Shown: positions 1 to 60,910, counted from the whole stretch's first letter. The stretch is DNA of 60,910 bases, filler included, from 14 parts of 14 records of this genome joined end to end with filler, not necessarily neighbours in it, one strand, 5' to 3'. Numbers and translations: made by a program. Notes: a model not told the origin generated them from the sequence alone.

Positions 1-457
1 AGTGGCAGGAGCTCGCTGGCAGGCTCGGTATCGAGTTGCACAAGGTGGGGGGTATGCACAAGGTGGGGGGGCCATACACGCCGTGCAGCCACTGCGCCAA
101 AGTGGGGCGCTGCAAGGTGTGCATGGTGTTGGGAGTTCCCCACGCTGGGGATCTCTTGTGCATGCACGGGCGGTGAGCTGGCTGGCTGGCTCGCCACTGA
201 GCTGGGGGGGCAGGGATCGCGACATGTGCCACTGGTGCGGAGGAGCCGCGAAGCACATCTGCCACCATATCAACCGCTACGGGCATTATAGCCAACGGGC
301 CAGCTGTCCTATTTGCCGAGGTCGCCCTGGTGCTCGTCGTGTTTTAGACCTAGCTGCTATATCTGCTTATGTGGATAATCCCAGTTTGTTTAAGCTAGTG
401 ATAGATGGACAGGAAGTTAGCTTGTCGGATATGATCATCGATGATGAACAACTCTAG
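1..457 (+). CDS. 3' part of a Cys/His-repeat (putative zinc-binding) protein; one intron at 173-213
   Basis: Removing GT-AG intron 173-213 joins frame 3 to ORF 2..457: CSHC..CKVC..CMHGRDRDMCHWCGGAAKHICHH..RASCPIC. Confidence 0.6.
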   Translation, partial: VAGARWQARYRVAQGGGYAQGGGAIHAVQPLRQSGALQGVHGVGSSPRWGSLVHARAVSWLAGSPLSWGGRDRDMCHWCGGAAKHICHHINRYGHYSQRASCPICRGRPGARRVLDLAAISAYVDNPSLFKLVIDGQEVSLSDMIIDDEQL

Positions 458-785
458 ATGAATAGCCAATCAAATGAAATATTAGTACGTGCGTGGGCAC
501 TGACCTGGTCACTACTCAGTTCAATAGATTTACAATATCTAGAGTCTAGCTAGATTAATCGTACGAGTACGTACTCTGTTCAAAATGTTCAACACGGATG
601 GGCACTTTAGTTAAACAAAACAAATGCTCTAGCAGACGGGAACCCCATCACGGAGAGACAGGACTCTGGCAACGGACGTGGCATGGCTGTCCTCAGTGTG
701 GCGATCACAGAGGCCCCAGAGTAGCCGCTCTGAGCTACCGTGCCCGCTTGCCGGGATGCGCGGGACTGTGCGCTGACGGGTGGCG

Positions 786-2059
786 ATGAGCGCACTGGTC
801 AAGGTGCCCGGCCCCGGCCCGCCGGGGGCCGACAGCGCGATGTGCAGGTGGTGCTGGTCGGCTGCGTCGGGGTGGGCAAAAAGGCGCTGATGCGCGAGCT
901 GATGAAGCACTTTGCCGACGGCAACCCGGCCGATTTTGAGGACCCGGTCCGCCCGGTCCAGCGCTGGGCTGACGGCGGGCAGCTGATCGACCAGTTTGCG
1001 GTGATCAATGGCCAGCGCACGCTCATCACCTGCGACGACGTCTACGTCGAGGACGCCGGTGGGCGGCCCGGGCTGGCCGGCCTGACCATCTGCAGGTGAC
1101 GAGACCGACGACCCGAACGCCTCGCTGCTGTCCAAGCGGCAAGGGTCGAGTGGTGCGCTGCGGTACAGCGGTGGGCGCCGACCGGGCCCGGTCAGCTCGA
1201 TTCCTGCGGGGCGGCTCCAAGGCCCCGATCAAGAAGGTGGGCGGACCGAAGCTGCGGAAGAAGGACAGCGTGTTCGAGAAGGAGAAGCTTAAGAGCGGGC
1301 TGCAGAAGGTCGAGCGTGCCAGTGGCGGCAGGCCAGAGCGCAGGGCAGGCCGCCAGAAAGGGCGGGTCCAAAGGGGGGGCGGACGACCTGGCGCCCGAGT
1401 GCGCGGCCCGGTGTGCGCGGGGGCTGAGCGTGGGTGCCAGCTGTCCAGTGGGGTATATCGTGGTGTTTGATATCGGGAGCACGCAATCTTTCGAAGAGGC
1501 GAGTGGCTGCTGGGTCTTGGATTAAGTCTCGGGCAGGCCGAGCGGCAGCTCCAGGCCCGGCAGCCGGCGGTGCTGGTCGGGAACAAGACCGACAAGCGCC
1601 GGGCGTTGCGGCGAGTCACTTACGAGGAGGGTGCGGGGCTCCTGCCGATCGCCTGCTTACATGGGGTCAGGGCTGCGACTATCGCAGAGCGTCAAAGCAG
1701 AAGTGCCTTATATAGAGACCTCGGCCAAGTTGTATCAGAAAGTGGACCAGGTGCCTGCCCGCCCCCGGTGTCTTTGACGGCCGTCGAAAGGTGTTTATTC
1801 AAATAGTGAAGAAGCTTCAGGCTGCAATGATAAGCGATCCTCGAGGGTACAAACCTGGCTGGCCTGTGCTGAGTGGAAGCGCAGTGTAAGGGGATCGGCG
1901 GGGGAGGGCGGGGAGGACGACGGGGGCGACTCGATGGATCCAGTCGATCCAGTTACTGGCGAAACCCGTCGATGCAATTTGTGTACCAAGCACTGCAAGT
2001 GCTGTCCACGATCTTGCTACAACTGCTTGAAAAAGTGTGACAACTGTACAATTATGTAA
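786..2059 (+). CDS. Atypical Ras-family small GTPase with CaaX box; 9 short introns
   Basis: Spliced product: KVVLVGCVGVGKKAL (G1), GYIVVFDIGSTQSFEE, VLVGNKTD (G4), YIETSAK (G5), C-terminal CTIM*; GC-AG intron at 1499-1536. Confidence 0.85.
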
Positions 2060-2372
2060 ATAATCTTTAGTATAGACTCTAATCATTGAAAGGAGTAAGT
2101 TTTCTACGAGAGATCTGCATAATAATGCTACAATACATATGAAACACAATATCCTGAAATATCCTGAAAAGAGACAAAGTAAACAAAGGATAAACAAAGG
2201 AGACGATCGCGAGGAGAGCTCTAGGCCTAGGTAGGCGAAGCAGAGAGGAAGCAGAGGGCTCTTGAGACGGAGGATAATTATTATACCGGTAGCTAGGTAT
2301 CAGCTTTTTGAGTACGCAACATTAGTTACTCGTAGCTAGCCACGCTGACGTCGCTGAGGACTTTCATCTTCA

Positions 2373-5300
2373 TCATCGTCGTTGGCCCGAGGAGGGTGAC
2401 CAGAGACCCCGCGGGCTCTTGTAGTCCGAAAAGTCCTCATCATCATCGTCTGACACACGATCCACTACATGTATGCCGCTCACTTCAGGGTTAGGACTGG
2501 GACTGCTGGCGTTGCTCTCTACAGGATAGGGCTCATCGGCCTGGTTCTGCTCGTCCTCCGGCAGAGCCATGAATGCTTGATACTCCACGCTTGTACCAAT
2601 CTCGCCCTCCTCATCGCCAGGGTTGCCATCGGCCTTCACCTCGTCCACTATTGTGATGATCATTTCCTCGCTTTCCCGCAGTGCCCGCGACATCTCCTCT
2701 TCCGTGACGGCTTGGTTCACACTCAACACCTGTCAGCCGCTCTCAGTCATGCGCACTGAGGCTGTCCAGATACCCGATCCCCGACCTGAATTTCACTGCT
2801 TGCTGCCACCCCACCAGAGAAGATGGCGTCCACCACCAAGTGCCCCTCCTTAGACCGACCCAGGCTAAGCCCGACCACGCGATTGGCTTCAGTCTTTCTG
2901 AGTGTTACCCGTCGGCACCGACTATCGCTCCGCGGGCGAGTGACGTCGAACTGTACGAGCCAGCGGAGGTGATCCGCCGTCGACTCGGCCTCGGCCTCGA
3001 TCTTGCCCGCAGTCGCCACCGCCTCGATATTCTTGAACTCGTGCTCATTGATCTCCCCTGCCCCGAGCTTTCGCTGCGCTGCACTCAGGGCGACTGCAGC
3101 CATCACGTGATCTTCGTTGTCGACGTGCAGCACCCCTGCGCTCATCTTTTCGCGCCAACGACTGCCCTTCTTGCCAGCCTCGAGCATCTGACCGTGCATC
3201 TCAACACAAAGGCAGCCGGCTTAGCACCTTGATTCGATACTCGGCCAGCTCTCGCTGAACGCTCCCATCAGCATGCCTAGCTGCCGATCGCGCGGCTCGG
3301 ATGTACTCTGTATGTGTATCGAACGTCTCTACAAGATAGGCCCTTTGCTGCTCGGGCGTCATCGTAACTATTTGGGGCACCATCTCAGGTCTGTGCGACT
3401 GCATCCACCTGCATCACCAACAGTGACCGAGCCTGACCAACCAGCAGCTCACGCGGTGAGTTCCGCCGCCGCTTCGCCGTCCGAGAGAGCAGCTACTAAG
3501 TCGCGCGATCTGGCAGAACTTGGCGGCGATTGGGCCGACAGATTCAGGCTTCTATCAGGCTGCTCGAGTGAGAGCTTCAAGGACTGGCACCAGCCTGCTC
3601 AGTGGCGCCATGCCGTTTGAGCACCTTGCTGATGTCATCCTTGACCCTTTGGCACTCCTGAATCTGCTGGGCCTCCTCGTGCAGAAAATCAGTCAAGTAG
3701 GCCTGCACCCCCGCCTCGCCGTCATCACCCGAGCGGCCTACCCGGCGCGTCTTTGTGTCGAGTTTGTCAATCTCTGTGATCATCTCAGGATTGTGTTTCT
3801 CCATCCACCTACCGCCGCAATCGCCCCAGCCGGTCCACCCAGCACTCACAAGGCGAGTTCCTCCACCACTTCCGCATCAGTGAGCGCCGCCACCAGCAGC
3901 TCCTCCGGCCGCGTCCCAGCAGAGCCGTACCAGGTCCTCATCTCAGACGCCAGGCTCTCCCTCGCCTCCAGATGTGGCGACTCGCTGTCTGTCGAAATAT
4001 CTGTCGAGACCGGCGTGTCCTCCCACGGCGTCTCTTCCCTCCTCCCCGGGGAGTCTGTCCTCACTGCTAACTGCTCGCGAAGCTTCTGGAGCTCCAGGTC
4101 CTTGGCCTCAGCTTCACGCACCTTGGCCGCTAGCTCGGCCTTGGTCTGCTCAAGCTCGGCGTCCTTCTGGCGCTTCTCAGCCTCCTGCTCCCTGAGCCGG
4201 CTCAGCTCCTCCGCCTTGACCTGTAGCTCGGCCTCCGTCTCAGCCTCGGTTATCATCAGCTTCTGCACCTTATCCTGCAGCTCTGCCTCGTTACTCTGGT
4301 GCTCCTGCAAATACAGCTCACAGACACCCAACACGCGGCTGTCACCTGCACCAGCGCACGCAGCGCGGCCAGTTCTGAGTGGTCCGGATTCGCGCCCACA
4401 ACGTCCTCGTCTACTGCCAGCTTCCCGGCCGCCTCCACCTCGGCTGCCCACTGCTCAAGCTCCGAGTACACCTCCTGTATCCTCGGCTGCGAGTTGGCAT
4501 GCCGCGCCGCCAACTGGGCCCTCAGCTGCATCACCGCTTCCACCCTCCGCTCGGCCTCCTCCACGTTCTCCAGCACCTCCGGTGACAGACCAAGCGCCTC
4601 ATCCGCCGACCGGCTCCGGAGAAGTCTATTTAGCGATGACGAGCTCGCCGACCCAGTCGGTGTTCGTGCCAAGTGATCTAGTCGGTCATCCAGCGAGCCG
4701 ATCTCGGCCGCGCCGGGGCTAGGGGCCCGTTTGGGACTCGGCTCGTCGTCGGTGTCTGCGACTTGGGTCTCCTGGCCTTGGCTGGTCTGTGCAGCGGTCG
4801 GCGACATCGACATCGACGGTGATTGTGACTCTGGCTCGAGACACCCGTACCCCTGCACCAAGCAGCTCAGGGCTGGCCGGTGGGGCGGGCGCCTGCTCAT
4901 TGGCCAGCACCGCCGGCAGCTGTTTTAGGAAGGCGCTGATGAATGGGAGCTGGCAAATTGCACTCATGGTCGGCCGGTTGGCAGGGTCCTTCTGGAGCAT
5001 ATCGTGGACTAGAGTGATCAGTTCAGAACCCCAGAGCTCGGGCACCGCGGGGTAGTCGTGCTGAGCCCAGATCCAGTCAGCCACACCGGCCGGGCTGTCC
5101 TGAGGCACCTGCACGATCTGGAGCACCACCGCATGCAGATTCTTCCCATTGAATGGCCTTTGCAGAGTCATCATCTCGTACAGCAAACACCCCAGCGCCC
5201 AGCAGTCGCTCTTCTGGTCGTACGGTTGCCCCAGACACAGCTCGGGCGACAAGTAGTACGGGGTACCACACGCCTATAGGGTTGCTCAGGCTGCACGAGC

Positions 5301-5738
5301 GGGCGCCAGACCGTCTGGGCGAGCTGGGACTCACTCGAGAGCGTACGGGCCAGCCCGAAGTCGCCGAGCTTGAGCCAGAGCTGCCCGACCAGGAAAACGT
5401 TGGCCGGCTTGATGTCCCTGTGCAGGATCCTGTGGCTGTGCAGATAGTCAAGCGCCAGCACAAGCTGCGTCAGCCATGTCAACACCTCCTGCGCACCAGT
5501 CCGCCACCGGCCGGCTGGGCTGCCAGCACCTGCTTTGAGAACTGGACGAAATCCTCCTTCTGCTTGGCCTTGAAGACGTCCTCCAGAGTCCCCCCGTCCG
5601 CGAAGTCCATCAATAGGTGCAGGCAGTTGCTGTGCATGAAACTCCCGTAGTACCCGATGATGTGAGGGTGCTCCTGCCGGCACAGATCACCGGCCAGGCC
5701 TGACAGCCGGCACCAGCCGTGTCAGGATCTTCACTTCA
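2373..5738 (-). CDS. NIMA-related (NEK) Ser/Thr kinase with coiled-coil region and PDZ-like segment; multi-intron, 5' truncated
   Basis: [52 protein letters not shown]; coiled coil about 3850-4500; [23 protein letters not shown]. Joining of the 3' exons is inferred. Confidence 0.85.
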
Positions 5739-5838
5739 NNNNNNNNNNNNNNNNNNNNNNNNNNNNNNNNNNNNNNNNNNNNTTAATTAATTAANNNNNN
5801 NNNNNNNNNNNNNNNNNNNNNNNNNNNNNNNNNNNNNN
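5739..5838. other. Artificial contig spacer N44-TTAATTAATTAA-N44, first of 13. Others start at 9997, 14029, 19454, 22990, 28366, 31560, 35148, 38760, 42310, 46968, 50418 and 54807; each is 100 bp
   Basis: Identical 100-bp structure with stops in all six frames; genes are truncated at the spacers. Confidence 0.99.
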
Positions 5839-6131
5839 AAATTAATAAATCAGGTACGAGAATAGGCAATGGCCGTACAGGATTGATCGTTTTCGTGTAA
5901 GTTTTAGATAGAATAATAGGCTTGATCACCACAAAGCGTCAACTAATGCAGCAAGCCACGTATCCATAGAGTGCCATTCAGACATGAATCAACTAGCTCG
6001 AACAATACCCACGCAGTACCGCACTAGACTCTGCAAGCGCATCCAGCTGCCGACCGAAAAAGATGCCCAGCTCAGAATCCGAAGACGACAAAGACGAGCA
6101 AAACCAGCTCACAACACCATCAACCAAGCCA

Positions 6132-7680
6132 TCAACACGTGGCAGCCGGTGGCAAAGAAGACCCCTTGAGAATTGCCTCCATCTCACGCTCGTGCTGCTC
6201 CCGCTGCACCTTCCTAATCAGGCGACTGCATAGCTTAACATTTCTCCTAATAAGGGAATTACCTGCGCCGCCAGCGTGCTCCGCAATGACTCACCGCTGC
6301 CAGCCGGATGCTCATCCGCCACACTCTGCACACGGCTCAGCCAGCCCCGAGCCGCCTGGCCACCTTGGGCGAGGGGTTGTCTGTGGTGTGCAGCTCAGCC
6401 GCCTTTGTAATGGCTGCTGCCAAGTCACTTTCTGAGCTCTTGCCGCCCTGCTTTGCAAAGAACGACGATCGTTCAGCAGTTGGCGGGTGGACTATAGTGT
6501 CGACCCTGCCATCTCCCACAGTATCGATCGCCACGGCGTCCGCCTTCCCGTCCCCGGTGGTATCGATTGGAAGTCCGATGGTCACGCTGTCGTCTCTAGC
6601 CGCCTCCTCCGCCTTCTTCATTGCAGCAAAGAAGCCTTCCGCTTCCTTGGCAACCGCATCGGCCGCCGCCGAGGTGGGCGAGAGCGGTGCGGCCTCGGCA
6701 GGCTGTGCGGCCGGCTCTGGGGGGACTGCTTCGGGCTGCTTGCCCATCTCTGGGAGAGTGGTTTGCTGCATCAACTGCCTCTCTGCTATGATCCTCTCCT
6801 GCTTGGTCATAGGCTTTCCGAGCTGGCCCGACGCGTGGTCCATTTTGGGCTTGGCGAAGAACGCTGAACGCTCCGCCGCAGGGGCCGCCGGGGCTACCGG
6901 GGCCGGCTTGGGAGCGAAGAATCCCGACTGCGCAGATGCCGCGGCTGGGGGGGCGGATGGCTGCGCTGTGCCGGTGCTACCGGCTGTCGATAGAGCGGAG
7001 ATCAGGGCGGAGGCGGAGGCCGGGGATGGGCGCGTGGCCATCCGGGCTGCGGCGGCCGTGGCAGGCCCGGCGTCGAGGAGCGGGCCACCAGCTTGCACTG
7101 CTGCCATCCTCTCCTGCCTCCGCTGCAACATCTCGCGCATCTGCTGGGCTGTCTCCAGCTTGCTGTTGGCCTCGCGCGGCGAGGCGATCCGGGAGGACAC
7201 CCGGCTGGCCTCCCGAGTGCGCGGGGGCGAGTTGGCCCGAATGTGAGCAATAAGTCGTCCGTCCACCCTCTGCGCCAGCGAGGAGTGAAGCGCGTCAAGC
7301 CGCTTCATCAGAGCGTCGAGTTTGGCCGACATCCCCGGGTTGGACTTGATCTTGGCCGCCTCCACCTTGGCCACGAGCCCCGCCTTGGCCTGCACTTCGG
7401 AGAGGAGCCTGTCGACGGGATTTGGCTCCTCCGGCTGCACGTATCCCGCAACCATATCCGTCTCGTCCTCGGTCAGTCGGTAACGGCCTGGTGACGGGCT
7501 CCGGGACCGGCTCAGCTCGGCCTGGAGGCCCTCGTTCTCGACCCGCAGCTTGGTGAGCTCCTCAGATAGCAGTTTGAGCCGTGCGGTGGCCTCGGTGGGC
7601 TTGCGGACCTCCCGGAGCCGACGGGCGCGGGAGGGCGGCTCCACTCGCCGATCGAAGAACTTGCCGCCAGAGTGCTGCAT
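6132..7680 (-). CDS. Uncharacterised coiled-coil/low-complexity protein with DxxGDG repeats
   Basis: 447-aa ORF 6337..7680 plus probable short 3' exons; DTTGDGKAD..DTVGDGRVD; the 3' end is uncertain. Confidence 0.6.
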
Positions 7681-7908
7681 CTCCGCCGAGAGTGCCGGGT
7701 CGCGCGCTCTGCAAGTGCTGCAAGAGGGCCGCCTCTGTTGTAGCTCACAGCACTAACGCCATTCTGCAACAGTTGTCCAACGGATTTGGATTGGCTGTTC
7801 TCGAGCTGTTCAAAGGCAGAAGGGACAGCGCTCTTGTCTGCCTGTGCCAGGGGCTCGACTGTCGCCACCACCCTCCGGACCAAATCGATCCGATCTGTCA
7901 CCAGCAGC

Positions 7909-9364
7909 ATGTCCAGGGCGCTGGGCCTGCTGCTGCTCGGGGCACTCAGTGCCGCCGCCGAGCCCGGCCGGTGCACCACGAGCTGGGCCGGGACCGCCTG
8001 TGAGTTCGAGACGGCGCTCATCTCAGGCCGCCCCGTCTACTACCAGACTCCACCCGGCGCCCCGCCAAGGGCCGGCTGGCCGGTGGCGTTCAACTTCCAC
8101 GGCTGGTCCCCCCCTGCCCCTTGCCCCGGGCCTGATCGCCGGCTCAGGTACTTGGACGGCCTTTCAGCATTTGAATCCTTCACGGCGGCCGAGTACGGAC
8201 TGCACTACAAGACGCTGACGACCAAGCGACTACTCGAGAGCGGGTTCGCGGTGAGCTGATTAGACGATCGGCCGCCGAGCTGATCGGCAGGTTGTGGCGC
8301 CGTCGGCTGCCGAGGAGTACCAGGATGCCTGGCAGACCAACATGCCCCCTTACAGCACGGACCTCGCGGCCTGGGCCGGCTCTGCCGACGCGGCGTACCT
8401 CAGCCAGATATTCTCGGCCATGCGGGCTGGGCTGCTCGGAGAAGGGTGCTGCGACATGGCTGATATGCATGCGGTGCTGCCTGGCCCGATTAGGCAATGA
8501 TGGGACGTCACAGGTGGGCTTCTCGTCGGGAGGGTATATGACGTCCAGGATGGCGTTCTCCTACCAAGGAATGTTCAGGTGCCATCCGCTCAAGCGCGGC
8601 CCGACCGCCAGGCTAGGTCGCTCAGCATAGAGTCTGCCTCGTACTACTTCTGTGGCGGTTCGGACTGCCCTGAGCCCGCAGAGCAGGACGTGCCTGGGCT
8701 GCGCAACCACCCACCAACACTCTTCATGCACGGCACCTCCGACCCGATTGTGCCTTCCGACACCTCCCAGAGCTACTACGCCAACCTGCTCCGGTACGGC
8801 GCGATTGCAGAGCGACACACTCAGAAAGGCGCTGGGCACCAGTGGATCGCGCAGGCGCCCGATTTAGTGACTAACTGGGTCATCTCCCACTCAAAGCGGC
8901 CGCGCCCCTTGGTGCCGCCCCCGCCGTTGCTGCCGCCGGAGCCGCTGCCGCCTCGAGACGCCTGGCGGTTCAAGCTGAAAGACAGTCACGGGCAGTGTCT
9001 GCAAATCGTGCCCGGGGGCCTGCTCCGAGTGCTGCCATGCCCCCAGACAAGCTCTACATGGGTACAGTGGGAGAGCGGCGCGATCGCAAGCGCCAACAAC
9101 ACCGGGATGTGCCTGAGCACGCCCGAACCACGGTGCCGTGCAGGGGCTGCCGTGGCGCTCGGTCGATGTTTTGGTAAGAGGAGCGGATATGTTCGATTGC
9201 AGCCGGCCAAGAATCGGCAGATCGAGCCCAGAGGGTCTTTAGTCCCAAACCGGTGTGCGGGCAAGTGCATCAACCAGAGCGCCACTGATGGGCGGGCGGT
9301 GCTAGCTGATTGTGCACCGTCTGATGTTCACTGGATGTTTGCGTCCCCGATGCCGGCAGTCTGA
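7909..9364 (+). CDS. Secreted alpha/beta-hydrolase (esterase/PHB-depolymerase-like) with C-terminal ricin-B-like domain; about 4 introns
   Basis: Signal peptide MSRALGLLLLGALSA; FHG, GFSSGG nucleophile elbow, HGTSDPIV (Asp), GAGHQW (His); Pro linker then GQCL/GMCL/GKCI repeats. Confidence 0.75.
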
Positions 9365-9587
9365 GGGCTGCACTAGTCAGTAACTGGTGACCAGTGTTCG
9401 TCAACTATACCATTGTTTGTCTACGTACCACTGTCCTAGTGCTGAGTGCTCACACAATCATGAACTAAACCATTTTACGTAATATTCAATATTTCAGAGG
9501 CGTAGTATCGCTCACTAAATGCTCTATAGATCTCCAATAGCCCGGCTATTGTACACTGATGTATTAAATTAGCTATTGTGAAGTATG

Positions 9588-9996
9588 CTAATTGAGCTCG
9601 GTATAGATACCATTGTAGGTTACTTCTCGAGGGGCATGGCTAGACCTGAAGCTTATGACTTGCTGGACCAGGCCGGACTCGGCTGTACTTGACGAGAAAA
9701 GTCCTCTCCGATTCAAGAAACGCCGCCCGAATCCAACTAGCAACAACAGTGGAGGAGCCAGCAAGCATAGGAGCAGCACGATCGGCCCGACTCCAAACTC
9801 TAGATCAACCATCACGAACACAGCCATCCCCGTCGCCAGTACAAGGCACATGGCTTTGAACATCCGAACAGGCACAAACACCAGCGCGCCGCTGGCCAGG
9901 CGCTCACCAAAGCTCCTCTTATCGTGAGCATCACACCAGCAGAGCGCGCAGAGCTGAAGCCACATGCCCACAGGTGCCAGCAGCAGCAGCATGGGT
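9588..9996 (-). CDS. 3' end of a multi-pass membrane protein
   Basis: Several hydrophobic segments; ORF is open at the contig edge. Confidence 0.5.
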
Positions 9997-10403
9997 NNNN
10001 NNNNNNNNNNNNNNNNNNNNNNNNNNNNNNNNNNNNNNNNTTAATTAATTAANNNNNNNNNNNNNNNNNNNNNNNNNNNNNNNNNNNNNNNNNNNNGCTA
10101 ACCCTAACTGTAACACTTTGTGCGATCTGGCCGAAAAATGGAACCTCATTGCGGACGTGGGTCCGGGCTGACGCCCGACGCGGCCCCCGGCCGCGTAAAT
10201 TATTCAAAAATGCATGTAGGTTTAAGAGCTCTAGGAATTCATGGCGGACGTAGCGCTCGCAGCGTCGCACCTCCGGCGCTCCTCGTGCGCTTTGTAGCTT
10301 TGGGGCCGCGTGTTGAAGACTGATCTGCGAGTAGAAGGTTGACTTTTAAACAAATACAATGCAGTTCCCACGCGGCCGACAGTCGTCGCACCAGAGTGGC
10401 GAT

Positions 10404-11279
10404 TTACGAAGCAGAATTTTGCAACGCAGTTGAGGGTTTGAGCTCAAGCCGTAGAACTTCTGCAGTGAATCCCGCATGCTTCTGTAGCTCTTTGAATGGT
10501 TTAGTCAGCTGGATCCGCATGGATGACATGGTTCCCTTAGTCGCATCAGCCCCATCACTAGATGTCTGACTAGTGTTCGTCTCAAGGTCGGGTAGAGCCA
10601 CGCAAACTATCAACTCTTCTTCTGGATTGTATTTCTCTAGTGCAGTGGACAGGTATTCCTTCATCTGCGATGAGCCCTGATGCTGCGCATAAAACCCAGC
10701 GGCAGCGTCTATGTCGATGTACTTCAGTGTGGCCCACGGTTTAGCATCAGGTGCCGGGGCCTGAATCTCAGCAATCGCATGGCTGGTGCGCATCAGAACA
10801 AACCCTTTACTGTTGCGGTGCTGCTCATACTTTTTTACCGCGAAAGGCGCCAGGACGCTGGGGACCAGTTGCTGTAGCAGCCCCTGCAGTGCAGGCGGGG
10901 CTGTGCCAGGCTGCTGGCCAGCCGTCATCGACTGCGGGACGTACGGCTTGGTCTGGAGAGTCGGAGGGCCAGCTCTCTCTGCCTCTCGCTCCCAGTCCAC
11001 CTTGTCCCACCGGTCGTAGTCGAGCTGCGTCTTCAACGGCTCTTTGGCCGGTTGCTTGGGCCGCTTAGGGTGGTGCGTCACCAGGTCTGGGCGCCGTGCA
11101 ACCGGGGCGGCCGGTGGGTGGGCGCGGGGGGTGGGCCTGTGCTCAGTCAGTGCAATCTGGAGGCTCAGCAGCAGGGCTGCTCCAGCCAGGACTGCTCCAG
11201 CTGTTGCCAGGCTGGTAACAGCGGCCAGCGCAGCCAGCAGCACAGCCCCCACCGCCAAGTCCGGCTGCCAGTCCCCCAT
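10404..11279 (-). CDS. Uncharacterised protein with N-terminal transmembrane segments
   Basis: Likely start MGDWQP at 11279; hydrophobic N-terminus; LDYDRWDKV motif; globular C-terminus (YNPEEELIVCV). Confidence 0.6.
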   Translation of the reverse strand: MGDWQPDLAVGAVLLAALAAVTSLATAGAVLAGAALLLSLQIALTEHRPTPRAHPPAAPVARRPDLVTHHPKRPKQPAKEPLKTQLDYDRWDKVDWEREAERAGPPTLQTKPYVPQSMTAGQQPGTAPPALQGLLQQLVPSVLAPFAVKKYEQHRNSKGFVLMRTSHAIAEIQAPAPDAKPWATLKYIDIDAAAGFYAQHQGSSQMKEYLSTALEKYNPEEELIVCVALPDLETNTSQTSSDGADATKGTMSSMRIQLTKPFKELQKHAGFTAEVLRLELKPSTALQNSAS

Positions 11280-11403
11280 GGCCAGTCGCGCCACCCCCCT
11301 TTGTCGTGGTGGAGTCGGCCCCGATTTTTTCCTGATCTCCTCTATTTTTATAGGTCTCGCGCCGATGCTGGACCGGACAGCCGCCGGCTGAGACGCGGCA
11401 GCG

Positions 11404-12891
11404 ATGGCGTTCAGTGCGATTTTCTTCGCCAAGCGGAAGGCAGCGCAGGCCAAGGACAGGCAGCTGCAGGTGCAGGCGGCCAAAAAGGGCTTCAAGTACC
11501 GGCTGCGGGTGTCTGTGAACAGGGGGGTCGGCCTGATCAATGTGGAGGAGGTGTCGAAGAGCGACCCATTCTGCGTCCTAAAGGTAGGCGAGGAGCAGCG
11601 GCGTACTAAGATGATTGCCAATGACCTCAACCCGATCTGGAACGAAAAGTATGACATTATGCTCAAAGAAAAGCAGGATCAGATCACCTTCGCAGTGTTC
11701 GATATGGAAGGGATTGGAGAGCCGGTGGCCATGGGGGGCTTCGTGCTGCACATCGATAGCCTGCTCGACGTGGGCGATAGGTGGTTCTCTCGGAAGCTCA
11801 GGATCGACAGTCAGCCAGAGCTGGACTGTGGCGAGCTGGAGTTCGAGATGGACTACACCACACTGCCGCAGCTGGAGGAACTCGCAGCCCGGACTAAAAA
11901 CTACCCCAGGAGGACTGGTCGGCCTGTGTGCTGCAGGTGGGAAGAAGAACAGTGCTGCCCTTGCTACGATGAGCACGGTAAATGCGCATTCGATCACCCA
12001 CCGGCAGCGCACAAGGGATCGTACTCTTGTTGCCTCGGGCTTCTTGAAAACAGCACGTCAGCTCCAGATGTGGACACACCAGACCTGTTGAAGCAGAGCC
12101 CACTTCACATGGCATGTCTGGCTGGCCATGAGTATCAGATCAAAGTCACATCATTGGTGAATTCGAAGACATCTGGATTCTCACCTGAGTTCACCATCCA
12201 AGACCGACCTCAGAGCGAGATTGATAACGTTGAGCTGAACCGCTTGAAAGAATCCATATCACAAATGTTATTGAAGTTCACTAGAGACAGTGTTAGTGAA
12301 ACTTATGCTGAGGCCGAGGAGGACACTGTGAATAAGTTAGAGAGGGAAACAGGCATAGATCTTGATGGCGATGGAGATATTGGAGAAACTGGACAGAGTT
12401 TGCTGAAAAGTAAAGTTGTAAACGATGGAGGCTTGCTGCTAGTTTGTCTGGCAAGGCCGAGTCTTGGAGTTGGACGGACAACAATCAACAAGATTCTGAA
12501 CGACACGACCTTGTACTTGATGAAATTTCGTGAGGCAAAGCAACGATTATTGAAAGGCGATTCGAGTGGTGATCCCAGTTCGAGTTGGTTTTCAGGAAAT
12601 GGACAGGACCCCGAAGCCCCCCACGAGGCAGCAGGTGAACATGAGCGCGCACCTGGATCAGAAAGCGAACAGTGGTTCAGTGGGCGCAAAGCTCCTGAAG
12701 AAGCGGGACAGGAAGCTGAAGCGGCGGCCGCGCCATCTGATGAGGCGAGTGCAAATCAGGAGGCTGAGGGTGACATTGCGCCATCTGATGAGGCGAATGT
12801 TGCAACCGACGCTGATGCGGCTGCTGCATCACCTGATGAAACGAGTGCGGCATGGTTTCAGAATCAAGAGCCGGCACAAGAGCTAGCTTAA
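11404..12891 (+). CDS. C2-domain protein with CCCH-like finger, ankyrin-like segment and acidic tail
   Basis: SDPFCVLKVG..TKMIANDLNPIWNE..FAVFD (C2); YPRRTGRPVC..GKCAFDHP; SPLHMACLAGH. Confidence 0.8.
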   Translation: MAFSAIFFAKRKAAQAKDRQLQVQAAKKGFKYRLRVSVNRGVGLINVEEVSKSDPFCVLKVGEEQRRTKMIANDLNPIWNEKYDIMLKEKQDQITFAVFDMEGIGEPVAMGGFVLHIDSLLDVGDRWFSRKLRIDSQPELDCGELEFEMDYTTLPQLEELAARTKNYPRRTGRPVCCRWEEEQCCPCYDEHGKCAFDHPPAAHKGSYSCCLGLLENSTSAPDVDTPDLLKQSPLHMACLAGHEYQIKVTSLVNSKTSGFSPEFTIQDRPQSEIDNVELNRLKESISQMLLKFTRDSVSETYAEAEEDTVNKLERETGIDLDGDGDIGETGQSLLKSKVVNDGGLLLVCLARPSLGVGRTTINKILNDTTLYLMKFREAKQRLLKGDSSGDPSSSWFSGNGQDPEAPHEAAGEHERAPGSESEQWFSGRKAPEEAGQEAEAAAAPSDEASANQEAEGDIAPSDEANVATDADAAAASPDETSAAWFQNQEPAQELA

Positions 12892-13098
12892 ATTAATCTT
12901 TCTGAACGAATTGCAATCATTAAAAGGCAAAGGTTGACAACCTTTTGAAGCCCTACTACGAGCCATGGCTATAATTATATACTCGTTTACAACATATTAT
13001 GCATACGAGTACGTATTGGACTCGCACACATTTTTGTATTGGTTTTACTCATCAGTCGACGTCTTATCAAAGCTAAGTTGATTGATCGTGTACTGATC

Positions 13099-14025
13099 CT
13101 AGCTGAGAATAGCGTTGCATTGTGCTACCAGCTGTTGGAACGGCTCGCACTTGGCCAAGTGGTCAAAGTCGCGCAGCTGCCACACAAACCGGATCGGAAT
13201 TCTGTCCGGCTCGTGCCCAGCATACTCGAGCTCGCCACAATACACGTACCCCTCGCCCTCGTTACGGCAGAACAGCAACACCGGCGTCGGTTCGACGTGC
13301 TCCACTCGGCCGTCGTCGTCCGCTATCTCCCCACCTACAGGCGCTCGTCAGTAAGCCTCTCTGCAGAGCGCGCGGTCACCTGAGCTATTGACGAGCCTCT
13401 GAATCACAGGCGTGCCTTCCCACTGCCGGGGCTGGGCAAACCAGGTGACCTCCCGCCCGCCGTGCAGGAAGGCGTTCTTGTACCCGTCCCCGTACACGTT
13501 GATGAACAGCATCACAGCGTTCTCCCATTCCTGAATCCCGCTCATCCGCGAGAAGGTCGGCGGGCCATCCGCGCTGGCAGCCTCCATCGCGGCTCGTTTG
13601 ACCTGTCCGCCGAGCGGTGGGATGATCGCGCCGAGCTGCTCCTCGTGCAGCCGATCCAGGGCCACGTTCAGCACCCGGCACGACCGTGGGTTGGCCGGTT
13701 TGGTCGCCGGGACGTCCGAGTGCACTATCTTCCGCCGCTTGACCGGCTGCTCGACGCCAGGATCGACCGGCTCGGCCACAGGCTCAGGCGGGCCGTCAGA
13801 CTCTACGGCGCTGGCCCGTGAGACGATCCGGGCCGAGCGCCGCTCGGTGCCGTCGTCCACTCGCATAGGGACCGCCCGACGGCGGCGGGTGCGGGCGGTG
13901 GGGGCCATCTTGCCGGTGGCCGAAACCGTGAGGCCCTGCACGTCGATCCCCAGCCGCCGCAGCTCCTCGGCGTTCCGCCGGATGTTGTCCAGCCGCCGCT
14001 GCTCGTACTCGGACAGCCCAGCCAT
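13099..14025 (-). CDS. Protein with N-terminal LSEYEQRRLDNIRRN helix and C-terminal DUF3427-like domain; intron 13335-13379
   Basis: A 45-nt GT-AG intron with TACTGAC joins ORFs 13348..14025 and 13099..13305 in frame; LFINV..YKNAF..VTWFAQ..VLLFCR..YVYCGEL..PIRFVWQL. Confidence 0.7.
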
Positions 14026-14128
14026 TGCNNNNNNNNNNNNNNNNNNNNNNNNNNNNNNNNNNNNNNNNNNNNTTAATTAATTAANNNNNNNNNNNNNNNN
14101 NNNNNNNNNNNNNNNNNNNNNNNNNNNN

Positions 14129-16236
<2,108 letters not shown>

Positions 16237-16921
16237 CGTGCCGGTCGTGCTGGTACCTGGACCGCTGTTGTTGTTGTCGATCATGATCAGCAGGCCTAGG
16301 ATCCAACCCTAGCATGACTGCATGAGAACAATGGCAAGCACACGCCTCAATTCGTTGATGCAAGTCTGGCCCTTCAACACACATCTCTGTGCCCTGCTCA
16401 AACTGGCGATGTATGCATTAAAGAGAAGAGGGCCAAACCCACCATGCCAATGTTCCCATCAATTGAGCGCGTTCTTGGACACCACGGTTCGACGGTTGCC
16501 TGGTGTCTGGCGAACTGCGATTGGTACGCTGCTCCCTGCTTCTTGCCATTTTTGGTTTTCTCCACCTTGTGCTCTTTGCTCGCTAGGGCTTCACCGATCG
16601 TTCTGATAAACTTCGTCATCCTTCGAACCTGGTCGATGTATGATGGTCCGCCGCTCCTCCAGGAGATTGGCGACCTTTCGTTGCCACCTCCTTACTTCTT
16701 GCTCCAGCTCAGCTGTGTGGGTGCTTGAGGCGAGTTGCACATCGCTGATGGCGCCGCGCATCCGATCCACAGCGTCGTCCCACCTCGCTCCGCGAGCATT
16801 GCCGGCTTTGGAGCCTGGCCCGCGTCGTCGTGAAGCCCAGCTTCCGTTGGTGCTCAAACCAACGGACGGCTTCAACAAAGCTCGGGCAAGCACATCGCCC
16901 CGCGGCTGGTACAGGTTAGTC

Positions 16922-17707
16922 ATGTCGGGCATCGGGACGGGCTATGATCTCTCGACCACCACATTCTCGCCCGACGGCCGGGTCTTCCAAGTAGAGTACG
17001 CCGGCAAGGCGGTGGACGCCAGCGGGACCGTGGTGGCCGCCAAGTGCAAGGACGGGATCGTGATGGCGGTCGAGAAGATGGTCCGGTCCAAGCTGCTGGT
17101 GGAGGGCTCAAACAGGCGGTCGTTCGCGATCCACCGGGGCGCCGGGATGAGCGTCGCCGGCTTCCAAGCCGATGCGCGCCAGATTGTGCTCCGGGCCCGC
17201 TCCGAGTGCGAGCAGTACAAAAATTCCTATGGCGGCGTCATACCCCCGCACGTGCTGAACGAGCGGATGGCCTCGTTCATGCACCTGTACACGGTGTACT
17301 GGACCGTGCGGCCCTTTGGAGTGGGCGTCCTGCTGGCCCAGCACGGCCGCGACGGCTATGAGCTCTACCAGCTCGACCAAGCGGGGGCGGCCTACAGATG
17401 CTACGCCGGGGCTATCGGGAAGGCGCGGCAAGCGGCCAAGACCGAGATCGAGAAGCTCAATCTGGAGGAGCTCTCCAGCCGGGACGCGCTTTACGAGCTT
17501 GGCAAGATCATCCACACTGTGCATGACGACATCAAAGACAAGGACTTTGAGCTCGAGCTCTCCTGGATCAGCGACGAGACCGACCACAAGTTCCAGCTGG
17601 TGGCCAAGGAGATGAAGGACGAGATCGAGACCCGGATCAAGGCCGCACTCGAGGAGGAGAGTGATGATGATGATGATGACGATGACGATGAGGATGAGGC
17701 TCAGTAG
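16922..17707 (+). CDS. PSMA3: 20S proteasome subunit alpha type-3 (alpha7), intronless
   Basis: MSGIGTGYDLSTTTFSPDGRVFQVEYA, VRPFG, GKARQAAKTEIEKL, KDKDFELELSW, acidic tail. Confidence 0.95.
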   Translation: MSGIGTGYDLSTTTFSPDGRVFQVEYAGKAVDASGTVVAAKCKDGIVMAVEKMVRSKLLVEGSNRRSFAIHRGAGMSVAGFQADARQIVLRARSECEQYKNSYGGVIPPHVLNERMASFMHLYTVYWTVRPFGVGVLLAQHGRDGYELYQLDQAGAAYRCYAGAIGKARQAAKTEIEKLNLEELSSRDALYELGKIIHTVHDDIKDKDFELELSWISDETDHKFQLVAKEMKDEIETRIKAALEEESDDDDDDDDDEDEAQ

Positions 17708-18040
17708 GTAGAATGAACCGAGACCGCGGCAGATTCGAGGCAGGGCGCCCCCAGCTTTGCCGCGCTGGCTCATACCTGCGCGCGTGCTGCTGCTGCTGCC
17801 TGCTTCAATCCTAGAAGGGGTTGCATGTTGATGGTGCGTTCATTACTTTTTGATCATAGAAACATTCATTCGAATCGAGTGTTAATGAGCTACTTAAATC
17901 TTACTATCAGCCTATAATCACACGCCTATCGTCGTAACTTTTAATCGAGAGCATTTACGCACTCTTACATTACTGAGCGGGTCGAAGCGGTGATTGCGTA
18001 CACAGATTACTCGTCGTATAACCGCTCCCGCCTTACGAAC

Positions 18041-18907
18041 CTAGTTGTACCAAGCCCCTATTGCTTGCGGCTCATAGCCGCCTACCTGATAGCTGCTCTG
18101 ATAGCCTTGCGCGCGTGCTGCGCCGTCCCACTCGGCTCTTGAAACCATCCCGTCTCCGTTTGAATCTACATGCTCAAATCGTGGCCGGGCCTGCAGCTGC
18201 TTCAGACTCTCCTGGATCTCCTGAAGCCTCGAGCTGCCGTCTAGAACGTCCACTCGCTCCGCATTAATCGACTCGCTGTGCTGCCCCACGGGTGGTATCC
18301 AGTTCGGCGGCGCTGCTGGCGGCCAGACTCCCCAACCCATCGACTGCTCGTATCCCGAGCCACTCAGCTGTTGGACACTAGACGGCGCTGAGAAGCTCTG
18401 CGGCTCGGGGTACGCCAGCGGCTGCTCGCGCGGCGGGCTGAGCTCGTTCAGCTCCTTGCAGGAGCTTGCGAGCGACGCTTCCAAGACCGAGACCCTCTGT
18501 TCGAGAGCCTCGCGCTGCATCGTTGCCGTCTCCTGAGCTACGCTGTCGGCCAGCCGGGCCAGTCGGTCCTCCACCATTTCCTGCCGGCGCTGGCCCCGGC
18601 TGCTTACCGCTGCCATCCCGGCCCGCAGCGCCCGCCCTTCCTCCTCCTCCACACTCACCGGCCCGTTCCGCCGTTCCGTGAGCTGAGAATGGAGTCGCGT
18701 GACGTCCCGCTGGTGCGCCGCCCGAAGTTCGGCCAATTCCTGCTGGTGTCGCTCGGCCTGCTCGCCCAGCGCCCGCTCGGCCCGTGTGAGCGAGTCCTCA
18801 AGCCTAGCCTTGTCCGCCACCAACTCCCGGATCCGATCCTCGAAGCACCGCAGATCCGGCCTCGGACCAGCCCGCGGCAGTGGGTCACAGCCCTCGGCAG
18901 CTGTCAA
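18041..18907 (-). CDS. Last exon of a coiled-coil protein with one EF-hand; probably extends toward 19453
   Basis: Heptad-rich sequence; FEHVDSNGDGMVSRAEW. Confidence 0.6.
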   Translation of the reverse strand: MTAAEGCDPLPRAGPRPDLRCFEDRIRELVADKARLEDSLTRAERALGEQAERHQQELAELRAAHQRDVTRLHSQLTERRNGPVSVEEEEGRALRAGMAAVSSRGQRRQEMVEDRLARLADSVAQETATMQREALEQRVSVLEASLASSCKELNELSPPREQPLAYPEPQSFSAPSSVQQLSGSGYEQSMGWGVWPPAAPPNWIPPVGQHSESINAERVDVLDGSSRLQEIQESLKQLQARPRFEHVDSNGDGMVSRAEWDGAARAQGYQSSYQVGGYEPQAIGAWYN

Positions 18908-19553
18908 CCGTCTACCGGGCGGGCGCTCGGTACGGGCCAGGTATACGGTTGACAGCTGCCGAGGGCTGTGGAGACCGGACTGCGGCTCGGCGGGTGGGCT
19001 GTTTGGGCTCCGGTGCGGCGCCGGATCAGCAGTGGCCGGCTCGACCGGCGAGCTGAAGTTGTTGTTCCACGGAGGCCTCCGCCCGGCCGGACCTCCTCGC
19101 CTGCAGACCCACTCAGTTCACACCAGAGGCCCGCCACACCGCATGATGGCCGTTGGAATCATCAGCGTCAGTTGGGCGTCGAGGAGCCACTGGGGCTATG
19201 GGGAATGGGCCGCAATCGAAACAGGCCGGCAGGTTCGAGGTCCAGCTGGGCCGCAGCGCAACCCTCCAACAGAGCGCCTCGGTGCCGGCTGACGCAGCTC
19301 CTGCGGTCCGGATGGCAACCAGCGCCCCGGTCAGGCGGCCGGCCCGGTTGGTGGCGCCGCCGGACGGGGCCGACGCTGACGAGGACGGCGACGCAACGTC
19401 TCCACGTCACAGCCGAGTGAGCACCGTGGAGCCGGAGCTGCTGGAGCCGGATGNNNNNNNNNNNNNNNNNNNNNNNNNNNNNNNNNNNNNNNNNNNNTTA
19501 ATTAATTAANNNNNNNNNNNNNNNNNNNNNNNNNNNNNNNNNNNNNNNNNNNN

Positions 19554-22325
19554 CACCAAGTGATGCCTCTGTACGCCAATACGCACACCAGCACCTCGAT
19601 CACCGGGCTCCAGTCCAGCTGCTACCGGCACGAGGCCCGGCAGGTGGTCGCCGAGAGCTGCAACGCCAAGATCACTGGGCGTGGGGCGGTGGATGTGGTG
19701 CTCTTCGCGGGGTTCGGGTCGACTGGGGCGGTGCGGACCATGGTCACCTGCCTCGGGCTGCACATGCCGCTCCCGCCTGACACCCCGGCCGGCCGCAAAC
19801 CGGTGGTGTTTGTGGGCCCGTTCGAGCACCACTCCAACCTGCTGCCCTGGCGCGAGTCGTCGGCGGACGTGGTCACTATCCGCGAGGACCCTGCCACCGG
19901 CCAGCTTGACCTGGGTCACCTGAAACATATGCTCGCTCAATATGCAGGCAGGCCGCTCAAGATCGGCGCGTTCTCGGCCGCCTCCAATGTGACTGGCGTG
20001 CTCACCGACACCAACGCCGTCACCGCGCTCTGCCACCGGCACGGCGCACTGGCCTTCTGGGACTACGCGACCGCGGCTCCGTGCGGAGGCGTCGATATGA
20101 ACCCGCTTGTTCTAGGGCCAGATCAGGCATTGGTGGCGAAGGATGCGGTGTTTATTTCGACGCATAAGCTGGTGGGCGGCCCAGGCTCGCCGGGAGTGCT
20201 GGTGGCAAAGAAGAGGCTAATGGCAAACCCTGTCCCGTCCAGTCCAGGCGGAGGCACTGTGTTCTTCGTGACAGATACCGATCACCGATACCTTTCAAAC
20301 CGGGAGGAGAGGGAAGAGGGCGGCACGCCGGACGTGCTCGGGGCAGTCAGGGCTGGGCTCTGCTTTCGACTCAAACAGCAGGTGGGCGCGGCGGTCATCG
20401 AGAAACTGGAGGGCCAATTGGCAATGCGAGTCTTCACGGAGCTGACCAGCAACCCGAGGCTGCTGCTGTGTGGGCCTCTCCCGCCGGGTGTCCCGGCTCC
20501 GAGCGGGGCTGTGCAGGCCAAGCGGCTGCCAGTGCTCTCATTCATGGTCCGTTGGAACCGCCGGCTGCTGCATTACAACTTTGTCGCTGCAGTGTTGAAC
20601 GATCTGTTCGGAGTGCAGGCTCGAGGAGGCTGCCAGTGTGCAGGCCCGTACGGACTCCGGCTGCTCGGGATCAGCCCAGACGATGCGCGGCAGATCGAGG
20701 CGGCGCTGCTAGACAAAGCAGAGGTGCTCCGGCCCGGTTTCTGCCGTGTCAGTTTTCCATACTTCATGGGTGACGACGAGGTGGCCTACATTCTGGCCGC
20801 TATTCAGTTTGTAGCCGACCATGGCTGGCGCCTATTGCCAGCGTACCGGTTCAATCATAAAACAGGCGAGTGGAAGCATAGCAGCTGTTTCACAAAGTTT
20901 GCCCAACGGAAGTGGCTGAGCGACTTTGACTTTGACGTGTCAGGCCTGCACGCTCAACCTGATCCAGAGCAACCTGACGAATCTGTGCTCGATGTAGAAA
21001 AGGCCCTGGCTGCAGCCAGGGAGGTAGCAATTGCATGCGGTAGATCGGCCAAGGGTATGAGTATAGACCATACTAGCACGCTCGATCCCAATTTTGAGCC
21101 GCTGCGGTGGTTTGTGTATCCGTCCGAAGCCCTGGAGTTGCTCAAGGCTCAGCCTCAACTTCCGACGACTATCGACATGTCCACTTGGGGCGAGCTACTC
21201 GGTCCTGTCCATATACGTAAATACGATGGGTCAGCCAGCCCCTGGGACGCTGAGGTAGAACCCGGGTTGCCTGAGCCGACGCCTGAAGCCTCAGAGCCCT
21301 CCAACCCGCCGCCATCTTCTCAGCCGAAACCACCAGCATCAGTGGCTCCGCCGCCAGTGAGTGCCAAGTATCCATCACGCAGCAGCGCCGTTGCCCCAAC
21401 AGGTCCGACCTTTCTTGATCCGTCAGCAGCGGCCGCTATCTCCACTGTCTCTAGCAATTCACAGCAGGCCGTGCTTCGGCCTAAGGTTCCAAACAAGCTC
21501 AAGACATCAGTCGGTAAAGCCATTCAAGACTGGCGTATGATCCAGCCAGGAGACAAATTGATGCTAGGGCTATCCGGTGGTAAAGACTCGCTCACCCTGT
21601 TGCACGTATTGATGGACTTGCAGCGCCGCTCGCCAGTCAAATTCGAGCTAGCCTGCGCCACTGTGGATCCGCAAACTGCTTCTTTTGACCCAAGTCCAAT
21701 GAAGGAATACTGTGCAGCTCTGAATGTGAAATACTTTTATTTATCTGAGCCGATAGTGGCTCGAGCCAGGACAGAAATGCAAGGTGACAGTCTGTGCGCC
21801 TTCTGTTCTAGAATGAAGCGTGGGCTGCTGTACTCGTGTTGCAGGCAAGAAGGGTTCAATAAACTGGTGCTAGCCCAGCACCTGGACGATCTGGTGGAAA
21901 GCTTCTTCATGAGTTGTTATCATGGCCAGACCAGGACAATGAAGGCAAACTACCAAGCCGACGAAGTTGCTAACTTACGAGTGATCAGACCGCTGATTTA
22001 CACGCGCGAGACCGTGACAAAGCAATTCGCGTACAGCAGCTGCCTTCCTGTGATAAATGAGAATTGCCCAGCGTGCTTTGAGGAGCCCAAGGAGCGGCAC
22101 AGGGTCAAGAAGATGCTCGCCAAGGAAGAGTCGCTCTACTCGGAACTGTTCGCAAACATGAGACGCACTCTGCTGCCGCTGATGGACGAAGACACCTACA
22201 GCTATCTCGAGGCCAAACGAGACGAGATTCTTAATAGAGGAGGGGCGGACCGTCAGAAACGTCGAAAGCAGGAAGAGCTAGAAGAGAAGGCGAAGAAGCA
22301 GAAGGTCGCCAGTGTACAACAATGA
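19554..22325 (+). CDS. Class-V PLP cysteine desulfurase (SufS-like) fused to TtcA-family tRNA thiolase; 5' truncated, intronless
   Basis: EHHSNLLPW, SNVTG, STHKLVGGPG (PLP lysine), EEGGTP, RGGCQCA; Pro-rich linker; SGGKDS PP-loop, CAFC, HLDD, IRPL, CPAC. Confidence 0.9.
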   Translation, partial: HQVMPLYANTHTSTSITGLQSSCYRHEARQVVAESCNAKITGRGAVDVVLFAGFGSTGAVRTMVTCLGLHMPLPPDTPAGRKPVVFVGPFEHHSNLLPWRESSADVVTIREDPATGQLDLGHLKHMLAQYAGRPLKIGAFSAASNVTGVLTDTNAVTALCHRHGALAFWDYATAAPCGGVDMNPLVLGPDQALVAKDAVFISTHKLVGGPGSPGVLVAKKRLMANPVPSSPGGGTVFFVTDTDHRYLSNREEREEGGTPDVLGAVRAGLCFRLKQQVGAAVIEKLEGQLAMRVFTELTSNPRLLLCGPLPPGVPAPSGAVQAKRLPVLSFMVRWNRRLLHYNFVAAVLNDLFGVQARGGCQCAGPYGLRLLGISPDDARQIEAALLDKAEVLRPGFCRVSFPYFMGDDEVAYILAAIQFVADHGWRLLPAYRFNHKTGEWKHSSCFTKFAQRKWLSDFDFDVSGLHAQPDPEQPDESVLDVEKALAAAREVAIACGRSAKGMSIDHTSTLDPNFEPLRWFVYPSEALELLKAQPQLPTTIDMSTWGELLGPVHIRKYDGSASPWDAEVEPGLPEPTPEASEPSNPPPSSQPKPPASVAPPPVSAKYPSRSSAVAPTGPTFLDPSAAAAISTVSSNSQQAVLRPKVPNKLKTSVGKAIQDWRMIQPGDKLMLGLSGGKDSLTLLHVLMDLQRRSPVKFELACATVDPQTASFDPSPMKEYCAALNVKYFYLSEPIVARARTEMQGDSLCAFCSRMKRGLLYSCCRQEGFNKLVLAQHLDDLVESFFMSCYHGQTRTMKANYQADEVANLRVIRPLIYTRETVTKQFAYSSCLPVINENCPACFEEPKERHRVKKMLAKEESLYSELFANMRRTLLPLMDEDTYSYLEAKRDEILNRGGADRQKRRKQEELEEKAKKQKVASVQQ

Positions 22326-23089
22326 CAGCCTGCTGCCAGCATCTAGAAATGATGCTTATCAGCCATGTAGGAAGACAATGACAGGAAGCTCTAATTGACG
22401 CCTGGTAGCTAAAGAGCGATCAAGCTCGGCTGCCGGGCCGAAGTGGGCTGCGTGTGTGCACTTGATCACGCGCAATTGTCAATTGATGATTTCACCAACA
22501 AATACATGTAAACAAAATGATATAATCACTTGGGTAAAATCCGGCTCGGTTTGTAATAAACAAGCTTTTCTTCATTACTTTCAAAATCCGTCCAAATCGA
22601 ATCGCTAACCTAAGCCTTCTTACTCACAGAGTTTCTTACTTTCGGTCGGAGGAAGATATTCGATTCGTCCAAAATAATGCGGAGGGGGGGGGTCAAATGG
22701 GACTCTCAAGCTCTGAGCCGATGGCCCAAGAGTTGCTGATTGCTGGGCACTCGTCGACTCGCTAGCAGTAGTTGCGCTCGGGGCCAATACAGTAGCCCGC
22801 TGCCGAGTTCCACGACTGGCAGCTGAACTTGCAACTCCCCCAGGTCGGGGGCGGTGGAGGGGCTGCCAAGCAACGCGTGGTGGTGCTTGTTGTGTATGAG
22901 TCACCGTGAACAACGTTCCTCGTTGTGCACATCCCAGAGACACACTGCTTATCACCCCAGCAGAGCCGTCCAGCCGCGAGCCCGGTCTCNNNNNNNNNNN
23001 NNNNNNNNNNNNNNNNNNNNNNNNNNNNNNNNNTTAATTAATTAANNNNNNNNNNNNNNNNNNNNNNNNNNNNNNNNNNNNNNNNNNNN

Positions 23090-26000
23090 TGGGTGGAGTT
23101 CCTGTCCAGCAAGCGCTTGCTGCGAACCAGGCGAGCCGGAGTAACGACACAGCGTTACGACCACGGTTCTCTGCAGATTGACGGCGATCAGCTTTATGGG
23201 GCAACCGCATGCGAACTAGAAGTCGGTAATCGGTTCATTGGTCTTCTGCCAGAGGCCGAGTGGACCTCCCGCTGTCCCTACTTTACGGGAGACACAATTA
23301 CAGCGCAGAAACAAGTGCTGAACGAGCTTGAACATCAGTACCGCAATCCATCGAAACGAGTGCAGCGCTACTGGGAACCGAACGACCGATTGCTCATGCT
23401 GACCGCCCCGGCCCGGATGGCAACCGGCCTCCAATCGAGTGATTCAAGACAATTCAGCTTTGCCATTGGGCTGCTAAATCTGGCCGTGAGGGGAATGGAT
23501 TTGGAAACAGTTGTGTCCTGCGATAGCATTGACACTGCGTCGAAGAAACTCTGGTACTTTGGACAGCTTGTGGGCCAGCATGCAGCGCTGCTTGAGTGCC
23601 ACTCAGAGGCAGTGCTGATCCCTGCAGCGCGTTCGCTGAATAAGCTGCTGGAACGCCACATTCCATGCACCAGTTGCTATGCACGCCTGGCTTCTAACTT
23701 GGCGCCGCGAGTGCTCCCTTGCCTACCAAAGTTGTCTGAGCTCCTGCTCTGCGCCAACGACACAGTGTGCCACTTGGGGTGCACTATTTGTGAATCTATC
23801 ATTCACATGTGGTCAGTCACGAAAGAATTCGATATCCACACGGAAGACGATCATGTGATCGGCGGGGTTAGGGTTGATGCAGCACTTGATCAAATTGAGG
23901 CCAGCATCAAGCAGCTCATTCCAATATTCAATATGCTGCTTGGTCACCAGAATGTTCGCATAAGGCAGATTGCTGTTGCTGTCCTGGCGTCGATTCTGGC
24001 CACAGAACACCTGCCTTTTGTCCAGCTGGTGCTCAAACCAGGGGTAATCATGAACATTGCACGCCTGGCAGGAACCTTGCCTGATGATTATGATTCGAAT
24101 GGAGTTCTAGTGACTGAGGGACAATCCTGGAGGGAATTGCCGTGGCTGGGCTGCATCAACACAGCTTGCAAGTGGAGCGAGCAGCTGCCAGCCCCGGTCC
24201 AAAGGGAGATTCTCGAAGCTGCTTATCAGCTCAGACATCTAGAGGAGGATATCGCCGAACAGTCCTTTGATTATCCTGTAGCCAGGCCTTACCTAGGCTC
24301 GTGGGAAGTAGGTACTCGTTTCGTGCTCTGGGGCCGTCTAAGTCTCCCTGGCACTTATTCCAGCATTCGCTGGAATTTGCTCGCCTGGCTGATTCCATCC
24401 GTTTATGCTTGGTTGAGCCTGCAGCCACTGCGAGAGGCTGTGGCGACCTCTCCGTTTCTATCCTGGTCCGTCTTTCTGATTTCAATGGGTGGACATTTGT
24501 TTCTGCTTCTGTTCGTCAATTCTCCCCACACGTGCCACCTGCGTCATGATGACTTTCTGGAGGATGGCAACCTCGGATCTTCCGACGGTACTATCTGGGC
24601 AGGCTTATCATACATTGTGCGCGTTGTCTACCCGGCTCCTTTCATCTCTTCCGTCAATCTCGAGTGAGTTAATCCAAATCCTGCATTGCTGACTGATCTG
24701 CGCCTCAGGCTCGAGCGATCTGACGCCTGGTGTAATCATTTCGAAGTGCAACTAGCAGCACGAAACGAGACATATTTTTTCAAGGCCGGACACAGTGAAA
24801 TCCCGCACAAGGATTTGGCCAGCTTTGACGGTGGATGTGACCAGTGGCGCTCTCATGAACCGCCTTCAAACCCTTGCTCGGGCGACTTTGACCCAGGCAA
24901 TCCACCAACACTATACGGTGTGATATGGGCCGCGTGCCTTGCCTACTGTGTCTACAGTCTCCTTTATTCCATCTTATGGCCTGCACCAGATGCCTGGAAG
25001 CTGCACTCCGGCAATAATTATCCAGCTATTGATAGCAGTTATGCGATTTCAGCTCTCAAGTATATACATTTATGGGACATAGGTCTCGAGTACCTCTCCC
25101 TCTCCCCGGCTCCCATACTTGTGCTGGAAGGGCTTTGCAATATCTGCCTGAGGTGGTGGACTAATGTCCCTCGCTTTGCGGTACACGTCGCAATATCTCT
25201 CATTTCTTGGTTGAACGCACTAGAGGGTTCGTATGCATTTGGTGGCTATCTTGCTATGGTGGTCTTCACCAAGGCGAGGCGGCAATGTACAGAAGAAGAC
25301 CAAGACATGAAGACCGCCGTGATGTGGGCTGTTGCCGGGTGGGCTATTGCCTGGTTGTTCGGGTTGGTGAATCTGCTAGTCTGCCTTGTGTTTTTCAACC
25401 TGTTGGTTCATCTGCGCGAGGAAGTGGGAGGCGACAACATGTTTTGGACATCATTATGGTTTATGCGGGATTATCCGCTGTTGGAACTGTCTGCTTTCCT
25501 AGACCAGTATACCTTCAAGACTAGGCAAGGCGAGTACATGTCATATCACGACCAGTGGCAATGGAGCCTCAAAATCCTCAAGAAGGAACACGCGATTGCT
25601 GTGGAATCTGGTCATGTATCCATGATTAAAGAATTGCAATGTCAGCTCGAGAGAGATGCAGCTTCCAACTTGAAGGAACAAGAAGAGAGAGACACAACAA
25701 GCCGAGAAGCAGTCAAACAAAACGCAGAGCGCGACGCTGCAGAGTTGCAAGCAACGCTTGACAGTATGTTTAGCAATAAGAAAAGCAAGAAGAACATCGC
25801 AGGGATTGACCGCGAACTTCGCAAGTGGAGCCTGCAGGTAGAGAAGAGGGCCTCAAGGAAAAATGGCCAGATTTACGCCAGTGCTCTCGGTGGGATCATC
25901 GCGCAAGGAAGAAGCAAGCTCGATGCACTAAACCAGGAGAGGGAAGCCCTACTACAGGAAAAGAAGGAGGCAGAGGCCTTGAAATTGGCCGCAGCTGCTG

Positions 26001-27289
26001 AGAGGGCAAAGCAAGAAGCGGCGAAGAGGGAAGCAGCAAAGGCAGAAAAGCGGGCAGCAGCTGCGGAGAGGGCAAAACAAGAGGCAGCAAAGAGGGAAGC
26101 AGAGAAAGCAGCTGCAGCTGTCGAAAAAGCAAATCGGCAAAAGGCCGAGCAAGAAGCAAAAGCAGCCAAGGCAGCGAGAAAAGCGGCAGCTGCAGAGAAG
26201 GCAAAGCAAGAGGCAGCTAGGAGGCAAGCTGAGAAGGCAGCTAAACGGAAGGCCGATGACAAGGCCGCCAAGGAGGCAGCCGCAGCAGCAAAGGTGAGGG
26301 AAGATGCTGCCATGGAGGAAGCAGAGGTGGCCAGGCAGGAAGCTGCCAGGAAGCAGACTGAAGCTATGGCAGAGGCAGCGAGGCAAGAGGCCGCCAAGCA
26401 AGATGCCATTGCCATCGCAGAGAGGACAAGGCGGGAAGTGATGGCAGAGAAAGCGCGGCATGTTGCTGCTGAAAAGGAAGCCCAGAGAGCTAGGCAAGCC
26501 GAAGCCAAGGCAGCAATGCGGGCGAGGCGGGAGGAGGACATGAAGCGTCAGGAGGCTGCAGAGGCAGCGCTTAGGACTAAAAAGGAGGCGGACGATCAGG
26601 CTGAAATAGAGGCAGCCGCCAGGCAGCATGAAGAGGCTGTGGCAGAGGCAGCAACGCGAGAGGCCGCCAAACGAGAGGCCGCCAAGCCTCAATGGCAGAG
26701 GCAGCGAGATGCAACACTCGAGGCCGAGACGAGGCAAGCTGCTGCAGCATCACAGGCTACGGAGAGAGCAAGGCATAATGCGGCTGAGGCTCAACGAGTA
26801 CAGGAGGACGCCGCAATTAGAGAAGCTATCCAGGCATCACTGCAATCAGAGAAAGAGAGACAAGAGGTCAAACACAGGAAGGCAGCACGTGTGCAGGAGC
26901 GCAACAAGGTCTCCAGGAGTGGTGGCACCGGTGGTGTCCAAAATGCAACACAATCGACAACCACAACCCCAGACTCGCTGGCAGAAGGGAGCAACCGTAG
27001 GCATGAAGAAAGTGCATCTCAGGGCAGCAAATCGGTCACCCGCAAAACAAGAAAGCAGGACGAATACCCGGCAGATTTTGAATGCCCTATCACGCTTGAC
27101 GTAATGCAAGATCCTGTGATGGCCGCTGATGGACACAGCTATGAAAGACAGGCCCTGGTAAATTGGTTTGCATCTGGTAACAACACAAGCCCAAAGACCA
27201 ATGTCGAAATGGAGTCTACGATCATGTTCCCCAATCATAATCTGCGCAATCTTATAGAAGAATGGCGCATTGAGCACACTCAGCAATAG
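23090..27289 (+). CDS. Large ARM-like/transmembrane/coiled-coil protein with C-terminal U-box; in-frame intron 24664-24708
   Basis: Two same-frame ORFs are joined by a 45-nt GTGAGT..GCTGAC..CAG intron containing the stop; U-box PADFECPITLDVMQDPVMAADGHSYER..SPKTN..PNHNLRNLIEEW. Confidence 0.85.
25985..26690 (+). repeat. Coding Ala/Glu/Lys-rich imperfect repeats (AAAERAKQEAAKREA)
   Basis: Near-identical units at about 25991, 26057 and 26186, then degenerate copies. Confidence 0.7.
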
Positions 27290-28212
27290 ATCGTTAATTT
27301 AGTACATACGTAGGTAGAAGCTCATCGACTCGTTCGTAGAATCATGACAATCATGAATGTTAATTACTTGTACATGTAATTAAAGACGTGTAAAATCAAT
27401 CGTACATTGACTTCAACTAGACTTCAACGAGTAAATGTAATTCATGTAATCCGACAGCTGAGATCCCACACCCGTCGGAAAGTTGGCATGACAGACCCAA
27501 GCACATTCCCCGGCTGGCCGTCCCTAGTTTGTGCTCGCTGCCAGTGCTCGCCCGCGTGGTGTACTCCGGAATCCGCTTCTCCCGGCGCTGTTTGCCGCGC
27601 CTGCGACCGTCTTGGCGCCCCCTGTGGGGGGCATATTTATCTTATTCTTCGTTCAATGTAGAGTTCGATGTAGGGGGCACGTTAGGGGCACGTGAGCATT
27701 AGACGCCTCAGTCTTATACTGACTGATAGCTCTACTACCGTTGTACATCGATCTCCCCAACGCACGGCGCCTTGTTAGTTGTCCGACCGCGGCGGGCAGG
27801 CAGTAGGCAGGCAGAGATTGATCATGCCGTGATCGACTACATGTACGCGCGCAAGTAGTCGTCCGTCCGGACAGTTTGAAGCGCCGGCGACCCAGCGGCC
27901 GTGTCCCGTAGGGCCGTGTCCCGAACTCCCGTACAGCGCCCAACAGGGCGAATCGTTAGCAACAGGGCCGAAAACGACGAGGCATTCCTTTGTCCCGCCG
28001 GTCGCCAGCAGGTGCCTCTTACCACTCCTTGCAACTACTGCAGTGTCCCGACGAGACATTGCATTACGGCCGGTCTCGACCTCGACCGGCTCGTCCGTGG
28101 CCGCGTCCTCCGCTCTCTTGGACCAACTCATGAGTGGTTGGCGCGCTCGGCCACACACCAGGTTTCAGTTGTTGGGATTCTATATTGCAGCTCGGCCACA
28201 CACCGGGTTTCA

Positions 28213-28365
28213 ATGGCTGACGCGGGGGCCGCTGGGTCGCCCGCCACGCCGACCATGGGTTGCACGGTCGGGGGGCTGGAGCTCGAGCTCAAGACACCAG
28301 CCGGCCCATCCGAACACGGAGCCACCGCGGTGAGCCGGCTCCGCGAGTGGTGCCGGCTGCAGCCC
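28213..28365 (+). CDS. Possible 5' start of a truncated gene
   Basis: ATG followed by GC-rich codons, open to the contig edge. Confidence 0.4.
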
Positions 28366-28647
28366 NNNNNNNNNNNNNNNNNNNNNNNNNNNNNNNNNNN
28401 NNNNNNNNNTTAATTAATTAANNNNNNNNNNNNNNNNNNNNNNNNNNNNNNNNNNNNNNNNNNNNGTCCGGAACGGGATGGCGACATTTTCCATCTTTTT
28501 ACGCCATCGTTATGTAATCGTTAATAAAGCTTCATAATTATGTAAGTCCGTTGTTAACTACGGCTGTTCTTTAAGCTTAGAAGCCAGCAAGTAAAATCAA
28601 GCAGACTTATAATCATAAGCAAGCTAAACGCGGAGCTCAAGCCATAC

Positions 28648-31449
28648 TCAGGCCACGAGCACATAGCTGGCGTCAGGCTTAGTGCTAAACTGCCAAAGCT
28701 TTCCGCGGTCAATATGAACAGCCGCCTCGACACGCACCGCCTCCGAAACCGGAACGGCGGTCGCACTAGCACTCTCGATCACGATTGGTCGGCCCGGCCG
28801 CAGCTCAAGCCAAACAAAGTCCTGTCCCTTCTCAGAGACCACTGTGATGTTGCCTATCCTCCCAGCCGCTGACATCTCTCCGGAGATCAGGAAAGCGCCT
28901 TCGGCTCTCAAATTGACAAACTGGGATCCGAGCCATGGCCGGATTGACATGTACTGGCTGTAGTAGTCCGACTTATTCGAACCGACCCTTGTGTAGCCCT
29001 GATCGCTGCCCCTCCAAGCGATACTCGAGCAGTCAGCGGAGAGAGAGCCTATCTCGGGCCCAACTGCCTTCCCATCGGCAGTGTGCCACACCATCGTGAC
29101 TTCGCTCTTGCCTGTGAGGTTGCCGGCCATGTCAAAGATACGCTGCGACGGGGACGACGAGCAACACCAGCCACGGACGCTGCCATTGGCGCTCTGCACG
29201 AGCTCGCCCTGTCCGATTGGCATGTCCCATTGGCCGGTGAACGAGCACGATGCTGGAGCTGGCTTGGGAGGCACCGGCGCGTCAGGGCTGGCTGAGGTGT
29301 GATAACCGTTGAACAACCGAATGAAACGCTCGTGGCTCTGCACAAACAGCTCGTTCACATACTGGACCATCGCGGGGCCGATCTGCGCATTGGTCATCAG
29401 ATTTGGCTGCAATGGAACGTAGCCCGGATTGTCGCGTGTGAACATCTCATACACTTCGCTGCCGTTGTAGCCCAGCCGGCCATATATAGTAAACATGATG
29501 CACGAGGTGTCTGCGCCGTTCGGCCAGCCTGCGCCGGTCCAGTTCAGATAGTCAACAAGGTTGCGTGCCATCCCGAATTCGGTCCGATTAGGCATGCTTT
29601 GAGAGAACAAAGACCCCGGATAGATCGGCTGCAACGCCGAAAGCATTTGCCTATCTCTAAGCGGGGGCAGGCCGGCGTTCTCAAAATCGGCGAGCACAGT
29701 CACGTTGCCCACACCGGGCTTGGGCCAGACTGCAGTCGGGAGCGGGGCCAGGTGGTGCAATATATCGGCCCAGGTCGGCCGCAGCGCTTGGTCGACTCCG
29801 AGCAGCTCGGAGGCAACGAGCATGAACTCAAAGTGCTGCCGGAGCATTCCAAGGCTGTTGGCCGGGTTGTCTTGCCGCTCAAAGTTGTTATCCGGCGCCT
29901 GTCCTTCGGTCTGCGGATAATCGTTGGCGCCGCATATCTCGTAGCAGCAATCATTCAAGTCGTTGTACACTCCGCTCTGCGGGTCCTTGGTTAGATAACA
30001 CGTCCAAAACTCGGCCACCTCCTTGAGGAACGGATACCCAACCGTCTTGAGCCAGGCGACGTCCCTTGTGTGCCTGAAAGAGAATATGAAGTTGACTGCA
30101 GCGAGCAGAGCGTTCGATCGAATCCCTTGGTCGCTCATGATCAGTATCGCCCCTCGCGCCCCAATCTCCACCGGCTGGAGTACGCCTGGGCACCCGAATG
30201 CCATTTGTGCGATCGACCGCCCGGCGGGGATGAAGTCCAGATTCAGCTGGTACATGGCCTCGGGCACAGCAAGGTGGTTGCTCGAAAACGCCCCAAAGTA
30301 GGGCGCCTGGGTGTTGATGTCGGTAGTGAAAGCCGGCCACGGATAGTCATTGCTCGTGTAATGATTCTTCCACAAGCCGGCTGGTGGCAAGTGCGCTGAG
30401 TAGTTGGAGCGCTCGGTGCAGCCCCATAGGTACCGGGCCCCGTAGTAGAACTCGGCCACCTTGGGGCTGCTCGGAATAGAGAGAGCGCTCTTGCTCCAGA
30501 AGCCATCCCACCAGTTGGCGTGCTGCTCCCTCAACTGCGCCATGTGCGCTGACCCGTCCCGCACCGCTTGCATCGATTGGGCCACTGCCTCGAGCGGGCT
30601 GCGGCTATAATTGAAATCCCGCGCCGTCCACAGTTGCGAGCTGAGCACCAGCCGACCGCCCGGGTCCAGCTCCACCACCCGCCAAGCCGCCGTCCCCCGC
30701 CTGCCGTCGTCGTCAGTCCCGTTTGCCACGTGCCGAAACAGGCCGTCGAATCGAGTCCCGACCGCCACCTGCTCTACCCGCTGAATCAGAGGGTGTCGAT
30801 CCAGCCGGCCCAGCCCACGCTTATCGTGGTAGCCCCGACCAAGCCGGCTCTCGGCATACAGCCAGCCGGGCCGCAGCCCGGCACGATTCAGCCGGCAAGC
30901 CATAGTGCTGCCCGTGTTGTGCATGTTGCTCGAGACATTGAGCCTGACTGGCTGCCCCCCTTCTAGAGACAGCTCGTGCACTATGAGATTCTGCGTGGCC
31001 AAAACCGTCGAGCGCGAGCGCAGCGCACCGCCGTTCGACAGCAGAGTTTCAGTCCGAACCTCCGCCGTCCGGATTAGCTGACTCGCGCCAAATCTGCCGG
31101 TGCGGTTGGCCAGAATCGCCACCGCCAGCCAGCCAACCCCCACGTGCCCAGCCTTACCCTCGTCGTACCCGCACACGGTCATTCCCGCGTCGCCCGCGGG
31201 CACGTGCAGCTGGGTCAGGTCGTAGTAGAACCTTAGCTCGCCGGACGGGGCCCCGACTACCAGCCCGGCGTCACCGTTGCCAGAGAACGGCCCGTCGGCC
31301 ACCGGCTGGGCGCTGCTGGTCGGCACGTTGGCCGGCGGTGCTTCCCAGCGCCCGACGATTTCTCGCGGCAGCCGCGACCACAGCGGCTCGACCGCTGTGC
31401 CGGAAGCCAGCAGCGCTGCCAGTACGCCCAAGCTGCGCAGGCTGCGCAT
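28648..31449 (-). CDS. Secreted GH95-like glycoside hydrolase, intronless
   Basis: Signal peptide MRSLRSLGVLAALLA; DGPFSGNGDAG, HANWWDGFWSKS, PPAGLW, TTDINTQAPY, YPFLKEVAEFW, NELFVQSHERFIRLF, NLRAEGAFLISG. Confidence 0.8.
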   Translation of the reverse strand: MRSLRSLGVLAALLASGTAVEPLWSRLPREIVGRWEAPPANVPTSSAQPVADGPFSGNGDAGLVVGAPSGELRFYYDLTQLHVPAGDAGMTVCGYDEGKAGHVGVGWLAVAILANRTGRFGASQLIRTAEVRTETLLSNGGALRSRSTVLATQNLIVHELSLEGGQPVRLNVSSNMHNTGSTMACRLNRAGLRPGWLYAESRLGRGYHDKRGLGRLDRHPLIQRVEQVAVGTRFDGLFRHVANGTDDDGRRGTAAWRVVELDPGGRLVLSSQLWTARDFNYSRSPLEAVAQSMQAVRDGSAHMAQLREQHANWWDGFWSKSALSIPSSPKVAEFYYGARYLWGCTERSNYSAHLPPAGLWKNHYTSNDYPWPAFTTDINTQAPYFGAFSSNHLAVPEAMYQLNLDFIPAGRSIAQMAFGCPGVLQPVEIGARGAILIMSDQGIRSNALLAAVNFIFSFRHTRDVAWLKTVGYPFLKEVAEFWTCYLTKDPQSGVYNDLNDCCYEICGANDYPQTEGQAPDNNFERQDNPANSLGMLRQHFEFMLVASELLGVDQALRPTWADILHHLAPLPTAVWPKPGVGNVTVLADFENAGLPPLRDRQMLSALQPIYPGSLFSQSMPNRTEFGMARNLVDYLNWTGAGWPNGADTSCIMFTIYGRLGYNGSEVYEMFTRDNPGYVPLQPNLMTNAQIGPAMVQYVNELFVQSHERFIRLFNGYHTSASPDAPVPPKPAPASCSFTGQWDMPIGQGELVQSANGSVRGWCCSSSPSQRIFDMAGNLTGKSEVTMVWHTADGKAVGPEIGSLSADCSSIAWRGSDQGYTRVGSNKSDYYSQYMSIRPWLGSQFVNLRAEGAFLISGEMSAAGRIGNITVVSEKGQDFVWLELRPGRPIVIESASATAVPVSEAVRVEAAVHIDRGKLWQFSTKPDASYVLVA

Positions 31450-31678
31450 TGGTGCACTGCAAATCATCAACAACGGACGGAGCCCGGCACCGGTGCGAAG
31501 AGGCGCGATGGAGGCATCAATGGTGCCGGGGGGTTAGCCGGGGTCGGCTTGTCGGGTGCNNNNNNNNNNNNNNNNNNNNNNNNNNNNNNNNNNNNNNNNN
31601 NNNTTAATTAATTAANNNNNNNNNNNNNNNNNNNNNNNNNNNNNNNNNNNNNNNNNNNNATCATTTATTATCCAAACG

Positions 31679-32461
31679 TTACCATATGCCATCTCTCGAG
31701 AGCCACTCGTCACCGTACTGGTTGGTGGCCACCATCCCTGTCCCGGTCGGGATCCACGGGAACCCGCACACCGACTTCTTCACGCTGCTCAGCGACTGGG
31801 TGCCCTTCGCCTCCTCAAACCTCCTATCAAACATCTCCTTCACTAGCATCGGGTCGGTCTCGGCCAGGTTCCGCGGTATCAGCGCGAATGCGTTTCGGAC
31901 CAGCCGGGCCAGGGCCTCTGTGGACCCGCCGAACACATCGATGAGCCGGTCGGTGACCTGCTTGGCGAGCTCGGGGTCCCTCTGCTGCCCAATCTCGCTC
32001 ACAATGGCCAACAGGTCCTGCTGGACGCAGCTGGCCATGTCCTTCTTGAGCTCCTTGACCAGGATCCGGCCCTCGCCCTTCTTGAACAGCCGCTTTGCTA
32101 GTTTGGGATTGAGCGGGTTGTTGCGCAGGTCCAGCTCCAGCAGCTGCTGCAGCCGTCCAACGGTCTCGGGCAGCCAACCGAGCTGATTAAACTGGAGGTC
32201 GAGCGACCGCAGCCGGGCCAGCTGCCCTATGCTCCTGGGGAGCTCCACCAGCGCGTTGTGCGAGAGCCAGAGCTCGCGCAGGTTGGCGAGGCTGCCGATC
32301 GCCTCGGGGAGCCCGGCCAGGCAGTTGTGCGAGAGGTCTAGCCGGGTGAGTGGGGCCACGGAGAAGCAGTACTGGGGTACCTGGGCCAGCCGCCGGTGCG
32401 AGAGGTTGAGCTCGCGCGTCCGGCTGGCTGCCTCGACCTCGCTTATTGGGTCGGAGGCCAT
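31679..32461 (-). CDS. Leucine-rich repeat protein
   Basis: Five LxxLxLxxNxLxxLPxxIG repeats. Confidence 0.9.
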   Translation of the reverse strand: MASDPISEVEAASRTRELNLSHRRLAQVPQYCFSVAPLTRLDLSHNCLAGLPEAIGSLANLRELWLSHNALVELPRSIGQLARLRSLDLQFNQLGWLPETVGRLQQLLELDLRNNPLNPKLAKRLFKKGEGRILVKELKKDMASCVQQDLLAIVSEIGQQRDPELAKQVTDRLIDVFGGSTEALARLVRNAFALIPRNLAETDPMLVKEMFDRRFEEAKGTQSLSSVKKSVCGFPWIPTGTGMVATNQYGDEWLSRDGIW

Positions 32462-32498
32462 CGCTTATTCCATAAATAGATCTAAAAATAAAATCAGG

Positions 32499-33800
32499 AT
32501 GCCGGCCTCTGGCAGACCGAGCAAGCGCCAGCTGGTCAACCCGTTCCAGTGGACCGCTGGTGCCCTCCGGCAGCTCGGGCCCGACCGCGGGGCCAGAGAC
32601 CCACTACGGCCGGTCGCAGCTGCGCGAGAACGCGCGTGTGCACCGGGACTTGGTGTTTCGGAACGTGCGGTCTGAGGTGGACTGCCGACTGGACGGCAGC
32701 AGCTACATCTCCAAGAACCGCCCGAGGAGCACCAAGTCGTGCGCCTGGAAGTTCTGGTCCCCGGGCCAGCCCAGGGCCCAGGCCGAGCCCGGGTGCAGGC
32801 AGTACAGAAGGGCCAACCAGAGCCGGCTGCGCCAGCCCCCGCCCGAGTTAGTGTTTCGTCGCGAGGTGTGTCGGGTGGCGGCGGGTGGGCTGACCGAGTC
32901 CAGACCGACGACATGGTGATGACCAAAATGCTGGAGAGCTGCACACCGGACGTGGATAACCAGATCGCAGGCCACGTGCTCGAATACCGTGAACATCGGC
33001 GCAAGCACCCGAACTTTGTGCCGAAGGTGCACGTTGTGGCCGAGGAGATCGCCGCGCGCGAGGCTCACAACCAGCTTATTGAGAGCGCTCAGCCATCGGT
33101 GGGCTGCGTGACTGGGCTGAGCTGAGCTGCAGGGCAGATTGATATGCAGATAGCCCCATGGTGCCTAGAGAGGTGCGAAACGCTAGCAGCCAGAAAGTTC
33201 ACCAAGACCGGCACACCGAAGAAGGTGGCTGCCGCTCGGGCGTGGGTTTATGTGCGATCGTGTTAGGACTTATTCAAAAAGAAAGTTAATCCGAGTGAGT
33301 TAGAACTCAAGTGCTGGGAGATACAGCGGCTTCAGTCTGCGCCTGATGAAGAGCTGTTGCCACCTAAGAGAGCCTCAAAGCGCAGGCCTAAGACAGCCGC
33401 GGAGTGCAGTACTGGAGAGAAGGACAGCTCTTGGTTCACCAGTCATGATGATCTCGTGAAGATGATAGAAGCACATAAAAATGGGCTGCATCAAGGGACA
33501 ACGCCACCCTCGAAATCGTTGCATGAGTCGATGAAAGTCTCATCCAACCAAACTGCTCGCACAGGTATGTCGGATGCTGAACTCAGACAGTTGAGAGAAG
33601 ACTTTAGGGCTATTGATACCGACAACTCAGGCTTTATAGACAAGGCCGAAATTGCCACCTTGCTAGCGAGTCAAAAGATGGATGGAGTGCCACTCACAGC
33701 CGAGGAAGTTGAGTCGACGTTACTTGTCTTTGATAAGAATCATGACAACAAGGTGTCACTTGACGAGTATATGGCAACACTAATAGAGGACCGGCATTAG
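32499..33800 (+). CDS. Multi-exon protein with C-terminal EF-hand pair; about 5 introns
   Basis: Hand splicing links ORFs 32560, 32739 and 33357; DTDNSGFIDKAEI and DKNHDNKVSLDEY. Confidence 0.7.
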
Positions 33801-33834
33801 ATACGTATAGACCACCATTCATTTGATAAATAAG

Positions 33835-35147
33835 TCATACAGGGTCGGGATTGCTGTCTTTGCCCTTGGAACTTCCTGCATCTCCGATAGTTTTGACACA
33901 ATAGCGTGGCCAATAATTGGCCTCTCCCAAAAGCCTCATGATTGGTGGCACAACAAGAATGCGCACAACAAACGTATCGAGCAGCACCGCCACAATGAGA
34001 AATAGCGAAAGTTGGTTGAGCACTGGTTGCGTGCTCGTGAGCATGCCAAAGAAAGCGATGGCCATGATGATTCCAGCTGCAGTTATGATATTACCGCTGC
34101 TCCCGAGCCCAGCGGCGATCGCTTCAGTGTTGCTCGCTCCTTGATCGCGGTACTCTATGACTCGGCTGAGCAAGAACACATCGTAATCGACGCTGAGGCC
34201 TACAATAATCTGGAACGAAAGCCCAGGCACTAAAAACATCAGCCCCGAGTCTTTGCTGCCCGCCCCCTTTTGCAAGGCACTAATACCCAGTCCGTCGAGC
34301 CACCCGTACTGATAGACAAAGGTACAAATCGCGAAGACATAGCACAGCGTCAAGGTGCCCGAGAAGACCGTTCGGATAGGGATCAGGATGGAGCGGAACG
34401 CCAACCCGAGGGAGACCAAGATCACAGTCACGGTCGCCGCGGCCACTAACGGGAACTGGCTGTTGATGGAGTCGATCACCTCGGCTATCCCGCAGGCATT
34501 CCCAGTGAGCGAGAGCTCCAGAGCTGGGTTCACATCCTCGAGCCGCTTGAGCTCATCACGCACATCGAACACCCATTGGCGGCCATTCGGGTCGAGTGGG
34601 TTGATCTGATGGAGGCTCACCGTCACCAGCACAGCAGTGTTGGCCGAATTAGTCGCACCGCCCAGCTGAGACCTGATGAACTCGCTATAATTGCCCACAA
34701 CTGGCTGCTGCCGACAGGCACTCTCGCTGTAGAGACAGGCGTCCACAATCTCGGCCGGCAAGAGGCTCGGTGTCCCGTCGTGCCAGCCAGTCACCACGGG
34801 GGTCATCAAGTCTCCAACAGCAGTGTGCTTAACATTGGCCACCAGCGATCCGAGGACCGACTGGATCGCCTGGTAATTGCTGGCTGGAGTCGTGATGTTG
34901 CCGCCTCCTTTGAAATGGATCATCAATAGAAACGGGTTGATACTTCCTTGCCCGAAATCGTCTTCGATTTGGTAGAACGTGGCAGTCGCCTCCACCCCTC
35001 GCGGGAGATCGAAGTTCATAGAGTCTGACGAATCGAAGTCGAGAGCATGCATGCCCATCGGCACGGCGACTCCTAGAGCAATCACCAGGGCCAGGCAGGC
35101 CAGCCCTGGATGCATCAATCTTGAGCCTAGCCGGTACCAGAAGCCCT
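33835..35147 (-). CDS. MMPL/RND-family transporter, C-terminal half
   Basis: FRSILIPIR, GLSVDYDVFLLSRVIE, IITAAGIIMAIAF, LLDTFVVRILVVPPIMRLLGEANYWP. Confidence 0.9.
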
Positions 35148-35371
35148 NNNNNNNNNNNNNNNNNNNNNNNNNNNNNNNNNNNNNNNNNNNNTTAATTAAT
35201 TAANNNNNNNNNNNNNNNNNNNNNNNNNNNNNNNNNNNNNNNNNNNNACTTTTAGTCCGAGCTCCTAGTTTAGTCTTTGAAATTAAACTAACGGTTTTTC
35301 TCAAAAGTCCGGCGCATGCACCTGTGGCCGTTTGTCCGTTGTGATCTTCGGACCCACAGCTCTATATAAAG

Positions 35372-38300
35372 ATGGGCGAGCCTGTCGTCGAGGCTGCCGT
35401 CGAGGAGGAGCCGACGGTGGCTCCCGAGGAGGCAGGGCCTGTCGAGGAGGCGCCGGTGCCCATGCTGCAGCCGCTGCCCCAGTCGAACAACACGGCTGGG
35501 CTCGTGTTCTGCTGGGGCGCCGAGCAACCGGCCCCTGCGATCCGGGAGGAGCTCACTGGCCTGGTGTTCTGCCAGTTGTCCGGCCGGTACCAGGACAGCA
35601 CCGCGCTGGCCGGCGGCCAGGTGTTCGAGTTCGACACCACCGGGTTCGCTGACCTCATTCGCGAGGCTGACGGAGTGTGTCGGCTGGCCTATGGCGACGG
35701 ACACCTGCTGGCACTCACCGAGGCCGGGACGCTGTACTGCGCCGGCGGCAACCAGCACGGGCAGCTCGGGACGGGGCATGCGCTCCGGAAGCCGTCCTCC
35801 GCACTGGTCTGCCCGCCGGTGCTGCTCAAGCGGCGGGTGGTGGCGGTGGCCGCGGGCAAGGCGCACTCTGCGGCTATCACCGACACTGCTGATATGTACA
35901 CCTGGGGAGCAGGATTCAACGGTCAGCTGGGGCACGGGCACGTCGACCAGCTGTCCACCACCCCGCGCTTTGTAAAGTACGCCCCCAGACCTGCTCCTCG
36001 TTGACCGGCCGGGCTGCAGGTACTTTGCAAAGCGCGGCCCGGTCACTGCGCTGGCCTGTGGCGACTTGAACACGGCTGCCGTCACGCCTGACGGGCTTTA
36101 CACCTGGGGCGACGGCACCTCTGGCCAGCTCGGGCACGGCAGCAAAAGCACCGCGGCGTTCGTGCCAGCGCGTGTGGCTGGCGGTGTGCTCGAGCATGTG
36201 CGGTGCGGCCTGCGCTGGCTGGAGAGCCGAGCGCGGGCAGGTCTGTGAGCATCGGGGCGACGCACATGCTGGCAGCCGATTCGGCCGGGAAGGTCTGGAG
36301 CTGGGGGCTGAACAACTGCATGCAGCTGGGCCACTCGGGCCAGACCAAATACGTCGCAGCCCCGACTTGCGTGGAGCTGCCAGAGGACAGCGGAGCGGTC
36401 AGGCAAGTCACGGCGGTGAGTCGGGTCACCGGTGGGGGCTTGAGCTCTCTGCAGGCGCCGCACAGTTCCTTCTGCGTGACTGAGGACGGGCGGGTGTACT
36501 CGTGGGGGAGCAACCTTAAACAACTGCTCGGGACTCAAGACTCGGCAAGCTGCTCGCGGCCTCAGCAGGTCGGAGCGCTCGATGGGTGAGGCGGCAGCTA
36601 GGCGGCTGGCTGAGTGCGGGACACAGCTACCATGTGGAACAGCTCATCTGCTCAAGGCAGTGCACGGTTGCATTCGTGCCGCGTGCAATCACTGAGGTGC
36701 TCACCCGGGCGGCGCGAGGTCAGTTCGGGTGCAGGTGGAGCCCAACTCGGCCGCTGTGGCCGGGGGCACCAAACTTGTGCTCAGGGGACATGCACTGCCG
36801 CCAACCGAGACACCGGGCTGTGAGGTGCGCTTCACGACTGCAGATGGCGAGCAGCAAGTGGCGTCTGGGTCGTACTCGGCCGAGTCGCGAGAGATTGTGG
36901 TGACTACCCCAGGCTTCAGCTGCGCGGGCAAGGCGGCGATCTCTGTCCGATTCGATGACTCGCCCTGGTGCATCGAGCTTGCTTCGTCCGCTGTGCTGGT
37001 GACTGAGCCAACTGCGTGGCTCTCGCTGTCGTGCCTGCTCGGGCCAGCCACAGGCGGCACCGCACTCACTGTGACGGCTGAATCGATCATCGACTCCAAG
37101 TTTGCGACTGCCCGAGTCCGGCCGTTTGAGGTTCGCGGCCGGGCTGGACCGAGTGTGAGCACTGGCGCAGGTGCCTCCAATCCCAGTCAGTCAGCTCAAG
37201 CTCGACCCGACTAACAACAGACTCGAGTGTACAATGCCTGCCACTGTGGTCGGGCCTGCGAGCCTGGAGGTTGCATTCAATGGGTGCGACTACGAGCCTG
37301 TGAACTTTGAGTACAGCTACTACAAGACACCCGAGCTCACAGGGTTTGAGCCCAAAGTCATCCCTCACCAGCTGGCTTGCGAGCTCAAAATCAGCGGCAC
37401 TGGACTCTTTAGCCCAGAACCCAAGACTCTGCTTCAAGTTCGGTGCTGCCTCCTCCCGGGGCCTTGCACTCATTGGCTGTTGCTGGCAGTATGCGCAGCG
37501 TAGTAGACGACAGTGTAGTTTTGGTCCCGGCTATCCGGCAAGTGGTCGGGGCGGTATCATCAGTGGTCTGTCAATTGGAGCCATGGGAGGCGGGTGGCGA
37601 GCGGATCGTCGAGGTCAGCTTCAACGGGCAAGATTTCCACCCAGCACCTGGCCGATTCACCGTGTACGAGCCAATGACCAAAATCCGAATGAGCCCAAGC
37701 TCTGGACCAGTGGCTGGGGGCACACGCGTTCGGCTTACTGCCGAGTCCAACTTGGTGCCATTTGAGGCTCTCAGCGTGAGAGTCAACTCGGCCAGCAAAC
37801 GTGTAGACTGCAAAGCTGAGTCTGTTGGCGACGGTGCCATCGAATGGCTGATGCCTGTATGGCAAGACCCGCCCAAGGTGTCGCAGCAACTTAGTCGGTG
37901 TGAGCTGTGCTGTGCAGGTACTGGATCCGGATGCAGAGCCAGAGGAGCCTACCGAACCAGTCGAGCCGCTGGCTGTGGAGCCAGTTGAGGTAGGCGTGGC
38001 CATCAATGGCGCAAACTACCAGCCCACATTCCTGCCTTTCAGCTACTACCTGCCTCACGCAATGACTGCCGTGTATCCGTCCCAGGCTGAATTGGGAGGC
38101 GAGCAGCCTACCACAGTAAGAATAGACCCGGGTGAAGAGATGTGTCACGTGGGTGAGACAATGAAGGCGATGCTCCGCTGGCCTGGGAAGGAAGCGGTTG
38201 AGGAGGGCGACGAGGAGGTGCCAGAAGTGAGCCTTGAGTTTGATATGGCGCTGCAAGAGCCGGTAGAGGAGGAGGAGGACGCTGGGGCAAAGAAGGGCAA

Positions 38301-38445
38301 GGACGATCCCCCGAAGAAACCGCTACTGGCATTTGAAGTGCCTCCAGAGGTAGGGGGCAAGGAGGGCGAAGCAGAGGTACATGTGGCCCTCAATGGACAA
38401 CAATTTGTAGACACTGGGCTGAAAGTCCTATGGAAATTAGCATAG
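35372..38445 (+). CDS. RCC1-repeat plus multiple IPT/TIG-domain protein, multi-intron
   Basis: GGNQHGQLGTG, AAGKAHS, YTWGAGFNGQLGHG, WSWGLNNCMQLG; PSSGPVAGGTRVRL, VEVSFNGQDF, VALNGQQF. Confidence 0.85.
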
Positions 38446-38863
38446 CCTTCTATTAGCCTTCGCGTATCTTTGCGGCCTATCTTGACGGTCTGTAACCTCT
38501 GTGTCGTCTGTGTGAGAAGTATGTGAGAAGATGCAATAACTTTTTGTAATTGGTCTCAAGCTCAGCAGTAAGGAGCACGTTTTAGGAGATCGAGAATCGT
38601 GCAATATCTTAATTTATTAAATTTCATCAATTCTTACCTCATGAACTAGTCATGAACATAATTACATGTACATGTACATGTCTCCAATGAACCTTTCTCC
38701 CGCCGTTGTAAAACCTAGTTGTAACCGTTGTTGCACACGCCAAAGCGCATGCACCACACNNNNNNNNNNNNNNNNNNNNNNNNNNNNNNNNNNNNNNNNN
38801 NNNTTAATTAATTAANNNNNNNNNNNNNNNNNNNNNNNNNNNNNNNNNNNNNNNNNNNNGGTC

Positions 38864-40726
38864 ATGTCTCGGGTTCTGGCGGCGCTGTTGCTGGCTGGGA
38901 CCGGCTGGGCTGGGCGGCCGCACGTGATCATGATGCTGGCCGACGACTGGGGCTCCTACGATGCCTCGCACCGGATCGCGGCCCTCGGACGAACCCCCGA
39001 TGTGCAAACGCCGAACGTGGACCGGCTCACCCGACAGGGCCGCCGGCTAGATAACTACTACGTCCAGCCAATCTGCTCGCCAACCCGCGCCAGCCTGCTA
39101 TCGGGCCGCTACTCGATTCACACCGGGGCCGAGCACCGACTATGGGGGGCTGCCGAGGCGCCCGAGCCACTCGGGGGGTGCTGACGGGCTGGGCCAGCCG
39201 TCCTGCCTGCCGCTGGAGCTGCCGCTGATGCCGCGGGCGTTCAAGGCGCTGGGCTATCAGACCCACATGGTGGGCAAGTGGCATCTTGGATATGTGAACC
39301 AGTCGTGCTGTCCCTGGGCCAGAGGCTTTGACAGCTACCTCGGGTGCGCCTGCCTGCCCTGCCGCTCTGAGCAGCCTGAGTAGGTATCTGAACGGTGTGG
39401 AGGGCTACGTGCGGCACGGGATGGGTAGGTGACTAGTGCGTTAATACAGGCTATAATAATAGCAATAATCTGGGGTTGCAGTTACCTTGACTTCCACCAG
39501 TGCAAGGCCGGTGGAGATTGTGACGGGTGCGCGCGCCAGTATGAGGGCCAGTACTCTACCGAGCTCTACACGGGGCGGGCTGTGCAGCTTGTCTCGGACT
39601 GGCGGGAAGGCGACCAGCCGCTGTTCATCTACCTCGCCTGGCAGGCTGTTCATGAGCCTATGGAAGTCCCCGAGCGGTACACGGACCGGTTCGGGTCGAT
39701 TGCAGACCCATCGCGACGGATCTACGCGGGGATGTTGGCCGCACTTGATGAGGGTATAGGCAATATCAGCCAGGCGGTGCAATCGGCGGGACTCGCCAAC
39801 GACACTGTGCTTGTTCTATCAAACGACAACGGTCGGTCTACCGTGCCGCCAGTTGCTGATTGTGGGACGCAGGCGGGATGTCGGGGTCCTACGGGCTCGG
39901 CTGCTGCAACTGCGGTACCAGCTGTGGCGGGCTTAACTATCCGTACCGTGGGTGGAAGGCAAGCCCGGCTGGTTGGCGGTCAGGGTGAGGTTAGGGCCAG
40001 GATTCCTTCTATGAAGGTGGCTTCCGGGGGATAGGCTTTGTCTGGGCCCCGGGCCGGCTGGTGCGCCCGGGGGCCCCGTACCTGCCGCTGCTGCATGTCA
40101 GCGACTGGTATGCCACCCTGCTCTCTGCAGCGCTGTCCAGCGATACTCCGGCGGAGCATGCCGCAGCAGAGCGTGCCCTGGACCCGTTGATCCGTGATGG
40201 GCCGCTTGACTCTGTCGATCAATGGTCGGCGATCAGTCAAGCAGTCGGTTTTGATGCCGGCCCGCGCTCGGAGATTGTGCTGGCCGGTATCGATTCAGAT
40301 AAGTCTGGGGCGGCGATTCGGGTCGGGGAGCTTAAGCTGTTGCTCGGTGGGTGGGGTGCCGACACCTGGTGCGACCTGAACACCACCGGACTGTCGCCTA
40401 TCGCTCCGGCGCCTGTCGACCCGAACCCCAAGTATCACGGGCCTGGCGGGGCTGGTGGGGTGGTGTGCACTAGGTTGGACGGCCGGGCGCGCATGCCCAG
40501 CGATCAGAGCGGCCCGTGGTGGGATGTTGTTGAGGGGCTGTACAATGTGAGTCGAGACCCTCGCGAGCTGCACGACCTGCAACATCAGCTGCCGCAAGCC
40601 GTTGCGCAGCTCAAGGCTCGGCTGATTGCGCTCAATCGCAGCACTGCCGCCAGCGCTCACAAGCCTGAGGACCCGGCAGGAACTGCACATGCTAATAAGA
40701 CCGATTGCTGGAGTCCATGGCGTTGA
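38864..40726 (+). CDS. Secreted arylsulfatase B-like sulfatase; about 5 introns, two of them GC-AG
   Basis: PHVIMMLADDWG, CSPTRASLLSGR, GKWHLG, QAVHEP, SNDNG, NYPYRGWKDSFYEGG, HVSDW, LYNVSRDPRE. Confidence 0.92.
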
Positions 40727-40977
40727 AGTCTGACATAGTCTGAGATCAGATAATGCGCCTCGTTTGAACACGTCCGAGCTTAAGCCAAGTATTTAATAAC
40801 TAGCTCACAACTAGCATGAGCTACGAGTAGTCGTGAATCGACGCAGGTTTCATTACATGCAGGGTTCAATTCCATTACAGTACAATCATGCATGTTAGTT
40901 CCATTCTCATTCGCAACTTTAACTATACTGATTATTTTCTATGAAATGCGGCGTTAACACACAATACTCATTATTTG

Positions 40978-41678
40978 TTATATATCGATATCTTCGGAAT
41001 GTACACTTGCTTGCTGATTCTGGTTGGCCTCGGTGTATTCGGTCATTCGGGCCTCAAACCACGCATCAAACCGCTCAAACGACCAGCCGTCCGCCTTTAG
41101 TGCCTCGTCGTCCATCTGGTCTAGTCCCTCGAGGATGGCCGCGCACGCCTTGGAGGTATATTTGCTCGGGTCCACCTTGCGCAGCGTGTAAGTGATGTTG
41201 GTCACCAGCTGTTTCATTTCATCCAGAGAGTTGATTGTCCCGCTGTAGTCGAAATCGTACCGATCGAACAGCTCCCGCTTCTTGCGAGACTTGGGGGTCA
41301 GGACGCTCTCGGCGTCGGTTGGCGTCAGCTCCTCCTGCCGCGCCTCCTCCACCCCGCCCACCTCGATGTGCGCGCCCTGCCCCCGGGCTCAGCCCGACCA
41401 GCCGACGGGCGCACCGAGTAGAGCGCTGTTTTACTGAGGACGTTTTCAGGCCTGAGTAGCTGCCGGAGACCGCAGCCGTTCGCCGCCACCATCCTGAGCT
41501 CTAGCAGCTCTGGGTGGTGCACACCGAGCAACTGCCCGATCTCCCGCTGCAGGTCGGCAACGCTGGCATCTACGCTGATACTTAGCAGGTCCGGCTCCAC
41601 CGCGGGCTCGGTGATCCGAAGTTGGAACATCCCCGGACCGGCATGCTCAGGCTCCTGGCTCGACGGCTCGTTGCCCAT
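40978..41678 (-). CDS. Putatively N-myristoylated ubiquitin-like plus EF-hand protein; one intron
   Basis: MGNEPS start; DASVADLQREIGQLLG (ubiquitin-like fold, weak); FDRYDFDYSGTINSLDEMKQL. Confidence 0.6.
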
Positions 41679-41794
41679 ACGTGCTGCTCACCGCGCCAAC
41701 GCCAACGGCAAGATCGCTCAAGGCGACACAGGCAGACACCCCACACTGTGCGACGGGTGGTTCCGGGGCGCGCCGGTGAGCGGGCCGTGGGGTG

Positions 41795-42309
41795 ATGGAC
41801 CCCCGGCCGAGCACGCCGTGCGATCCGTGGAGCTGCTCGGTGTGCACCTTCAGCAACCATGGCTCGCTCAGCTACTGCGAGATGTGCGGCCAGCCGCGGC
41901 TGGCAGCTGAACCGGCCGAGCTGGCCACCCCGCCTGGCTCGCCAGAGCAAGGCTGCGAGTTCACCACCCCCCGAGCAGCGCCGCCCGGTCCCAAGGAAGC
42001 ACCGGCGCCCGCGTTGGAGGAGCTCCTGGTGCGTGAGGACCCGGCGCCGCTGGAGCCACCGCTGGGGAGCGAGTTCCTAGGAGAGTGGCGGTGTGTGGAG
42101 ACCACCGGGCTGGAGGAGTACCTCAAGGCGATGGGGGTAGGCTTCCTCAAGCGCAAGATGGCCCTGGCGTTCAAACCCAAGGTGATCTGGAGCCTGACCG
42201 ACCAGGGCGCCCTCCGGAGCACCGCACCGTCGCCGCTAGGCGAGCGGGTGGAGGAGCACAGCCCGGGGCAGGAGGTGGAGGACAAGGACCCGAACGGCAA
42301 GAAGTGGCG
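41795..42309 (+). CDS. RanBP2/NZF zinc finger fused to FABP-like lipid-binding domain; 3' truncated
   Basis: WSCSVCTFSNHGSLSYCEMCGQPR; FLGEWRCVETTGLEEYLKAMGVGFLKRKMA. Confidence 0.75.
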
Positions 42310-42734
42310 NNNNNNNNNNNNNNNNNNNNNNNNNNNNNNNNNNNNNNNNNNNNTTAATTAATTAANNNNNNNNNNNNNNNNNNNNNNNNNNNNNNNNNNN
42401 NNNNNNNNNCGACTCAGCGAGAGGAACAAGCCTGCGTGGCTCTGATAACAGCACTGGTCCCGGCGCAGTGCGAGTCCGATTGCATTTAATTAAAAGCGAT
42501 GACCAGTTGGACAATAAGTTATGTGGGCTCTACACGTATAAGGCTCCGACTTTCTTTAGAATAAAAGTAGCCATATACATGTATGAGTCTAAGTACAGTG
42601 GGACATCTACTGTATAAAGCAGTTGGTAGCAATTGGCTTTATACGCATTATTGCTTAGTCGGCGAAATCTTGTGTGCCGAGATAACGGACGCCGGAGATA
42701 GCCGGAGACTCACATGATTGTGTGTGTCTCATGA

Positions 42735-44243
42735 TCAAGTCGAGAATCCTAAAGTGAACACCATTGCGCTCTGCATGTCAACCTCCAACTGAACCTTCTT
42801 ACCAACCAACGCCGCAAAGTCCTTGCCACCAAAGTCGACTGCGCCATCGGTGACATCTGCAGTGATGGGCTGGGCGTCTTCCACTCCGATTCCGGGCACT
42901 CCGACGGCCCCGACCTTCACAGAGCCACCTTGTTTGATGATGTCCACTGTCACAGTGAGTCTGGCCCCAGTCACCAGCAGCGGCTGGGTGGTCCAGCGGC
43001 CGGTCCCGCGCAGTCCCCCAAACCCGTCCGGCCGGAGCACCGCCAGCCCGATTGATGTGTTCCTCGGTCCGTTGTGGGGACCGTTGCCACCCGCATAGTA
43101 CACTCGAACCTTGCCATCCGATGGATCCAGGAACGGGCTGTGAGCTGGGAAGACGATATGCGAGTCGAACGCAGACGGCTCGCCCAGCGGGATGAACGGA
43201 GTGCCGGTAAGCCCACCGGCGAGCCAGTTCCAAGGCCCGAGCGAAGAGTTGGCCCAGGAGAGCCGCGTGTGGATTGTACCGATGGAGCTCGGGTCTTTGG
43301 TGTCGAACACGGCCACCAGACCGAGCCAGGCATTGTAGAACGGGAATGTGACCTGAGCGTACAGCTGGTGGGCATCGGTACCGTCCTCGACCTCCTTTGG
43401 GGCCCGAGTGGTGTCCACCCCTCCCCAGGCCCCGCCCTCTGGCCCTCGCGCGATCCCGATTGTACGCCCGGGTGCCTTAGAGAAACCGTCGCGGGTGGTG
43501 TACACCAAGGTGCCGTCCACAGGGTCCCGTACAATATTCTGGTGGCAATCGTACCGCTGAGGGGCCGGCCACCTGACTGCAGTAAACTCAGCAAAGTGTA
43601 TCCCATCCGCTGACACAGCGGTGCCACTCACGCAACCGCCCCCTGCGCTGGCCGCAGGCACGCCCTGCAGGTCACGCTGATCGACCAACGCGCCAGCCCC
43701 GTCAGGGCACATCGTACCGAACGCCTTGAACGCCCTGCTCTTGTTGGGCTCGGCCTTGTCCCAGAAAATCCCGGTGCCATCGCCCCCGAGCAGCAGATTG
43801 TTGGCCCGACCGACCGCCTTGGCTGCGGGGCTGCACTGCGCAATCTGCGCGAGATCGACCAGACCCAGTGCCGGCTTGTCCCACGTGATGCCGTCCGACG
43901 AGTTGGCGTAGTGCCAAGCATTCACCCGGTCGGCCCCCTGGCTCTTGTCGAAGTCGCGGCCGGCAATGAAACCGCCATACCACATCCGGTAGGCCCCGTG
44001 CGCCGAGCTCGGGTCCCACACCACATTCGGGTAGCTGTTGTCCAGCCGGGGCTCCCAGGGCCGGTCCTGGACGATTAAAGGGCTGCTCGGGTGCTTGGAC
44101 ACAGTGCCGATACTCGGCGCCACCGAGCCGCCCGTCACCGCCTCGAGCACGCTGAACGCGGCGTATTTGGTCGAATCTGCCGTGTTGACGAACCCGTCCT
44201 GCCCAAGCGCCAGCTGCACCAGCTGCACCAGCAGGACAAGCAT
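42735..44243 (-). CDS. Secreted five-bladed beta-propeller glycosidase-like protein, intronless
   Basis: Signal peptide; KHPSSPLIVQDRPWE, YANSSDGITWDKP, SADGIHF, FIPLGEPSAFDS, IGLAVLRPDGF. Confidence 0.7.
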   Translation of the reverse strand: MLVLLVQLVQLALGQDGFVNTADSTKYAAFSVLEAVTGGSVAPSIGTVSKHPSSPLIVQDRPWEPRLDNSYPNVVWDPSSAHGAYRMWYGGFIAGRDFDKSQGADRVNAWHYANSSDGITWDKPALGLVDLAQIAQCSPAAKAVGRANNLLLGGDGTGIFWDKAEPNKSRAFKAFGTMCPDGAGALVDQRDLQGVPAASAGGGCVSGTAVSADGIHFAEFTAVRWPAPQRYDCHQNIVRDPVDGTLVYTTRDGFSKAPGRTIGIARGPEGGAWGGVDTTRAPKEVEDGTDAHQLYAQVTFPFYNAWLGLVAVFDTKDPSSIGTIHTRLSWANSSLGPWNWLAGGLTGTPFIPLGEPSAFDSHIVFPAHSPFLDPSDGKVRVYYAGGNGPHNGPRNTSIGLAVLRPDGFGGLRGTGRWTTQPLLVTGARLTVTVDIIKQGGSVKVGAVGVPGIGVEDAQPITADVTDGAVDFGGKDFAALVGKKVQLEVDMQSAMVFTLGFST

Positions 44244-44302
44244 CACGGATTCATCCCGCTAACGGCTTTTGCGGTCTGAGGCGTGGCCGGGCTCAGATAC
44301 AG

Positions 44303-45597
44303 ATGGCCGGGTGGGGCCCGGAGGCCGGCCGCCAGCTGGCTCGGAGCGCCGGAATCGAGGAGGCGCTAGCAGAGGATCGACCGCTGCTCTGCGTCACGCT
44401 GTGCCTGCCGGGGCAGCTGGAGCACCTGCGCACCGCCCAGTGCTGCCTGGCGGGGCCTGCCCGCTCAGCCCGGGACAGCGAGGAGCGAGTGGCGGTGGCG
44501 CGGGTGCGCGTGTCGGACGGGCTGATCCCCGAGATCGAGGCGCGCCCAGCCCCGCCGGCCGAGCGAGCTCGGGTGGCCAGCTGACCGGCTGGAGGACGCA
44601 CGCGGCGCGGCTGGCCGAGCTCAAGATGGGCCAGCTACTTCTGATCAGCCACCTCAGGCGGAGCGAGTGGCGCGGGGTGGCCCGGCTGTCCACCAGCTAC
44701 CGGTGCCCCCCCGTCCCCACCCGGCCCCAGCCGCCACCCTCAGGACCGAGCTCCGGCTGCTGTGCTCTGTGGCTAACCCGCCGGTCAGCCCGCCGGCCAA
44801 GCTGGCAGCGCTGCTCGACTGGGCTGACCGGGCGGCGCCGCACCTGCGCGACCAGGCACTGGCCTCGCAGAGCTGCACTCCGTCGGTGGTGGCCGCGGCG
44901 CCGAGCTCCGTTGGCAGCATAGAGCAGCTTCTGCAAGTGGATGCGAGCTGCACAGTGGCAAGGCCCGGCCGCCCTGCAGAGCCCGGGGGAAGGTGCAGCT
45001 GGAGCGGGCCGCCGTGGCCCAGCTGGGGCCGCCGGAGGTGTACACCGGCTGCTGCTGCTGCCAGGCGCCGGCCCGAGCTCGGTTTTGGCTCTCATTCCTT
45101 GCGCCAGGCAGAGTTGTCGAGGGACAATCAGCAGATCTGGCGATGCGCCAACGGCTGCCCTCCGCCGGCGGTGGAGCAGGTCGGCTGCGCTGCCGCGCTG
45201 CGCCGAAGGGTGGGGTAGGCCGGGTTGCTTGGCATGCAGCAGTACTACAGGAAGGGGCTTATGCAGCTGGAACAACCGTCTGGCCCCGTGGCCTTGCTAG
45301 GCTGAATGCGGCGACAGGGACGGCCCGTCGGTGCAAGTGGACATTGACAACGAGGGGCTGCAGCAGCTTTACTCAAATATACCGGCCGAGTTGTTCGTAG
45401 CAAACGATCGCGCGAGGCAGCACGTGACGCAGCTTCACGAGCAGCTGCTGCACTCGCCCGCGGAGGGCCAGGTGGACGGCCCAGCGGCTGGCCTGACCGG
45501 GCTGCAGCTCGGGTTTGTGCTGCGCGTGTGTGTGGAGAGGGACGAGCATGGCTTGGTGAGCAGCCGCAGGTTCCAGTTCGTCGACGCGGTTTTATGA
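44303..45597 (+). CDS. Uncharacterised multi-exon protein
   Basis: Successive GC-rich coding-like ORFs (44303, 44667, 45331) separated by intron-like segments; exon model not resolved. Confidence 0.45.
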
Positions 45598-45679
45598 CAA
45601 AACTCCGCAGTAAAAGGCCACACGTAAACACGTATATGTTATGTTAGATCTAGTATAGACGGCGCTATACACGCAGACC

Positions 45680-45985
45680 CTATCCAGCGTCGTTCACTCC
45701 GGCCTTCCCTGCAGGCGGCGTGTGCCCCGCCGGCTTCCCCTCGAACAGCTCGACCTTCTCCCCAGCGCGCCAGCGACGCAGGAACTCGGCCCCGCGGTCC
45801 TGCTGCCCGTCCACCCGGCTGCCGTCCTCGTTCAGCTCCGGTATCCGGGTGTCCGGCTGGAGCACAGCGTGCGCCGCGGTGGACCCGGCTAGCATCGAGC
45901 CGAGCACGCAGCCTAGCTGGACCACATAACGCTCGCTCAACGGGGTCGACAACGGCGCAACGTTCTTCGGCGCCCGCCGCGACAT
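45680..45985 (-). CDS. Brawnin/UQCC6 (DUF4516)-like small mitochondrial membrane protein
   Basis: YVVQLGCVLGSMLAGSTAAHAVLQPDTRIPEL resembles the family pattern Y..M.AG..VH...PD..IP. Confidence 0.6.
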   Translation of the reverse strand: MSRRAPKNVAPLSTPLSERYVVQLGCVLGSMLAGSTAAHAVLQPDTRIPELNEDGSRVDGQQDRGAEFLRRWRAGEKVELFEGKPAGHTPPAGKAGVNDAG

Positions 45986-46083
45986 GCCCCGGCGCCCCGC
46001 GCGGAGCCAGCCCCCAGTCGCCCGCATGGCCTTGACCCGACCGTTACTGCCTAACGGAACTGAACGCCCGAGAACCGCCCGAG

Positions 46084-46752
46084 ATGCCCCAGCTCGGGGC
46101 GGAGCCCTGGGAGCACCCGGTGGTGGCCGCGCAGAGCTGGTTCCTCTGGTCCCAGCTAGCCCCGATGGTGGGTTACTACCTCGGGATGACTGAGCGGCCG
46201 ACCAAATTCCCGGCCACCATATCCCACACAATCCGCCGCGGCCCGACCAAGCTCATCCACCACGCGCTCTGGCTGCGCGGCTGGCAGCTGATGCTCCGAC
46301 ACGTCCGCCCAGGGCCGTACAAGTGGTTCTGCAGGCACATGCTCGCCACTGGGCTGGTGGCGGTGGTGCTCTGCCCGATCGGGCGAAACCGGGACACTGA
46401 CCGTGTTCATTTCGTCAGCGCCGGGCTCTATATGCTGGACCACATCGTGCTATTTCGGATGCTCCGCATCCGAAACCGGTACCTGGTGGCCTTTGCGCTC
46501 TCGTTTGCGCTGCTGGCGCTGGCGCTGTTCCGGAGGAAACGGATCGAGCGACGGGCGGGGCTGCCGTCTGAGGCGGACGTTGATAATCAAGTGCTCGAAG
46601 ACCTGCGGAAGCTGCGGCTGGACCGGTCCGAGCAGCAGTTGGTGTGGTGGCTAGACCTGGCAGTGATGGTATTCGAGAACGGGCTGTTCGCCGCGTTCAC
46701 TCTAGGGATGCAATCCGGGATCGTGGACGAGACCGGTTCGAGACTTCAATAA
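46084..46752 (+). CDS. Multi-pass membrane protein, possibly Frag1/DRAM/Sfk1-like
   Basis: Several TM segments; PATIS and HFVSAGLY motifs. Confidence 0.55.
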   Translation: MPQLGAEPWEHPVVAAQSWFLWSQLAPMVGYYLGMTERPTKFPATISHTIRRGPTKLIHHALWLRGWQLMLRHVRPGPYKWFCRHMLATGLVAVVLCPIGRNRDTDRVHFVSAGLYMLDHIVLFRMLRIRNRYLVAFALSFALLALALFRRKRIERRAGLPSEADVDNQVLEDLRKLRLDRSEQQLVWWLDLAVMVFENGLFAAFTLGMQSGIVDETGSRLQ

Positions 46753-47150
46753 CGTAAAATAACGGTGGGCAATAATCGGCAGCTAACCAATTAACGATTA
46801 AAGCACGAGAAGCTAATACGAGCTAAGTTCATTTAATAAGCGAACGGACCGAGTGCTTGATGTAGAGAATGTCTTTCAGTTGCAGAGTCCCCATCGCCTT
46901 CCCCCAATTCTTGACCTGTGCCCGGCTATTTGGCTTTTCCGGCGCCTTATCTGCTTCCGGGGGCGACNNNNNNNNNNNNNNNNNNNNNNNNNNNNNNNNN
47001 NNNNNNNNNNNTTAATTAATTAANNNNNNNNNNNNNNNNNNNNNNNNNNNNNNNNNNNNNNNNNNNNGCCTCATACTAGCCTCATACTGATCATGTCTCT
47101 TAATATGTCTCTAAAGACGTTCTCGTATGGAGTATCCATGGGCGTTTGCA

Positions 47151-48292
47151 CTATGATTCCTTGGTCTTACTTCTCGCACGCCTCACAACACATGCAATCT
47201 CGAACAAGAGCTGCGCCCCAACCTGTCCCCCGGCTCACCAAGGCACCGATCGCCGACTCACCATAGCAGTGTTGCCAGTCTGGTCCCACGGCGGGGCGAC
47301 TTCCACTACGTCGGCTCCAATTAGATTCATCCGGTCCAGACCACGGAGCATCATCTGCACCGCAACAGGACTCAGCATGCTGGACGCTCAGCAGCTACCT
47401 GAGCCTCCAGCACCGTCATCCCGCCCACTTCCGGCGTACCGGTCCCGGGTGCGTACACTGGATCGAGTGCATCCACATCAAACGAGATATACGTCGGCTG
47501 ATCCACGCCGCAGACCCGGTACGCCTCCTCGACCACCGCAGCCGGCCCGCCTTGCCTGATCATCTCGTACAGCTCGGGCATGTATATCACACGCATCCCT
47601 GAGTCGTGGCTGAATTTCCACATGTCTGGATCACCGAGTGAGCCACGGATCCCAATCTGAATTGTCCGCGTGGGATCGAGCAGACCCTCGTCTACCGCCA
47701 CCTTGAACGGCGAACCGTGATGGAACCTGGAGCCACTGTAGTCGTCCCCTGTATCGCAGTGCGCATCAAAGTGCACCATCCCGATCGGCCCGTCCCTGGC
47801 CAGCGCCCGGAAGATTGGCAGCGTGATTGAGTGGTCGCCTCCGACTGAGAGCGGAACCACGTTTGCGTCCTTGAGCTCATGGAACCTGCGCTCGATGCAC
47901 TGGTGCGCCTTTTCAATGCTGAACGGCGTGTCTGCCACCGCGTCCCCGATGTCCCTTAGCCGGAGCCCTGGCCCGTGCGGCGAGCCGGGCTTCTCTTGGT
48001 GGAACGGCCGGATCAGGTTGGTCGATTGGGTTCGCACCTCGCGCGGCCCGTGCCGCGCCCCCGGGCGGTTGGTGACTCCGCCGTCGTACGGGACTCCAAT
48101 CAGTCCGAGGTCCACCTTGGAGAGGTCGGTCTCGACCGGTGCCCGCAGGAAGCTGGCCAGCCCGCTGAACCGGTGATATCCCGTGGGGTAGTCCCCCGCA
48201 ACAGTGCACAGCGCCCGGCGCAGACCGGCGCACTCGCGGCTGGCCGCCCGGATCTCATTGGCCAACCGGGCAGCCCGGAAAGCCGAGATCAT
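47151..48292 (-). CDS. AGMAT: Agmatinase/ureohydrolase with probable mitochondrial presequence; two 3' introns
   Basis: GVPYDGGVTNRPGARHGP, GGDHSIT, HFDAHCD, SFDVDALDPVYAPGTGTPEVGG, GADVVEVAP; Arg-rich N-terminus MISAFRAARL. Confidence 0.92.
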
Positions 48293-48355
48293 TGCGGTGC
48301 CTCGGGCGGGTGAAGCCGTTAGACCGCCGGGGCAGCTCATCAGTGCCCGGCGCAA

Positions 48356-50417
48356 ATGGAGGAGGCCGGCTTCGTCGACGCGGGTGGGCCAGCTGTGGGC
48401 TGGCGTCGAGCGCGTCGGTGGGCAGGGGCCCCAGTGCGGACGGTCAACCCGCGGAACGATACCTTCGAGTGAGCTGGCCGGTGGAGCGGCCGGTTGAGTG
48501 GGGCGCAGTCCGACGGACGAGAAGATCAAAGAGGACATCGTGCGGATGATGATACAATACCTGGAGAAGGCGGGGCTGGTCACCACCATGATGACCCTCC
48601 AGGCGCGCCCGAGCCGCTGCCCCCCCGACCGTCGCGTGCAGGACGAGGCAGCGGTCAAGTCGGGCGAGCATCAGGCCAGGCGGTCACAGCTGCGCAGGGC
48701 CAAGAAGCTGATCCGGGATGGCGAGTGGGAGGAGGTGTACAAGCTCTGCTCAAAGTTCGCCGCCAAGACCCACAACCAGATGTATAAGAGGTGGCGAGCC
48801 GGGGTGCGGCCAGCCCAGCCGGGGCGGGCAGCTTCCTGTACACTATGCACAAGCAGCAATTCCTGGAGCTGATAGAGCGGATGGAAGTCCAGAAGGTGCA
48901 CGGAGTCCGCGCCCGGGCTCAGCAGCTGGCAACAGGCTTTTGCGCACCTGACTAAGCGGCTCAAACCACTAGAGGGGTGCTGCCGTGGCTGCGCGCCCGG
49001 GCTGACTGGAGCTGTGCAGCTACCAGGCCGAAGTGAATGAGTTCCGCGACCTGTGCTACATGCTCACCTGCAAGTCGGTGCAGGACGTGGGCGCCTTCAA
49101 GGTGGCTGCCCCCTCAGGGTGGCGTGATCTGCTCGCAGGACTGGGATGTGGCATCCGGCCGCCAGCTGCTCTGTGATCAGTTCACCCTGATGTTAAACCT
49201 AGACGAGAACCGAGACAGCGTGGTGCACACCCGGGTGCCGGCGGACAGGCTTGTAGGGATGCTGCAGCAGGCTGTGGCCTATCAAATAGAGTCGAATCGT
49301 TACCACCCGGACGCAACCCCTAGGATTTCCACTCTGCTTGAGGACTACCACTCGTGTGTGCTGCCGAACACGACGCTCTGTACGCTGGTCGGGCATACAG
49401 CCAACGTCAAGTGTGTGAAGTTTGTGGGCGAGCAAGGCCAGTGGGTGGCCACGGGTTCGTCAGACCGCACAGTTCGGTTGTGGGACACCGCTTCAGGCGA
49501 GGCCTTGGCCACCTTCACTGGGCACACTGGCCGAGTGTGGGACGTGGATGGCGCGACCCAGGGCGAGATGATGGCCAGCGGGTCGGGCGACGGGACTATC
49601 CGGCTGTGGAGTCTTGAGCTGGAGCGGGCTGGGCAGAGTGAAGGCAGCTGCCTTGCGGTGATGGATGGCAAGGGGCAGGGGCACAGTGGGGACGTTTACT
49701 CGGTCCGGTTTCACCCCAACCAGAGCCATCTGGTCAGCGCGGGTTACGACAACACGGTCAAGCTGTTCGATGTGAGCACAGGCCAAGTGGTCAAGACGTT
49801 TGTGGGGCACACTGCGTCTGTCGCGAGTGCGATCTTCAACCCACATGGCAACCTGGTGGCCACAGGTTCCAAGGACTCGACCATACGGTTCTGGGACATT
49901 GTGTCCGGCGCGTGCATCCACACCTTCTCGAGGCAGCTTGGCGAGGTCACCTCCGTGCAGATGAATAGAGACGGCTCTCTGATGCTCTCTGGCTCCAAAG
50001 ACAACTCCAACCGGCTGTGGGACATCAGGATGCTAAATCCGCTCCGCAAGTACAAGGGCCATTCGAACACGACTAAGAGCTTTATCAGGTCCGCAGCAGT
50101 AGACAGCGGCTGTGACTAGAACGTTCTGTTGGCAGGTGCATCTTTGGAGCGCAGCAGCAGACAGTGTTTGGGGGCTCGGAAGACGGGCGGGTCTACATGT
50201 GGGACTTCGAGTCGGCCACTCTCCTCAGGACCTGCATCGGGCACACGGGTGTAGTATATGATGTGGCATGGAATCCGCATCAGTCTTTACTTGCTAGCTG
50301 CTCTGATGACCACACGGCTCGGATATGGGGGTTTGACACCTCTCGATCTCTTGATCATAGCATGGGACTGCGACGTAGTAGCTTCGCCAGCCGTGGTAGC
50401 TTCGCGAGCCTGGGGAC
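48356..50417 (+). CDS. LisH-CTLH-WD40 protein (SMU1/WDR26/TOPLESS-like architecture), multi-intron
   Basis: DIVRMMIQYL..TLQDE (LisH), LIRDGEWEEV, KQQFLELIE, VPADRLVGMLQQAV, seven GH..WD repeats. Confidence 0.88.
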
Positions 50418-50580
50418 NNNNNNNNNNNNNNNNNNNNNNNNNNNNNNNNNNNNNNNNNNNNTTAATTAATTAANNNNNNNNNNNNNNNNNNNNNNNNNNN
50501 NNNNNNNNNNNNNNNNNAAGGCAGGCGCGTTATTTTAGTACATGACTAGTACCTCGAGTCAGTTTAATACCGTGCGTTGT

Positions 50581-52175
50581 TTAGTTGTTTAACATGACAT
50601 AGCCACTGTCGTCGTCTTCATCACTTGTCTTTAATCGGCGATACCAGCAGATGACCCCGATAGCTGTCAAGATAGCTGCAAACGCGAGCACACTGCCCAC
50701 TACAATCATTGCGATAGAGCTGCCACTGCACGAGCTCGATGAGGTGTCACTTCCGGATGGTGTTATTGGAGACGACCGCACTGCGTCCATGAAACCTTTT
50801 AAAGGACCACTCAAGCAACGTGTAGAGAGGCGCTCAGCGATCAGCGTCTTGAACACGTCAAAGTCGCACATATAGGTGTCATTGCTGCTGCTCATGCAAC
50901 CTGGTATTGCTATGGGCACCCAGGTAATGTTGCTTGAGGAGTTGGTCTTTGCACTGATTAGCATGCCGTCTGGTGAATTCCCAATGAAACCGAGCCGCAC
51001 ATAGTGCTTTCCCTACCAGCCCTCATGTTAGGATCGCAGCCGCAGTTTGGCATTGCACCGTACTATCAACAAAGAGCTCGTGGACAAGTTGTCCAACGAA
51101 GATTGGCTGGTCCCAGAGCCAGCCTGTACTCCAGTACCCCCCTTGCAAATCACATCCTTCAGAGGCAACCTTTGCCAAACATACCTTTCCAATACGTCTC
51201 GAGGGAGAGCAGCCCAGGGCAGTTTGCCAGCTGGCTGATGTTTGCTATTTCGGAGGCGAAGTTGCTCGACACGTATCTATTCACGTCGCCGCCCACCATA
51301 CCGTTGACTTGCTCCTCAGTTGCACGGCTGCATCCTGGGAACATGTTGTCGTCTTGTCCCTCGCTGAACATCATATGCACCAGTGTTGACGGAGTTGTCA
51401 CTGCAGCCGGCACAGAGGGGCAACCATCGTAAAGTCCGCTCAGCAAGCCCTCAGCTGTCTTCTCATCCCGCTCTTCTGGGTCCGCATAGGCTCTGACAGC
51501 GTCGAGGTCGCAGCTTGGGTTAAGGCTGCTGTACCGATCGCGAAGGAACCTGCCCTGGGCCATCGCCAGCAGCAATCCATTGTGAGTGAGGTAGCCCGAG
51601 GGCACATCGCCCCACACACTGCGCGGAAGCTCCAAGCAGTCATCCCCGGCAGCGGCAGTGCTGAAATTGGAGGGCACTGCACCACTGCTCAGTCGGCTGT
51701 TCCTCCATCTAATGCGAGCGAACACGCTATTGGCTACATTGCCAAACTCAGTGGGAGGATCAAAGCCCTTCTTTGGCGCAGCCTCGGGTCGCGCCGGGCC
51801 GGGGCTCCCTGCAGCTCCGCACAGGAACTCGACGAAGGCAGCCACGTGCACACCGAGCTCGCCATTTTGGCAGGCGTGCTCGAACACCGTGTGCGCTTTG
51901 GACGGCCCCAGGTGGCTCAGGGCCGCGGGGCAGGCCGCTCTGAGTCCGTGCGTCAGCTCCCAGTAGTCGACCAGACCGTCGCTGTCGGCGTCGCACCGTC
52001 GGAGCAGCGGGAGCAGCGCCGCTTGAGCTTCGCGGGGCTCCTGCTGGACTAATCTCCGGAGCTCCCGGGCCGCCGGCAGCTCGCTCAGCCCAATCAAGCT
52101 CCGCCGGGGTGGCGCGCTCTTGTGCCGGGCCCGCATCCGCCGCTTCACCCCGCCCAGCCCCCAGCCCGTGGCCAT
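50581..52175 (-). pseudogene. Chimeric EF-hand / histidine acid phosphatase remnant with TM helix and GYVML tail
   Basis: DADSDGLVDYWEL, then GYLTHNG..GRFLRDRY..AYAD..RDEKTAEGLLSGL; neither RHG nor HD catalytic motif is visible. Confidence 0.5.
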
Positions 52176-52247
52176 GCTTTTCTTATCTTTTTATTTATTG
52201 AAGATCGTGGTCCCATGCATGAAGAATGTGAAGACTGGTGAGCAGCG

Positions 52248-52649
52248 ATGAGCTCGGCACTCAAGCTCAAGAAGAAGAAGGAGCGGGGATTCATCGCCAA
52301 CCATGAGACCTCGCTCTACATCGACGAGCTCGAGCTCAAACTCGAAAACTACCCGCGACTCGAGGCGCCCCGCCCTCTCCGCGGCCGTCAGCCCCCGCAG
52401 GAGCGGATCGCCGAGCTTATTGCCGAGCTCAAGAAGCGAGAGCTGCAAATCAGCGAGCTCGAGGAAGCCGCCGAGCGCGGGGCGAGGCAGACAAGCTGGC
52501 TGGGGAACTGGAGGGGGCACAGGCGGAGGCGAGCAGGCTTTCGGGGGAGTTGGACGGGGCCAAGGAAGAGGCGGGCAAGTTGGCCGGCGAGCTGGAAGAG
52601 GTGCGCGAGGAGACGGAGAAGCTGTCTGGCGCACTGACAATTGCCTAAT
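52248..52649 (+). pseudogene. Coiled-coil gene fragment with GC-AG intron 52365-52400 and apparent frameshift near 52480
   Basis: Heptads EADKLAGELEGAQAEASRLSGELDG continue in a different frame from the start. Confidence 0.45.
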
Positions 52650-53432
52650 GACGAGTTGTAGGCCTTCTCTCGCACTAAAGCCTCTAATCCGCGTTTCTTT
52701 CGCTCGTACGCTACCTTCGCCTTGTACAAAGCACCTTCTAGCAAAGGGTAGTCTTTAGCTAATGGGGATTGAAACCCTGACGACTGGTACTTGTCTTTCA
52801 ATATCTTGAGAAATCCGTCTTGTTGTGCCTCGAACCGTCCCACCAGCGAGGTCGCCTTTTCCCTTGCTTTTCCCTCCTCAATGCCATTTGATCTGTATAC
52901 ATCTGCCACTCTGGCGGTGAATTCGTCCAGGCGCATTCCTGGACGTTCGTCTTTTTTTATTCTGTCACGGAGCTCTCGAATCACCCGGGTCACGATTTCG
53001 TCGAATTGCACACAGCTATCAGGCAGGACCTGACAGTAATGCTCACACATCTCCTTTGACTCTACACGACCAGCTCCACTGATGTCCAGGCTTTTCGTAA
53101 GTTGGTGCGTGGTCACACCAGAAACTTGATCAATGAAAGCTATCTCGCGCGATGTAATGAATCCCGATCTATCAAAGTTGTTGAGCTGCTTCGTCGCGCA
53201 TCCTTTTGGCATCTTCCATACACTGAAGACGTCCATGCTCCTGTAATTTCATATTGGCCATAGACTGCCGAGCCGCACTATACTGCGTATCTAGGAGCTC
53301 CAGAGCAGCGGTCTGATCGCGCACTGCTTGCTCCAAATGTTGGATCTGTACCTGTGCCAATTGCCCGCGCCATACATCATTTGATGTGGTTTTTAAATCT
53401 GATGTGTACATGTGAAGTTTATAGACTACCAA
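52640..53432 (-). pseudogene. Frameshifted EF-hand-like gene fragment
   Basis: AAQQL* and FDRSGFIT lie in different frames across caacaactttgataga; LDISGAGRVESKEM. Confidence 0.4.
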
Positions 53433-54385
53433 TTAATTATTTGCTTTTAGAACAAAGCTCCTTCGATTCAGCTTGCGAGCTTGCGTTACTCACTTATAAT
53501 TACACGCTCAGACAACCTGGTAAGAGTCCGTAAGACCCCACTGGTGGGTCGACGTCTCTGCTGGTAAGAGATAGTAGGCCCAACTGTTGGGGGTTTGGCA
53601 CGGACTGAGATGGGCGAGGCTGAGGACGCCGCGGCGGCGATGGGGGTGCGTGGGGCCGGTCTGGCGAGGCCCAGGGGTGGGTCCCCGGAACCAGCCCCCG
53701 GTGGCCGACCGGCGGGCCTCGAGGTGCGCCACCGCGGGAAGCACGTTGATGTGTGCGGCAGGCCTCCGGTTCGGCAGCGGGTGCTCGAGCGGCTCGGGAT
53801 GGCGCCCAGGGAGTCTCACCGCCGGCCCAGAGCCCGGGGGTGCGGCTGCTGATCGGCCCGTGGTGCTGATCACGGGCACGTTTGCAGGCGTCAGCGTCGG
53901 ACTCGCCGCCGGGATCGAGCGATGCGCCGGTGGGACTCTGCCCTAGACCCACCGCCGGCCGGCAGGCTGTGCGCCACTGCACCGGCGAGTAGCCGATGAC
54001 TGCCTCCTGCTGATCTCGGCGGCGGGACTCACTCTCGGTGCCGGCAGGGTTCGGCGGAACCAGCGGACGGGTGGCCGCAGATTGGTGCTCTGGTGAGTGC
54101 TTTTAATTTGCTTTTAATTATCGGGCCGGACCGGGGTTGTGAGCTACTGCTGGCAGTGCGGCTGACCAGAGTGTGGCAGTGGCTATTGCTGGGCGCGTTT
54201 CATTCGGTGAAGCAGACCGACCGAAATGGCACCGAGCAATAGCCGCTGTCAGCAACCCAGCGATAATCTTGTGGCGTATGCCTGCCTGTGTGTGCCCTAG
54301 TCCACGCCGGTAAAGGTGTTGAGCAAACTCGGTGCTGCAGGGTGAGAGGAGCAAGCAGCAGTGCAGCCCAAGCTTAGCACCCGCC

Positions 54386-54806
54386 ATGAAAGCAGCAGTA
54401 AAACCGGTGGACGCCATGCTTGCCCTCCAGCAGCGATTATCTACAATGCAGCTGGACAGAGATAAAGCGCGCTCGCAGCTGCAGCCAGTCGCAGCAGCCG
54501 AGCAAAAGGCTGCGGGCGAGCTGGCTCACGCAGAGGCCCAGCAAGAGAGCTTGTCAAAGGAGGTAGCGTATCGGCGGGAGGGCGCTACTGTGTGATTCGG
54601 TTTGTTGTGACAGTTGGCGGCGAAGACGGTTGAATGCGCGACCCAACAGCGGCAGATCACAGACCTGGAAGCGTCTCTCCGGTCCGAGGTGAGCCAGCAT
54701 GCCTGGGTCTAGGCTCTCTTGAGCGTTGCTTAGGGTGAGGGCTTCATGCGACGGGCGGACCAGATGAAAGCAGTTGTGGTCGAAGCGCATGCGCAGATTG
54801 CACGCA
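54386..54806 (+). CDS. Coiled-coil protein fragment with two introns
   Basis: Heptad ORF continues across GT-AG introns to the contig edge. Confidence 0.45.
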
Positions 54807-54930
54807 NNNNNNNNNNNNNNNNNNNNNNNNNNNNNNNNNNNNNNNNNNNNTTAATTAATTAANNNNNNNNNNNNNNNNNNNNNNNNNNNNNNNNNNNNNN
54901 NNNNNNGGGGGGGGGGGGGGGGGGGGGGGG

Positions 54931-55124
54931 CAGAGCTGGAGCACGTGCGGATGTTAACGGAAGAGCTCACCTACCAGAGCGGCCAGATGGAGGAAGAGAA
55001 CGCCCGGGCCAGGGAGCAGGCCGAGCAGGCGGACGAGGCGGATGAGCCGGCGGCGGTAGTGGAGCCAGCGGCGTTGGCAGCGCTCAACGAGGAGCTCGAT
55101 GGGGTGGACAAGCTCGGGGTCTGA
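54931..55124 (+). CDS. 3' end of an acidic coiled-coil protein
   Basis: ELEHVRMLTEELTYQ..GVDKLGV*. Confidence 0.45.
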
Positions 55125-55407
55125 GTAACTCAGGTGCGCCTATACCGTGCCGGTTGAGTTCGATTGTGCGAATGACCAGTGCATTTTACGCACCCAATGT
55201 ACGCACGTAGCGTATTAATTCGTGTTAAGTGACGTATTGTGCGCCCAATTCGGCGTTCAACCATAATCAAATATTTTAAGATTTAAGATTGTAGACTTCC
55301 CTGATGATCGGCTAGAAGGCTACTTTGTGTATACTGTGTGGCCGCCCTACCGGGGATTGTGTACTATGCATGGGTAATTGTAGGCTACTAGGTCAAGCCT
55401 CCTTAGC

Positions 55408-56946
55408 TTACATTTCTTGCAAAGGGCACTTTTCCCTTAGCGCATCGGACCCATTGGCGTCCCAGGCCTCCTTGGTCAGCCACCACTCGCTGCCCTTGTT
55501 TCTGGTGATGTCGGCAAGCACAGATCCGCCTTGAAAGACCATGTGCCTTCGCCTCGGGGCCGATTCGACATTGATCTTCATCTTGCCTCTGTCGTCCACC
55601 TTGCTGCTGTACAGCCCCTTGATCTCGGCCTCAATCCGCGTCGGCAGCCCGGGGAACATCGTACTCCCCCCTGCACAGATAGAGAATCATCAACCGAAAG
55701 GTGCCCGGCCACACCGGATAGCACAATGTGCTCATACAGCGACTCGCGGCAGTCTAGCGGGGCCTTGCTGATGGCTGTGAACACCAGCTCTGCGATCCCC
55801 GGCTTCTCGATGTCGATTATCTTAGGGTTGAACAGGATCTCCGCGGCCTGGAACCTCTCCGCATTCAACGTGATGTCGCTCCCGTCCGGAAGCTGCCCCG
55901 GGTCAGAGCCTGCCACGGCCAGGCCCACCGTGAAGGTCTCTGTGAGCGTGGTGGTCTCGTTGGCCAGCTTCTCCTCAAGCTTGGTATCGAGCCTGCCCGA
56001 ACTCACCCCACCAGCCAGACAGCGAGCTCACGCCACGTAGCAATACTTGTCCTTCATCAGCCGGGCGGTCTCCATGTCCGCCGTCCGGTTGAACGAATAC
56101 CTCCAGCCCGGTCAGCAGGCTGCCGCCCGGCCCGGCACCCTCGCTTCACCAGCAGATCGATCAGTCGTTGGGTCAAATGTCGTCCGGCCACGTTCAATCG
56201 CTCGGTGCAGTTAGGCAGGACAAACCCGTCATACACGGGAATCACGTGCGACACCCCGTCGCCGCAGTCGAGTACCGTACCGGACATGAGCCCTGCCGCC
56301 AGTCGGGGGACCGCGCGGCCCGGCGCTCACCCTGGGAGTACAGCACGAGGACCGCCTGAGTGTCGACATGCACCGCACGGAAGCCTGGCCGGCCAGTGAG
56401 CCCCCGGCACGGCCCGAGCCTGACCGTAGTGCTCGAACATTATTTGAACCATCCGTTCCCGGTTGGCCCAAGGGTTCATCGGGGCCTCGGTCAGCAGCAC
56501 CTGGGTCTCGGCCGGGTCCACTTTGAGTTTATTGAAGAAGGCGTGGTCCCACAGCTGCCGCCTGGGGTCGGCCCAGCCTCACGGGGGGTGGGGCACGTGG
56601 ATCATCCCATCCCAATCCTGGACGATCCCTTCGGTGATCGGCATCGACACCTCCAGGTTCTGCCGGGCCGCTTGGCACTTCTCGCCGACCATCACGTCCT
56701 GCCCTGGGCTGAGCCGCCGAGCGCGGGGCCGGGCACCTCGAGCTCCATCTCCACCATTCGCTCCTCGGACCGCACGATCGGTGTGCCGAACATGGAAGGG
56801 AACATCGACGACGGGAAGTTCTCGCCCGCGAACCCGCACTTGAGGAAACCTGCCGGCCTGGCTCGGCCGGCCGCCGGGGCCCGGGCTGGGGCAATCGGCG
56901 CACCGGTGCCATTGTCCACCACCACAGTGTTCTTCACCGCGGCCAT
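55408..56946 (-). CDS. ARP2: Actin-related protein 2, about 9 short introns
   Basis: [74 protein letters not shown]. Confidence 0.93.
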
Positions 56947-57200
56947 CGTGCAGATCGAGCACCAGCTGTGTGGCGCTCCTCCTCCGGAGCCGTTGCAACG
57001 GAACTCGTCGCGGACTCGCAAAACGAGGGGAACAATGTTCGGCGGCGGGGCAGACAGGAATTGATTGCACTACGCTAAGTCTTTTGACGTGTGTATGCCC
57101 GTACACGTAAAAGCTTAGAGAATATGTTAACTGACTCGGCCAATCAATGACATATTAAACTGAAACAATTCAAGACTGAGTACTTCCCGTCGTTCTCAGG

Positions 57201-58268
57201 CTAGACGGTGCTGCTCGACAGGCCGCCCGCAGCGATTGCTAGTCCGGAGAGTGCCAACCCCGCTGCCCAACCGCAAAAGTGCGCCACATGGTCAGTCGAG
57301 CCTCGACTACCGCCCTCTGCCCCACCTCTCTCGCCCCACCCGATTGCCGCTAGATCCGAAACAGGCAGCAGCACACACCCGGCGCATATGGCCATCGATG
57401 GTGACCGCCAAGAGCGCGCGGCGCCCTGGGCTAGTTTCCTCGCATGCAGAACGCCGCCCGCAGCGGCCAGCCCACACACTGAGGCGCTCCCCCCGATCAC
57501 CTCACGGTGGCTTTCATACGCCCACCGCTTGTACGGCCGATACTCGGCCACTAGCCGGTCCACACGGTCCCTGGTCGGGCCGTCCGCGACCCGCTCCTCC
57601 ATTCGGCTCGTTGTGCTCTTAACAATTGTAGTCCTGGCTGCGTCCGTCGACCCGCCGGCCGCCATCAAGATTCGCCGGAGCGTGTGCGTGCTCTGCTGGG
57701 GAAACTGCTCGGCCAGCGCCCACACCCGCGCCCGCAGCCGCTCGGGCACCGCCAAGAGCTCCATCTCCTGTCGCCGGCGCTCTCTACTCATCGGTTCACC
57801 GGCTGCAAGCAGGTTGAAGCTCAGGCCCGGGGCCGTAAGCCCGTTGGCGATGCCGTTGCGCAGCTGCGCGTCCCGCCGCAACACCCGGCTGTTGAACTCC
57901 TGTATCGAGCCGGCGGTCCGCCTCTCCGCGGCCGGGGCGAACCGACTGGCCGTGTACGCGATGCTGGCCGCGGTCCCGGCCGTGCCGCTCACCAAGTACA
58001 CAGAGAGCAGCCCAGCCGGGCCCAGGCTGCCCGTCGGGAGCAGGCTGGCGCAGACCAGCAGCGCGGCCGAGTTGGCCGCCAGGTGGGCCGGGGCGGCGTG
58101 GACGGCCTGGGCGGTGCAGAGAGTCCACGCGGCCCCGCCGGTCACCTGGTGCCAGGAGGCCCCCAGCGGGAGACCCGCCGCACTGGCCAGGCTGGCCGCC
58201 CCGCCGCAGGCCACTAGGAGCCCGCACGGCGCCAGCAGAGGCCCCAAGCTCGGCCAGGCCGCTGCCAT
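57201..58268 (-). CDS. Rhomboid intramembrane protease with large internal insertion
   Basis: HAAPAHLAAN, YLVSGTAG, GGSASVCG (catalytic Ser), DHVAHFCG (catalytic His). Confidence 0.75.
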   Translation of the reverse strand: MAAAWPSLGPLLAPCGLLVACGGAASLASAAGLPLGASWHQVTGGAAWTLCTAQAVHAAPAHLAANSAALLVCASLLPTGSLGPAGLLSVYLVSGTAGTAASIAYTASRFAPAAERRTAGSIQEFNSRVLRRDAQLRNGIANGLTAPGLSFNLLAAGEPMSRERRRQEMELLAVPERLRARVWALAEQFPQQSTHTLRRILMAAGGSTDAARTTIVKSTTSRMEERVADGPTRDRVDRLVAEYRPYKRWAYESHREVIGGSASVCGLAAAGGVLHARKLAQGAARSWRSPSMAICAGCVLLPVSDLAAIGWGERGGAEGGSRGSTDHVAHFCGWAAGLALSGLAIAAGGLSSSTV

Positions 58269-58302
58269 GCAGCACCGCGAGGGCCTTGACCGCTGACTCA
58301 GA

Positions 58303-60382
58303 ATGTCGGTTGGAGAGCCGACCAGGCAGCTCAACATGGTAGTGGCAAGTCTGGTATCTCTATGGGAGGCGGTGGCCACCAACACCGTCGTCATGCCGGT
58401 GCGCCCGGGGCCCCGCCCCACAGCAGGCCCGGCCGGCAGGTGGCCGCGATCGACGCCGCGCTCGAAACGCTCCCTCTCCCTGTCCCGATCGACATCACCA
58501 AGGCGCGCCCCGGGGCTGCCCGCGCCAGCCGGGGGCGCAGTTCATGCTTACCCTGCTCCTGGCGCTGCCGCTCGGGTGGCTGAGTCGGTCTGTACCGGCG
58601 GGAACCGCTCGCCACGTCTACAATCTTGTTGTGGGGCTGGTGTTCGCCCAGGGGTGCTACGGGCCTGGATGGCTTCACCTGTTCTTCTCCTCGAGCGTGG
58701 CGTTCCTGATCCTGCGCCTGGTCGGGCGTCAGAGGTCGCACCTGCTGGTGTTCGGCTGGATGATGGGATACATGGGCGGAGTGCACATCTACAGGATGTA
58801 CACCGACTATCTCGGCTGGGGGATGGATTTCTCCGGGCCCCAGATGATGGCCGTCATCAAGGCGCCCGCCATCGCCCGCCGCCGGCCGACCGCCCGGGCC
58901 AGATCACCTCGCTCGCGTTCAACTACCACGACGGCAAGGCATTTGGGAGTGAGAACACCAGAAAGGCAGAGCACACCCGCATCGGGGTCTCGGGCGCCGG
59001 ATCGGCCGGGCTGACACAGCGGCAGGCAAAGGTGGTCGAACTGGACAAGGCGATCAAGGCGATGGACCAGTCGGACAAGGCGGCGGTAAAGGCCAAGAAA
59101 GCGGCTCTTGACGAACTCCGGGCGAGTAGCGTGCACTGCGCAGTTGGTGAGAGCGAGGGGTCAGGGCCAGAAGCTCCGCGGTGGGCTGGCTGTGGTCCGT
59201 CTGCCCTCGTTCCTGCAGTATCAAGGGTGCGCGCCGGGGATGGGCCGGTGCTAGGGCGCTGCAGGTTTGTGCATTGTTTCTCCACATACCAGGCCGGACC
59301 CGCGACGGAATTCCAGCAATACATGTCTGTCAATGAAGGGTGTCGCTCCTGGCTCGGCCGAGATAATGGGGGTGTGCAGTGAGATAACTGACTACAACGG
59401 GAGCTTGCTGGCGGCTGCAAAGCAGTTCGTGATCGGAATCTTTTTTCTCGGTTTCCACTTTTTGTGCGACATGCATTTCCAGTTGGGAGACAACAAGAAG
59501 AGCACAGCCAGCGAGTCCGGCATGATGAGCAATCAGTTCTTGCAGCTCAGGTTCTGCCGGGCCCGGGCTCCCTGCTGAGCGGCGGGTGCAGCCTGCTGGA
59601 GAGGATTGGATACATGTGGATTTGGAGCCTCGGGGCACAGGCCAAGTTTTTCATGGCATGGAAGCTGGGCGAAGCCGCCGCCACAATCTACGGATATGGT
59701 GCCCGGCTTAGTCTTGAAGCGCCACAGCTTGCGCAGGGAGCAACGGTGGCAAGTGGAACGGCAATGCCAACGCCGATCTGAAGCAATGGTACACTGGCCA
59801 GAACGTCTCAGCTATTTCAAAGGCCTGGAACCAAAAGACACAGGTGAGACGTTCTGGCCAGTGTACTAAGGGCGCATGGTGACCAGCGGTGGGCACAGAC
59901 TTGGCTTCAGACCTACATTTACTTCCGCGTGTCCAAGAATAGAAACACCAGACTTGTTGCTACATACGCCACCTCTGCATACTGGCACGGGTGGGCTCGT
60001 AGCGTAGGCTGGTGTGAGGCCGGTGCAGCTTCTACCCTGGGTACTACATCACCTTCTTCGCGCTGGCCTTCCTGGGCATGATTCAGGACAATCTGGTCCG
60101 ACATGTCCGGCCGTACTTCCTGCCCATCGGCTCGTCAAGCAAGAAGGTGACTGCAGAGTCGGGTGGTTGCTGATTGTGTTGCAGCTTTATGATGCACTCA
60201 GCTGGGCAGGCATGATGTGGATCATGTGCTGGGCGCCTTGCGGCCTGATGCTCTCTACCCTGGCCAATTGCTGGGCGTTAGAGCAGCGACTGTACCATCT
60301 GCCCGCAATCAGCTTGCTGGTTGGGTTGTTTGTGGTGCCGATGGTACCAGTCAAGCGGTCCGATAAGCCCAAGGCGTCTTGA
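58303..60382 (+). CDS. MBOAT lysophospholipid acyltransferase (LPCAT3/Ale1-like), multi-intron
   Basis: DFSGPQMMAVIKITSLAFNYHDG, AGP, WNQKTQTWLQTYIYFR, SAYWHGFYPGYY; start may be 58336. Confidence 0.9.
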
Positions 60383-60649
60383 TTTTGCAGCGCTAGAGCG
60401 AGTTGTTTACTTATGGTCACTCTACAGTAGATCTCTCAGTGCCCTCTAGCAGGGCTAGCGCTACGAGTGACATGCCGTACATGTAGCTCACACACAAATA
60501 AATTCGTACATGTATTGGCATCGCAACTGTGACCAATTGTGCATGTGTCTAAAGTTCGTCTTCATTGTCATGAAGCTTATAGAATCATAATAGAATCAGC
60601 TATCGAGGAGAATCAGGAGATAGATGACCTGCAAATTCTGATGACATTG

Positions 60650-60806
60650 TTACATGTCCGTACTCGTACGAGTCCGTACGCATACGCATGACGTACTCGT
60701 GAGTACAAAACAATAACAACACAAGAACCTTTATCAAACAACCAAAAAGTACCACACATACATGTACTCGACTACTCGTACGAGTACGCATGACGTACTC
60801 GAGCTC
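60650..60806. repeat. Two related intergenic blocks rich in palindromes
   Basis: TACATGT..TACTCGTACGAGT..TACGCATGACGTACTCG occurs at about 60651-60706 and 60759-60806. Confidence 0.7.
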
Positions 60807-60910
60807 AGGTTCGTCCTCTCCCAAATTAGCAATCCGGCTGTGGTGCTAGTGGCGGGGGCGGCCGTGATAGCGGGCCGGCCCCGGGGTGTAGGGCGTTCCT
60901 GGTGTGATCG

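Follow-up and report, generated by a model that had tools for sequence, protein, structure and literature searches.

A eukaryotic protein family with a CDCA7-like architecture and an SRA-type domain points to a candidate second route for bringing a chromatin remodeler to modified DNA

The window analysed here, the whole stretch of 60,910 nucleotides, is made up of about 15 short contigs with N44-TTAATTAATTAA-N44 spacers between them and does not represent one stretch of a chromosome. The gene that interests us lies on the contig at 10097..14028 and runs on the minus strand from 14025 to 13099, in two exons whose spliced coding sequence of 882 nt comprises 293 codons and a stop. The other genes in the window are an HSP70 (in pieces), a proteasome alpha subunit and genes with C2, U-box, RCC1 and WD40 domains, and neither an SNF2 nor a DNMT gene was found within the window. 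The window DNA is eukaryotic and the 293-residue protein comes from an uncultured marine protist. Small shares only of the window DNA were found in marine and seawater metagenomes and metatranscriptomes. The sequence strings quoted in the preliminary description of this locus, which had proposed a reader of modified DNA with a CDCA7-like helix and a DUF3427-like domain, are all present in the minus-strand translation of 13099..14025.

The two exons are separated by a short intron (Table 1), in which the sole frame break of the gene is located, an in-frame TGA within a TACTGAC branch-like site. The 15 residues that this intron would encode are absent from 28 of 28 homologues (alignment A1). In run X4, an RNA contig connects 13334 with 13380 and thereby skips exactly 45 nt (reported as 13331->13377, cut +3), with splice ends that read CT..AC on the plus strand and correspond to GT..AG on the gene strand; this is a single contig of depth 2 with a short side of 23 nt, and is weak if taken alone. 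Other parts of the coding sequence are covered by RNA-library contigs from three studies, with 0-5 differences per 151 nt, and no meaning attaches to the parts that lack such cover. The gene is real, spliced and present in RNA libraries. Only 3 nt separate its ATG from the N-run at 14029..14072, a contig joint, so the promoter and the 5'UTR are missing from the window; the start is probably right, because the homologues begin 2-8 residues ahead of the LSEYE motif (A1).

Table 1. Features of the 293-residue protein and its gene, in window coordinates
Feature	Residues	Coordinates	Strand	Description and basis
Exon 1	codons 1-215 and first base of codon 216	13380..14025	-	ATG at 14025..14023; translation, exon arithmetic, homologue alignment
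Intron		13335..13379	-	45 nt, GT..AG, phase 1; sequence, homologues, RNA contig
Exon 2	remainder of codon 216 to residue 293	13099..13334	-	stop TAG at 13101..13099
LSEYEQRRLDNIRRNAEELRRLGI	4-27	13945..14016	-	putative amphipathic helix of the CDCA7 HLBH type; register match to printed Helix-1
RRSARI	62-67	13825..13842	-	HMGN/Dsup-like acidic-patch motif; R62, S64, R66 invariant
KRRK	96-99	13729..13740	-	disordered linker; KRxR in family consensus
SRA-like (DUF3427-type) reader domain, predicted	~115-293	13102..13683	-	intron-interrupted; AF2 model, Foldseek, VIA, Pfam in relatives, hhalign
FSRMSGIQ		13531..13554	-	invariant or near-invariant landmark
LFINV	173-177		-	
YKNAF	182-186	13468..13482	-	invariant or near-invariant landmark Y-K-N-A-F
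TWFAQ	194-198	13432..13446	-	invariant or near-invariant landmark
LLFCR	235-239	13264..13278	-	invariant or near-invariant landmark
YVYCGEL	245-251		-	
PIRFVWQL	262-269		-	

The 293-residue protein belongs, far beyond chance, to a large unannotated eukaryotic family. Ninety homologues were retrieved at E<=1e-3 (the best at 1.2e-101 with 57% identity), mostly proteins of ~300 residues from transcriptomes and metagenomes, and a precomputed Pfam domain was found in none of the 90. At E<=1e-3, the profile of alignment A2 (41 members) matched 2374 sequences, each representing a 50%-identity cluster; 803 of them remain at <=1e-10 and 311 at <=1e-30; the best 150 of the 2374 all score <=2.3e-41. Alignment A5 gathers 102 members, with identities of 28-84% to P0003, the homologue whose numbering and structural model are used below. 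Its invariant residues are R63, S65, R67, K151, G171, N184, N192, W203, R246, G256 and L276. The Atlas cluster of the family is 100% Eukaryota, with Bacillariophyta the commonest group. Named members come from the green alga Cymbomonas tetramitiformis and from Phytophthora citrophthora, whose protein contains the whole module with all the landmark residues. When 125 stored members with a long N-terminus were scanned by pattern, 100 had the N-terminal helix, 115 had RRSxR and 94 had both.

Relatives outside eukaryotes were sought by pattern in viral contigs (2 matches) and in prokaryote genome contigs (15 matches), and none of these was confirmed. No informative fusion was found either; a search for longer forms gave 2 matches among 7997 scored candidates, an absence that is weak evidence. 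These two matches, P0218 (ankyrin repeats and a second, diverged copy) and P0219 (tRNA_edit and an exonuclease), are probably merged gene models and were set aside. Residues 1-80 of P0003 had no usable match in the ESM Atlas. Among the papers retrieved under DUF3427, none concerns eukaryotes, as judged by title, and in the literature search, whose sources were available in part, no paper describing this eukaryotic family was found. The individual elements (SRA readers, DUF3427, CDCA7 helix, HMGN motif) are all familiar; within those partial sources, their combination in one eukaryotic family is apparently undescribed.

In the SRA fold, a modified base is flipped out of the duplex into a pocket. 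The protein's C-terminus had been described as DUF3427-like and related to PUA/SRA domains, a proposal that profile and structure comparisons both bear out. In the window protein itself, Pfam gave nothing at E<=10 (searched as exon pieces and read through with X), and SAD_SRA was matched in none of the scans of the window protein or its relatives. The signal comes from the relatives: 1 of the 213 scanned (P0150, 39.8 bits) passes the curated cut-off of DUF3427 (PF11907, 27.7 bits) and 13 more fall below it, DUF3427 matches having been obtained for 2/86 relatives at E<=0.05 and for 12/127 at E<=0.01. These matches all fall on profile positions ~136-269 of 280. A tblastn search of plasmids with P0150 found 7 records; for six, the match falls in a gene annotated as DUF3427, DEAD/DEAH helicase or DUF3883, and these six plasmid-borne cores all score above the Pfam cut-off for DUF3427. 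Comparison of the family alignments A2 and A5 with these six bacterial cores by hhalign gave probabilities of 97.3% (E 1.9e-11) and 98.0% (E 1.5e-13), respectively, over 86-88 columns.

The structural comparison used an AF2 model of P0003, a homologue 58-60% identical to the window protein, and not of the window protein itself; its pLDDT is 81 overall and >90 over residues 120-300. Among 48,161 chains, the best VIA match was the target-recognition domain (TRD) of SauUSI, the one solved DUF3427 member (Z 10.1; 113 residues superposed at an rmsd of 2.2 A, chain 803-953). SRA-type readers fill every place from rank 2 to rank 15 (Z 6.7), ahead of a drop to 4.2 at rank 16; they include SUVH5 (9.8), KYP (8.8), SUVH6 (8.7), AspBHI, LpnPI, TagI, ScoMcrA, UHRF1, AbaSI, MspJI, SUVH9 and PvuRts1I (6.7). 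Foldseek, one of the checks that the preliminary description had proposed for this domain, agrees with VIA in placing the SauUSI TRD first when run on the same model (7clg_A, 7CLG, E 1.5e-4). Searched against PDB sequences, P0150 alone had no match, and a sub-family profile matched only SauUSI, at an E of 0.2 that is not significant alone. By four independent lines (Pfam matches in relatives, the plasmid search, hhalign and the model of a homologue), bacterial DUF3427 and the C-terminal domain are homologous, and the latter has a predicted SRA fold.

CDCA7 and HELLS form a remodeling complex needed for keeping DNA methylation in heterochromatin. The N-terminus of the family carries the pattern Y-E-x-x-R-x-x-N-I-x-R-N-x-x-x-L-x-x-L-G-L (A2, A5), in which Y, E, R, I, N and L hardly vary in either alignment (in A5 the near-invariant residues include Y10, E11, R14, I18, N21 and L28 of P0003), and the P0003 model has a helix at residues 9-27 with a pLDDT of about 90. 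Helix-1 of the vertebrate CDCA7 proteins is printed as F-x-x-x-R-x-x-N-I-x-x-N-x-x-x-L-x-x-L (PMC11417364 supplement), and every position that it has in common with the family is conserved within the family. The pair of Arabidopsis class I CDCA7 proteins reads S-x-Y-E-x-x-R-x-x-x-I-x-x-N-x-x-x-M-x-x-L-G-[LI], and a gapless alignment by eye of residues 4-33 of the window protein with NP_195428 gives 11/30 identities. The comparison with CDCA7 was made by eye against the sequences printed in that supplement and carries no alignment statistic. As a measure of how rare the motif is, the pattern common to the family and the vertebrates was counted: the six frames of the window (121,816 residues) contain it a single time, in the 293-residue gene, and 71,672 residues of bacterial loci and 4,560 shuffles of family proteins contain none. 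Of the 228 stored proteins, which comprise 227 family members and P0218, 69 have it.

The CDCA7-like helix that had been proposed for this N-terminus is, by eye, an in-register match to the HELLS-binding helix of the printed CDCA7 sequences. In the available part of PMC11417364, residues 108-143 of human CDCA7, which contain this helix, are required for HELLS binding; the helix is named HLBH and its deletion abolishes HELLS binding in Xenopus extract (PMC11343034, in part), and in Arabidopsis, CC2 of DDM1 is the predicted binding site of the helix (PMC12718391, in part). Among PDB chains, the family profile had no CDCA7 match at E<=10, though the solved chains may not include the helix. Its other PDB matches were at chance level and were discarded (BRD4 0.64, SETD8 1.1, PARP1 9.8), as were those of the 75-residue N-terminus (YjgA, L29 and a designed repeat). 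The zinc finger by which CDCA7 reads DNA, zf-4CXXC_R1 (PF10497, 11 cysteines), had been described as replaced in this protein, and its absence was confirmed: the window protein has no Pfam match to it, 5 cysteines and no CxxC. PF10497 was likewise not matched in one plasmid record and in 14 control genomes.

Downstream of the helix, R-x-S-x-R is invariant in 29/29, 41/41 (A2) and 102/102 (A5) sequences. RRSxR occurs 33 times in the six frames of the window, a weak signal alone, and what sets this occurrence apart is its invariance and its place. The stretch is disordered in the P0003 model, as expected for a peptide motif. A linker of this kind had been described as shared with CDCA7, which holds for both Arabidopsis proteins, where RRSSRL-x-N-x-T-P-V-x-Y-x-[ED] follows the helix by ~50 residues, but not for the vertebrates, in whose printed alignment the RRSR stretch is not conserved. 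The Arabidopsis RRSSRL..P..Y.E keeps the register of RRSxRxxGxPAPxYxE, the family's consensus; the P..Y.E extension is present in 50/125 relatives and missing from the window protein. To call the motif a linker is, moreover, too little, since R-x-S-x-R is invariant throughout A5 and equals the acidic-patch motif of HMGN and Dsup. In the available part of bioRxiv 10.1101/2025.01.06.631586, cryo-EM places R22/R26 of HMGN2 and R363/R367 of Dsup in the H2A-H2B acidic patch, as the first and last Arg of the motifs in RRSARLSA (HMGN2) and PPRRSSRLT (Dsup), and phosphorylation of the serine is modelled to break this binding. R188/R192 of SET8 lie likewise in the acidic patch (PMC7893823, in part), and the family profile places RRSxR on that very stretch of SET8, with an E of 1.1 that is not significant. 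The window protein has no HMGN match in Pfam. The KRRK of the basic linker is likely a nuclear localisation signal.

The SauUSI TRD has an SRA fold that discriminates 5mC; the flipped 5mC enters a pocket with Y831, F841, I842 and W868, with M829 serving as the wedge and D858 recognizing the base (PMC7913695, in part). DUF3427-PD-(D/E)XK fusions bind 5mC and 5hmC (PMC6765204, in part). In the alignment of the sub-family profile with SauUSI, the invariant Trp of the family (in TWFAQ) falls on W868 and its invariant Asn on D858; of three alignments, two keep this pairing of N with D and one shifts it. At the D858 position, 6/6 bacterial cores have D or E; the family has Asn there in 151/167 members by pattern, with 0 acidic residues, and in 102/102 members of A5. 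In hosts that possess DNA methyltransferases, hemi- or fully methylated 5mC or 5hmC would be the most likely ligand. Nevertheless, 5mC cannot be assumed, because of the change from Asp/Glu to an invariant Asn and because a member occurs in Phytophthora, two species of which (P. sojae and P. infestans) contain 6mA, no detectable 5mC and no 5mC methyltransferase (PMC6211444). The presence of a member in this genus implies either one common mark other than 5mC or a ligand that depends on the lineage, and may point to the reading of another mark; the Asp-to-Asn change, for its part, could signal another specificity.

The hosts of this family provide a particular setting for such a protein. CDCA7 is absent from SAR except for Tribonema, though several SAR lineages retain HELLS (Funabiki et al., PMC10538959). 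According to the supplement of that paper, columns as read, three diatoms combine 5mC and DNMT3/4/5/6-type enzymes with a HELLS entry that bears the mark 'Ct-truncation' and lack a CDCA7 orthologue, and Phytophthora sojae has HELLS but neither a DNMT nor CDCA7. A SAR setting with HELLS and without CDCA7 fits the role of a CDCA7 analogue, and the widespread family described here would be a concrete candidate for the missing HELLS adaptor in these lineages.

Since a CDCA7-type helix, RRSxR and a DUF3427/SRA domain are found together with no zf-4CXXC_R1, a CDCA7-like construction with an SRA-type reader is supported at the level of architecture, and from it we infer HELLS binding, nucleosome binding and the ligand. 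The protein may be a nuclear adaptor that is built like CDCA7 around a different DNA reader. R62 and R66 of RRSxR would anchor it to the H2A-H2B acidic patch, with S64 as a possible phospho-switch, and the SRA-like domain would flip out and read a methylated base of DNA close by, with the TWFAQ Trp, which is invariant, stacking on the flipped base and the invariant Asn of Y-K-N-x-F reading its Watson-Crick edge. A remodeler of the HELLS/DDM1 type would be brought to marked chromatin by the N-terminal helix, docked on the remodeler's N-terminal coiled coil. We hold this full mechanism tentatively, as a serious possibility that falls a little short of probable. By analogy with CDCA7, the architecture points to a candidate second, previously undescribed route that brings a chromatin remodeler to modified DNA; if true, a bacterial sensor of DNA modification would have been built into the chromatin machinery of eukaryotes.

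Several other scenarios may explain the same architecture. One possibility is that the reader and the nucleosome anchor are as described and that the partner is another, the helix recruiting a DNMT5-type methyltransferase, a histone methyltransferase or a ubiquitin ligase, or pairing two copies of the protein. The SRA fold does serve many effectors in known proteins such as SUVH and UHRF1, the likeness of the helix to CDCA7 extends over only ~20 residues and was established by eye, and diatoms carry DNMT5, with HELLS entries that are marked 'Ct-truncation' (PMC10538959 supplement); in the AF2 model, residues 31-50 after the helix have a pLDDT of 85-87, a hint that part of the N-terminus packs on the domain. 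Yet it is precisely the positions shared with the experimentally mapped HELLS-binding helix that are conserved in this one, and Arabidopsis CDCA7 has both N-terminal motifs in the same order, and we consider another partner rather unlikely. A different question, which overlaps with both the CDCA7-analogue and the other-partner readings, is whether the ligand is something other than 5mC, namely N6-methyladenine (for example hemimethylated after replication), 5hmU or a lesion, the Asp-to-Asn change being the switch. The invariant Asn where bacterial DUF3427 has D/E speaks for it, as do the member in Phytophthora citrophthora beside congeners with 6mA but no 5mC (PMC6211444), the HELLS without DNMT of P. 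sojae (PMC10538959 supplement), and the fact that PUA-like folds include m6A readers, a divergent SAD/SRA having been proposed as one (PMC4738411, in part). Nevertheless, the characterised DUF3427 and SRA relatives all read cytosine modifications, the Asn could on chemical grounds also pair with the N3/N4 edge of cytosine, the pairing of N with D is shifted in one of the three alignments, and diatoms, where the family is most frequent, do have 5mC. A ligand other than 5mC seems to us, all in all, unlikely.

It is highly improbable, in our view, that no modified base is read at all and that the protein is a general HMGN-like architectural factor of nucleosomes or DNA in which an SRA-shaped fold has been retained. 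The protein does carry an HMGN-type motif, and SUVH9, one of the structural matches, presumably has an atypical base recognition that would favor such a role. However, N184, N192, W203, R246 and G256 (P0003) in the region of the pocket are invariant in 102 divergent members, which argues for a specific ligand. Finally, the adaptor role and the altered ligand may be combined: the family would then be an ancient, CDCA7-independent adaptor for HELLS-type remodelers whose pocket recognizes another mark in place of 5mC, with N6-methyladenine as the most plausible one. This combination is distinctly improbable, but if true it would explain why oomycetes keep HELLS with neither a cytosine methyltransferase nor CDCA7, and it would provide a dedicated eukaryotic reader of DNA 6mA coupled to nucleosome remodeling.

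The preferred reading, an adaptor of CDCA7 type with another DNA reader, sets the family beside several known systems. With HMGN and the tardigrade Dsup, it appears to share the R-R-S-x-R core with the same spacing of R, S and R, and only this short motif. With the eukaryotic SRA proteins (UHRF1/2, SUVH4/5/6/9), which are chromatin proteins that read methylated DNA, it shares the fold (Z 6.9-9.8), although its sequence is nearer to the DUF3427 branch and it has no SET, RING, PHD or Tudor domain. The SauUSI TRD and the bacterial DUF3427 domains (PF11907; McaZI-type DUF3427-DUF3883) have a homologous core with the common landmarks W..Q, LF.R, G..Y..H and P..F.W.L; the family covers only the last ~140 of the 280 profile positions of PF11907. 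In bacteria, this domain is fused to a helicase, a PLD or a PD-(D/E)XK nuclease and serves restriction, whereas the eukaryotic family has neither nuclease nor ATPase, is encoded in the window by an intron-bearing gene, carries chromatin motifs and has Asn in place of Asp/Glu. CDCA7 (vertebrate CDCA7/CDCA7L and Arabidopsis class I alpha/beta) has, as judged by eye, the same conserved helix positions, and the Arabidopsis proteins have the parts in the same order, that is, helix, RRSxR, basic linker and C-terminal DNA reader. The difference lies in that reader: in CDCA7, it is a zinc finger that recognizes hemimethylated CpG in the major groove (PMC11343034, in part), whereas in the family described here it would be, according to the model, a beta-barrel of the base-flipping type.

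The reader domain of the window protein, the product of a two-exon gene (14025..13099, minus strand) that joins it to a CDCA7-type helix and an RRSxR motif, recurs in P0218, a relative of 1387 amino acids from Phytophthora citrophthora. There a single gene model presents, in this order, the complete module, ankyrin repeats and a second, more diverged reader domain. This model is probably a merger of two or three adjacent genes and, if neighbouring genes have indeed been merged, they would represent tandem paralogues. In P0193, another relative, the RRSxR..Y.E stretch (residues 60-78) gave a weak, below cut-off Pfam match (E = 0.0086) to the Shugoshin C-terminal basic motif, which is another nucleosome-binding peptide.

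About 15 contigs, each 3-5 kb long, make up the window, with 14 joints over positions 5739..54906 (e.g. 14029..14128). Since these separate contigs are joined by N44-TTAATTAATTAA-N44 spacers, the genes that flank a spacer are not neighbours, and the HSP70 gene beside the module gene lies on a different contig. This HSP70 gene is split into pieces, presumably by introns, and may also be cut, because it reaches a contig joint. The C2-domain protein has a low-complexity, Ala-rich and acidic C-terminal half. The 26-27 kb bin, which overlaps the U-box frame, has an AT skew of 0.62 and contains imperfect purine-rich repeats, which together suggest a charged, low-complexity region ahead of the U-box.

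Features of the relative P0218, the window and the plasmid loci
Source	Feature	Position	Strand	Remark
P0218	Complete module copy	residues 2-278
P0218	Second reader-domain copy	residues 1117-1274		more diverged
Window	HSP70 gene	14162..16417	minus	at least 4 open pieces
Window	C2-domain protein gene	11392..12888	plus	same contig as the 14025..13099 gene, convergent with it
Window	873-codon open frame	24668..27286	plus	U-box domain at its end
L001 (Streptomyces plasmid)	DUF3427 gene and DNA cytosine methyltransferase gene	1970..2980 and 4424..5435		one gene apart
L002 (Streptomyces plasmid)	DUF3427 gene and DNA cytosine methyltransferase gene	467..1537 and 1907..2941		adjacent
L004 (Priestia plasmid)	DUF3427 + NOV_C protein	2351..3376		DUF3883-annotated

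The bacterial homologues of the reader domain (DUF3427) were also considered in their plasmid neighbourhoods. On the Priestia plasmid, the DUF3427 + NOV_C gene is flanked on one side by a gene for a nuclease-domain protein and on the other by one for an HNH endonuclease, with dnd DNA sulfur-modification genes alongside. On both Streptomyces plasmids, stand-alone DUF3427 genes are found near DNA cytosine methyltransferase genes, a proximity that agrees with the defence-island pattern described for DUF3427 fusions (PMC6765204).
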